DNA of 64,000 nt, taken from positions 68,510,001 through 68,574,000 of the forward strand of contig CM060732.1 of NCBI GenBank assembly GCA_030704615.1, written 5' to 3'. Within the stretch, counting starts at the first letter, position 1; the number at the start of each line of letters is the position of its first letter. Source of the DNA: Takakia lepidozioides (Eukaryota > Plantae > Bryophyta). Both the position numbers and the translations under genes were made by a program. This document shows positions 1-64,000 of the stretch, piece after piece. The notes under the pieces are model-generated. The model ran no database searches and had not been told where the DNA came from. It saw only the letters and a program-made list of their open reading frames with translations.

Positions 1-120
1 GAGCAGCCAAGAAAAAGGTGAAATTCTTAAGACCCACATTTCTGTTTCGTTGCTGATATGAATATAGCCCACATAAGACATCTGCACCACGCTGAAAGCA
101 CCGCAAACTGGAAGCCCAAA

Positions 121-810
121 CAGTGTGCGGCAACGCACACTGTTTGGGCCTACCAATTTGCTTGATTGTTCAGGTGCGAAACGCCCAAACTTGGGCACTA
201 CAACAGGTTCAACACAACCCAAATTGCAACCTCAAACAGTGTGAGTTGAGCTGAACATTTCACTGCTGTTTCCATCTGGATATCGGTTTTCCAAGATATG
301 TATGTCAGGACGACAGAACCCTTCAGTGGCAGCTCAAACAGTGTGAGTTGAGCTGAACATTTCACTGCTGTTTCCATCTGGATATCGGTTTTCCAAGATA
401 TGTATGTCAGGACGACAGAACCCTTCAGTGGCAGCTCAAACAGTGTGCGTTGGCGCACACTGTTTGAGCTGAACATGTAAGTGTTTTTCCCGATTGAAAT
501 TTGGACTTCCAGGGCAGGTTTATGATGATGAAATAACCATTCAGTGGCAGCTCAAACAGTGTGCGTTGGCGCACACTGTTTCAGCTGAACATGTCACTGT
601 TTTTTTGGTGTTAAAATTCGGCATTTAGGGCACGTTTCTGAGGATGAAATAACCATTCAGTGGCAGCTCAAACAGTGTGCGTTGGCGCACACTGTTTAAG
701 CTGTACATGTCACTGTTTTTTTGGTGTTAAATTCGGACTTCCAGGGCAGGTTTATGATGATGAAATAACCATTCACTGGCAGCTCAAACAGTGTGCGTTG
801 GCGCACACTG
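121..810. repeat. Minisatellite of ~102-119 bp units carrying the palindrome CAGTGTGCG-TTGG-CGCACACTG; probably intronic
   Basis: Identical 102-bp units at 231 and 333. Hairpin-bearing units near 432, 548, 665 and 780, with an 18-bp stem at 432-471. Possible donor AAG|gtgaaa at 17/18. Confidence 0.85.
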
Positions 811-832
811 TATGTAGGGGCCCGATTTTTTT

Positions 833-1463
833 TTGCTTCTTAGTTCCTTGTGGATGTCATGTTCGCAAACTCGTCTATTTGAAGCTGTTTGTCTCGTCCG
901 GGTGCATCCACAAACGACTCCGGCCGGCATTACCGAATTTGCCATCACTCATGGGGCCAAGTTCATAGATGACAAGACAGATCCCCCCACGGATGACATG
1001 CATCACAACTACGTCGACAGCAACGTGTGCTTGCGAAGGGGGAATGGGGTTCCTTGGAGAGGGGCGAGGGAGAGGAGCCCGGCTTTCATTCAAACGATTG
1101 TGGAGTGCTGCACCTACACAGACGCCAGAGTTCTGGATTTGTCGATGGGCACAGGTTCGTCTCTTCAACATTCACATTTCATGAGGTTTGATTGAGCTTG
1201 CACTTTCAGCACTTCCCACCGTTCCGAATGTGTCTTCAATGTCTTCTTCATTCATTCTATTCCACTGCAGGTGCTTCTTACCACGCTTGCAAGGCCAGTG
1301 CGTGACATCTCTTTGGATTGAAGGGGATGCTGAGATTTACAAGAACCTCCTGATGGGTTTGGGTGGACACACTTCTCAAGTCCTTCCGAAGCCCCGTCCC
1401 GTTGATACTGATACAGAGGAGACTTCTGACAAGGAGCTGGACTCCGACTTTGCCTGTGAGTAA
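833..1463 (+). pseudogene. C-terminal part of a beta-class N4-cytosine/N6-adenine DNA methyltransferase-like gene (spliced, disrupted)
   Basis: RERSPAFIQTIVECCTYTDARVLDLSMGT joins across a GT-AG intron (1155-1270) to GASYHACKASA*HLFGL and then, after a frameshift, EGDAEIY. This matches the KP..L...I...T..GD.VLDPF.GSGTT..AA...GR..IGIE.D SAM-binding signature. TGA at 1303 and frameshift near 1320. Confidence 0.6.
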
Positions 1464-2242
1464 GTTCAACCTTTGCATGCTTGCATTGTTGTTTCAATAT
1501 CGAGAATCGCTGTTCTTGAGGCAAAGTGCACATTGGAGACATCCTCTTTGTTGGACTTGTGCATTGCATCATTGTGTTAAAAATGGGGTTTTGTGGACAT
1601 GTGCAGGAGTCTGCGTGCTTCCACTTGCCCTCCAGGGCTATCACACCTATTTGGACTTGTTTGCAGTCCTCCTCGGTCTTGCGTGCTACCTGTCTATGCG
1701 GAGGCACTCGCAGCAAGCATGTCCGTTCATGGGACTCCGAGTCCACCTTACGACGGCCTTCGTAGAACACGTGGTGTTGGGGCCAGAATCTTTGTAGATG
1801 ACATAGCACAGGAGGTGGACACTGATTGTGATGACTGCGACACTTGATATGAAGTTTTCTTTTGGTTTAATTCTGGGCCAAATTTGAAATGGGATGGTTG
1901 TGTGTCCTTGTTGTCCTGTTTGCAATGTGTGCGTGGAATTCACATTCATGGTTACAAACTATTGTTGGAGATGGGGGTTGCATGGACTGCCTGGATTGTT
2001 CCTTCAATCTATTTGGTGTTTTGTGGACCTCACAGACTTAAGTGCATTGCGAAAACAAACAAACCACTTTGGTTCGTGTAGAGCATCCTCGCATCATTTG
2101 CTAATTGGTCCCAAAACTATTCCTGCTAGAAGAATGGTTGGTGAATCCATCACGGTGAAGTCCACCTCATCAAAAACTGTTCAGGCATTCTCAATTCTAC
2201 CCAAATCAACCCGCGGAAATAGGTGACACCACTCGGAAATAG

Positions 2243-3241
2243 GTGACATCCGCGGAAATAGGCACTGTTTGCATGCTGACGTGGCGTGAGCCTGTGCCGG
2301 GCTCACGCTTTCCTGGGCTCACAGGCTCATGCCTCCGGGCTCATGGAATAGCACCCCCCATTGTGGAGGAACCTCCAACACAACGGCAAGCTCCAGCATC
2401 AAATAGTGCCACTGAAATGGTGCAGGAGAGAAACAACCCCCTTGATGTGCTTGAGTCCGCATGCCCCGACCACGTTTGGCACATAGAACGCACAAGTGTA
2501 GGGTCTCGTGTGAAATGTACAACGATCAGGGCAACTAATTTCGAGAAGTGCACTTCATCTATATCCAGAGGTGGTGCCCGAACTCCTGCTCCGACTTTCA
2601 CGGGCTTGATGCGTCCATACGGTCAACCAGAAGCCAAGAACCACAAGTTCTGGTTCTGCGCAGATGATTGTGCCAAATGTGTGCATGGAACTGTGTGTCC
2701 TTCCGTAGTGATGAAGCCATCTCCTCCAACCGTTTGGCCCATGAAGGTGGGAACACATCTCAGCTTTCAAGAGATTGAAATGCTGGAGGAGGCAGGTTTT
2801 TCCCTTGCGAGACAACCCCAACTCCATGCATGTGCTACTACTTCTGCGTCCTCCCGGGTCCCCCTGGCAAATCCTGACTTGTGGCCAACCAAACGAGATG
2901 GAAAGCTTGTTCGGCGTTTCCTTCCAACCGCTGAACACTTTGGCAAAGTGGAGTCCGCAAGAATGCTCCAAGCTCGTGTTGGAAGCACCACGGAAGTACC
3001 CGATCCAGGATATGGTCGGGTATTCACAATCATCACTTCTATATCTGCTGTTCATGATAGGACCTACGACATCACGGTTTCCAATTTCCCCAATTGCACA
3101 TGTCCTGATTTTGTGAATATGCTATCAACCAGTTTGGGCAAGAGAGGTAAATTCATACCCTGCAAACATTTGTATTTCATATTTTTGAAGAGGATGGTTG
3201 CGATCCCAAACGTGACAACTTCATTCACCAGGCCACTATGA
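2243..3241 (+). mobile_element. SWIM zinc-finger ORF, likely the 3' part of a Mutator-like or related DNA transposon gene
   Basis: YDITVSNFPNCTCPDF...IPCKHLYFIF (CxC-x-CxH SWIM), an upstream FWFCxxDCxxC motif, and flanking inverted motif clusters. Confidence 0.6.
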
Positions 3242-3739
3242 GTTTCAACGAGGTCGATACTCTTTTGCAGCGGGATACAACACATGGGTAGCATCAACTA
3301 TGCAATGTGGTATGTGGACGACCATGATTTGAAATGTGTAATTCACATCAATTCGTTGGCGGTGCAATGATATGGCCTCCAACTATACGGAGTGAGCTCT
3401 GAGTGTCAACTTTTAGGTAGTGCACATTTGTCATTGCACCGTTCGAAGTCTACATGTCTTGCTGTCGCTATGCACTACAATCATCTTTTGAAGATGATCC
3501 TAACTCTCATTGTTATTTGAGGAGGGAGGAAGGTCTTCCCGTGGCAGCCTTTATGGCGCACACTTTGTGAGGATATTTTTCGTCCTCGTAATTGTAAAAG
3601 TGAAACAAGCATTTGTAATTGCACAATGTTGGATGCTGCAATTGTAGGCCTCAACGCTCGTCTTGATTCTATTTAGGCAAGATTCCCTGCATTAATTCCC
3701 CGGTCATAGGACCATCCACGGTTATAGGCGGCGCATGTT

Positions 3740-3890
3740 AATGCTGACGTGGCAGATGACGGACAGTGCCACGTCATCATTTACCGCCACATCAGCATGC
3801 TGACATGACGCTCACGCCACGTCAGCATGTGTGCAGGCTCACGCCACGTCAGCTGGCGTGAGCGTACGCTCGCGCGCTCACGCCATTGCG
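3740..3890. repeat. Transposon-end motif cluster (GCTCACGCCACGTCAGC repeats and hairpin), inverted relative to 2271-2294
   Basis: caggctcacgccacgtcagc (3834-3853) and gctcacgccacgtcagcatg (3810-3829) are reverse complements of sequence at 2272-2294. Hairpin TGGCGTGAGCG...CGCTCACGCCA at 3854-3885. Confidence 0.65.
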
Positions 3891-6800
3891 TCGTTGGGTT
3901 GATGAGGTCCTCAAGGATGAGATGATGGGGCAGGATGAGGCCTTGTCATTGACTGAGCAAGCAGGGAGTACTGCTCAAGAGGTTGCGGCATAGCAACCAC
4001 GGGACGCGTCCTCTACCTCTAAGCCCACTGGACTTAAGGTTGCAGTTACGGAGGACAATTGGGAGCCTGACATTGGACCCATTGTCACCGGAGGAGAGAG
4101 ACGACGTATACGGTGGTTCCTGAGGGCTTACAGGAATTGCTTTGCCTTCAATTTGAAGGATTTAGGAGCACTGAAGGGTCAAGAGATTCGCATTGAATTG
4201 ACTACTGACACGCCAATCTTTTGGAGACCCTATAGATACAGTGACATGGAGAGATCCTTGATTCAGATGAGAACTCAGGACCTTTGGGAGGCTGGTTTGG
4301 TGGAGCTATCTGGGGGAGAGTATGCTTCAACCACAGTGATGCCAGCCAAGAAGGATGTCTATGGCAATTGGACAGAGAGACGTATGTGCGGTAATTACCG
4401 ACCTGTAAATCGTCAGACCAAGTCCAATAGGTATGCCATGCCGACACTAGAGGAGATCTTTGATGCCATTGGGCATGCCAAGGTCTTTAGCAGGTTGGAT
4501 TTACGATCCGGATATCACCAGTTGCTGATCAAGGAGGTGGGTAAGCAAAAGACGGCATTCTGGGGGATCAATGAGCACGGGAAGGATTGCCTATACCAGT
4601 GGCGGTTCTTACCATTTGGGCTTAAGAACGCTCCGGCAGAGTTTCAGAGAGTCATGGATAGGATTCTAGCAGGGGTGGAGTTTGCTAGGTGCTACATAGA
4701 TGACATCATCATCTTTAGTGCTACGGTGGAAGAGCATGAGAGACACCTTCAGGGGGTATTTGAGCGCTTGAGGGCGCACGGATTGAAGTTACATCCGGGA
4801 AAGTGCAAGTTTTTCCACAACCAGATTGAGTATCTGGGTCACATGATATATCCTGGAGGATTGGGGGTACAGCAGACTAAGGTAGAGTCCATTGCACAGG
4901 TTCCACGCCCCACTGATGTGAGCCGAGTTCGAGCTTTCATGGGGTTAGCAAACTATTATAGACGGTTTGTTAAGGGATTTAGTGCCATTGTAAAGGCTCT
5001 AACCAAGCTGACCAAGGTGGACCAAGAGTGGCAGTGGGAAGATGAGCAAGAACAAGCTTTTCAAGAGCTCAAGGCGAGGTTGACCTCGGCGCCCATCTTG
5101 AGACGACCTATCAGGGGGCGTCCTTTTCAGCTGCATACAGATTGGAGCATGTTGGGGCTTGGAGCGGTGCTCACACAGGTGGATGATGAGGGAAAAGAGT
5201 TCGTAGTGGCTTATGCTAGCCGCTCGAACAACGTTGCAGAGTCTAAGTATAGCTCATATGAGGGAGAATGCTTAGCTGCAGTGTGGGCCGTGGCACACTT
5301 CAGGTGCTATCTATACGACAATCTCTTCACCCTTGTCACGGATCACCAACCACTCAAGTGGTTGATGGAGTCAGACAAGCTTACGGGGAAGTTTGCACGG
5401 TGGGCACTCATCCTTCAAGAGTATGACTTTCAGGTGGTGCATCGACCGGGTTTGGTCAATTGCAATGCAGATGGGTTGAGTTGCAATCCATGCATGAGCC
5501 AACAGGATGACACTGGAGCTCGGTGGCATGGTGAGACGGACGAGGAGATGGTGCACGGATGGCATGCATCTGCATTTCTGTGTATCTTGGCAGCGGAAGG
5601 CCAGGTTGGACCTGCAACAGGGATGACTGTAGATCAAGTGTCTGAGGACCGTGAGGCCAGCAATAAGCAAGGTGGCGCCAAAGATATACATGAGGATTCA
5701 GTTGTGTTGGACTACCTACGCACTGGAGACACTGCAGCCACTGTGACTGCCAGGAGAGGGATCGGATCCTACAACGAGCCAAGAGGTTCAAGTGGGAGGG
5801 GACACACCTGCTCCGAGTGTGGGAGGATGGTCGAGTGAGGATTGTGCCTCACCCAACACAGCGGGCACAGTTAGTGCGGCATGCCCATGAGGAGTTGGGG
5901 CATTTTGGGGTACGATGCACTCATAGTCTACTGCAGGGGCAGTATTGGTGACGTGGTATGCACACAGAGGTGCAACAATTTGTGGCTAGGTGCATGGTGT
6001 GTGACAGGGTGCGTGCTTCATTCAACGCCCCTACTCGACAATTGCACCCTCTTCCGATCATGGGATTGGGCTACAGGTGGAGTCTTGACTTCACAGGGCC
6101 GTTGCCACTGACCATGCGCCATAACAAGTACGTGTTGGTGATGGTGGAGCACTTCTCCAAGTGGATTGAGTTGGTTCCATTGCCTGATAAGGCTAGTGAG
6201 GGAGCTGCGTATGCATTCTTGGATTGTGTGCTTAGCCGATTCGGTGCTCCAGCTGAGGTACTCACGGACCAAGGGAGAGAGTTCTTGGGGGAGTTTCAAG
6301 CTTTGTGTGACAAGGCCTTGATAGACCACCGCACCACTTCTCGGGATCATCCTGCCGATGGCTTGGCAGAGAGTTCAGACAATAAAAAGGGATTTGCGCA
6401 AGTATGGCTTGCAGAAGGGACACCTAGGAGATTGAGACCTTCAGTTACCCTGGTTAGCCATGGGCTACAGGTTCAGCAAGCAAGCATCACTTGCCTCCTT
6501 CTCACCATACTTTCTTCTCTTTGGCCGAGAGCCGGATTTGCCTACATCCATTCGCAGGGAAGCTGCTACAGTTCTTAACCTTGACGATCCGGACGTGTGG
6601 GCACGTGCATGTGAGCAGCGTGCAGAGTTGTTCAAGAAAGTCATGCCCATGGCTTTCGAGAACCTTGCCATTGCACAACACCGTGATACGTTGAGGTATG
6701 CTACCATACGTGGTGGGGGCTATCGTCCTGGGGTTCGGAGATTCAACCCTGGTGACTATGTCTATCTGCAGCAGACTGCTCCTACGACCTTGGATGTGAC

Positions 6801-6975
6801 TACACCACGTGTTATTTTGAGGGTTCGAGAGGTCTTACCCTCAGGCGTCTTGGTCTTGGAGGGTCGGGATGGCATAACTTGGAAGGACCATGTGCGTAAT
6901 TGTGCGCCATGTCACCTTCCGAATGTCGATGGCAGGATTGACCCAAACCTGGCAGTGGTATCTGCAAGTTTGAGG

Positions 6976-7110
6976 TGCATGTTGTGTGGGTCTGCTAAAG
7001 GGGCAGCCACCATGCTGGTGTGTGATCGATGCTCTAGAGGTTGGCATATGGGATGCTTGACTCCACCTCTTGAGATGGTTCCGGATGGGGATTGGTTATG
7101 TCCACCATGC
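6976..7110 (+). other. PHD finger at the integrase C-terminus
   Basis: CMLCGSAKGAATMLVCDRCSRGWHMGCLTPPLEMVPDGDWLCPPC, a canonical C4HC3 pattern, in frame with the integrase tail (ORF 6460-7119). Confidence 0.92.
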
Positions 7111-7367
7111 ATTGGATAGTGGGAGTGGATACAACCATGGGAGGCTAACAAGAAATGCAAGGCCAAGCTACTAGGAGACCTTGAACACACGAGATCCTGG
7201 CTCAAGTTCACAGATTGCAAGACGGCGACTAACGATGGGGCTACTCTTGTACCCGGCCTCTTGGTCAATAGAGTTTGAGTACAACATGATAGAGGACTTA
7301 GTACGGCTGTGGCTATTACATAGCTATCTAGAGTTAGAGGGACCTATCCACCAGCTAGGGGGGCGAT

Positions 7368-7808
7368 TGTGGCAGACTACTTTATTGTGTATCTATGTGT
7401 GGTGTGGTTTGGACAACGATGTAGTTGTGTAGCGATATGTATGCGCACGACAGCTGTCAAGTTAAATAAACACAGTGTGAAACTAACTAGAATAAAACTA
7501 GTTATTTATATTTAACACTTGGATTTAGTTCAAGTGTTAAGTCAGGTGTCAAGTTTGAGCTTGACACCTGAACCATCTTATCTTCACGAGAGCGTCAGTC
7601 GCGCAGCTCATCTCTCTCGAGTTGAGCCTGCGCGACCGAGTTCCTTCATCGCTTCAGATCTGAGTGTGCTTATGTAGGGGTATAGGTTGTTGTGGGGTGG
7701 AGTCCCCATAGCTTGGGGTGCCCCTGGCTCGACTATTATCTTAAAGAGTGATGCTGTTGGATTCATGTTGTTTCTTATGTGAACAGTGTGTTCTTAGCTT
7801 TCTTATCA
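7368..7808 (+). repeat. Putative 3' LTR of the PHD-Gypsy element; its first ~85 bp is repeated directly afterwards
   Basis: Starts with TG just after purine tract AGGGGGGCGA and ends TCTTATCA. 7366-7452 is nearly identical to 7808-7894. Confidence 0.6.
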
Positions 7809-9450
7809 TTGTGGCAGACTACTTTATTGTGCATCTATGTGTGGTGTGGTTTGGACAGCGATGTAGTTGTGTAGCGATATGTATGCGCACGACATAGGCT
7901 TTAGGGCAGTGTTTAGGCTGACATCTAGTACATTTCCAGCTTTGACTATGTCACCATGAACCAGTAAACAGATGCAAAGAGCAAATGAGAATATAATTGC
8001 CCGATGTCTAAGCATCGCAGCTCCATGCATGTAAGCCCCCAAGCATTTCTGATCCTCGTAATGGGAGTAGACCTAGAGGGGGTTGTGTCCAAAACTGTAG
8101 AGGTTTGGCCAAAGACTGTCCTTAAAAATGAGGTACCCTAGACTTGTTTTCAATCTATGACAAGAGCAAAGACCTGATCTCATGATCTCAGCAAACACCC
8201 CTTTATAATGTCACCATCTTATAATTGTCCTTTTCTATTAATGTTATGAAATCTTTGCTCTGTAAAATGTATTGCAAACATGCATATCGAGGATGATGAT
8301 GTTCCTCAGAAGATTTACATGAGATAGGTGATGAGACTTATGAGGATGTAGTTGCATCAATGGAGGGCCCTTTGGAAGTTGTGTGGACATGAAATCTTAA
8401 ATCGTAGGCATTTTGCCATTTTTTTGGACTTTTAAATAATACAATTTAGGCATTTTTTTCCACATATTTGGACATTTTGGTAACTTTTCATAATTTTCGA
8501 ACAATTAGGCATTTCTCAGGAAAATTTTCCAAGTTTTAGGCACATTTTCCAAAAATGTTCTAATTTTAATTAGGCACTTGATTTTGAATTAATTATTGCC
8601 TAATAAGCTAGGTAAGTACGAAAGTACCATTTTTATATTATTATTGTTATTATTATATTGAATGTAACAATTACAGAGGTATTTTAACAAAGAGGAGAGA
8701 GGGAAAAAAAGAGAGAGTAGGTATTCAATAACAAATAACAAATAACACTCTTCTTGTCATTCTTATTGTAAATTTTTATAGAGTAAGGAAACCATAATAT
8801 TTAGGATGACATAACAAAAAAAGAGGTAACATTCATCTAGGTTTGACTATAGTCTTTTCTTTTCCTTTTCCATCCTTCCATACAAGCCCCATACTAGCTG
8901 AATCACAATCAATGGAACTTCATAATGGGACTAAACTCCTTCCTACTCCTACCCTAACATAAGTAGGGCTGCTAGATGATTTACCGCTCTCATCCTCAAC
9001 AAACGCAAGATTGAGAGTGGCCAATTGGTCACTGTAGGTAGGTCCAATTTCATAACTTCATAGAGCCCACCTTCCGAAGGGGCTAGTACTGCAAGGGGAA
9101 GAGGCTCTTATTTACGCATACATAGGTTCCAAATAGGGTCCCACAAGGGCTATTCCCCAAGGTCGAAAAGGGGAGAGGATTGGAACAGACAATGGGGAGA
9201 GGGGGCGGTGCTGTTGGAATGGGTTGAAATGTGAGCCAGGTGAGGCTAAGCATAGAAGTAGGCGGTGGGCCGTCCCTTCTAGTTCTAGAACTTTCCGGAA
9301 TGAGGCGGTGGGCCCCTTCTAGACCATCAGCTTGAGAGAGTATATAAAGAGGGAATTGGGCAGTAGCCGTAAGGTGAAGTGGCTCTTAGTTACGCCAGTT
9401 TCGGCCGGAGTCTTCTCTCTCTATAAAGAGGGAAAGGGCTACATTTAGCG

Positions 9451-9717
9451 CAGTGTTTTTTTTCTTGACGAAAAATCGCCAAATGGCGACCTCAAAACAT
9501 TAAAATGGAATATTCTGTCACAAATTCCCTGTTTTTCATGGATGAAATCGCCAAACTTCTAAAGGGGAAAAAAAAGATGGATGAATTTGCCAAATATGGA
9601 TGATATAAATGGATGAAAGTACATATGAGGATGATTCTATCCAAATTTTCAATGGATGAACAGAATATATAGCTATTTCTTGTAGCCACTCGTGCAAATT
9701 TATGAAAAAAATCACTG
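9451..9717. mobile_element. hAT-type MITE
   Basis: TIRs CAGTGTTTTTT / AAAAAATCACTG; 8-bp TSD ATTTAGCG / ATTTAGAG (7/8); internal ATGGATGAA repeats. Confidence 0.75.
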
Positions 9718-9805
9718 ATTTAGAGGTTTCTTTTGCCTCCACAAGCAGGGCCCCATTACCTGCGAGGGGAAGAGGCTCTTATTCAGGCTCTGCATAAGCA
9801 GGTGA

Positions 9806-10713
9806 TGTAAGAGTGGGAAGGGTAAGTAGTAGGAAGGCAGAGTCCAGACTCTTATTTACGCTTCCTGCCAGGGAGGCGTCAGCCTTTGACTGCCATATCT
9901 TTTGTGTGCGATGCCTCACGAGTCAGGGTCCACATGTTCCTCATGTCGCTGCGGGTCGGGAGGGTGGGGGGCTATAAACACGGGAGACTGTCCCACTTAT
10001 ATGAGTGCTTCAGCTTTCGTAGAGCCCACCTCTGAAAAGGGGGTTGTACCTGTCAAAGGGGATAGGCTCTTATTTACGCTAACTTGGGTTGGCGTCAGAT
10101 CCATGTATGTATATGCTTCAAGGTACGCAAGCTTTGGTGTGTTCGGGATAGTTCGGAGATAGTGGAGTAGCATGAAGCTGGAAGAGTTGGTGATATAAGG
10201 GTGGGGCGGGGTACAATCGGCCTGCTTGGCTAAGACTCTCAAACTACACGGCAGAAATCCCTTAGAGCTAGGCCTGCACTGTGTGTGCACAGCACCTTGC
10301 CTGTCGTAAGGTGGGTAGCCTGCAGCTGGATCGAACCTTTGGCTACTAATTGTAAACTTGGTGTTTTCGTGTTTTGCTGAGTATGGACTGGTTGCATTAT
10401 TGCAAGCACTACGGTAGTGCAGTTGGGTCCTCCTACTGATCATTTTCTTTGTCTCTGTCTACCATAGCTCTACGAGTAGTACAGTCTTATGCGCTTGCAG
10501 GTCCGATCGTGCTCACCTCTCACTGTGCTGCAGGCGGGAAGTGCAGCAGCAGCTGGTGGCTGCGGGCAGGGCCAATCTCCCGCAGCGATCCTGTTGCCGC
10601 GTGCTCCTACTACAGGCGGACAGCAGCAGGGAGCTCCTCGTAGAAGTTGAACCGCACGCTGGTTACGCAGTCGGCCTGCTTTGAGGTAAGGCCATGGCCA
10701 TGTAGCCCTTACA
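9806..10713. mobile_element. Putative solo LTR
   Basis: Bounded by TGTAAGAG...CCCTTACA. Shares the GGCTCTTATTTACGC motif with the nearby 9033-9443 segment. No TSD found. Confidence 0.4.
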
Positions 10714-11035
10714 TCGAGACTCTCTACATTTCAGCCTGCACACTTCACCCTCCATACTCTCATTTGCTTCCACAACACCGATAACTTTCTTCCAGGGGGT
10801 ATGTATGCAGGGAGAGTCCAGCGACTCATTCAATAATTAGTCCTCCCTTGCCATTCAGGGCAAGCTTGGGTTGTTTCTGGCGAAGCCCGCCCCATACACA
10901 TGGCCAATTCCACATGTACCTGGGTCCTGGGATCTCTCCCACTCAGCCTGCTTAGTCGGCCTCTTTGTCAAACTGATGAGAAACTTTCCTGTTTCTGCAG
11001 AATTCTGTTATAAGGTGCACACCTTCCTGTTCATC

Positions 11036-13565
11036 ATGGTGGCGCAGGCATCTAAGCTCCTTGGAGTCCATGTGGTTGCCTTCCCCTTTCCAGCGCAAGG
11101 CCACATTGGCCCCTTCGTGCAGTTCTCGAAGATCTTGGCTGGCTATGGCATCACTGTCACCTTTGTGACCACGACTCCACATCTCTCTAGTACGAAACGA
11201 GCCCTGGTTGATGACACCGGCTTTGCGTTCAGCCACAACGTGCATTTGGTATCGCTTGAGCTTCCTGCGGCATTTGCAATGCTAAACAGCTCGAGCATAG
11301 AAGAATTGAAAGAGCAATCAAGATCACCTCCGATGAAAGCATCATTTGAAGAACTCATAAGATCACTAATGGACTCCCCTCCGGCTACCGTAGTAGGTCC
11401 TCCTGTATGCATCATCTCCGATATGTTCTTGGGTTGGACTCAGGTAGGTGCCTATGATTGCATCACATCACAAGAGAGCTTTGATTCAGCGTTGTATTTG
11501 CAGTTTCCCGGGTTGAGCACATGTAATTCTAGAACAAGAGAATTTGTGTACATGCCACTGGGTGCTAATGAATTCAAGCTTGAGCCGCATCACATTGGGA
11601 AGATGGACAATTAGTGTGATCATATGAGGTCTTCCACTCACAAAACGTAGGCCATTGATCTAATAAGCTAGCCTGAGAAAGATACACAAGATTTTTGCTG
11701 TGTAATCTTCAGGTCTACCATATTTGGGAGGATAGTGCAATGCTCTAGTAAGTGTTATGCCGCTCACACAGCTGTCATGTTAATAAGCTAGCTTGATAAA
11801 AATATAATGGGTTATGGTTAACATTGTATGCATTCTACTACCCTAGCTTGATTAACACTGCGAACTGAAGTTGTCTATTCAGTCCAGATACACACCTCAT
11901 GAGTGACAACTTGAATGGCAGGTTACAGCTACCAAGTATCTGATTCCGAGATATTGTCTGTTTTCATCACCAGCACATTTTCTTTCCGTGGTTTACCACT
12001 TTCGATATTTTGTTGCACAAGGTCGGATTCCTGTGACGCTGGCTGATCAGGCTCCATTTGTCATTCCAGGGTTTCCTCCCCTCAAACCTCAGGATCTACC
12101 TCTAACCTTTCAGACAAAGTCTGGTGCTGGCTTTTGGCTCGATAACGCAGAGAGTTTATGGGAAGCTGAGGGGGTGCTCGTGAACAGTGTTTACGAAATG
12201 GAATCTTCCGTAATTGAAGGCCTTCAAGGTGTACTTCGAAGTGAGTTGAAGACAAGTCAGGTCAGTATCTTTAAATTTAACAGAGATATTACAGAGCAGA
12301 GTTGGAACTGACTTAAAATGTAGGATACCCTCACACTTTGACATCTGCAAGAGTCAAATGATCTTGAAGGGCTAAATTCACCTGGGACCATGTATATAGC
12401 ACAAGTTGTGGGCTGCAGGCCCTGCAGAGTTCTACCTCTCCCAAATCTCAACTATCAGCTTTACATCAACATAGAAGGATCTACTCAGGGAGAGAGTGAT
12501 TCAAGAGGTCAGAAACTACCTCCAGGAGAGAGATGTGAGGGAGAGAAGATGCTAGGTGAGACAGGGCATCTGTCACCCCTTCATGAAGAGCCTGGATGTA
12601 CCAGGAGGAAAGAGAAATTTCAAAATTATAGAAAATGCATTTGGAACTGATGGATGCACAACTAATCTTAGCTTAGTTGAGTGGATGACAATTTCTCAAG
12701 TGGTTCAATAGGTGGGCCATACGATTTCAGGCGATTTGAACTAGAAGGGTATCTTGTTGCATGAGTACTTCGATTGCAGACAAGATGGTAGTGGCACCTC
12801 TACAGCTGATACCATATTATTTATATGCAATTGACCTGTTGCTTGCAGGTGCCTAGCATCTTAATGGTGGGACCCACTCTATTAGATGGCAACAAGGATA
12901 ATATGTTCAACAACCCATCGCAAGCGAGTTCAGACAAGAATGAGTGCATAGACTGGTTGAGCACACAGCGAACCTCATCTGTTCTGTATGTCTCCTTTGG
13001 AAGTGTAGCTACTCTCTCTGCCACACAGATTCATAAACTAGCTCTTGGGCTTGAGACGAGTGGGCAGAACTTTCTTTGGGTCCTAAAAGCTCCACAAGGT
13101 ATGGAAGGTGACATCTCTGCCTTCCTCCCTGAACATTTCCTGGAGAGGACTAAGAAGCAGGGATTAGTGTTCTCTGCATGGGCGCCACAGTTGCAGATCC
13201 TTGCCCATCCAGCGGTTGGAGGTTTCCTGAGTCACTGTGGGTGGAACTCCACAGTGGAGAGCATTTGCACGGCCGTGCCTATGATAGCTTGGTCGATTCA
13301 AGCCGAGCAACACTTGAACAAAATACTTGTCGTAGACGTACTAAAAGTTGCTGTTCGGGTCCAGGTATCTGATGATGGGTTGGTTGGCCAGGAGGAGGTA
13401 GAGAGGGCTGTGAGGCTTCTGATGGAAGAGGAGGGAGGAGAGATGTTAAGGAAAAATATGAAGGATCTAAGTGTTACGGTACGAAATGCTGTAGGGCACG
13501 GTGGCTCTTCCAAGACGACTCTGGATTCTTTTGTAGAAAAGCTCCAGTTTTCATCTTCATCTTGA
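11036..13565 (+). CDS. UDP-glycosyltransferase (GT1 family); exons 11036-11443, 11922-12260, 12849-13565
   Basis: FPFPAQGHIGP (catalytic His), IISDMF (Asp), LYVSFGS, PSPG box WAPQLQILAHPAVGGFLSHCGWNSTVES...AEQ. Phase-0 GT-AG introns keep the frame. Confidence 0.93.
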
Positions 13566-16026
13566 GTGATGTACGCTGACTGAGGATGTCTTGCCCAACT
13601 TATCGGCTAGCTAGTTTACATATTGGGTTGTTTGGCTGGCAACTGCATTTATAGGATTGACAGTGTAAGAAGTCGTACCTAGTGGACAATTAACAAAGCA
13701 TGAGAGATTTTATTGGGAGCTGTGGAAGGAGCTTTGCTTTGATCTTCCGAGTGCTTGCAACTCTGCATTCAGGAGACTGGAATTCTAATAACTTTTCTCT
13801 GAGGGTTCCTGAATTGAGTTTAGTCTGGTGGGCTAACTTGCCATCTTCACCCCAATTTTGATATTTGTGTGTCCAGGTGGGTTCTTTAGAACCACACCTA
13901 ATCTGTTGAATAGAAGATATCTCATCTTCTTCTGGTGTGGGTTTATGCTATGCTCTTGATACCACCACCAGCAATGAGTAGTTGGGTCTGCCAGACATGT
14001 TCCTTCAGAATGAGTAGTTGGGGAATCCCCAAATGAAAAAAGAGAAATGGGCTCGAAGTTGCGTCACCAAACAACGAGTCAAAGAACAGAAGAAGTTGGT
14101 GATCAGAGCAGTCATGGCAAGAATCAGCACAATCAGGAGTCATGCACAGTGGAAGAGATCTGATATTGCAAGTGCAATATTTGCAGAATACCGTGGTTGC
14201 TTTGGAAACAGGAAAGAAAGAGTCGAACTAAGAAATTAGGGTACTGCCGGGGAGGACAGCAGGAATTTGAAAAGGGTCTGTGAGGAGTAACTGGGTACTA
14301 TGATCAGAAAACAGAACCATGGGACATTGAGCAGCAAACTCTTTCAAGAAAGAGAAGTTGTGTGCAAGAATTTTGTTAGGAGACTTGGTGTACCAAACAA
14401 ATAAGACAGTCTCTTTCACATGCACATTTCCCAGGCTTTCTGAGTTCCCAACCTCAACTTTATATGTACCTTGATTATGATACCTCAGCAGATGAACCTG
14501 CCCAAAACAATAGGCATGCCATGCCATCCATGGAAGTAACCTCAATTGAAGTGTGCATTCAAGATTCTACATGATTCAAGGTAGATCCCGCGCTGAGTAC
14601 ATGCAACATCCGGTATACAGATCTGCTAGGTCTGCCTGCTGCTGCGGCACTGACACAATTCAAGACTGAAAGTGTTTCTGGGAGGAGTATTATGTGTGAC
14701 TATGGGAAGCTATGCTCCTGCAGGAAAGGGTCAAGGGGTGTCTCTGAATTTTCCGAACCTGTTTGCAGCATGACTACACCACTCACAGTGAAATGAATCA
14801 AAAAGTCTGTCAATGTTTACTTTTATCAGCAGCAGCCTCTTGCTCGCGAATATGCTTGGGCTTCCCCCACATATCCCAAAAGTCATATCCATCCTTGGAA
14901 AAGCTCCCGCCCCTTGCTTTCGATCTCTGCAATTTCAGTCACAATACGTTACTGCCACTAAGCTCCATGTTAAAGACAGCAAGTTCTTATTTCAAACAAG
15001 AAGGCAAACCACATTGTGCATCCACCTGCTAGTTTCCACCAGCTCAAGGAGCTTTTGGATAATACTTTTAAGTACGCGGAAAGAACAGTTCTGGATGGTT
15101 CCTTTACACATGTTTGCCATGCACTCCTTATTGTTCAAGATGCTGACTTTCCCTTAGATTCCTGTCAATAAGTGAATCTCAAAAGAGCTTGCAAAACTAA
15201 AGTCTTCGAAAATGTTTTGAGAGGTGACTTTGATCCTGTCACTGTGACTTTGATGTTGCCAATAGCCCTCTGGTGCTCGCTCGGACTGAAACCCTCAGTT
15301 TTTCCAGGCTAGTGGATGACCCTAATAAACATCCCATTGTCTTCAGGAATTGCCAACATCTTGGGCTCACCATGGGAAGGTTCCTACAGGAGAACTATAT
15401 TGTCAGAAGGTGCTATGGGAAGGGGGATCTATATTTATGCAGGAGTCAACTGTCCTCCTGCCCCTCTTCCTGAAGAAAGAATCCCTCGAGCTTGACGTCT
15501 AACTGTTGTGACAGAGACAGCTTTTGTCATTGGGCTGCATAATCAGTTCTGCGAAGTAATTTAGCATATCTCTTATATGACCCATAGTCATTGTCTAAAG
15601 AACAACTGCACATGGCATAGGTTTATGAATACCCTGTAAAACAGGCCACTACTGATAGATTTTCAACCTCTTGGCACCCAGAGGTTCTCGATGGCTTCAT
15701 GACCCATTGGGATTCCACAGATTTTGAGACCCTGGTGATTCATCTCATCCATTGATGAGCATGTTTGCAAGATGGACTGGTCCATGGTACAAATAACGTG
15801 AGCGAGTATGACAGAAGCCATGCCAGGCGTGATGGGAGCATGAATCCAAAGACATTTCACCACCGATAGCCTAAAAAATGACCAGCTTATTGCGAACTGG
15901 GGCAACTCTCGACCAGCATCATGCAACCGCACAAACCATGTTATACAAGTAAGAAAAGACAGACATGGACTCACTCTCTTGTTGGCCACAGACCCCGCCA
16001 GTTTGGACATAAAAATAGGGAATAGA

Positions 16027-18495
16027 TTGTACTCATAAGACGTTGTTTGCCGTAGCCTTGTGGCCATTGACCCCGCGCCCAGTTTGAGCGGGAACAAAAG
16101 GGACAGAACCTACCTCTGTCAGGGGCTGACGTTGGTAGTAAGACTTACCTCCATATAAAGAATTAATCCGGGTTTTCCAGATATCCTCTAGAAATCCCTT
16201 CACACAAGCATCAATCTGCTGTGTGTGATTTGCCCAAAAACTAGGCCTCAGGAGGGCCTGGGCTTTTGGCTCAGCCTCGAGACTTTCAAAATTGGTAAAC
16301 AGGGGTACAGGCACAATTCCCTTAATAGATTTGAAGAGAGCGTCTCTTTGGTGAGAGAACCCCGGACAGTGTATCAGAAAATGAATACTGTCTTCAGATT
16401 GCCACACAACGGGCACTTGAGGTCATCCAAGATGTCCTCCCCCATGTCACAGACTGGAAACAAGTTCAGGGAAGTTTTCTGCCTAACTTCATTTTCATCA
16501 GACAATCTCATGGCAACAGACATGGCTGAGGACACTACAGCCTCTAAGTCAGATTTATCCAGCAGGGTCAAGACTTGCAGATCCAGGTCCAGGTCCTTGA
16601 GGATCTCTTCTACTCTCTTCTGCCAGGACTTAGCCTGTTTGACAGGGCGGTCCTGTTTCCAAGATATAGAGTCGATTAATTTAGGATATCTGGTGTTGGG
16701 CATATGTTGCAGCTGACCCCACCATCTGACCTTGAATTCATCTCGTCGGGAGCTTAAGGACGGAATGCCAAACTCACCCCGAACAGCCACATTGGCTGTT
16801 TTGGAGCATGCTGACATACACTCCTTAAGCACCCCCACTTGAATGGATTCTAGAGACTTAGCCTGGTTGGAGTTATCAACCCATATAGCAGATCCGTACT
16901 CCAAGGCAGGTCTAATAACGCGACAAAGCATGGTTTTCTTAACCTCAGAGTTGACCCCTCTGCAGTGGAAAAATTTAGTGAGCCCCAGCGAAGTCATCCG
17001 CAAACTTAAGGGCTGGTATGGTGGTATCACCCACCCTTAACCCAAATCCCTCACTTTCCACATCCTCGAGGAGTTGATTGATGAAAACATTGAAGAGCAG
17101 AGGGGAGAGAGTACATCTTTGAGCACACCTTGGTCTATGTCAAAGAAGTTGGACTTCTGTCCGTTAACAGTGACACAGCTTTTGGTGTGAGCATACAAGT
17201 TGTGGACAACTCTCCACATCTTTCCCTTGATCCCACAAGACCAGAGGCGGAACCATAGGCCATCTCTCCACACTGTGTCATAAGCCTTTTTGACATCCAG
17301 GAAAAAGACATAAGTGGGTTTCCCTTCTTTTTTCCTTCCCTGGATAATCTGGCTTAGAGTGAAGATATGATCCACACAGCCCCTGTTTCGCCGAAAGCCA
17401 GCTTGGCCTTCGTGGAAACAACCTCTAGACTCCAGATCAACCTCGAGACGAGTACTTATAACTCTGCAGAATGTCTTGCCAACAGCATTGAGGAGCGTGA
17501 TGCCACGGTAGTTCCCCGGTTCTTCTCTGTCACCCTTCTTGTATAGATTGACAATGACCCCCTGTCGCCAGCGAAAGGGGATCATTTCAGTCTTCCAGAT
17601 AAGGTTAAAGAGGAGAACTAGGGCCTCTATCATGGGATCGCCACCATGCTTGATAAGCTCGTTGACAATACCATCAGGTCCACCAGCTTTATATCCATTT
17701 AAATGTTCAATTGCTTCCACAATCTCAGAAGAACTAATGGGAGCATTATAAGCCATTGAAATATACTCCAGTTCATCAGGGCTGTTTTGAATCATAGGAA
17801 CAGTTTTTCCAACCGTGTCCCTCCATTCAGCAGAAGACCCCTCACTGTTAGACCTAGAAGTTCTGCCAAGGATACTGTAAACGTTGAAGGGCCAACCAGA
17901 ATTTCTTGTCATTACCACCATGGTGGTTTGAGTTTATTTCACTGTATAACTTGTCCCAGTATAATTTCTTCTGAGACCTAACAAGCTGATTGATATCTTT
18001 ACGGAGCTGGTAGTACCTCGCCCACAATTCTCTGTTGGTTTCCAAATTGCAGCACTCTTTATAGAGGGCTCGTCTCTCAGCTATCTTGAGTTTAATCTCA
18101 TTAGTCCACCAATTAACTGCTCTACCGCAGACAATTAGTTTCCTCCCAATGATCTTGTCAGCCACGGAGGAAACGAAACTCTCCCAAGAGTCCACTGCTC
18201 TTTCGACTTCATTTCTTGCGTTAACAGAGTGTGACTGAAGTTCTTGGAGCGATTGGACAAAATGAGGGAGAGCCTCTTGCAAGGCCTGGACGTACTCAGC
18301 CTTGACCTCCTCATTGTGGAATTTTTCTATGCGCCACTTCCGAATCGAACGTTTCACAGATCTCTTGGTGGTGGGAAAACACCTTTTGATCTCAGTCCAA
18401 ACCAGGAAGTGGTCAGAGGTACCAATATCAGTTCTGTCGATCAACACATTGGCACACTGGGGGAACAAAATTTTGTCCATTATGATATAGTCCAC
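16027..18495 (-). mobile_element. RTE-group LINE, 5'-truncated and internally deleted, with a 13-bp TSD
   Basis: APE C-terminus (DYI...SDH), RT (GPDGI, NYRGITLL, QAGFR, FLDVKKAYD; YADD block deleted near 17040) and C-terminal CPLC...HFLIHC finger. TSD AATAGGGAATAGA at 16014-16026 and 18496-18508. Confidence 0.92.
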
Positions 18496-18508
18496 AATAG
18501 GGAATAGA

Positions 18509-18632
18509 AACTATCTTTGTGAGGGGCTCACTCCGGTAGTGTGACTTACCTTGGTAAAGACAATTAGTTCGGGCTTTCCAGATATCCTCTAGAAAATCCT
18601 TCACACAAGCATCAATCTCCGGTGTGTGAGTA
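18509..18632 (-). mobile_element. Short older LINE 3' fragment of the same family, split by the 16027-18495 insertion (other half ~15960-16013)
   Basis: IDACVKDFLEDIWKARTNCLYQGKSHY. Joined across the TSD it reconstitutes a LINE 3' end. Confidence 0.75.
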
Positions 18633-18644
18633 AAATCTGAGAGA

Positions 18645-19445
18645 ATGTACTCAGAAGACGTTGCTTGACGTAGCCTTGTGCTCATAGACCCCGTGCCCAG
18701 TTTGGGCGGAACAAAAGGGAACATATACTACCTTTGTGAGGGGCTCACTCCGGTGGCGTGACTTACCTTGATAGAGACAATAAGTTTGGAATTTCCAGAT
18801 ATCCTCTAGAAAGCCCTTTACACAACCATCAACTTGTGGTGTGTGAGCTGCCAAGCAATTGGACCCCAACAGGCCAGGGAATTGGGGCGCAGCCTCAAGA
18901 TTTTGAAAGTTTAAGAACAGAGGTGCAAGGACAATCTTCTTGATTGTCCTGAAGAGGGTCACTCTCTGGTAAGCATATCCCTGATAATGCATCAGAAAAT
19001 GGATATTGTCTTCAGGCTGCCTGGGCAATTACAATCTCCTCTTCCTCTCTGCATCTGTTTATTGTTCAAAGGTAGGCTTACTGCCCTGATTTTAAATTTC
19101 AGTCTTGTGCCAAGGGTAGGTAGGCCATCCTTGAGGGTAGATCATCCTTGAGGCCCTCGCCCATGTCACAGACTGCAAACAAGTTCAGGGAAGGTCTATG
19201 CTTAACTTCGTTTTCATGGGACAGTCTTTGGACATCAGACATGGCTTTGGATACAACCCCCTCCAGGTCAGCTTCATCCAGTAGGATCAATTCTTGTGGA
19301 CTAATATTCAGATACTTGAAAATCTCTTCTATCATTTTCCGCCAAGACTTAGCCTGTTTAACGGGGCGATTCAGCTCGCCCCACCATCTGACCTTGAATT
19401 CATCACGTCGAGAGCTTAAGGTAGGTATGCCAAACTCGCCCCGGA
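18645..19445 (-). mobile_element. Third, diverged 3' fragment of the same LINE family
   Basis: RGEFGIPTLSSRRDEFKVRWW...VKGFLEDIWK...GHGVYEHKATSSNVF*, followed by the GAGTACATTCT tail. Confidence 0.85.
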
Positions 19446-20956
19446 GAGAGAGAGAGGTACTTGCAATGAATGCCATGCAAACAATGTATTCCGAAACTAA
19501 GTCTATCAACAACTTTTCCTATCTGATTGGACAATTGTAAATCGAGCATGATATACGAGATACTCTTCGACCACCTGAAACTGACAATCCATTGTAATCG
19601 CCAAACCATTTCCATGACAGGAGGTAAGTTGAGCCAGAGTGCCAAACCTCAATAATAGAGATGTAGGCGAGATAGACGGCTACGTTGAAGGAGGCGAGCA
19701 CCGCTAGCCGCTGAAGCATTGGTAGTCTTGCCATCATGGTCTGTCTTCAAAGGCGCAAACTCAGAGATGAGCAGATACCCATTAAAATCTCAACTAATTG
19801 CATAGGAGGAATGTGGGTGCAGTCATGAAAGTAACGATTTGCACTTGTACCTCTCCAAAGAGAAGGGATTCAGAAGAATTCTACCAACTCAGGGAAGGGC
19901 ATCACGAGAAGGCAGCGGAGAGAATCCCTTTGAATCCCATCTTTTCGTGAATCGTTTTTCCATTCCACCCCCACAATCTTCTATCCATCCACAGATTCAT
20001 TATTCCCTCTTAAGATTTTGATGTACTTATTATTCATTGCTTCGTCTTTAGCCACGCATGCATTGTGAAGACATCCCTTCGTTCAGGAGGAGCTGGGTTC
20101 TACTCCGAGTGAAGACCCATCCGTCCATCCCATGTGGGCTGTGAGTGGTCTCGCTCACTCTTCTTCCTTTCTTGAGCAGTACTTGGGTGTTTGTGTAACA
20201 ACGGGGATAAGCCCTTCAGGCTTTGCGTTGCGGATCTAGGAAGTTCAAACGCTACTTTCCATTTGTGTCTCAATCTATAATTTTTTTTCCTTTGTAAGCC
20301 TTTCTTCCCCATGCTTTTACCACCACCAGGAAGATTAAGCTTTTGCGTGTCATCTATAGTCCCATTGCGTGAGGTGACAATTGTGACACCTCCATTGTAG
20401 TTCTGTTCGAGACCAAACAGTGACCCTTTCCAACAAAACCATAGGCTAGATACAAGCCATAACAAGAGTAAAAGAAACTTAGGAACTGTGCAGCAAGAAT
20501 TCAAAACCAGGATCCCTTTATTATTTCTTGCAAAGAATTAGCATTCAGTAGAATTTCAAACAAGAGCAATGCTAACCATTGTTTCCCCTCCCCTAGCAAT
20601 GTAAGTCTTAATGGAAACTAGCAGAAAAGAAACATTCTTCAAGTATTGAGTTGCTTGACCTAGTCATGTAGAACAGGCCTCCAGGGCTTCGCTGAAGCAA
20701 TTCGAGACATTACAAAACACGGATGGACATATATAGAAACAACAAGGCTGCTTCAGCTCTTGTTCTACACAATTGAAGAGGTGTGAACACAACTGACAAT
20801 TTTGTTGCAGGGCAGATTGGTTCCATCCATACCTCTCAATGGGTCTCTCACCTTTGTCATATATTTCTAGCACATTTTGCGAGAATTTGCATTGAGCAAT
20901 GATCTGTCTATAACATCCTAGAGCCACTTCGGTGTGCAGTTTAGTTTTGAGGAAAT

Positions 20957-21427
20957 TCAATTTTTCTTTTCCAATTTTGCCATTATCTTCTTCACTTTGT
21001 CCAAGTCTGCCGTGATTTTTGGAGAGGCTCCAGCGTCTCCCTTTAAATCCCCTTCCTTCTGCACAATCACTTCTGCAATGTTTCCCAACTTACCCAACAC
21101 TTGTTTGAGTTCCTCCTTGATCATCCCTTTGGTTTGCTTGTCAAGAAAAGCCGCCTTTCCCTTCTTGCCACCTGGGGTTTGAGATCCCGAACCCCCATCC
21201 TCTGAAGAACTTCCCAAATCAGCCACGGGACCCTTCTGGCTTGGGCTTTGAGATCCTGAACTGGCCAAATCGGCAGCCAAGGGGCTCTTATTGGCTTTTG
21301 GGGTTTGAGATCCAGAAGCCCCACCCTCTGAAGAACTTCCCAAATCAGCCACGGGACCCTTCTTCTGGCTTGGGCTTTGAGATCCCGAACCTGAATCCGC
21401 GGCCTGTTTGTTTGGTGTATTCGACAT
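20957..21427 (-). CDS. Hypothetical ~156-aa protein: Ser/Gly/Pro-rich repeats and a Lys/Leu-rich helical C-terminus
   Basis: Open frame from ATG 21427 with an in-frame duplicated SGSQSPSQK(K)GPVADLGSSSE(G/D)G..GSQTP unit. No recognised domain. Confidence 0.4.
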   Translation of the reverse strand: MSNTPNKQAADSGSGSQSPSQKKGPVADLGSSSEGGASGSQTPKANKSPLAADLASSGSQSPSQKGPVADLGSSSEDGGSGSQTPGGKKGKAAFLDKQTKGMIKEELKQVLGKLGNIAEVIVQKEGDLKGDAGASPKITADLDKVKKIMAKLEKKN

Positions 21428-22498
21428 GGTGATGACTACGCAATGAGCATGGTAGTGATGTGTCCAAATGAGATACAGCACACTCCTATTTCTCTCTACT
21501 CTATCGAGGTTTTATGATATCCTTGTACTCATTCCTTCAACAAAAACTTCTCTTATCATCTCGAGTCCTCGGTGTCCTCGAGTGGAAAATCTGAATCTCG
21601 CCTGATCAATCATTTATCACGCGCACTTGAGCCAAAATTATTGATCATCCCCAGGCAACCCTTCATTGTAAAAAGTTCGTCAACCTCTGTAACATGTCTT
21701 TATGTTATTACGGATTTCCTTCTCTCAATCATCTTGTGTGAGTGATTGTTCTCTCTCTGGCAATATACAATTCTCTAGCAATTCTGTCTTTAATCAATCC
21801 AGTATGGAACAGACTTCATCTTCATTGACATCACCTAGGATCTACAAATCCTCTCTTGCTGCTTACCTCATTTGAGACTCTTGATGATTCCTCTCATGGA
21901 GTCCATTTCCATCTCCAAGAAAGGGGTATATAAAGACACTTGAAATCTTTCACATAAGTTTTTGACCATTACTCTCAATGTCTGGATTTTATCCGCTTCA
22001 GATCCAACGGCCTCACATGCTTCATGGGGCATCAAAGAGATGAACTCCAAAGGTTTTCTTTACCATCAAGAGTCCCCTGAGGAATGGATAGAAAATGATA
22101 TTCATCCTCTCTCACAGATGCTATCATCCATATGTTTGTCCAACCACATCTGGGGTCTTATGCATCACAGGAGAAATCCTGCGAGATAGACATGCCAGCA
22201 AAGAAAGGTCCAACGCTTATGATGCTAAAACTTGGACAGAGAACCTTGAGCCTCAAGCTGAAGAGAAAGGATCATTAAATGATCAGCTTCTAGTGTTCAC
22301 CTGTGAAGATGTTGTGGACACTCATAAACCCTCACTAAGAATGTTTTCACAAGACATTCCCCCCTAGCAGATACTGCTAACAGAGACCAAAGATTCCTTT
22401 GGTGTGAGCTTTGCCCAAAAGCCTCTTAAATGTGTTTGCCTTCACAATGATTCCAGACACTTCCTTGGTTTTGAGCATGCTATCCCATCATGTTTGTG

Positions 22499-22536
<38 letters not shown>

Positions 22537-22552
22537 TCAGAAAGAGAGAGAG

Positions 22553-22678
22553 AAGCCCACCTTTGAACAGCAAACAGATGCAGAGAGGAAAGAGGGATTG
22601 CAATTGCCCGTTGTGTGGGCAACCTGAAGACACTATTCATTTTCTGATTCATTGTCCTGGGTACTCTCATGAGAGAGA
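22553..22678 (+). mobile_element. Small LINE fragment (zinc-finger region) next to a (CT)n/(GA)n microsatellite
   Basis: CNCPLCGQPEDTIHFLIHCPGYSHER, matching the LINE at 16-19 kb. Confidence 0.75.
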
Positions 22679-22819
22679 CTACCTCCAAGAAGATAAAATT
22701 TACCCAGATTGGGATGGAGAGATCTCACCTGCTCACATGACTGCCGTATTGAAATTTGGAGATTGATACAGAAGACAGAATACAGTAGAAAGACTCCTGT
22801 GACTTTGAACAAAGATACA

Positions 22820-25031
22820 TTATGCGCTTGCTATAAATCTCGATATATCTTCCAGCCCAGCCTCCTTGTAGAAAGATGCAAGCTGCTCCCGCACATTGTC
22901 CCAGCTCCCATCAACTGCAGCAAGGTCCAACAAAAATGCTGCCTGGTCGACTGCCACCTGTGAGAGCATGGACCACACAAGTCAGGATTCTCTTTGTTTT
23001 TTTCCCATTTGAGATGAAACAACCTTTATGAGTCATAACCACCTTCATGAAGTTATTTGAAAGAATTTATGAAAAGTGATATTGTGAGATGACCCAAGGC
23101 GATGTGGAACTTCCTTGACAAGAGATTGCTCATGAGAGTATTTTCGGTGAGCAAGGCACACAACTGAGGAGTATCGCCTATCTCCCACAATAAAGACTCA
23201 AGCCGGAAATGTGACTTGTAACACAATCACCATGCTATCCCAGGAAAAGGCCTCCATAGAGGTCTCATGACAAATCCACATGCCTGAAAGGGTTCACACT
23301 CATAATTATAGTAGGTACTTATTGTGAATCAGACCCTCTTCGAAAGATTGAAAGGGATGTTAATGCACCTCCTTCCGCACAGTTTCCATAGGTGTGACAA
23401 CCTCAATGTTTAGAGTGGCCCCCATTCCGCCACCTGCCGCCACTGTGTCCCTTGGCCCCCCCTGCTGATGTAGTTGATCCTTTCTTTCTCTTTTTCTTAA
23501 ATCCCTTTCTTGGCAATGGGAAGCAAAGCTCAGGGGTATTTTGACATCTGTTCCCTTCTACTTTCTCAGTCCACAGGCCTCTCAGACCCCTGTGAATTTT
23601 TTTTTGAAGTTCTTTCTTCCTCCTCTCTCTCTATGTGTGAGTGTTCATCTATACATGACTCTTTTGTATAGCCAAGATGGTGAAGGAAGTTTACTGCAGA
23701 GAAAGACCAACCTGAGCAGGGCTCTTGCCCTTAAGAAGGTCTTCCCGCTGACCCTCTTCGGTGACCCTTTCTCGCATGAATTCTACTTGCTCGTCACCCC
23801 ACCCAGCCATGGCTGCGACATGTAAATAGCTGGTACCCAGTGTCCACCAGGGTGACTTTAGAGCAATACGGGCTGCATCTTTAGACTCCAGTTTGCGCCC
23901 TGTCTGTGGAAATGTCCTTTCACATGAGTACTAGTTCAGCAACAGATGCAAGCAAATCCTGGGAAAACTCAATGCACATCTCTGTGGCTGGTCATTGCTG
24001 ACTTTAGCCTGCTAGTTAAAAGCCCCCTGCAACTCCATTTTACACACATCAAACAAATTCCTGAGTTTTTCGAGTACCACTTGAGAAAACATCCGCGACA
24101 TGTATGAAGGTAACAGTGCCACAAAGGTGGACTCATTTCAGGTTCAGATCAAATTCACTTTGGTTACTGCGAGCGATATATTCGACCTCATCACAGTTGT
24201 GGTGAGGTGCCCCTGCTATCTCCCTTGTGCTGAGAAATTGATTCAATGAGCCTCAAAACTGGAATTAAGAGTAGGCATGATAGATACCTTCAGCATGAGC
24301 TCGGCATTAAATACAAACGGCCGTCCAAAGCCAGGAAAGTGCTGTCTACTAGCATAAAATTCTCCAGTAACCAAAGCCGACACTGGGTCCCCCTTCTCCA
24401 AGTGTCTCAAAGCGAGCCTCTCGAACACATCTGGAAACATCCCCACTTTTTTCATCAAGTACACATCTATGCTGGGCAGTTTTGATGCACCAAAATCGCC
24501 ATTCCTGTAAAGAGATTTCCCAACCTCTCCTGCACTGCTTTCTAGAATTGTCGAACTTTGAGAATCACTGTCCTCCTCGACTAACGCCCTATGAATGTAC
24601 TCATCCGTGCTTCTAGCCAGCAAATTGAGACCCGATTTCCTCAGTCGAACGATGGGCAGGTCCATGTCCGCTGAAGGTGTCGGCCATCGAAGCAGAGCCG
24701 TCACTTGCCCCTCCTGGTCCTTCGAGAGGGGGATAGCCAGAGGCAGAATACCTTTCCTGTTCTCGGGCGAGACCAGTGTCTCTCCCTTCGCCTGAAGAAC
24801 GTTTAGTAAAGACTGAAGAGACGATGGAGGTTCAACCGCAGCTACCTCTCTGATAAATGTGGCGTGCTCCGAAGCTGTGGTGGCTATGGAGGCCCTGGCC
24901 CGGACAGAGGTAATCCAGTTGAAACTCCTCAAAGCAGTTCTTCTACAAACAAACCCCAACTCAGCATTGGCAGCCCTCTGCCTTGGCATTGCGAGCGCTG
25001 TGGAGATCTGCAAGAAGCTGATTGCCTTCAT
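22820..25031 (-). CDS. PAB: PROTEIN IN CHLOROPLAST ATPASE BIOGENESIS homologue; exons 25031-24288, 23903-23712, 22957-22820
   Basis: LIPLAIPL-like and TALLRWPT, KKVGMFPDV, HFPGFGRPF motifs. Exon 2 KDAARIALKSPWWTLG, exon 3 DQAAFLLDLA...YKEAGL. Canonical phase-0 splice sites. Confidence 0.88.
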
Positions 25032-27088
25032 GGCTGATCGTCTCTCTTCTCTCTCCCCCTTCTGGACTTGCTATGCTTTCTAGCCTCTGCGCTATCTGCA
25101 AGCCAAGAAATAGATGAATGTCCACGATAAAGTGGGACATGTCGATGAACGTAATCTCTATCCGTAGCACGATTGGACGAAACGTGATGACAAAAGGAGG
25201 ATGAAACTAGTCGATGACAAGCAAGTGTGCTGTGCAGTGTGGCCATCCTCTTCCTCGCAGGCAAGTTGGTATCTTGATTACGAGCAGAAGGCCTTGCATT
25301 GTGCATTAGACTGACGGGGGATTCTGTGGATTTGGAAGCGCATGTGCCTTTGCGATGCCTGCGCGGACAGCATTGCAAGTGGTGGTGATGGCGCCCCCCA
25401 AGCCTTTCGCGAAAACGGAGGAAGGTATAGATATAGTGCTGTTTCGGAATTTTGGATCGGTTACGTTTGTGGGTCGAGGCTTCAGAAATTTCTTGACCTA
25501 TATCAGCAGATTTACACTCTTCTGGGTAGAAAAGGTTGTTAGACCAGGAAATTAAGAGGAACGTGTGCACGCCCGGTAGGCACAGCTTTATCAGTTGTTT
25601 CTTCAACATATGGGGCTTAGGGGATATTTTTGTTTTTTTCCCATTCTTTGTGTGTATGAGAGAGAGAGAGAGAGAGAGAGAGTGTGTGTGGCTGTGGACC
25701 CTGTGGGGTACTCTATTTTGGGGGCATGTCACCGGGTTGTCTTCTCATAGAGAGCTGGGAAAGTGTACTTCCAGTTGAAGATGTGCAAGCATTTGAAGGC
25801 TCTCATTAGTGCACTCTTCTAGTTGCCACAGATGTGACACATATTGCTTTGGACTGCAGTGGTGGAGAGCCATGTAATCCGGGGTTAGAGAGAAGAGCAG
25901 AAGGTGCTCTTTTGCTTTTCCTGAGAGATTGGCTACGACATCACATCAGGGGTAACAGGGGCATCTTCCCTGGGATAGTATAATCTTGGAACCTGTTCTG
26001 GGGTTTGGGCCATCCTCCAGGGTACAAGAAACTCATCCCGAACTTGTCATAACGCTCGCCCACAGAAACGCCAAATCGAGTGTTTGATGTACGAGTTGGT
26101 GTTATTACCCCTTCTAGTAACCACAACTGGTTTTATTCCCGAATCTGGCAAAAGATCAGACAATGCCAGTCACACAACCTCTAAGAAAGGCTGAGAGCTC
26201 AGCCAAAATAAATTATGTCCACTACGGCGAGGACCTGTATAATTTACACAGAAAGGGAAAACCTTTGGAAAGCTGCACCGGTACTACTCTACAATAAGTT
26301 CTTAGACATCTTCAGCTGCTAAAGATCTTTCACTGTATTTGCATGCAGGCCTAACAATGAACACAGAACAGGTTTGGCAGGAGTTCAGATCTGATCCTCC
26401 GAGGTGGTGGGACAGCAGCTTTGATAAGGTGGTCATATCTGCACCCAAATCTTTTTTGGTTTCTAAGATTGATCTTTTTTAATTGAAGTGGGCATGGTGA
26501 CGTTTTGGTGGACCAACCGTCAGTTCCTCAGAAGAATAACACTGATGGTCTTTATTTGCCGACCTGCCATTCTTGTTATATGCATCAGTAGGCTGTTAGT
26601 GCACAGAAGCATAGCAGTTGTTTGTTCGCCGTAGTTTAGTGTGGTGGTTACAGTGGTCTATGTGAGGCACATTAAAGCTCTGTTTCAGCTGCAGACTGGT
26701 GGTTTTCAAAGTCCGAAATACCTGGACTACAAACATAAGCATGCAAAGGAGGTACTTTGGATTGAGAGCACGTCAAACCCCCAGCGGGTGAAAGCAGAGC
26801 TGGACACTTTGACACAAGGTTGAGCACTATCTGGTGGCAGTTCCTTATTTCTGACATCCATGGAAAGATAGTGTGAGTGCTTTAAATGATGATGCTGATT
26901 CAAATGCTCAACTTCAGATAGATGGACGTGGTTGCAGTTTTGCTCAATGCAGGTGACCTCAGTTTTGCTCTGATAGTCAACAGAGCCTGTCCTCATGAAG
27001 AAATCTTTTGTGAAGTAAATACACGTTTGATAAGTTTTTCCGGGTTTGTTTCATTAAGTCTGCAACTAATAGTTTTGACTTCCACAGG

Positions 27089-28585
27089 ATGGCAGGGTTG
27101 AATCAGGCACTGTGGTTTGTTGGACATCAGACTGGTTGTAGGGGTTGCACCTTCACCGTGACCACGTCATTGGCAAGAGGGCACAGAGAGGGAGACAACA
27201 AGATTTTTTCTGGCTCTGAGGGGGATTTGAGGGCATTGTGTAAAGGTGGACGGTTGAAAGAGGCACTCCACATATTGAGTCAACGAGGCATTCAGGCAGA
27301 CTCCAATACTTACGTCTGCCTCTTGCAGGGTTGCATCAACAGGAAAGCCCTGGTGCAGGGAAGGCAGGTGCATGCCCACATTAAACAAAGTGGATTGAAG
27401 CCAGACAGCTTTCTATTCAATGTTATTATCAACATGTATGCTAAATGTGGGAGCGTAAAGGATGCACGTCAAGTGTTCGATCATATGGTGAAACGAGATG
27501 TGGTATCATGGAATTCAATGATAGCAGGATATGCCCGGCATGGCCCTGGTGAAGAGGCTTTCAATATCTATGGGCGAATGCAACGGGAAGGGGTGGCACC
27601 CAACAGAGTCACGTTCATTTGTGTTCTGAATGTCTGTGCGAGCCTAGGAACCCTGGAAAAGGGTAAGGAGGTCCATGCTGACATCAGGAAGAGTGGAATC
27701 GCACCAGACATCATTCTAGAGAACGCCCTTGTTGACATGTATGCTAAATGCGGAGGCATAGAGGACGCCCATCAAGTGTTTGACCATATGGCTAAACACG
27801 ATGTGGTTTCATGGACTTCGATGATTACAGGGTATGCCCAGCATGGCCCCATTGAAGAGTCTTTCAAAATCTATACACAGATGCAACTGGAAGGTGTAAC
27901 ACCCAACACCATCACATTCACTTGCATTCTCAACACGTGTGCCAGCCTTGGAGCCCTGGGAAAGGGCAAGCAGGTCCATGCTGACATCAACAAATGGGGA
28001 ATCAGGACAGATATCATTCTGGACAATACCCTTGTGGACATGTACGCCAAATGTGGGAGTATTGAGGATGCACGTCAAGTGTTCGACGGTATGGCTAATC
28101 GAGATGTCATCACATGGACTGCAATGATTGCAGGATATGCCCAGCATGGGCACGGTAAGGAAGCCCTCCAACTGTTTGAACTATTGCCAAAGGAAGGCTT
28201 GAAGCCAGACTTTACCTCCTTCACATCTGTTCTCTCTGCATGCAGCCATGCAGGCCTAGTGGATGAAGGTCATCACTACTTTGATTCAATGAGTCAATGT
28301 CATGGTCTGATACCCACAATGGAGCATGTTGGCTGCATGGTGGACCTCCTTGGCCGTGCAGGGTGTCTGCATGAGGCAGAGAACTTCATTAAAAAACTGC
28401 CAATTCAACCTGGTGTAGTGGTGTGGAAGGCCTTGCTAGGTGCCTGCAAAATTCATGATGATGTGGAGCTAGCAGAACGTGCTGCAAAATGCATTCTTGA
28501 GCTGGAGCCACTGGAGTCTGCAGCTTTTGAGCTGCTATCCAACATTCATACTGCTTGGGCAGGTGGGATGATAAAGCGAAGGTGA
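27089..28585 (+). CDS. PLS-class pentatricopeptide repeat protein with E domain (organellar RNA-editing factor type)
   Basis: Repeated L-S-P triplets (NALVDMYAKCG / DVVSWxxMIAGYAQHG / PNxVTFxCVLxxC), then HVGCMVDLLGRAG and WKALLGACKIH. Confidence 0.9.
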   Translation: MAGLNQALWFVGHQTGCRGCTFTVTTSLARGHREGDNKIFSGSEGDLRALCKGGRLKEALHILSQRGIQADSNTYVCLLQGCINRKALVQGRQVHAHIKQSGLKPDSFLFNVIINMYAKCGSVKDARQVFDHMVKRDVVSWNSMIAGYARHGPGEEAFNIYGRMQREGVAPNRVTFICVLNVCASLGTLEKGKEVHADIRKSGIAPDIILENALVDMYAKCGGIEDAHQVFDHMAKHDVVSWTSMITGYAQHGPIEESFKIYTQMQLEGVTPNTITFTCILNTCASLGALGKGKQVHADINKWGIRTDIILDNTLVDMYAKCGSIEDARQVFDGMANRDVITWTAMIAGYAQHGHGKEALQLFELLPKEGLKPDFTSFTSVLSACSHAGLVDEGHHYFDSMSQCHGLIPTMEHVGCMVDLLGRAGCLHEAENFIKKLPIQPGVVVWKALLGACKIHDDVELAERAAKCILELEPLESAAFELLSNIHTAWAGGMIKRR

Positions 28586-28998
28586 GTGGAGGACACAGGT
28601 GTGACAAAGGAGGCAGGGTACAGCTGCAATGAAGTGGATAATCGAGTGCGTATGTTGCTGATAGGAGACAAATGAAGATGAGTTGAGGAGATTGACTGGG
28701 CAGATGTAGAAGGCAGGGTATGGGCCTGACACAAAATTTGTATTGCATGATGTGAAGGAGCACAAGGAGTTTCCTCTTTGCTAGCACAGTGAGAGGCTTG
28801 CCATGGCTTTTGGACTCATCGGTATACCCACTGGGACACCTACCTATCTGCATTGTCAAGAACCTTGAAGTGTGTGGTGACAGCCACACTAGTACGAAGT
28901 TCATCCCAAAGATTGCTGGCCTAGCCATGGTTGTGTGGGATGCCAGTCAAAATCACCAATTCCAAGATGGGGTTTGTTTGCGCGGGGACTACTGGCGA
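28586..28998 (+). pseudogene. Eroded E+/DYW deaminase tail of the preceding PPR gene
   Basis: Frameshifted, stop-containing AGYSCNEV, HSERLAMAFGL, KNLEVCGDSH, and GVCLRGDYW ending at 28995. Confidence 0.85.
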
Positions 28999-29998
28999 AC
29001 ACTGTAGAAATGTATATAATTCATCACTACATACTCAATTAAATTGGTCATTTAAACATGCTGACCATGTGCTAGGGATGTGTTTTGAAAAGACAATGGC
29101 AAACTCATTGCAGTCCTGCAATGAAGAGATAGAGATACCAATGTAGTTCTGGTATTGGTTTCATACTGCGGTATCAACCATCAATATAAGCAATGGTAGT
29201 TAACTACCCTACTAGGCTGTTCCATGAACGGAAAATACCAGGGGATTATTGAGGGTATACTCTACAAGACAATTTTGACCAGGAACAGTACCCTACTGCA
29301 TATGGACGTGTGTTCCAAATACCAGAGTTTTAAAGCTTTCCAAGCAAGGAGAGCTGGGAGGAACGGGGTGGAGGGCGTGGCCATCAGCATTGAGGGAGTG
29401 TGAGGGATTGTAGGACCGCATGCAGTTTAGAGGATCGACCTGGAGGTTGTAGGAGGGCAGGCTTATTAGCAGCTTTTCAAGAGTTGAAGAAGGGAGGGAG
29501 ATGAGGGATTGTGGGCCCGCTTACAAGCATAGAGAGGAAGAGAGGGTTGGGTACTGGGCCCGCCTGCTGGAGCTTCAATGTCCCGCCGTCTGCTCCAGCT
29601 TAAGCATTTGCAGCTACAGTGCCAAGGAAGGAAGGATTGCAACTCACTCAACTCACATACGACACATCGATATTCTTGAAAACGGGTACCCAATAGCTAG
29701 CTATACGTCCGCACACACGGAAGGATTATCAGGGTTTCTATGGACAGAAATCTAAACAGAAAGCACGGCTGCAAATAGTAAAAGGGAAGTGGATGGCTAG
29801 CAAAGAAGGTTCAAGTACCAGAATAGCAAGAGCAAAGAGCGAGGCTTTTGATAGCACAGAAATGATACCATCAATAGTCGGGCTCATGGGTATTCTCAGA
29901 GGCCGAGCCTTCCTTTCCCTGGGCAAGCTTCCTTAAGGGTTACCTAGGATCACAAAAGACAATTGGAGAGGTTTTGTCACCGAAACCACCTCGGCAAT

Positions 29999-31029
29999 AT
30001 GGAGTAGGAGATCTGGAGCAGGCTCCCTTTCGATTTAGTGATGGTAGTGTTGGCCTGTTTGCCATATCGCAGTCTTGTCCGCTTTAAGTCGGTTTGCAAG
30101 TTGTGGAATTCCCTCCCATCTACTGCCAGTTAACAACTCTGTCAGCAGCTCCCTCTTCACGAAGAATCCTTTGTCTTGTCCTTTCACACATTCTCAAGGC
30201 AGGATGTTTACATGTTGTATTCCCCCATAACTCAACGATGGCACAAGATCGGCCACAAATCTTCCAAGGCCCCTCCAATGGGCAGTGTTCGTGCTGCAGC
30301 TGGAGGCTTCTTTTGCATAGCGCACGAGGTCGATGATGACATATCATGCAGTGTGTACAATCCTCTGTTGAACACTTGCAGACAATTGCCCGCCCTGCCT
30401 CGCACTACAACAGTAGCTCTCACCGTGGAAAGAGTAAATATGATTGTGGATCGATGCACCAACAGCTACAAGCTCATTGTGATGTCACTCGAGGATCATC
30501 TCGAGGATCCCCACGGTTGGAGAACCCACTCAATTTGCCAGTGTTGGACCGAGACTGGAGAGATGGACACAAAACTTGGTGTTGTTTGGTACTGTGCAGG
30601 AAGTGTGATATGTGGCCCTACTCTCTTTGCTTTATTTTATGGACGACGTTATGAAAACGCTTTCATGGCAAGTTGTGACATTGGCAGCGGTGTGAGGACT
30701 AGAGATACCTACTACACAGTTGCCTGCTTATGGTGAACGTGATTGCATTCAAGATGGTCCATTCCCATTCCTTGTAGAGAGTGGCGGGCGCCTCTTGCTT
30801 GTTGGGGCTCTTGAACCTGTTGGCTTCTCTATCATATGTGTGGGAGTTGAAAGTTTCTACAACGACTGCAGAGTGGCTGGAGATTGCAAGAACTAGTTTT
30901 CCCACAAACACCTGGAGAATGGAAGTAGTGAGCCATGACAATCTCATATTCTTGGGGCGCAGAGCAAGTGCAAGACAAGTAGTTGTGATGTATGACATGA
31001 AGCAACACAAATGGACATCCGGCTTTTGA
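29999..31029 (+). pseudogene. F-box (kelch/FBA-like) protein pseudogene
   Basis: ME*EIWSRLPFDLVMVVLACLPYRSLVRFKSVCKLWNSL F-box. Downstream VYNPLLNTCRQLP and VVMYDMKQHKW repeats lie in different frames. Confidence 0.8.
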
Positions 31030-31498
31030 ACTGCGGAATAATGGCAGATATTTGGTTAGTGGTGTTCTTAGTTTAGGTGCACAAGTCTAGACAGGTTTTT
31101 GGCAGGCTTGCCGTGGGTAGGAACTTAGTAGGGAAAGGGTGTCTTGGAATGTTGTACCTATACTCTCCACTAACAAGCCTAAAACAGCAGCGATAAGAGT
31201 AAGGGGCATGACGGAGCACAACACACCAATCGGCGCCTTGACACCATGAAAGGTCCTTTGGACCACATTTTCTCTGTTGACTTGAACATGAAGCATAGTC
31301 TCAGTCCCTCTACAAGAGAGCCAACAAACCAATTAGCCGGGCCGATACTCTCCATTGCCACTATGTATCGTAAAGGAGCCAAATTGTTACCTTTGACGAA
31401 TTGTTGCAATTTGTTGGCCTTTGTCATGGTTTTAGTCATGGTTATCTAGAATTACCTACTTACTAGGACATTTTAGATATTTATATTTATATTTTGTG

Positions 31499-33100
31499 TG
31501 TTGGGACTTCATTTGGTCTCACATGCCAAGTGAGGTGTCGAGCCTCACTTGAGACATGGAGATAGGTTTTCCCCTTGTGAGTGTTGAGGAGGCTCATCTT
31601 CTTGTAGTTGAGCCTCCATGAGCTTCTCTTACCTCCATAGCTCTAGGTATTGAAAGGGAGTAGGGTGGATTCCTTTAGCAAAGGTGCCCTTGGCTTGACG
31701 TTTATGTGATAGGGTGGATTTCACTTGGAAGGACTAGGGCTTGTTCTTCATGTGATTGCTTCATGCTTTGAGAGCTTTCATTGTCTTCTACTTCTCTCAT
31801 TTCTCATCTCTTATCACTACAAGAAGATCACCTTATGCTTGTGAGTGCGGAGCGTAAGGATTAGTTTTGCACTTGTATTTTAAAGAGGTTGAGAGCTAGG
31901 AGAATTTAGCTCTTGTATCACAAGGCTTGCAAGGGGTTGCAAGGAAAGGTGCTCGAGTATTGCATGCACCAAGGAGTTGGAGAGCTTGAGAAGAAAGCTC
32001 TTGAGTCACAAGATTTTACAAGGATTGTAAGGAGGAAGTCTTGTGAGTGTGGAAGCATGGATTCTAGGGTTTGAGAATCCTTTGTATGCATTATGGAGTC
32101 GATGGTGTGCGTCATGGCTTGTGGAGAGTGACTAAAGGCTTGTTAGTGCTCATTTCACTATCAAGCTAGGGTTAAGCAAGTTCAAAGTGTGGATGTTGTG
32201 GAAGAGAAGCCAAGGAGCTATATATGCTTGGGCTTGAAGACAACAAGGGCAAGCACTTAGAGAGCACTAAGAAGCTCAAGAGGTTTTGAAAAGGAGCATG
32301 TGAAGAAATCTTCCGATCATGGTGGTGTGGAGCCAAGCTTAGGGTGCCATTGGAAGGGCTTGGAGAACATGTGACGGGAAATCCTTGAAGGGAAATCATC
32401 ATTCAATGTATGCATAGCTTTACCCTAACTATGTAATGTGACAAGAGGGGGAGACAATACTTGGCTATTCATGCTCTTGGTAGTGCGAGCTTTGTGGTGG
32501 ATAGTTGACCAAGCAAGTGGTGCATGTGTGGAGCATGCTCGCTTGAGTTTGTAAGTTCAAGTTTGAGAAGGGGAGCTCTTGAACTAGCAAGAGATGAAGG
32601 CCTTTGAGATCCATTTGTGTGTGAAGTGGAGAGGTGTTGATTCATGTTATGATGAAGGAGAGCAACACATAGGCCAAGAGGTCATGAAACATGCATTCAA
32701 ATGACCACGGGGAACACATGGATGATGGATTGGTGCAAGATCCCAAATGAGGCATATGGCGTGAGAGTGGGATCCAAGGCGGATTGCTTGGGAGCATTAT
32801 TGTAAGTGACAAGCATTGCTCCTACACATTGAGATAATTTGTGTTGATTTGGAGCAATTGTCAAGTGATGAGGAGACAAATGCATGATTGCTCAGCAATG
32901 GAGATATGGTAGTTTGCAATCAAATCCCAAGGACTAGAAGGGGGATTGATTTGGTGGACAATGACTTGCAAGTTGAGTTGGACCACTCTTGGTTGCACAT
33001 TGGGGTGGAAGAGAGCAAGAAGATGTCTCTTATGACCACCTAGAGACCATATTTTTGCTTGAGTAGAAGCATAGAAGTCAAGGACTTGCATTCTAGCTCT
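31499..33100 (+). mobile_element. Heavily degraded Ty1/Copia-like relic (possible LTR plus gag/protease)
   Basis: TG...CA-bounded segment 31499-31920, a KFKCGCCG knuckle remnant near 32180 and a VVDS protease-like remnant near 32495. Many stops. Confidence 0.4.
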
Positions 33101-33126
33101 TCATTACAAACCCTAGTAGTGTATGC

Positions 33127-33480
33127 TCAGACTATACCTCTGTTAGTATACCAAACAGGAGCTTGTCCATTTTACTATACCTATGTTGAGGTATCACCAT
33201 ATGTGGACCCTAATCAGCTCAGACTATACCTCTGTTAGTATACCAAACAGAACCCTCATTTTCAGACTATACCTCTGTAAAGGTATCATCAACATAAGGG
33301 ACCCTAGCAACCTCAGACTATACCTCTGTTAAGGTATCAACAGTGAAAAGACTTAGTGAAATTTAAGGGCCTTTGGAGGATTGTTTGGAAGATATTTGAG
33401 GGCCCTTGGAGGAGTATTTGGAGGATCTTTGGGGTCCTTGGAGGAGTGTTTGGAGGATCTTTGGGGTCCTTGGAGGACCC
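33127..33480. repeat. Two short tandem arrays: 4x CAGACTATACCTCTGT and 2-3x TTTGGAGGATCTTTGGGGTCCTTGGAGGA
   Basis: Direct repeats near 33128, 33220, 33262 and 33314, and across 33370-33480. Confidence 0.75.
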
Positions 33481-34108
33481 TTCGAGGAGCTTTGGTGGAC
33501 AATGTTGAAGAGCTCTTGAAGGATTGATTGAGGGATATTGAAGGATACTTGCCACGGCCATACAAGCGAGTGGATAGAGACAGGAGGGAGAGTGGTGGAT
33601 GAGAGCATTCTGGGGTTAGGAATTGCTTTAGTTTCTCTTCTCCATAGTTTTTCACCCTCTCTGTAGGCCAAAACCTTTCCGTAGGTGGAGGCAAGAGTCA
33701 GTCCGGGTTTGGGCTGGGGTGTCCTTGCAGGAGCGACACTGTGGAGTGTTTTTGGTGTGGGGGAGTTGCTGTCTTGATTTTCTTGTGTTTGGATCCCCTC
33801 CACACCTGCATGCTTGACTGTGCGCCATGTTAGCTTTGTGTGGGCGCTTGTTTTCATAGGAGGTTGGTCCGGATTTGATCACCGGCCAATCCTAGAGTAT
33901 GCTATCGGTGATGAGGCTGGAGTGATGACCAGCAAGACCACCAGTGTTTCTTCTATGGTGAGACTGGGTTGATGACTAGCCAACCATAGGAGTTCTTGCG
34001 GTGGATGCAGGTGCAGGTGCCCTGAGCCATTGGGATATGACCCTTAAACTGCAACAGGTGCCCACCCGTGTCACTATTAGAATTAGTACTAGAGCCTTAT
34101 AGTGTCAC

Positions 34109-37100
34109 GTGGGGGAGGTGCACATTGTGAGTGTCATCACGGAGTTACCCAGGGGTTCTGAGGGGAGTACGGCTACAGGCAGTAGCAGTGAGAGTGGGTT
34201 CACCAGACGAGGTGTTCGTTTCAGACCACCTTCACCTCCACCCTCAACTAGTGCAGAGTCAGACACAGACTCAGAGGCTTCATCAACAGGTGTGCAGTTT
34301 TATTCGCCATTGTTGTGGGACGACATGGAGGAGATGTATGGAGCTACCAAGGGGCCTCGTACGTACTCTGGAGCTGTGGGCACAATCGAGTTGGATGACT
34401 TTATCCAGGAGTTCGACAGCTGGTGTGATTTGCAGCAGATGCGCAATCCACAGCTATTCACCCCATTCATGGCGTGGAAGGGACTGTTCCAGCATTTGGA
34501 AGGCCCGCCTATGGACGATTACCACGATTTCAGGCGAGGACATGAAGCAGAGATTGAGGAGTGGAGGACGTATTGGTCACCTGACTACGTCTCCATTACT
34601 CGAGGCACGACGCGACCAGTAGCTGCATCAGTACCAATATCTCCCACTGCCAGCACTAGTAGTGGAACAAGTGGTGCCGGTACTTCTGCAGGTGGTACCA
34701 GTTCAAAAGGTGCTACTACTCCTCCTGCCACGACTACAACACATGTGCCTAGATTCAACCCGGTGATGGAGTTCTTCCAGGAGTTGCGGAGGAACTACCA
34801 AGGTGTACGGACTGAGAAGCTGCGAAGTTTGCAAGACTTCCAGCGCAAACCCAGTGAGAGCTTGCGAGAGGCGTACACTCGTATGAGGCGCTTGATAAGT
34901 GTGACCTAAGGGGTTACTGAAGCTCATGCAATCCAGTTTTGGTATGGAATTCTGGACAAGGAGCTCAGGAGAAGGGTGCGAGATGCAACCCTGTTACAAG
35001 CAGCCCAACCCACATAAGCAGATGTGTTTCTGCTGGCTGAGCGGATTGAGCTCAACATGGTGGAGGAGCGAGTTGTTACCATTGGATTTGGCAAGGACAT
35101 GCCTGCACGAGGTGTAGCTGCCAGCCCACAGGCACAAGGGACTGCCCAACAGCGTGGTCAGGGGGGCAAGGTTTCCCAACCCAAGTTCCATGGAGCTTAC
35201 AGGGGACCTCAGGTGCAGAAGCCCGTGGCATCTTTTGCAGACCAACAACAATCAGGGGTGATATGTTGGACATGTGGAGGACCCCATGTCAAGAAAGATT
35301 GCCCAGAGAGTGGCAAAAGGCCGGCACAAGCATAGCCTACACAATTGTCATGTGGGCATTGTGGCAAGTATGGGCATGGAAATGCCTGGTGTTATGACTT
35401 GCATCCTGAGTTGCGCCCAGGCCAGTTCCAAGGGAACACTGGTGGCCGGGGGCGAGGTGGACCAGCCCAAAGAGGACGAGGTGGCCGGGCACGAGGCGCA
35501 GGCCAAGGGCAAGCTCAACATGGCCAAGGACGCGGAGGTTAGGGTGTTGACCAAGGCATGGCCAACCGGCTCCAGCAGCTAGAGCAGAGGCTTGCTACCA
35601 TGGCTACAGCTCAGGTGGTACCAGCTCCCAGGCGGGATGGTCCACCTCTTGCTCCTGAGGGAGGAGATATGGGAGGCATGGGATTCATGTGCGGAGCAGC
35701 ACTACCACTAGTGCAAGTGGAGTCTGCTGCAGCCGTGACTCGAGGACCAGCACGAGTTTCTGAGCCACGAGGTGCAGAGGTGGAATTGGATCCACAGCGT
35801 GGGGAGGCAAGCCGTCAGGCGAGGCTTCCTCAGTCATTCACATTGGCGGAGACAGTGTCGACGCCATCCATGACACCTAGTTCTCGCCCGACTGTTACCG
35901 AGGCGGAGGTTACTATGCCATTGGGGAGAGCTACACGTCCAACACTGAACCTACTACCAAGGCTAGTGCAAGCCGGTGTGTTATTGGGGGCAGCCACCTT
36001 TGTGTGTCAAGCCCCACTATTCTCGGCAACCATGATTGCGACACCGGGGGTAAGATCAGCTGCAGTGTTCAGACTAGCAGCAACACTATGTGAGAGTGGG
36101 GAGATCACTTCATCTTCTGCGGAGTTATTGGAAGGTGTAGTGGCAGAGGGATCCTCGGATTTGAGGGTCAAGACTGCCACGACTGCGCCATGGCAAGCTG
36201 CAGCTGCCAGGTTGACGGAGCTGCCAGCTAGGCTAGCCTTTGAGCGCGCCATGGTGACACCTGGAGTTGTCTTGTTAGACAACCAGGGAGGCATTTTCAC
36301 TTTGAGTGGACCGGCAGGCAAGAAGTACCGGCCACTGCGGGTCTTGTTGGACTCAGGAGCTCAACCACTGATGTTGGGCAGAGCTGCTATTGCAGGTTTG
36401 GGCCTCATGGAGGCGGATATGGAGCCTTGTCCTTTCCAGATACAGACATCCCTGGGAGGATCAGAGCAGGCTCGGGGCATGACACGGCGTGAGTTGGCCA
36501 TTGGACTACAACCAGATCATCATGTAGATGGCTTAGTGATGCGAGCCAAGGCCATTGTGACAGACACGGTCTTTTACGATGTCCTTGTTGGTGGGGGCAG
36601 TGTTATATCCCATGGGCTTCACCCTAGACTTTTGGGAGGAGTCAGCATCCTATAGGCCTGGATGACAGTCAGGGGATGGTCGTCGTGCACAGCTCACTGT
36701 GACATTCATTGGGGGGATTGCGGCTGCCCAGCGGGGCAAGATGCCAACACTAGCCGCCTTTACAGCTGCAGTTAGTTGGCCTGGAGAGTTGCTGGAAGGC
36801 AATGCCCATGCAGATGAGGTGCCATCTCCAGCAGAGCAGGATGATATGCATGGTACGGCAGAGTTGCGTGCCATGGTTGTTCACACTCCATTATGGGGTA
36901 CGAGCAAGGATTTGCAGCAGGCTGCTGATGGACGGGTACAACAAGCCTGGGTAGAGGCCTTCGTACCATCAGGAGAAGAGGAGAGTGCGGTGATTGCACC
37001 AGGACCACCTCAGTTGTTGCCATTAGACACAACACCTCTTATGTGGCAGTGCCCGGATGAAGGCATATGCCTTCTGGACTTGTTTGGCGGGATCAGCACT

Positions 37101-37157
37101 GGATTGGCTGCAGTACTGCAGGCAGGTGTACGAGTTCGACGTTACCTGTATGTAGAG
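34109..37157 (+). mobile_element. Ty3/Gypsy-like 5' half: Gag, two zinc knuckles, aspartic protease and the start of a DNMT3-like C5 methyltransferase
   Basis: Gag (FIQEFDSWC, LQDFQRKPSESLREAYTR), CWTCGGPHVKKDC, CGHCGKYGHGNAWC, VLLDSGA at ~36350, and ICLLDLFGGISTGLAAVLQAGVRVRRYLYVE at 37065-37157. In-frame stops present. Confidence 0.8.
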
Positions 37158-39066
37158 GAAATTGCGGGAAAGGAAGCTGTATGCCAAAGCTTCAAAGTGC
37201 GAATTCGGGGTCACAAATGGAGTTCCTAGGGCATGTGATTACACATGATGGGATCAAAATGGATGACAGAAAGCTGAGGGCAATCTTGGACTGGGAGCCT
37301 CCGACTTCGGTCCCAGGAGTGCGATCCTTCTTAAGACTCGCCTCCTATTACCAAAAGTATGTGAGAAATTTCGTCAAGATCACGGGAGTTTTGGCGCCAC
37401 TATGTTGGTTCCAACCCGGTAAAGGTGTTCACAAACAATGTTACGGTGAAGTATTTTGCCACACAGCCTAAATTGTCCCCAAAACAAATTAGGTGACAAG
37501 ACACTTTGGCAGTGTTCGACGTGGATATCTAGTACAAACCGGGACGAGACAATGTGGTGGCCGATGCTTTAAGTAGAAAGCAGCAACTCATGTTGGTGTA
37601 CATGGATGAGACGACGCTCCAAAGGAAGATCCGGAAGGCTTACCAGAAGGATGAGATACGAAGTCCGTGATGCGGGACTTGAGGATGGGGGTTAAATCGC
37701 AGTTCCACTTGCAAAATATACTGCTCCGGTACAAGCAAAAGCGTCTCTACGTGCCGAAGGGAGGGATTAGAGATAGTCTCTTGAGAGAATGTCATGATGG
37801 CCCGCTTGCGGGCCACGGCGGAGCCAAGCACACCGTGGCACTCTTGAAGAAAAAGTATTTATGGCCCAAACTGAGGGAGGAGGCCGAGGAGTATGTCAAG
37901 ACATGCACCACACGCCAACAAAACCGGAACGAATACAAAAAGCAAGCGGGGCTGTTAGAACCTTTGTGGATTCCAGAGGGGTCTTGGGAAAGTGTCTTGA
38001 TGGATTTCATGACTGTTATGCCACTGTCAAAAAGATTCGATGCAATCATGGTGGTGGTGGATAGGTTCAGTAAAATGGGCCATTTCATCCCCACCAAGGA
38101 GACGGCAACGGAGCAGGAGACGGAGCGACTTTGCTTCGCCCACGTCTTCAAGCATCATGGATTCCCGAAGGATATTCTCTCTTACCGCGATCCAAAGTTT
38201 ACAAGTAAATTTTGGAAGGCACTTTGGAAGAAAATGGGGACGAGGCTCAAGATGAGCACCGCCTTCTGACCTACGACGGACAACCAAACGGAAAGGGTGA
38301 ATTCCGTGGTGAAGCAGATCTTGCGGAATTACGTATCGGCAGACCAATCGGACTGGGTGGAGCACTTGGATGCGGCAGAGTTCTGTTATAATAACACAAA
38401 ACATTCCGCAACGGGAGTTTCCCCTTTCGTATTGGTCTATGGAAAAGCACCTCTGGTGCCGACAAGTTAGGCCGCCCAAGACGTTGAGGAACCGGCAGCA
38501 GTAGCGGTGCTGGAAGAACGCGAGCGTTTGTTGAAGCTCGCAAAGTACAACATTACCAAAGCTAGGAAACAGTATGAACGGCAGACGAATCGGAAACGGA
38601 GGGAAGTTAAGTTTGAGGCAGGCACGGAGGTCTGGTTGAACATCAAGAATTTTTAACTACCTCCGGAAGTGAGTCCGAAGTTCGTACCTCCGTATGCGGG
38701 GCCCTTTCGCATCCGGAAGGTTATGAATGAGGATGTGTATGAATCGGAGCTGCCGGCAAACAACAAGGTGCATCCGGTATTCCACGTCTCTTTTTTGAAG
38801 CCTTACTTCAAAGATGAAGCGCGTCCGAATCGGCGTCAAGTGTTGCGTCCGCCACCTATGCTGTTGGATCATGAAAATGAACCTGAGTAAGAGGTGGAGG
38901 CAGTGCTTAAGTCGAGGAGGTTCAAGAATCGAGAAACGGAGTATCTCGTGAAATGGAAGGGTTATCATCAAGTGGAGGCAACTTGGGTGCGTGCCTCAGA
39001 AATGGGAAACGCATCTGAGGCGGTTACAGCTTTCGAAGAGCGACCTCAAAAGTGGAAGAAGCGTTG
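37158..39066 (+). mobile_element. Chromovirus-type Ty3/Gypsy 3' half (RT end, largely deleted RNase H, integrase, chromodomain)
   Basis: KLYAKASKCEF, FLGHVIT, NVVADALSRK, HDGPLAGHGG, VVVDRFSK, GPF motif, and chromodomain EVEAVL...EYLVKWKGY...ATW (~38890-39045). Confidence 0.9.
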
Positions 39067-41132
39067 ATGGGGACATCAACCCTCGCTTTGATGCACGCGT
39101 CTAACTTCCAAACTGGCCGCCGGGCCAACTCGGAGCTTCGGCTGCTCACCAGGACATAACGGTCCTCTTTGCTCCTCCACAAGACCCCTCTCTCAATTTG
39201 GGCCTAGTAGAAATTCCCTTTGGTTGTTAGCAGTCCGGAACAACTCCCCACACCTTTGTCGCTTTCCGGCTCGCACGCTTATTCATTAGTTTTTGGTCAC
39301 CAACGGGCTTGCACCGTTCTCGGGGTTACTACTCCCTATATATACTTCTGTGACTGTCCACGGAGGTTTCACAAACAACGCCATCCTTTTATGGCGAACC
39401 ACCACGAAAACCCTCGATTCCCTGGTGATGAGTCGCGGTGAGTCTTGGCCCACCCACCACGGCCCCATTGGACCGTGATAAGTCCCAAGACTTCCCCACG
39501 ACTCCCACCACAAGGTCTCCGCCCCATGGTGAGTCCTATGCCACCCCCACTAAGACCCACTAAGCTACCACCACTCCTCGTGGATCCACCCCCACCGCAA
39601 CCCGGTGTGCGGGGCTCCACCTAGTGAGTGCCTCCGTCTCCTTGAGTGCCTTGGGCACTCAAGGGTGCTTCAGCCCCCGTTCCTATTGTTGCCAGTGCCC
39701 CCACCACAGGTGCAGCCCCTCTTGTGTCCCGACCCCCTGCCCTCAAGGCAAAGGGGCACGACATACACCCTACCAACAGGAAGTCGATGTCCTCATCGAC
39801 TTGTCCATTTTGTAGAAACGAACATCCAAGTTGTGGCGTCCCACATCAAGGAGTTTGTTTCCGTACCATGGCGTCCCATGGCAAAGAACCAAACCCCCAC
39901 TTGACTCAACTCTCCACTAGCTAGTTCGGCCAACTTCCTCCGAGTCCCGGCCAAGGGTGGAGCCTCTCAAGCTCATCCCAGTGCACTCTTCAAGGCCAAG
40001 GAATGATCCTCCCCGAGGAGCGGATCGCCTTATTGCAACAACAATGCTTGCGACCGCTCATGATGCCGCTTTTGGCATCACCTTGTGCAAAGGTTCACCT
40101 TGAACCCTTTTTTGACTAGGAAGATAACCTTCAACCAACCGTGCGCCCCAATCAGTACAATTAGGTCCGCCTTTGAATGCTGGCTTGAGGTACGGGAACA
40201 CGCCGAAGCCGCACGAGGCTACACGATTATAGTACGTGAACGGAAGCACGTAGCTTCTGCGTTAGCCCGCACTACAAGGCAACCCTCTCGGTAGCGCAGT
40301 TATAATACACGCACGCGCCAGGTGCGCACTAGCATATGAACTCCCAAAGAAGGCGCAAGTTTCCTTGCCCATTGGATAGGAGTCACCCAATTTCGGCACT
40401 GCGCAAACACACGATTAATCCAATTTACCTCTCCTACTTTTGTAAGCTAGCATGCATCCTACACACTAGCCAACCATACCATGCATCATCATTCCAAACA
40501 AAATAGGAAGCACAACATTTGGAAAACGTTTCATTTATAACAAAATTTGTACAACACAAGTTTTTGCAATCGGATTCCTGAGCTAGCTAAGCCGGGCTAA
40601 GCATGCATTTTCTCTCGGGAACAGGGGAGCAAGCCGTGTTCCATAGGGCAAAGAGGGGAGGGAGGACCGGGAACAGGAGAGTGAGCCGTGTGCCATGCGA
40701 GGACCAAGAACAAGAACATGGGAACGAGGATAAGGGATAGGGATAGGGAGTGGGAACAATGAGGGGAGAGAGGTAACAGGGGAGCGTAGCCACGATCTTG
40801 GAATTAGGATTATTTTCGAGATGAAAAAGTATATTTATCAGTCGCATTTGCGATTCAATCAGTCAAGGTGATTTCACTGCAACGGTTTAAACCTCAGACC
40901 TCCTCTTCGTAGTACTCACCACCTGGCCACCACACTACCATTTCACTTCTAGCCTCATCTTTGATTTCCTAATGCTTTATTCTACAAATATAGGCTCGCA
41001 AGTGAGAGGGGAGCAAAGGGGGGTGGGGATTTGACAGTGCGCCCCGCCGGAACGCCGCCACTACGGTCATCCCCGGCGACCGTACCAGCAAGGCTCCCAC
41101 GCTTGCATTCAACTCGTCGGGTAAGCGTAGTC

Positions 41133-41261
41133 TGCTCCGTGATGAATCATGGACCGATTTAAATTTGCAAGCAAACACGCTGAATGGCGGGCCATTTGGA
41201 ATAGGTGAAATCTGGTGAAATGCTAGCAAATTTAAATCGGTCCATGATTCATCATGGAGCA
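41133..41261. repeat. 41-bp inverted repeat (39/41 match) with a 47-nt loop
   Basis: tgctccgtgatgaatcatggaccgatttaaatttgcaagca (41133-41173) versus 41221-41261. Confidence 0.85.
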
Positions 41262-41471
41262 CAAGCTGCTACAAGTGCTTGCAACTTAACTTACCCGCAC
41301 AAATTTACAGCTTGTGCTAAATTTGCAAGCATCTCAGCTTGTGCTAATTACCCTAGTCCTCACACAGTTCTCGTAGCCTCCTCATCACCTCGGTCGACTG
41401 GTAGTTGAGGATCACATGCTGATCGAGCAGGCTACTAACGATGGTTGGGGTTCCTACAAGATACTCTTCCT

Positions 41472-42619
41472 CTGGGCTGTCTTTGTCTTAATATCCTACA
41501 GTGAATGCATGTTTGATATGGGTCTGAGTTGTATTGGGCACTCTTCAAAGTGATGTATACCATGTATGGACTGCAATCTGGAACACTATGGGCCGCTATC
41601 TGGCAGGCCCATTCCCTGTTGCATGGTGGACCTTAAGCTCTGAGCCTCTCCTGGGCAGGCTGAATTTCAGTGTGGAAGTTCTTTGTGGATGACTTGTTTC
41701 AAACCCTGTATTTGTCTCTTGTGCGTTTGTTCCCAGTGAGCTGTCCTTGACCAGGCACTTTTTCCAGGCGACAACTCTTGGTTTTGATGAAGGTAAATCA
41801 TCACGTTCTCCACTATCTACACATTGGAGTTTTGAGCGATTTTTGAGATAACACCTCAAATTTTAAAACCCTAAACCCTGAGTTCAAAAACTTAAAAGTG
41901 GAGCTGTGACAAAAGTTCACAGCCTGATTCAATGCTGAATTTACTCATACCACAATTATGGCTGGTGCCTGTGGGTTATGCGTCAGATTTGCTTTACAAG
42001 GATGTTGGCTGGCTTCCTTCCTTTAGTAGAGTATTGGGGCAGACTTAACTCCTCAATTAGTTAACCCTACCTTGTTTCCACCATCTCTGATCCATCTTGA
42101 TAACCTTTTACCATATTAGTGGGTGTGTATTGGACTCCAGAGTGTCCACTATTGGGAAAAGGTTGTTTAACTCATAATGATAAGCTTTCTGGCCTTCTTG
42201 CAGATTTAGATATAACAAGATCTGTGTGGAGTGCGCGGGAGCAAGAAGACAGAGGCTCTGGACAATACTTTGGTGGGTACTCTGGAATCTTGAATTAGCA
42301 AAACATCCGCTCAGTCCTAGTCGGTACCATGTTCTTAGTTGCTTATACATCTCCAAAAAACTTCCAGAGGCATTCAGTCTCCCTCGGACGTGAAAGGTGA
42401 CTGAGGCCTCTTATCCTAGGTCCCAATCATGGCCATAATCTGCTGAAGCTTTTAGGCACATGCAAGGAGCAAAGATAGATGCCACATTGCAGCCTTCCTT
42501 GTCTACTTTGCATGTTCTTATCCTCAGTTGTGAAAATGGCACAACTGTACATGACTTGTTGTTTACCTTTTTGTTTTTTGTTTGCTCCTCTGAATTCATA
42601 TAGGTGTTGCTTGGGTTCT
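41472..42619 (+). pseudogene. Partial genomic duplicate (introns and exons) of the INTS1-like gene
   Basis: Near-identical to 60327-61513. The exon DLDITRSVWSAREQED is frameshifted here. Confidence 0.88.
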
Positions 42620-42642
42620 GGTTGTACTTCGTTCCGCTATCA

Positions 42643-43720
42643 TCACCAATAATCCCCACAAGAACATGCACCATTCTTGAAGTGATGAAAGCGGTTGGTG
42701 TCCTTTGCAGCAATTTCTTGTCCAACAATCTTGGAGATAAACTTGGTGGCACTGTGGCAATCACTGCACACCCGAAGGTTCTTAAATATATGGATAGGTG
42801 TCCCAGGGGGTGTGCTAATTAGGCTGAAAGCAATGGCCAACTTTTCACTGTGGTGGCAAAGGGCCTGTTCCGTATGCTGCTGCTCGACATCATGCATCAC
42901 AAACCGTGTGTCTGGCACATATCCCACCTCCTTTATCTGCCTAGTCAATCTCTCTAACTCTGCATGGATTTTCTTTGCTCATGGGTGTGATCTACTCTAC
43001 GGTGAAAGTATGCACCCTGTTGTTGACCTGAATCCAGCTGCACCCTGGCTCTTTTCTGACCCCTCTGTCCTTCATTGTTTTTCTTACGTTTGCTACATTA
43101 TCCCACCTGCCAGCCACAGCATAGATGTTTGACAGCAGCACATACACGGCAGCGTTTTGTGGTTGCCACTTGAGAGAGCACAGTCTGCAACCCGTTCAGC
43201 CAGCTCCACATTGCCATAAATTCTGCAGGCACCAAGCAAGGCCCCCATACAGCAGCACCTGGTTCAAATGGCATGCCGTGAATAAACTCCTCTGCCTCAT
43301 CCAAATGCCCTGCACGGCCAAAGAAGGTCAACTATGCAGCCATAGTGTTGTTCTGTTGGTGTGATGCCATAATCTCGACTCATGGAATGGAAGATAGCCT
43401 TCATCCACTAGGCCCATATGGCTGCATGCAGATAGAACACCAATAAATGTGACAATGTCTGGAGGCACTCCTTCCGATTGCATTTGGTCAAAGGTGTGGC
43501 CAGCCTCCTTACCATGCCCATGCTGGGCATTTCCACCAATCATCACGTTCCATGAGACGACATCTCGATTAATAATCCACACTTGGAATACATCTCCACA
43601 AGTACACGCAAACATCTGACTCAAATCCAGATCGCAGGAAGTAGGCAGGCACTCGCTTGCCCTCGTCCAGGGCAGCTATGCTGGTACATGCAGTGAGGAT
43701 GCTTATGAAAGTGACCTTGT
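42643..43720 (-). pseudogene. 5'-truncated PLS-PPR-DYW pseudogene with an open DYW domain
   Basis: HHSEKLAIAF...KNLRVCSDCH...CSCGDYW* (42948-42643). Upstream PPR/E repeats are frameshifted. Confidence 0.88.
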
Positions 43721-44078
43721 CTCGGGACCTACAAGAAGAAGAAACTCATGGAGAATCTATGGTGTGAACTCGGGTTCAGGTGCTATTTTGACACTGATAT
43801 GGTTAGAACCTGACCTGAAGGCCTGCAGTCCTATATGTGGAAACCTATACACAGCTTTTTGATAAACACGCAAATGCCATCGCTCCATTCTTAGTCAAAT
43901 TCAGATTAGAAAGACAAGTTTGTACCAATAGCCACATCACCGTACCTGATTTAAGTTCAAAAAGCATAATGGATCTACCCGTTCTCCTTCCCTGGATTGG
44001 CATCTGAAGCCCTGAACATTGGCACTGCAGTTGGCCAAGCTCATCAACATTTCAAAATTTATATTACTGAAAGCCAAT

Positions 44079-45281
44079 CTAGGCTGTATCTTTTTCTGAT
44101 GATGATGTGGTGGTGGCTGGAGCCTCTGCCTTAGGTGCCTCTACTGGTGTGGCCTCAGTGTGGGAGCCCTGGACTTCTGCCTGGAACTCATTTGTAGAAG
44201 TTTTAACCTCTGATTCAAACTCCTTAGCTGCCTGCAAGCAATCGACACCATGTTTCCACATTCAATGTCCAATCAAGAGGTTATACTAGCCTTCACTCCC
44301 TCCGAACCATACTACTGTTGAGTGTTCTGCCCATGGAATGGTATCTCATCAGACCAAGTGCATAGACAAGGACCAATCCCCTCCCAAGTAGCGGGAGGGA
44401 GCACCAACATATTGCAGCCTATGTCATTTGACGGTGGTCACGAACTACTCTTTCCCCATGACAACATGTACCATATTGCCCAACCAAATAGAACCGGCAT
44501 GTCAAACCAATCCTTTACCCTTTTTAAGCATGGCATCGAGATCTACAATACCACTCAGAGGGACTATTTACCTCCTGGAAGCTCTTTACAGTTTTTCCAA
44601 GTGACTTGCCAAGCTCTGGCAGCTTTTTGGGGCCAAACACAAGGGCCACCACTCCTGCAATCACCACAAGCTCTGGTACTCCAAGACCAAACAGTCCCCG
44701 AACCACCAAGGCTCCCCTCTTTCGGCTGTGAACTGGCCTTGGGGCTGCTGCTACAAGGCAATCTTTCCCTTCAATAAACACCAGACTAGAGCTTGAGGCA
44801 TGCACTCCTGCACCAATCCACCAGCATGGAGTTTTGAGTGGTGTCGTTTCTCTGATAAAATTGTCTTAAAATATTTCAGAAAGTTCCAGTAAAAAGGGCC
44901 CCTGTGTTCATACTTTTGAGCAACTACAGCAGAATTCGCCAAAAACTGACTGATTTTAGGGATGACGATTCACCTCCCACAAAAGGGTTCAGTTTTCGAT
45001 CAAAACTTCACTCCCGTGCCTCTCATTAGTATTGGAGGAGGAAACATGATATTTGGCCTATGCTTTATGAAGTCCAGTAACAGATTGAAACTTACGGAAC
45101 GGCTTGCAGAAAAAGAGAGAGATGCAAAACCTGAGGTGAGGAAGGGGCTGGAAACGGTCACCCTTGCTAAAGATCTCAGCTCGACTCCTGAAGACGCTGG
45201 AGAGATAGCCCGTGCTGTTGCGACGCATGACTTCCTCACAGCCGTCAGTTGAGATGCACAAACTGATGCGCCTGCTGCCAT
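44079..45281 (-). CDS. TATA: Plastid twin-arginine translocase subunit TatA/Tha4; exons 45281-45131, 44807-44572, 44231-44079
   Basis: Transit-peptide-like N-terminus, then GLFGLGVPELVVIAGVVALVFGPKKLPELGKSLGKTVKSFQE|AAKEFE. Splice phases are consistent. Confidence 0.92.
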
Positions 45282-47069
45282 TTTCCTCTTCCTCTGTATA
45301 TGACCTCGTTCGTTTGTGTCAATGAGAGATAAACCTGCTGTGCCCAACTATTTATCTTTATAGAACCTTACTTCTAACAGCTTTAACACAGACACGCCCA
45401 ATAAAGGGAGGATGCACCAGGCAATCTGCCCACTAAAACATTCAAGAGAAGAGGCAGCACAGCACGGCAAAGCACAGCGCAGTGCAGCACAAGCAGTGTA
45501 TGAGCCCAGGTTGAGGTCTGCCTCGGATCAAAGCACTTACACAGTGTACACCCTGTAATCAAGCACGCCCAAGTGGCAGTCAAGATAGAACCACCTTTTG
45601 TGCCAAAACATATCCAGTAGGCAACCTACCATAATTCTAATTCTATTTTCTTAAGGTGAAAAGCGCAGGGAAGAGTTGGGTTTGCACTCTAAGCACCATC
45701 TAAACACCATCTAAGCACCATTTAAACCTGGGCAGATGTTTGTTGTGTACTTATTTCATTCCTTGTCTGGGTCGTCCACATCCCACTCGGTTTGGGAAAG
45801 ATTGAAGCCTAAAAGCTGGCGTTTTTATTTGGTTATATTGCTTGCTTCTGTTTCTAGATTGAGCTCAAGTGTGCTTTTCCACTGCTGGATTAACCAATCT
45901 GCTGGATTGACATGTCCATCTGCTTACAAGCATGTAGCTGTGGGAGCAGCCATGGCGTGGATAAGGGGAGGTCGCTTCCGAGAGAAATCACTGCAGCACG
46001 GGTGTGGCAAGGTCTTGAAAATCTCCACTATGTACTTCATAGCCTCTCCTTAATTTCTCTGCAATGGGTTTTATACCTGTATTTGTTTTCTCACTGTGTT
46101 TGAGGGGAGGGGGCAGTGTCAGCAGGGCTGGAGCAAGCGCAAGCGCGGGCATGGAAGACGTTAGTGCGGCAGCACCATATGCAATTTGGTGAGATTCGCA
46201 GGAGAAGAGCATGGCAGGTAGGACCCCGTGCCAAGCAACCAAGCCCTTGAACGCATGTGGGCTAGACTTTTGAAGTGTGGAGAGGGCGGAGGATGTGGAG
46301 ATGTTGAAGGTGGGGGTTGTGGCCGGTGGATGAACCAGGTTTGGAGCACTCCAGAGCGTCGGAGAGACAGTCTCAACATAGAGCGTTCTCTTCCAGATTT
46401 TGAAGAGCTTGATAAAGGTAAGCATGCTTTTGAGGCATAACAAGGAAGGCAGAGGCTGCTGCTCCTGGACTAGCTTCCGGAGCTTATTGCTCTTTCTTAT
46501 GCCCTTTTTCTTATGTATGTGCAGATGAGTTACGAACATTTCTGGATCTTGAGCTGGAGAGCGATTTTGACTTTGAAATGTGTAAGTGACTTTTTTCCTG
46601 TGTTGTTTAGTAGTTGTGCGTGAATGCAGCAGGTTTTCCTGTTGTCCTCTTGGGTATCCGATTGATGCTCCAGAACTAGCAGCATTGAAAGATGATAATT
46701 GGTCTGAAGGTGTGTGTGTGTGCACCAGAGGTTTAGGGTTTAGATGTTCTGAATGTACGTTTGTGTGGTCAAGTTCATCTTGGTCTGCCTTCGACGGGCC
46801 TTGCATTTTGGGAGCCACTTCGGATGTGCTCCAGTCTTTGCAAACTTAGGTGATGGGAGGGCTATTCGGGCAGTGTTTCTGGGCTTAGCATCTAAAGGTG
46901 GAGCCCCATTTGAGAACGTTCTGGCATGGGGCATCCAAATGTGGGCTTCGATTGGCCGGATAAAACGTTTTAGCAACAGCAGAGGAGTAGGAGAAAAGTA
47001 AGGAAGCAGCCATGTGGATTGGGGGGACTCACGGTTTCTTTCTTTCTGGGTCACTTGGATCTTGCAAGG

Positions 47070-47982
47070 CAGCGCGCCATTATGAGATCATGTTCCTGAT
47101 TCATGAAGACTTCTTTGAGGATGTCCAAACAGTCATTAAAAAGGTTCAAGGTATTTTGTGCATCCTTCATGTCATCATTTCTTCAACCACATGACTCTTA
47201 CCCTGCCTCTTTTAATTCCTTGAGCTGGTAGAGCTTGGCAAGATAGGGAAGGCAAGCGGACACGAGTAATAAGGGCGTATATCCTTTAACTAACAGCATT
47301 GCAATGGAAAAGTCTTACAAGCTGGCTATCATCATGTGCGATCAAACGTGCTGCTCTTGCTGACATAGAGACCTAAGTGTGGGATCTCTCAGATTCATCT
47401 TTTCTGATATTGGCATTACTGTTCCTCTCGTGTTACCTGATTCTGGTGTTCTATATGGCCGCTCAGGCTACTTTACTGCATGGGTGGGATCTCTCAGATT
47501 CATCTTTTCTGATATTGGCATTACTGTTCCTCTCGTGTTACCTGATTCTGGTGTTCTATATGGCCGCTCAGGCTACTTTACTGCATGGCAGTAAGAGTGG
47601 AGGGGTTGACATCTTGTGTTGTGAGTTTTGTGGTGCAGACTTCATTGCAGAAAAGAAAGGAAAAGTCTGGAGGTTGAATGACTGGGGTTTAAGGCGTCTT
47701 TGTTATAAAATCAAGAAGGCAAACAAAGCCTACTATGTGCTAATGAACATAGAAATCAGCTCACAGGCTATCAACCAGCTTAATACCTTGCTCGAGAAGG
47801 ATGAGCGAGTGATTCGGCACATGTGTATTACCCAAAAGGAAGCCATCACAGCAGCCTGTGAACCTCCTCCTGAATATTTCCCTGAGGCTGACCCTGGCAG
47901 CGACAAGGACAATGACGACTCTGAAAAGGAGGAAGAGGAAGAGGAGGAAGAAGACCCAGTGCTTCAAGAACAATCAAGTTGA
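47070..47982 (+). CDS. RFC3: bS6-domain plastid protein RFC3-like (core exons ~47070-47150 and ~47639-47982; 5' exons probably ~45950-46420, unresolved)
   Basis: RHYEIMFLIHED...KVQ|DFIAEKKGKVWRLNDWGLRRLCYKIKKA...YVLMN...DERVIRH...PPPEY followed by an acidic tail. Confidence 0.8.
47379..47588. repeat. Perfect 105-bp tandem duplication inside the RFC3-like intron
   Basis: 47379-47483 is identical to 47484-47588. Confidence 0.92.
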
Positions 47983-48485
47983 AGTTCAGGTTGAGGCTTT
48001 GGTTCAAATCCATTATTGTTCTACATTGGTTTCGAAATTTCTCGTGCTTCAGAAACTTGAGTCTTACTGACATATCAGATCCAGCCCTCTGTCTGTGTTC
48101 ATTTCCATCGAGTTTGGTTGCTTCTCTAGTTGGTCCTGTTTAATGGGTACTGTGACTTCCTTCAACGCACTCCCGTTGCCTTCCAAACCATGAAGGCCAT
48201 TCTGAACCCCCACATATCTCCGGAGCTCATAAGCAGAGCAGCCTTGTCGCATCCTCACAGAGAAGCGGGGTCATGCCAGAACATCATCACAGTCATCCTC
48301 AGAGCCAGAGGGCATCTGCTCAGAGTGCCAGTCATCCAAAGGTGCCAGATCCTCTGTGAGAAGTAGCAGTGCAATCACTACGCCAGGGATCAAGCCCACC
48401 AACAGAAACCCCCACCACCTTGCCACAAGTGGGTCCAGCATATGCCCATTGCAGAACCTGGAATAATATTCTATAAACTGTGAGG

Positions 48486-49501
48486 GTGGTGCAGTGGTGG
48501 CATTCAACGACAGAGGAGAGGGAGGAAGTGATCTTAAGTGGCAGTGGGGTAGCCAAGAGATTGCAGTCCTCTCTTCCTACACATACCTGGGCGTTGAGTT
48601 TTCCTCCAACTGTAACTGGGATGCACATATCCAGAAAGTTGTTCAAACTGGCAAGGGCAAAGCGCTGAGTCTCACTAAATTTTTCCACTGCAGAGGGATT
48701 AACTCTGAGGTCAAGAAAACCTTGCTTTGCTGCGTTATTAGACCTGCCCTTGGAGTACGGATCTGCTATATGGGTTGATAACTCCAACCAGGCTAAGTCT
48801 CTAGAATCCATTCAAGTGGGGGTGCTTAAGGAGTGCATGTCAGCATGCTCCAAAACAGCCAATATGGTCGTGGGGTGAGTTTGGCGTCCCTTCCTTGAGC
48901 TCCCCATGAGATGAATTCAATGTCAGATGGTGGGGTCAGTTGCAACACATGTCCAACACCAGATACCCTAAGTTAATAGACTCTATATCTTGGAAACAGG
49001 ACTGCCCTGTCAAACAAGCTAAGTCCTGGCAGAAGAGAGTAGAAGAGATTCTCAAGGATCTGAATCTGGACCCGCAAGTCTTGACCTTGCTGGATAAATC
49101 TGACTTAAGAGACTATAGTGTCCAAAGCCATGTCTGTTACCAGAAAATTGTCTGATGCAAATGAAGTTAGGCAGAAAACTTTCCTCAACTCTCCTCAAAA
49201 TCTATCAAGAGAATTGTGCCTGTACCTCCGTTTACCAACTTTGTTAGTCTCGAGGTTTAGCTAAAAGCCCAGGCCCTTCTGAGGCCTAGTTTTTGGGCAA
49301 ATCACACACAGCAGATTGATGCTTGTGTGAAGGGATTTCTAGAGGATATCTGGAAAACCCGAATCAATTCTATGTATAAAGGTAAGTCTTACTACCAATG
49401 TCTGCCCCTGACAGAGGTAGGTTCTGTCCCTTTGGTTTCCGCTCAAACTGGGCGCGGAGTCAATGGCCATAAGGCTACGGCAAACAACGTCTTATGAGTA
49501 C
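48486..49501 (+). mobile_element. 5'-truncated copy of the same RTE-group LINE with an 18-bp TSD
   Basis: YTYLGV, IRPALEY-like and 3' end KATANNVL*GTAC. TSD ATTCTATAAACTGTGAGG at 48468-48485 and 49502-49519. Confidence 0.92.
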
Positions 49502-50559
49502 ATTCTATAAACTGTGAGGACATCCAGAGAGAGAGTAGGGAAGAGAGGGAGCAACATCACACTTGTCTCTGCTTAGGCAACATATCAAAAGGCAGCATGA
49601 ATATGAGAAGCTTCAGATCACATAGTGGTTGTAGGGAATAACCATACTGATAGCAGACTCCATAAAATGTAGTTTGTTGTGTGGGATTGAATATCATACC
49701 CAGCACGTATGCTTATCATTGTGATCCCCACCTTTCCTGACATGCAGAACAGGCTGGAGGATATTGCAGATGCTGACTTAGACTGGCCTTCAATCTCATG
49801 TGTTGTCTTACTGTTGTTCGAGTTGGATCAAGTCAAAAATTCCGTCTATCAGGAGATTGACATGCCGCTGGACCGGTGTGTAGCCCTGTCTCATGGGTGC
49901 GATGTTGATGCATGGATATGCCATTTCACTCCAAAGGGAGACACACCATGGTTGGCAAAACATGAAGACCTACCTAATCAAATATAAGCATTTGTTCTTT
50001 GGGGGATTGACAAGATTGCACATGACACTAGATTTCCCAGACTTATGTATAAAGATTACCTGTCGTACAATGAGTATGCATTCCACCCTAGCTTCATAGG
50101 GAGCCCTGATTATCTTGTGTAACAAAAACTTCTGAAACAAAACTCCAAGCAATTGGTCAACTTTGATGTGTACTCCCTCTACACTGAAGACTCTAATTTC
50201 AAGTCAGCTGGTTGAGCGGGATTTCTAGGATCTAAGAACTTTGCTTGATTTCAGCAAAGAAGCTTTGAAAAAGGAAATCTTTTAGAGTTCGACTTTGGTA
50301 CCTATATTCAATGTTGGGCCTGACTGTTGCAGTAAATGGAAATTTTTTGCTTACAGCAGGTGTTGAATGCAGAGTGTTGTTCTAATGTATGTCCCTGCAG
50401 TGTATCCAGTTTCACTTTCTTGCATTTCAGACACATCATCTCATGCAGTGCCCCATCTCCTCGGAAGATAGAGGACAAATCTTACTATGGGTTATTTATT
50501 ACCCACATCTAAAAGGATATGAGGTTGCACTCCATGTACATCACAAAGACTATCATGAT

Positions 50560-51672
50560 GAGTGCTACTTCATTTACCCAGCTCTTCCTCCATCACCTCT
50601 CATGGAGATGGCCTTCAAAGTAGACCGGATTGCCGACATCAATCCAGCTGTGCCCTGTCCAGCTCCATCCATGATGCCATCTGGTTTCTTGCCTTCCTTT
50701 CACATCTGGTGGATATATGCAGGACCTCCCTATCACACCCATGCTGAGCATATCCTGCGACCATGACATTCCCTGCGTTTGGTTCAAAAATACCATTGGA
50801 CACCTTACATGATTCCTGCAAGCTAACACATGTGGGACACATTAACAAGGGTATTCTCCAAATTCCGATACAGCAGAACTCCAGCTTCGATGATGTCACC
50901 ATGGACCTCCAGGCCCTTCACATGCATTTAGCACACAGATGAGCGTGACTGTGTTGGGAGTCACCCCTTGCTGTTGCAATTGCAAATAGATCTCTAAAGC
51001 CTCCCTACCACACCCATACTGAGCATATCCTGCAATCATCGAGGTCCATGAAACTACATCTCGTTCAGCCATGTGGTTGACCGGTTGATGTGCATCCCCA
51101 CACTTTGTATATATGTCCCAGGCTGGCACACGCATTGAGAATGCAGGTGAATGTGACCCTGTTGTGTATCACCCCATTATGTTGCATTCGCTCATACATC
51201 TCAAAAGCATCCCCAGCACACCCATGCTTGGCAGATCCTGCTTTCATCATATACCATGTATACATATCTTGTTAAGGCATTTTGTCAAACACTTGGCGTA
51301 TATCCATCATGCTCCCGCACTTTGCATACATGTTGATAAGGTCATTAAGTAGAATATGTTTGGCTTGAATCCACTGTCAATAATGTGGGCGTGCGCTGCT
51401 TCCCCTCAGAGAGGCCTTTCATGTTGGTGCACTCCTGCAAGGGACAAACATAAGTGTTGGAGCAAACCCAAATACCTTGTTCGTTCAGAATGTGCAGCGC
51501 CTGTTAAGTCGTCCTGCCTTACATAGTGTCCTGACATCCCCACAAGGACCAGCAGACTTCTTATTGATTCCCTTTCTTCGTCGTCTTTCAAAAGCAGTGG
51601 TGAAGGTGGAGGTGCTACCCCGGCTGCCAGTGTGATCTGCACACATGACTGTGCCTGATTCAACCCCGCCAT
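50560..51672 (-). pseudogene. PLS-PPR pseudogene, paralogue of the 27089 gene
   Basis: Same MAGLNQA start; frameshifted DVVSWTSMIAGYAQYG and PNTVTLICVLNAC repeats; GHSWIDV remnant. Confidence 0.85.
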
Positions 51673-53439
51673 CCTGCATGACTTCAGACACTAGTAATAA
51701 CAATTTACACTAAGCAATGACAAAATATATCAGAAACTTCCTAGACTCCATACGAAAAACCTCTTTATAAGGACAGGCTTCTTATCTGATGACAGACTAT
51801 CAAAGTCACCTACTTTAAGGATAGACTGGACCAATCCAATCTTTGCAAGTGGGTATCTTTCAGCCTTGGATCATCATAAAGAGAATACCTGTGGTATTTG
51901 CTCCCTGAGCTCCATTGACTACATCAAATATCGAACCATCACCAGACTGCGCTTCATCCTGTACACACGGAGGGTGCTCAATCCACCTCCTTCCTACGCT
52001 CAGGCGCAAAATCTGGCGATTGCCGGACTTTTCTGTGGAAATGTGGGCAGCAGAGGACCCGTAGCTTCAACCACAGCCACACATAGACCAGGCTACAACC
52101 ACCAAGCTCCACAATCAGCGCTTCAAACAACAAGACACAATTTTGAACATAATGATTTCGGCATTACTGCCTAGTAACAAGCAGCCTGGTGACAAGTGTA
52201 AGTTACTATTGATCAATGCAACTTGCCTGCTTCACCCAGAAAAATCTCTGTTCTGCTTTCCGGTGGACTGAAAGAAGATTGCGTAACAATAGACAAAGCC
52301 TCACCTTCGGAGACCTGTTGTCCCAAAATTGTGAAGGATATGACATGACATCCAGCGAAATCCCTTCTAGTGATTGGCCTGCATACAAACACCACTTAAG
52401 ACATCTTCATAACCTCCTAATTGAAGGTGCCCGGGGGAACTGTAGAGTAGGCCCACAAAAAAATTAAGCTCCCTCACTTTGTCTCTCTCTCTAATGCAAT
52501 GAAAAAATGAGAAAAAAATGAGAAATTTCCAATGTTTCAGGGGTTGCTGAGGCTTCTACGATAGTTTTGCTTGCATGAGAAAAGAAGATACTAGGCACAC
52601 AGTTTAAGAACTAAGAAAAGTAAGGCAGGAGATACATTCTGTACCTTTCTTCGGTTTCCCTGGATCTTGGGGAGACTTCACTATTATCACTTGCAAGGGT
52701 CTCACGCTCGGCACTGCCAAGCTGAATGTCCATGTCCGCTCCACAGCCTGGCCCCTTAATCTGCTGCATGACTTGAGGATTTCGGCTCATTCAGAAAACA
52801 GACCCTTTTGTATGGTCTCCCAGAAAGCGCAAGGGATATGCATAGCACGCTGCCATGAAAGTGACTTCAGGTCCTCCCTGGCTACAGTATCGATGGCTGT
52901 ACACATTGGCCCAAAAATGACCTTGATGTCTTGGATGGGAGGGAGGACTCGGAATGCGTCTTTCCTCTTCAGAATGTACTCATGGTTTAAGAATTACGCT
53001 GGGCAGCTCCAAGGCTCGAATGGAAACATCCATCGACTTCAATCCTAGGTACTTCCGTGAACATACTTCGCACTTAAGGTAGGTAATGGGTATACCATCT
53101 TGTCTGGTGATGGCTCCCTCGATCACCGTCGTGTGTTTTGGACAGGGTCTTGGTCAGTTCCTTGTGAATCCAGGAAAGAGAATCGAACTCCTGGGCTGCT
53201 ATGTGGGCCCCTTATCTTCAAGTGCTCAATCCGAGTATGCGCCTACATTCTACTTCAGCTTCAGTTGCCCAGATTCACGTGTAGCCTGTCCAACCTGTTG
53301 AGGCTAGGACACCTCCGAGATTACGATGCTCCAGTACGCAGTAGCCTTGGCTATGAATTGTCAACATGATGCCCTATGACTTTGACAAGTCACTGCACCG
53401 GGGTGGATCTTTGCAGAGTTTATCTGATCGTGCAACTTC

Positions 53440-53630
53440 TTTGTTGTTCAAAACTGATGACTGGGCAGATGAAGGATGCTGGGTACACACATCTGATACG
53501 ATTTGTATTGCCTGATTTGGACGAAGAGGATAGTGAGAAGCTGGCCATTGCTGTTTGTGCTCATGGGGACACCCATTGTGACACCTATCCGCATAATGAA
53601 GAACCTTCCTGTATGTGGTGACTGTCAGTG
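53440..53630 (+). pseudogene. Isolated DYW-domain remnant
   Basis: GQMKDAGY...FVL.DLDEE...SEKLAIA, then frameshifted TPIRIMKNLPVCGDC. Confidence 0.75.
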
Positions 53631-54223
53631 CCACTTTTAATCCACCTCAATGATGATTGGGCAACCAGTTCTCCACTTATACGCTGTGTGGTTACAACTA
53701 ACAGCTTTCTGTCTGGCTCCTCTTCACTGGACTGGCATGACAACCAAGGATGTTGTGAACAGTGTCCGGGAAATATTTTGAGTTGAACCAGCCAGTGGCC
53801 GCTCATTTTCAACACCAACCGGCTAAGTGGGTTGGGGGGTCGGCTGCTGCCCCTTAGTGGTAACTTCAGGGGGTCAATTTCCTACATATTGTTTTACAAC
53901 CGGTAATATTCTTTTTTTTTTTGGTGTGTTCGGCTATAAATCCGGCCATTGTACATATCAACCGGTTCATTTCCTGCAAATGAAAATTAAATTCGGCTGC
54001 ATACAAATTCAACAAATGAACAACAATAAATAATCACAACCAATTTTAAGCAATTCAAACAAGTGCAGAAAAGTATCCTTGGCGGGAGTTGAACCTGTCA
54101 ATGCCCTCCACCAGTTGGAGGCCAAGGATCGAACCCTTATAAAATGCAAGGACCTCAACCAAAAGTTGAAGGGCCTTGAATTTTAGAAGCGTTACCTATC
54201 TAAACAAACAAACAAACAAAAAT

Positions 54224-56495
54224 TCAAAACTGCAAATCATCATTCGTACCTTCTGCATATGATGGCCCACCTTCCGGTTGTCCAGCTATTGGCTGTCCAG
54301 CTAAATATAGCTCAGGATGAGAGAACAAATGTCTGAAGTTTGTGGAGTTCTTCCACAAAGATATGGCCTCAATCAAAACAGGTTGACATGCCTGCACACT
54401 TGGCCCTTCCAAAGCAACACGAAGCACACTTTCCAAGTTCTTTGTTTTCAACTTGTTTCGAAATTTAGTTTTGATTGAGTTTTGAACTGAGAATGCCCTC
54501 TCACATGCGGCAGTGCTTACACATTGAACTCGAGCAATTTCAGAAAGCACAAGCAAGTTTTCATACTTCATCGTTAGATAAAGGTTCCAAGTCACCATGC
54601 CCCAAAGATCCTTGACAGTTTTCTCCATCCACTCGGTACTTGCCTGTAGTTTGAAAGCAAAGAACTCTCGTTTCACCGCTGCTATGTCAACAAGGGCAGG
54701 CAATGTCCTTCCTGCAATATGTCTTTCGACACCATAGTGCGCACATAATATTTCCAACTCTACTACACCCCAAATCTGGCAACTTGCTAACCCCACTTGC
54801 CTAGTTGGTAGGTTACATGGACTCAATATTTTGAATGCACTTACAACTCCGTTGTCCTCAAATCTGGCATCCAAAGCATTGCAAACAGCCTCTGCATAAA
54901 GCTTTTGGAAGATAAGTGCTGCCTCCAAATCACCCCCCATCCTCTCTCGTGTCATTTGTACACATGAAAATTGGATCCCCTAATCTCAGAGGCTAGCCGC
55001 CTCAAATACCCACCAGGAGGACCAAATTCCGGAATGATGTGATAACCCATTTCCTCATTGAAGGTGGATTGGTTCAAATCCGTGCTATCCTCAATGAAAA
55101 ACATTCGTATTTGTGCAATCTCTGTCTTAACTATGGACCCAATGCTGGTTACATCCACAAACTTCCATTGGAACACACGTGAGAGTAGAGATAGACCGTG
55201 CAACATATCAGCCAAAAAATACAAGACATAAATCATTTTGAATGACCTAATCTTGTTATACAAAAGAGGGGCTGATCCATCATCATTGGCAACCAGCACA
55301 TCTCTAAAATTCGTGACAACACTCTCAAGACTATCACAAAGCGATGTCACGGCCTGCCACCTAGATAACCAACGAATCTTGTGAAACCTTTTGAGGCACT
55401 TTTGAGCATCATTAAGCTCGGTCTGCAAAGCTTGCAAGGTTGCCTTACGCTTAGATTATTTGCGAAAATGACCAGCAAGAGAGTTCAAAAGTGTGTCAAC
55501 CTCATTTGAAATAAGATGACATGCTGATGTCTTGGCAGCTTCTAATGCTGCCAAGTTGGTCCTATGTGCTACGCAATGGACGGCCAACATAAAGGGGTTT
55601 ACCTTTTGCTTAAGACGAGCAGCCACGCCGGATCGAGCCCCCACCATGGTTGCTGCCCCATCTGAACCAAACCCCAAAAACTTATCTACATCCAAACCCC
55701 ACTCTTTCAAACTAGTTAGTAAACACTCATATATCATTGCGGCATCCTTCTTGCCATCAATAATCTGAAGTAATCCCAAAAACAGAGTGACTGACAAACC
55801 CTCTTCAACAAAAGAAGCAAAAACAACAAGATGACCGGTCACTGAAATGTCAGTTGACTCATCATCATGATTCCATTGTACTTGGAATCTTTCACTCTAT
55901 CCAACACCTTTTTCTGAACAACACATGAGATACAATACAATATATCAGCACATGACTTCTCATCATGGTACAGTTTCTGGGTAATACAAGCTTTGAGAGT
56001 AACCAAAAGTTGACACAAACCTGGAAATTTGCTAAATGGCAAGGCCTCCAAACCAATGTAGTAAGCAACTTGGAAAAGAGCCAAAACATCATCATCACAA
56101 GCTCGATTAGCACTAGCTATGGCTTTTTCCATGGCTTTCTTACCAGATTGTAGGGCCCAAGAGAACTTACGATGCTCTTCTGACCTAGCATGGTCTTGGA
56201 ATGAACTCACCTTGACATTGACAGAACCAGCATTTGCAAAGACTGTCCTCCCTCCTTTCCCTCTACAAACTTTACAAAAAACCCTACCTAGATCATGGTT
56301 AAACTCAATCCAATCAAATTGAGTTTACCAAACATCTTTCCATGCTTTCAAGGCTGCCTCTACACTATTCGATGGCTTGTCCATACCACTTGAAGATGAG
56401 GCAGGGGGGACAGCGGAAGGAGACTCCTCATCACAATCACCAGTGCGACCAGCCCTAAATAACATATTTCTTAGATTCCTTTGGCGCTTGGCCAT
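54224..56495 (-). mobile_element. hAT (ZNF862-like) transposase pseudogene
   Basis: TTF-like zinc finger (FCKVC...HARSEEH), DESTD (frameshifted), SDGA, HCVAH, RWLSR, STAACERAFS. Stops at 56325 and 55456. Confidence 0.9.
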
Positions 56496-56552
56496 AGCCA
56501 AGACCTTACAAAATACAAATTTATAGCACGGAAATTGCAACAAGGAAGGGCC

Positions 56553-57452
56553 AGCGAGTGCAAGTAGGCGGGAGCGTCGGCAACACATCAACATACAGCC
56601 AGTGATAAGTGCGAGCCCCGGCAGGTGAGCTGTGGACTTAGCAAAGAACGAGTGCAAGGCCTGCCAACTGCCTGAAGCAAATCAGAAAATAGAAGGGGAG
56701 GTGGGTCAGAAATGGGTGGGAGGTGAGATGCAGCCCTCCCAGCTGCCTTTGCCCGACACAAAATAGACACGGCTTGTGCCTGCTGCAAAGCAACAGAAAC
56801 TGTGGTCGAAAGAACGGTAGAAGAACCGAAGGGAGAGGCCTACCAATGCCCTTGCTTTTTACTGCATGATGAGCACAAAGTATGCAGAAAGTCATGTAGC
56901 TGTAGACTTCGAAAGGCAAAAGTCATAACCTCTCACTAGGAAAAGCAATGACATAACCAAATGAAACAAAGACTCATGCCTGGGCCTTGAAGTGTGGTAG
57001 CACGCAGCGAGTGCAAGCAGGCGGGAGCGTCGGCAGCACATCAACATACAGCCAGTGGTAAGTGCGGGCCCGGCAGGTGAGCAAAGGACTTAGCAAAGAA
57101 CGAGTGCAAGGCTGAAAACATGCCTGGGCCTTGAAGTGTGGTAGCACGCAGCGAGTGCAAGCAGGCGGGAGCGTCGGCAGCACATCAACATACAGCTAAT
57201 GGTAAGTGCGGGCCCGGCAGGTGAGCAAAGGACTTAGCAAAGAACGAGTACAAGGCTCTTCTAGGGTTTGCCCCCAACCACCCTGGCTCCGTCCGTTGGA
57301 TGTAACCAGGCCTGGGCCCTGGCATGCTGGATTTCCGCCACGTGGCAAGGCTCTTCTAGTCTCTTCTAGGGTTTGCCCCCAACCACCCTGACCTCGTCCG
57401 TTGGATGTAACCAGGCCTGGGCCCTGGCATGCTGGATTTCCGGCACGTGGCA
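56553..57452. repeat. Tandem duplications upstream of the hAT transposase (~144-bp and ~105-bp units)
   Basis: Copies at ~56553, 56975 and 57119. A second unit occurs at ~57257 and ~57362. Confidence 0.8.
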
Positions 57453-59674
57453 GCATTCAACGGCCATTTTCCGTTTTCTTATAAGATAAGAACGGCTGGA
57501 ATCCGTCCAGGCGTGCCAACTAAGGCATATTTCCGGCATTTACTGATACGGAAAGGCAAAAATCCGTCCTCTGAGTCAGGCACTCGGATGATTTCCTCTT
57601 GGGCCATTTTTTCCGTCGGTTCATTTTCCGGAGGTTTCATGTCATACCCGGAAATTCCAGGATGGCATTCGGCTGGCATGTAACTGGCTGCCGGTTCTTC
57701 CCGTTCATTGGTTGTGAAGATACCGACTGACCATATTCTGCTGAATACACCAGACCCGACCACATCCTATACTCAGGGATGCGTAGGCGTGAGCGCAGCT
57801 GCGCTCACGCCATGTCACCTTGCGCCCACGCCACATCACCTGGTTCACTCCACGTCATCGCGTTTAAACGTCGCGTCACTGCGCCGAGGAAGAAGCGGAG
57901 TGTATGTCCGCGGAAGAGCACCCTTAACTGCGGAAACAAGTTGGACGACATAATAAAAAGACGTGGTCATTCCCACCTGAAAGCAACAGATGAATGCAGG
58001 ATGGATGAATGTAGAGTGGATGAAAATAGACATGTGGAGGACTGTCCATGATCAAACATAATTTTCTGACAATCTCTCTTCCATAGCCTATAAGAGGTAA
58101 GGTGGCAGCGATTATAGTGTTAATATCATCCATGTTAATATCATCCATGCACTGATCTTTGTCTCCAGTCTGCACCCTCAATTGGAGCCACAACAGGCAA
58201 GATGGAGAAGTGGATCATAAAAGAGATGAATGTGTGAGCTCCATCAAAAGGCTACAGAGAAAGCACAATACAGAGGTTGCAGATATCCTTGTAGCATCCA
58301 TTGCAAGCACTTTTATTGATGGATCAGTCCCGTCCCTCCTGCAAACCAAAGAATTTTAGTATCTGTCCAACTGTTTAGTACCAGGGAATGCCCCTCTCCG
58401 ACCCGTTTGTTGGAGGCCTGGCAGAAACGGCGAGGGGAGGCAATTCCCTAGCTAAGGGATGCGGATGATTCTTCATACGTTAAAAGCAGGTGTGGCAGAT
58501 ACTGCCACTTTTTCGGCCGAATTCTCGGGCAGAATCGGCAGAGATGGCCGATTACGCTCCGAGGGCGGCAGACATATCCCCAGCCCCATGTCATTAGTCA
58601 TCAACCCATACTTCGTCCTCAGTAGCTCGCCCCGTTTATATCCTCTCCGGGGCTCTGAATCTGGGCAATCGATATGGGATAATCGAACCTCAATCATATT
58701 GCGCCACGTAGCGGCGAGAATCCGCCACACTTGCTTTTAAAGCCAGTGAACGGGCCGCGTTGGCCGATTCTGCCCTGTGCGCGGCCTTTGGGCTCGCCCA
58801 AAGGCCGCTTACAGGGCAGAATCGGCCAAACACGGCCCGTTCTCTAGTACGTACTAACTACTTTTATGCATGTCGTCGTCCAGAATCCAGAATCGGCAGG
58901 ACCTGCTCTTTGCGTGGGCCGATTACAGAGATGTGTCGAGGGTTGTAGATGATGGGCATTCGGTATTCCATGCACAAACATATTGCGTGGTCTAATCGAC
59001 TGGCAGAAGCCACAGAGTAAAGGCGTCATACTAACGATTCTCGGGGACATGGGATCCCAACTTGCCACAGAGGATCTCTCTCGTGATGTGCCTGCAAGTG
59101 TGAATGAAGCTTCAAGTTTGAGGAATCAAGCAAAGATTCTATCAGGTTGTTAAAAAAGAAAATGAAAAAGAATCCATTTTAGAGAGGCAGGTTGCCTCAC
59201 TTGCTTTCTTTGTGAGGGCAAACAATCGAGATGCAAGGTTCCTGGCAGCAAAACTGGAGGGCTTCATGCAGATTTTGTTTGTAACAAGAGAGGAGGAATG
59301 GAGGGGGAGCCCTCGTCTTACAAGGTATGCGGTTGAGAGTCTGCTTGATAGTGTGCTCTGAAAGCCTCATAATTGCAGGCGGATATCTTGCTTGGTCTGA
59401 GTTGCGTAGATCATTGTTCCGAGCATTTTTTTCTTTCCCAGGGTAGGTGTCTGCGCCAGGGATGAAGCTGTAGCATGCGAATTCTGTACGAGCACAACTG
59501 TGGACAAGACGAGTCATTGGCACACTATTGGTAAAGGAAAAAGAAAAAGGAGACAAAGAAATGCAGCAGTGCTATGGGTCTGATCAGCGTCACTAAGGTA
59601 GTCCCCACAATTTGGATTGACGCTGTTTATCAGTGACGTATAAATGACAGAGCTGTTGGCGTTGGATCTTGCAG

Positions 59675-62600
59675 CGTAAGTCCGATGGAACTGAAGAAAG
59701 CTCTGACGCAATTCGCAGAGCTAAGATCCGACGCATCTCTCCTGCGGGAAGGAGGGAAGACGAGCAGGTCCCAGCGGGAAATCTTGACTTGAACAGCACC
59801 CCGTTGGGCTTTGATTTGAATGCCCCTGTCACTGAGGAAGACCTCTCTCAAGGTGGTAGTGGGTGGCTGAGCCCACAAGATGAAGTCGAGAGCAAACCAG
59901 AGATTTCCGAGAAAGAATTGGCACCTCTGGAAACTGCGCGTGCGCCTAAAATCGAACCCAATGACGATTCTACGATGGTAGACGCAGAATCTGCATCTGC
60001 TATCCCTGCAGGAAAAGTCGAGGAGGGTTATGAGTTTCCATGTGCGAAGGCAGAAGAAGAGGAAGGAATTTCCAAAGTGAGGCTCAAAGTGGAGGGGCAA
60101 TCAAACCAGATTGAGCAGCAGACTGTGAAAGAGGAGGTTGACGTGTCAGAGGTTAAGCCACCAGTGGTAGTTCCAGCGATTTTGCGGCGACCATTTGAAC
60201 CTGTATCCTCCTATTGTTGGCATGGTTTTGATTGACTTTGAAGTCTATGAGGCTCATTTGAGGAAGAAAGGAAAACACTCTTAAGTCCACTGGCGATGAA
60301 GAAGGAACCATTGAGAATTAATTCTGCTGGGCTGTCATTGTCTTAATATCCCGTGCCCCAGTGAGTGCATGTTTGATATGGGTCTGAGTTGTATTGGGCA
60401 CTCTTCAAAGCGATGTATACCATGTATGGACTTCAATCTGGGACACTATGTGGGTCACTATCTGGCAGGCCCATTCCCTGTTGCATGGTGGACCTTAAGC
60501 TCTGAGCCTCTCCTGGGCTGGCTGAATTTCAGTGTGGAAGTTCTTTGTGGATGACTTGTTTAAACCCTGTATTTGTCTCTTGTGCGTTTGTTCCCAGTGA
60601 GCTGTCCTTGACCAGGCACTTTTTCCAGGCAACGACTCTTGGCTTTGATGAAGGTAATTCATCATATATCTCCACTATCTACACATTGGAGTTTTGAGCA
60701 ATTTTTGAGATAGTATGAACACCTCAAATTTTTAAACCCTAAACCCTGAGTTCAAAGTGGGGCTGTGACAAAAGTTCACAGCCTGATTCAATGCTGAATT
60801 GACTCAGATCACAATTATGGCTGCTTCAAACCCAGGGTACTATCAGCTGAGTGCCTGTGGGTTATGCGTCAGATTGGCTCTACAAGGATGTTGGATGGCT
60901 TCCCTCCTTTGCATAGAAGAGTATTGGGGCAGACTTAACTCTTCAATTAGTTACCTTACCTTGTTTCCACCATCTCTGATCCTTTTACCTGATAACCTTT
61001 TACCATATTAGTGGGTGTGTATTGGACTCCAGAGTGTCCACTATTGGAAAAAGGTTGTTTAACTCCCCTTGATGATAAGCTTTCTGGCCTTCTTGCAGAT
61101 TTAGATATAATAAGATCTGTGTGGAGTGCGTGGGAGCAAGAAGACACAGAGGCTCTGGACAATACTTTGGCGGGTACTCTGGAAGAATTAGCAAAACATC
61201 CGCTCAGTCCTAGTCGGTACCATGTTCTTAGTTGCTTATACATCTCCAAAAAACTTCCAGAGGCATTCAGTCTCCCTCGGACGTTAAAGGTGACTGAGGC
61301 TTCTTATCCTAGGTCCCAATCATGGCCATAATCTGCTGAAGCTTTTAGGCACATGCAAGGAGCAAAGATAGATGCCACATTGCAGCCTTCCTTGTCTACT
61401 TTGCATGTTCTTATCCTCAGTTGTGAAAATGGCACAAATGTACATGACTTGTTGTTTACCTTTTTGTTTTTTGTTTGCTCCTCTGAATTCAATATAGGTG
61501 TTGCTTGGGTTCTTGGAGTCTGCTGGGGCTCAGCCAGTAATGAAGCGCCAGATTATGCAGCCTGTGCTGGCCTGCAAGCTTCTTTACCGGGCATTCACAG
61601 CAGAACTTGAATGGCCCATGGAATTTGTCCAGGTATTGTTTTTCCAATCCCTTACTTTGAGGCTCTCAAATTAACTTTTTGACTTACTGCAAGTAACTGG
61701 AGAAGTTGGGGAGCAGGTTGTAGTCATCCTTCACAGGATTTTACTTCAACCTCACAGTGATACCTACTGACTCTGTATGAGCTGCAGAGTAAGTCAATGG
61801 TGCCCTCAAGTGAACTGGCCCCTGGCGCTGGCCATGATGTTTACCTATGGGATGCCCAAAGTTCAAAGATAAGGTGTATTCTCATTTGACTAGCCCAAAA
61901 TTTACATGGTTTGATGGAATGAAGTATGCTGAAGCACTATTTTATGTGGTGGGACATGCTGGTTTTCTGAACAGGTTTATCTGCTTGATGCTGTGGGTGC
62001 CCGTTCTTGGATTGAACACGAAGGGTGTAAGGAGTTTGTCTCAAATTTGCTTACAGCTTTTCCTGATGTGGGCCTGGTAAGCTTGAGGTTGGTTTCATAC
62101 TGGTCGTTTGCATGCATCTTATTGTGGGAACACTTAAAGACTCGTCAATAGTTCTGAAAGAAGCCTACACAAAGGAAAAAGATAGGAGATTTCTGATCTC
62201 CACAAAACCACAAAGTTTATGGGACAGAGTAATGCATAACCAACAAAACATTACAACTAATTTTTGCAGGAATGTGCAGGGCCTGAAGGTCAGCGGCTAA
62301 GCATTTCTGTTTCTCAAACCTAAATGGGTCTGCCACCTAAGAGATAACAGTATGCCCTTGAATCTCATATACATGAGATAAAGAAATAATCTTGTGTCTC
62401 ACTGCTTGCATGGTGCAGGTCCTATTCTTACACGTTGTAATATTCTGTCTGCCTGTCTTTTATTCCCCCTGGTAACTAACACATAAATTGAAGGACGTGC
62501 TATTCGGAATGTTCCTATTTGGTGCAATATGAACCTGGACCTAAGTTTTGGAAGGAATGACACCTTCTCGACCTCCTGTTCCATGTGGTCTGGGTGATAT

Positions 62601-63657
62601 AGGATGGTCCCATGGGCTCAGAGGACGCCACTGGAGCAAGGCCAGCAGATTTACTGGGGTAAGCACACTGGAAACCTCATAGAGCACATCATGGACTTCC
62701 AAAGGCAATTCAATTGTTTGCTTTTCTGTTCATGTCAACAACTTCTGATTGCTAGCTTGCATTTGCGGATTACATTATTGGAATGCCAAGGCTTTTGTCC
62801 GGGATTCTGCTTGGATTTGGTGCTTCTTCCTTGACTCTGCTGTTCAAGGTTAGCTGCAACCTGTGTCTAGCATTACATGATTTGTCATCCTGCTCATTCA
62901 ATCTCTATTTCTGCACTGGTGCACCACTGCCATGTTGAACCTTTAGGTCATGCACTGGTTATATTGGGCCACTCTGGCTTTGCTGCAAAGGAGTGTCCAT
63001 GCTTTGATTTTCTTCAACTTAGTGTGTTCTTTAAGGCATAAATTGAACAGTGGCCCATTTACTCACTTTGTTAGCGTATTTTCTCAGGACATAGAGTTGT
63101 GGTCCAGTCATACGTGTCTTTTTGGAATATTTCTGATTCCTCACTTCCGTGGAAATTTTGTTGCCAAACATCAAGCAAACAGGGTGTTCAGTGGTTCCTG
63201 AAGATTGCACCAACTATTATCACTTTTCCTTTAGTATGCCCCCACAAGGTTCTGCTATTCTTGATACTACTGGCTTGTGGATCTGCAGGGTTTGCGGAGA
63301 GGCTCAACAGGGCCAGGCTGTCAAAAGTGAAGCCCATTGCGAGGTGAAAACAACTCTTGCAAAAGTAAAGGACAATATCTAATAGGAAGAGCTGGTTGGT
63401 CTTGCATATATCTCTTCATATGACTGTGTACATGGGTAAGGAATGAGCATGGAGGTGGAGATGCTGGAGATGAATAGCAAAAATGTACCCTAATGTGGGC
63501 TCACTTTGTCTGTGGCTTAATTGAGTTTTCAGGCAGCCATCAAGAGCCGATATCCTCGGGAGGAAGTACGACAGAAAGTGCGGACAGAATTTTTGCAGTC
63601 CCTTAACCAGCTGTTGGGGGCAGCATCCACCAAGGACAACCCACGCCATCTCCTGAG
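59675..63657 (+). CDS. INTS1: Integrator complex subunit 1-like gene, partial (start unresolved; probably continues beyond the window)
   Basis: Spliced exons: RRPFEP|ATTLGFDE|DLDIIRSVW...LYISKKLPEAF..LK|...PVLACKLLYRAFTAELEWPMEFVQ|VYLLDAVGARSWIEHEGCKEFVSNLLTAF|...SRYP...KDNPRHLLR. These are collinear with animal INTS1 as recalled (VLACNLL..WPEIFVKVYIEDSLGERIWVD..CK.FV.NI.TAF; DNVSRNLLR). Confidence 0.8.
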
Positions 63658-64000
63658 GTATGATGTGTGTTTCTGCTTACATTTGAGTCTAACAAGCCAA
63701 ATTCAATGTGCAGTAGAAAGTACCTTGGTTCTGTGATGCCTTTGATGCTACCAGTCTGTATGTCAGCCACATTCCTCACTCTGTCATCCCTCAACGTTAT
63801 AAAGCACCATTTCATTTCATTTCTGTCATTTCAAATCATTACAGCCGTCAAGAAGTGACGAGGGGTTCAATCTTGTGACATCATTGAATTTCTCAGCTGA
63901 GACCATGGGCATTACATTTCATTTCATCTATTCTCTTATTGTCTCAATAAACGCTTTGGTATTTTTCGTGGACATCGTGAATGTACAAAATGGAGCTGGC

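Follow-up and report, generated by a model that had tools for sequence, protein, structure and literature searches.

A truncated Ty3/gypsy copy and its fuller relatives point to a retrotransposon-borne DNMT3-like methyltransferase in land plants

A decayed Gag-protease fragment ending in a methyltransferase stub

Within the window, by which we mean the whole 64 kb stretch of DNA analyzed here, we investigated the interval 34103-37157, for which a preliminary description had reported a Gag region, two CCHC zinc knuckles and a DSG protease followed on the same strand by the beginning of a cytosine methyltransferase. All of these features were recovered on the + strand, 5' of the peptide ICLLDLFGGISTGLAAVLQAGVRVRRYLYVE, which is the translation of 37065-37157. 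The Gag region with its two knuckles (34103..35542, +) was delimited using open reading frames, translation, tblastn and weak Pfam matches to Retrotrans_gag and zf-CCHC; the Gag match itself (PF03732, E 0.0078) falls below the Pfam cut-off. This region is 50% identical to the Marchantia protein P0006 over 774 aligned columns, and residues 1-728 of that protein align by tblastn to 34325-36619. The knuckles, each of the form C-x2-C-x4-H-x4-C, occupy 35264-35302 and 35351-35392 (+). They are followed by a spacer and an aspartic protease (35543..36655, +), assigned by Pfam, tblastn and a tree. The protease match (PF13650, Asp_protease_2, about 36329-36544) has an E value of 0.0011, below the cut-off, and LLDSGA is found at about 36344-36361 (+). 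A tree of the protease region grouped the window copy with the Marchantia/Sphagnum clade (SH-aLRT 100). A Gag with CCHC knuckles followed by an aspartic protease is among the features by which Ty3/gypsy elements are recognized.

Four in-frame stops, at 34907, 35015, 35333 and 35540, break the Gag region, and a frameshift lies between about 36585 and 36655, where the tblastn alignment passes from frame 2 to frame 3 (36585-36619). Most contigs that represent further copies within this organism have a different letter at the four stop positions, so that the stops are private to the window copy. Given four in-frame stops and one frameshift, this copy is therefore dead: it is a fossil, itself without any function. 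No LTR pair was found when direct repeats around 34103-39067 or 3991-7116 were searched for within the window. Run X7, which is only guessed to be RNA, contained contigs of 669 and 559 letters on 34423-35091 and 36330-36889. Elsewhere in the window lies a PPR gene of the PLS type, including an E motif, whose named best matches are all from land plants, at 44-54% identity, which marks the window as land-plant DNA.

Downstream of the protease, a linker (36666-37037, +) leads in the frame of the methyltransferase peptide into the start of a DNMT3-like domain (37038-37157, +), both within a stop-to-stop open reading frame of 187 aa (36666-37229) that contains 37065-37157. The AdoMet-binding F-x-G-x-G loop, motif I, reads DLFGGISTG at about 37077-37103 and is followed by YLYVE; its columns are invariant in an alignment of the window sequence with 12 relatives (13 sequences). 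The preliminary description had estimated that only about 33 residues of the domain survive, which is close, although the homology spans about 40, from 37038 to 37157/37160. The rest of the domain was absent across the 64 kb (tblastn, E < 0.1), and motif IV, the ENV motif VI and motifs VIII, IX and X were not found in the window. Scanned alone, the 187-aa frame gave no PF00145 match at E <= 1, hence none above the gathering cut-off. Its identification as a putative methylase depends on its relatives and not on the window frame alone. Searched against 5.8 billion database proteins, the same frame matched one from Calypogeia fissa at E 3.1e-38 and retrieved 17 proteins at E <= 0.001, including 12 from Marchantia and 2 from Calypogeia. 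As judged from these E values, the resemblance to the relatives far exceeds chance.

The stub ends at 37157|37158, which the loose ends of contigs identify as a junction of two different repeat families. Past 37157, 55 contigs in run X1, 31 in X2 and 2 in X6 continue, in the same frame, as the next methylase residues of the relatives. The contigs of X1 and X2 therefore reveal fuller copies in the same organism. On the other side, 20 contigs (X1) and 24 (X2) carry, 5' of 37158, the upstream RT sequence of a chromodomain family, as do 17 further contigs (X2) listed before 37159. What follows the junction is a 5'-truncated chromodomain Gypsy fragment (37158..39067, +), assigned by Pfam, which retains the tails of RT and RNase H, an integrase (37655-38470), an SH3-like domain (38657-38890) and a chromodomain (38891-39067), and which contains frameshifts. 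Its Pfam matches are Integrase_H2C2 (1.2e-16), SH3_Tf2-1 (3.1e-11) and Chromo (1.1e-13). Its RT is 39-41% identical to that of the methyltransferase-bearing family (P0017, P0022), compared with 63-74% for the fragment at 4057-5745. The RT, integrase and chromodomain 3' of 37158 thus come from another element rather than representing the Pol of the DNMT family.

That RT of higher identity belongs to a second, separate piece of the DNMT family (3991..7116, +), running from RT to a PHD finger and assigned by Pfam and the RT tree. It includes an in-frame TAG (3991-3993) followed by CAA CCA, and continues into an open RT-RNase H frame of 614 aa (3994-5835) and an integrase at about 5694-6575, in which the frame changes; a PHD finger at about 6976-7110 forms the C-terminus (all +). 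The domains were recognized as RVT_1 (8.8e-30), RT_RNaseH (2.6e-35), rve (9.1e-16) and PHD (4.3e-11). The RT is sister to that of Marchantia P0017 (78% identity, SH-aLRT 99). The order RT, RNase H, integrase, which characterizes Ty3/gypsy, is found at 3994-7116 and in the relatives and is absent from the 5' fragment at 34103-37157. A homology search for the tail of ORF1 upstream of 3991 returned nothing significant; the left edge of this second fragment is therefore known only as <=3991.

The complete domain in fuller relatives

We next consider the relatives, in which the stretch represented by the stub continues into a complete C5-methyltransferase domain. Such relatives were found in Marchantia polymorpha (18 protein clusters), Calypogeia fissa (2) and Sphagnum fallax (1), as well as in many further contigs. 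A search with the methyltransferase domain alone retrieved 73 proteins, including the Sphagnum fallax one; among the named matches of this search and of that with the open reading frame there was no Klebsormidium nitens protein. In the ESM Atlas, the nearest cluster was a Streptophyta methylase-domain cluster. Across 78 proteins, the domain lies between protease and RT, or after the protease where RT is not included, in 39, and between RNase H and integrase, in the order RT-RNase H-DNMT-integrase-PHD, in 27 plus 11, with 1 ambiguous. The Marchantia, Calypogeia and Sphagnum relatives show the protease-DNMT(-RT) order within one protein. Proteins of this type formed one group in the DNMT tree (29/30 rows, SH-aLRT 99) and again in the RT tree (SH-aLRT 97 and 93), so that the two trees agree. 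Most of the related copies have decayed; of 32 metagenome loci in which the domain is nearly full, just 5 are free of stops. Two intact metagenome elements (L018 and L023) consist of a single Gag-protease-DNMT frame, one in-frame stop, and RT-RNase H-integrase-PHD, and another relative (L031) is bounded by an LTR pair (1676-1975 / 10350-10649) that is 92% identical. Together, these sequence comparisons support a land-plant Gypsy-type LTR family that encodes a DNMT3-like C5 methyltransferase directly 3' of its protease.

The DNMT3 affinity was measured on this family domain and not on the window stub. The relatives' domain contains motifs I, IV (PC), VI (ENV), VIII, IX and X. Across 64 domain sequences, the catalytic Cys is kept in 63 and the Glu and Asn of ENV in all 64, the Arg of motif VIII in 63-64, ERE..G of motif IX in 61-63 and G..D of motif X in 61-62. 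Motif IV reads PC in 46/64 domains and EC in 16/64; PCQ occurs in 28 of the 30 rows of the protease-DNMT type. The motifs follow one another linearly (I-IV-VI-VIII-IX-X), without the rearrangement of the DRM type, and the HMMER alignment is colinear with DNMT3A. When a profile of the domain was searched against the PDB, DNMT3A, DNMT3B and DNMT3C matched with E values of 2e-10 to 1e-6, followed by DNMT2 (1.3e-4), HaeIII (2e-4) and DRM (5e-4 to 0.15); neither DNMT1 nor CMT was among the matches listed at E <= 1. Similarly, a predicted model of the domain (pLDDT 94.4) gave a best Foldseek match at E 1.6e-19 (TM 0.72/0.80), and the best 49 matches were all DNMT3A, DNMT3B or DNMT3C. Judged by sequence and predicted fold, the family domain is closest to these three among the solved methyltransferases. 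No Pfam match to PWWP or ADD was detected in 27 distinct relatives, in which the domain is flanked by the protease and by RT or integrase.

The domain also bears a signature of selection. Its dN/dS was 0.13 for one pair of elements (L018-L024, dS 0.26) and 0.12, 0.10 and 0.18 for others, rising to 0.24 in saturated pairs; the value for RT-RNase H was 0.05. These ratios indicate purifying selection over the whole domain.

These results bear out most of what had been proposed from the window. The peptide had been read as motifs I-II of a DNMT3-type C5 methyltransferase, and the relatives do continue into a full DNMT3-like domain (best E 2e-10 by sequence and 1.6e-19 by fold). A PF00145 scan had been suggested for the consensus; of the 14 relatives scanned (from the 17), 12 matched at E <= 0.01, 11 above and 1 below the cut-off, and 2 did not. 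Among the findings named as fatal to the idea were that other copies lack downstream motifs and that the segment is single-copy; instead, the relatives carry motifs IV-X and the segment is multi-copy in contigs of the same organism. The proposal that a land-plant LTR family encodes its own methyltransferase also stands, with the exception of its location "within Pol". In intact relatives, the methylase forms the end of the Gag-protease frame, upstream of a conserved stop, and is not inside Pol proper.

The conserved stop and alternative explanations

That stop was found at the same position before RT in all 39 loci that include the start of RT (26 TAG, 13 TAA), and the codon after it is CAA or CAG in 37 of them. 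In murine leukemia virus, Pol is expressed by read-through of the UAG between gag and pol, and the read-through context of tobacco mosaic virus is UAG-CAR-YYA. As in these systems, a single in-frame stop divides one frame and is followed by CAA or CAG; the DNMT family differs in that the stop comes after both protease and methyltransferase. The strict CAR-YYA context is present only in 5 of the 39 loci and in the window, while most copies have CAA CCC, off at the last letter.

We consider it very probable, from sequence comparison, that 34103-37157 is a dead, truncated 5' piece of a Ty3/gypsy family whose fuller liverwort and peat-moss relatives carry a whole DNMT3-like methyltransferase between protease and RT. 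In active copies, the enzyme, predicted to methylate DNA cytosines, would probably form the C-terminal end of a Gag-protease-methyltransferase polyprotein, from which the protease may release it. Conservation of the stop suggests that Pol could be produced by read-through. The methyltransferase might act on the element's cDNA or on chromatin, and the PHD finger of the integrase might read histone tails and thereby guide integration.

Several other explanations were weighed against this one. A peptide that resembles motif I by chance, or that stems from a single capture of part of a host DNMT gene and is no feature of a transposon family, would fit a 187-aa frame that Pfam does not recognize as a methylase and a window that holds motifs I-II only. 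We rejected this candidate, to which we give practically no credence: the frame's match at E 3.1e-38 is to relatives that run on into the full domain, the protease-linker-DNMT order recurs in 39 proteins, and the 55, 31 and 2 contigs of other copies extend beyond 37157. Moreover, MpDNMT3b of the host is encoded by another gene, Mp5g09290, according to a preprint (10.1101/2021.02.12.428880). The junction raises two further possibilities. The DNMT-bearing 5' half and the chromovirus 3' half lie on the same strand in gag-to-integrase order, and each of the two families is present in many copies in the organism (44,237 contigs placed in run X1), as would be expected if the two halves together formed a recombinant family that itself transposes. 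The join, however, is out of frame and lacks most of RT, dozens of contigs diverge from the window sequence on both sides of it, and at 97% likeness none of the contigs listed spans it, with a summed depth of 360 in the bin over the join against 89,227 and 67,294 in the bins beside it. We regard such a recombinant family as very improbable. The lack of bridging contigs at 97% likeness among those listed could also reflect an assembly artifact that glued together two repeat families, in which case the DNMT element would continue in the real genome; high-copy repeats lie on both sides. Contigs of 31-99 letters rarely bridge repeats, however, so that their absence over the join says little. In other respects the copy looks like any decayed fragment, with stops of its own, and no further part of the domain lies nearby, which makes an artifact unlikely, if less so than a recombinant family.

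A different question is whether the DNMT3-like domain, conserved as it is, is still a DNA methyltransferase, or instead a DNA- or chromatin-binding module or an enzyme acting on RNA. Three observations lean toward such a loss: in a 2018 study, yeast expressing the Gypsy DNMT3 domain of Klebsormidium showed no methylation (PMC5890265), EC replaces PC in motif IV of 16/64 domains, and PWWP and ADD domains are missing. Against it, 63-64 of the 64 domains retain the Cys of catalysis, ENV and the Arg of motif VIII, with PCQ in 28/30 rows of the protease-DNMT type, the whole domain is under purifying selection, and its predicted fold is that of active DNMT3 enzymes. Dinoflagellate retrotransposon DNMT3 domains, as described in the same text (PMC5890265), do methylate CG in yeast. 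On balance, we consider a domain without this activity rather unlikely, though the most credible of the alternatives.

Known retrotransposon-borne methyltransferases and implications for land plants

The closest known system is KnitGypsy-Dnmt3 of Klebsormidium nitens, a retrotransposon of the Gypsy type that encodes, as part of its polyprotein, a non-rearranged DNMT3-type domain with conserved key residues and Ka/Ks < 0.2 (de Mendoza et al. 2018, PMC5890265). In that study, the case concerns one alga, with acquisition in the K. nitens lineage, a domain in the Pol ORF and DIRS-like repeats, and the authors call the negative yeast result inconclusive. The family described here resembles it in combining a Gypsy element with a DNMT3 domain in streptophyte hosts, with conserved residues and dN/dS of 0.10-0.24. 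It differs, as far as the published description allows comparison, in its land-plant hosts (Marchantia, Calypogeia, Sphagnum and the plant of the window), in the position of the domain between protease and RT, 5' of the in-frame stop, and in the ordinary LTRs of one relative.

The same text (PMC5890265) describes two dinoflagellate systems, SymbioDIRS-Dnmt3 and SymbioLINE-Dnmt, of which the former is of the DNMT3 type, performs de novo CG methylation in yeast and shows two domain orders in one family. These share with our family a retrotransposon-encoded DNMT, of DNMT3 type in the DIRS elements, but they are tyrosine recombinase DIRS elements and LINEs, and their hosts are of an unrelated lineage. 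Host DNMT3 enzymes (human DNMT3A/3B, mouse DNMT3C, and plant DNMT3 such as MpDNMT3b) have the same catalytic motif order and fold; the family domain is only about 21-23% identical to them over the fold alignment, lacks PWWP and ADD, and is embedded in a Gag-protease polyprotein of an element with a PHD finger on its integrase. Chromoviruses share the backbone of Gag, protease, RT, RNase H and integrase, as well as a chromatin-reader module at the integrase C-terminus, which in the DNMT family is a PHD finger and not a chromodomain.

In the openly accessible literature searched, we found no published report of a Gypsy-DNMT3 in land plants or of the protease-DNMT-RT order, and no mention of the gene identifiers of six Marchantia copies. 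DNMT-encoding retrotransposons appeared there only in the 2018 paper (PMC5890265) and in a 2026 preprint citing "streptophytes (Gypsy-DNMT3)". Neither Marchantia nor Sphagnum appears in the species tables of the 2018 paper or in those of Sarre et al. 2025 (PMC12344493). Such elements may be mentioned in subscription articles, above all the one on the Marchantia genome, or in Repbase.

A bolder reading, which we hold as possible but doubtful, is that land plants including Marchantia polymorpha host a Ty3/gypsy lineage that makes an active DNMT3-type enzyme at Gag-level abundance, as Gag-protease-DNMT before a leaky stop, together with a PHD-finger integrase. The enzyme might write 5mC on the element's own cDNA or insertion sites, shaping its own epigenetic fate and possibly that of the host. 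The DNMT would have moved once between two polyprotein positions, protease|RT in land plants and RNase H|integrase in relatives whose only species-labeled member is a green alga. If so, the capture would be far older and wider than the one Klebsormidium case so far described.

So far, retrotransposon-borne enzymes of this kind, whose purpose is a matter of debate, have been described in dinoflagellates and a single charophyte alga only. The DNMT family would extend the retrotransposon-borne silencing enzyme to land plants, including Marchantia. Several gene models of Marchantia in which a DNA methylase domain is annotated (e.g., Mp4g09160, Mp8g17980) are transposon polyproteins and not host methyltransferases. 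Marchantia is routinely studied by knock-out, methylome mapping and expression analysis, so that what a transposon gains from its own DNMT3 would become directly testable, with the conserved stop that places the methyltransferase in the abundant Gag-protease product and the PHD finger of the integrase as handles.

A methyltransferase start shared with other bryophyte retrotransposons

The peptide that the preliminary description had reported is the exact translation of positions 37065–37157 on the forward strand (31 residues), and lies in a stop-to-stop open reading frame (ORF) of 187 aa (36666–37229, +). Gag, two CCHC knuckles and the protease lie upstream on the same strand, as had been described. 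ORFs and translation placed Gag, both C-x2-C-x4-H-x4-C knuckles (35264–35302 and 35351–35392, +) and the LLDSGA protease in one frame (34103–36655) holding four in-frame stops (34907, 35015, 35333 and 35540, +), and a frame change at about 36585–36655, located by translation and by tblastn with related proteins, leads into the peptide ORF. By Pfam, the Gag, knuckle and protease matches in the window were weak, and no methylase domain was detected in the 187-aa ORF.

A protein search with this ORF returned 17 proteins at E ≤ 0.001 (best 3.1e-38), with Marchantia polymorpha (12) and Calypogeia fissa (2) among the source names. The alignment showed that the window linker and the DLFGGISTGLAAVLQ stretch are common to these relatives, which past the shared stretch carry GWPCQG, ILENV, RAHRxRLWWTN, ERERAMGF and GQAMD in succession. 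PF00145 was found at E ≤ 0.01 in 12 of the 14 relatives (out of 17) covered by a Pfam scan, 11 of these 12 lying above the curated cut-off. Since relatives sharing linker and peptide run on into a PF00145 domain, the peptide is the start of a C5-methyltransferase, as proposed. Searching again with just the Marchantia domain as query gave 73 proteins, including Sphagnum fallax, many metagenome proteins and one named green alga, Monoraphidium. In a tree, the window protease region fell within the Marchantia/Sphagnum group (SH-aLRT 100).

The assignment to the DNMT3 type was borne out by both a profile and a structural search. A profile of the first alignment, run against all PDB sequences, ranked DNMT3A, 3B and 3C first (E 2e-10 to 1e-6), with DNMT2 (1.3e-4), M.HaeIII (2e-4) and plant DRM (5e-4 to 0.15) behind them; DNMT1 and chromomethylase gave no PDB match at E ≤ 1 in this search. 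Using an alignment of 32 rows, we also folded the domain of one intact metagenome copy (mean pLDDT 94.4, pTM 0.92), and every Foldseek match listed for this predicted model, down to rank 49, was a DNMT3 catalytic domain (best E 1.6e-19, TM 0.72/0.80). The motif order of the family domain is linear, unlike that of DRM, and Pfam found no PWWP or ADD domains in the scanned relatives. Judged from profile and predicted model, the label "DNMT3-like" should thus be read as naming the nearest solved relatives, not clade membership.

The joint at 37157|37158 and the decay of the window copy

Homology to the relatives ended at 37157–37160 by tblastn, which found the rest of the methylase domain nowhere in the 64 kb. 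From there, Pfam recovered an RT tail, an RNase H (RH) tail, an integrase (INT), an SH3-like domain and a chromodomain (37158–39067, +), and this RT is only 39–41% identical to that of the DNMT family. The segment is a different, 5'-truncated chromovirus and not the Pol of the DNMT element. The chromodomain Gypsy fragment also occurs in very many copies in the organism, and in many other chromovirus copies two additional bases follow 37217, the point at which the window frame breaks.

We placed contigs of the same organism's public sequencing runs (X1, X2 and X6) on 34000–39200 at 80% likeness, and both sides of the joint proved highly repeated (44,237 contigs placed from X1 and 17,966 from X2). 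Just behind 37157, 55 contigs of X1, 31 of X2 and 2 of X6 depart from the window; their next letters read RDETARRVSL in the window frame, the sequence that follows VE in the related proteins P0003 and P0004 (RDEIARQVSL in P0002). Position 37158 is reached from other letters by 20 contigs of X1 and 24 of X2, and 37159 by 17 of X2, and the contigs entering there encode the ...EHLKRVF part of an RT. Because contigs diverge on both sides, 37157|37158 marks the point where two families meet, and because contigs run past 37157, fuller DNMT copies exist in the same organism. Other copies thus continue into the methylase, whose later motifs the relatives hold. Raising the likeness to 97% left a summed depth of 360 over the joint, versus about 67,000–89,000 beside it, and none of the contigs listed bridged it. 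This joint has not spread as a unit, and there is a small probability that it is an assembly join.

Most other copies have a different letter at each of the four stops, so that these are private to the window copy. The window locus is a fossil: a 5' fragment with many stops, which ends after motif II and abuts another element. Across 34000–39200 (X1, X2 and X6), the window mostly carries A/T where other copies carry G/C (in X1, window to others, A>G 107 and T>C 71 versus C>T 46 and G>A 49), a pattern that would be expected if methylated cytosines had been lost by deamination in the window copy.

Family anatomy, in-frame stop and domain orders

The family anatomy was drawn from 79 loci of one scan of metagenome contigs. 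Two intact loci, L018 and L023, encode Gag with two knuckles, protease (PR), linker and DNMT in a single frame (1,359 codons in L018), followed by one TAG and then RT, RNase H, integrase and a PHD finger. Counting stops at, or a few codons from, the same place, all 39 loci holding the RT start have an in-frame stop between DNMT and RT (26 TAG, 13 TAA), followed in 37 by CAA or CAG. The bases after this codon are CC/TT; in L044 and L051 the CAA is replaced by TAA or TAG. The strict CAR-YYA context, that of tobacco mosaic virus read-through, lies behind the stop in five loci and the window, and CAA CCC in 32. From these sequences we infer a programmed read-through of the conserved stop. The placement of the enzyme after the protease in the preliminary description therefore holds, whereas its placement within Pol does not, the enzyme lying between protease and stop. 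The LTR pair of locus L031 is 92% alike. Most copies are decayed (5 of the 32 loci having a near-full domain are without a stop).

A second fragment of the family (3991–7116, +), 27 kb upstream of the Gag-PR-DNMT piece, comprises TAG, RT-RNase H, integrase with frame changes and PHD. Its RT-RNase H ORF (3994–5835) is open (614 aa, 63–74% identity to Marchantia copies), is directly preceded by TAG CAA CCA at 3991–3999, and is followed by the integrase and a PHD finger ending at about 7110; a 27-row RT tree placed it as sister to Marchantia P0017 (78% identity, SH-aLRT 99). The methylase core is in neither family fragment of the window.

Among the 78 proteins of both searches, 39 had the order PR-DNMT(-RT), including all named Marchantia, Calypogeia and Sphagnum proteins, and 27 the order RT-RH-DNMT-INT-PHD (the first and second kind); 11 read DNMT-INT-PHD with the start missing, and one was unclear. 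The DNMT tree held 64 rows (60 proteins covering at least 260 profile positions and four intact loci), leaving out 18 shorter proteins, Sphagnum among them. In it, 29 of 30 first-kind rows formed one group (SH-aLRT 99), the long-branched P0078 standing apart, and the RT tree split the two kinds likewise. This agreement indicates that the methylase travelled with the element, and the simplest reading of the sequences would be one move of the methylase between two polyprotein positions. The catalytic Cys is kept in 63 of the 64 domains, Glu and Asn of ENV in all 64, and the motif VIII arginines in 63–64. Motif IV reads EC in place of PC in 16 of the 64, 15 of them second-kind; this unusual change beside the catalytic cysteine, Glu-Cys for Pro-Cys, thus marks 15 of 34 second-kind domains (proteins P0039–P0079). 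Between intact copies, pairwise dN/dS of the DNMT domain was 0.13 at dS 0.26 and 0.10–0.24 in more saturated pairs; for RT-RNase H it was 0.05.

Genomic setting and relation to known elements

The window ORFs include, by Pfam, a UDP-glycosyltransferase (12810–13562, +), ribosomal protein S6 (47377–47979, +), another reverse transcriptase fragment (17040–17933, −) and a zf-C17orf113 zinc finger (55842–56324, −). An intron-less PLS-type PPR gene with an E motif (27014–28582, +) has land plants throughout as its named best matches (Diphasiastrum, Adiantum, Sphagnum, conifers and Ginkgo, 44–54% identity), and a shorter PPR ORF lies at 43331–43675 (−). Direct repeats at 41499–42591 and 60359–61484 (95–99% alike, 18.9 kb apart) could be the two LTRs of an element that is large or nested. 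Tandem repeats, 85–100% alike, occupy 231–811 (units of 102–116 bases), 47379–47588 (105 bases) and 56975–57452 (about 105–144 bases).

De Mendoza et al. 2018 (PMC5890265) describe a Klebsormidium nitens Gypsy element bearing DNMT3, which they regard as gained within that lineage and for which Ka/Ks was < 0.2 and no activity was seen in yeast, an assay that its authors deem inconclusive; the text and supplements examined make no mention of Marchantia or Sphagnum. A 2026 preprint cites "streptophytes (Gypsy-DNMT3)" as prior knowledge, and Sarre et al. 2025 (PMC12344493) refer to DNMT3 within retrotransposons "as previously reported", one supplementary table having no Marchantia row. The host MpDNMT3b is Mp5g09290 (preprint 10.1101/2021.02.12.428880), and is not among the transposon copies. 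We found no report of a DNMT-Gypsy family in land plants in the open literature, subscription papers and repeat libraries being outside this scope.

The activity and purpose of the family's enzyme, a methyltransferase predicted from sequence, are what we infer. Relatives and fuller copies show the overall reading to have been correct: this is a Gypsy family of land plants with a DNMT3-type methyltransferase, and it differs from known Gypsy-DNMT3 elements as a variant found in land plants, with the enzyme between protease and in-frame stop and a PHD finger on the integrase.
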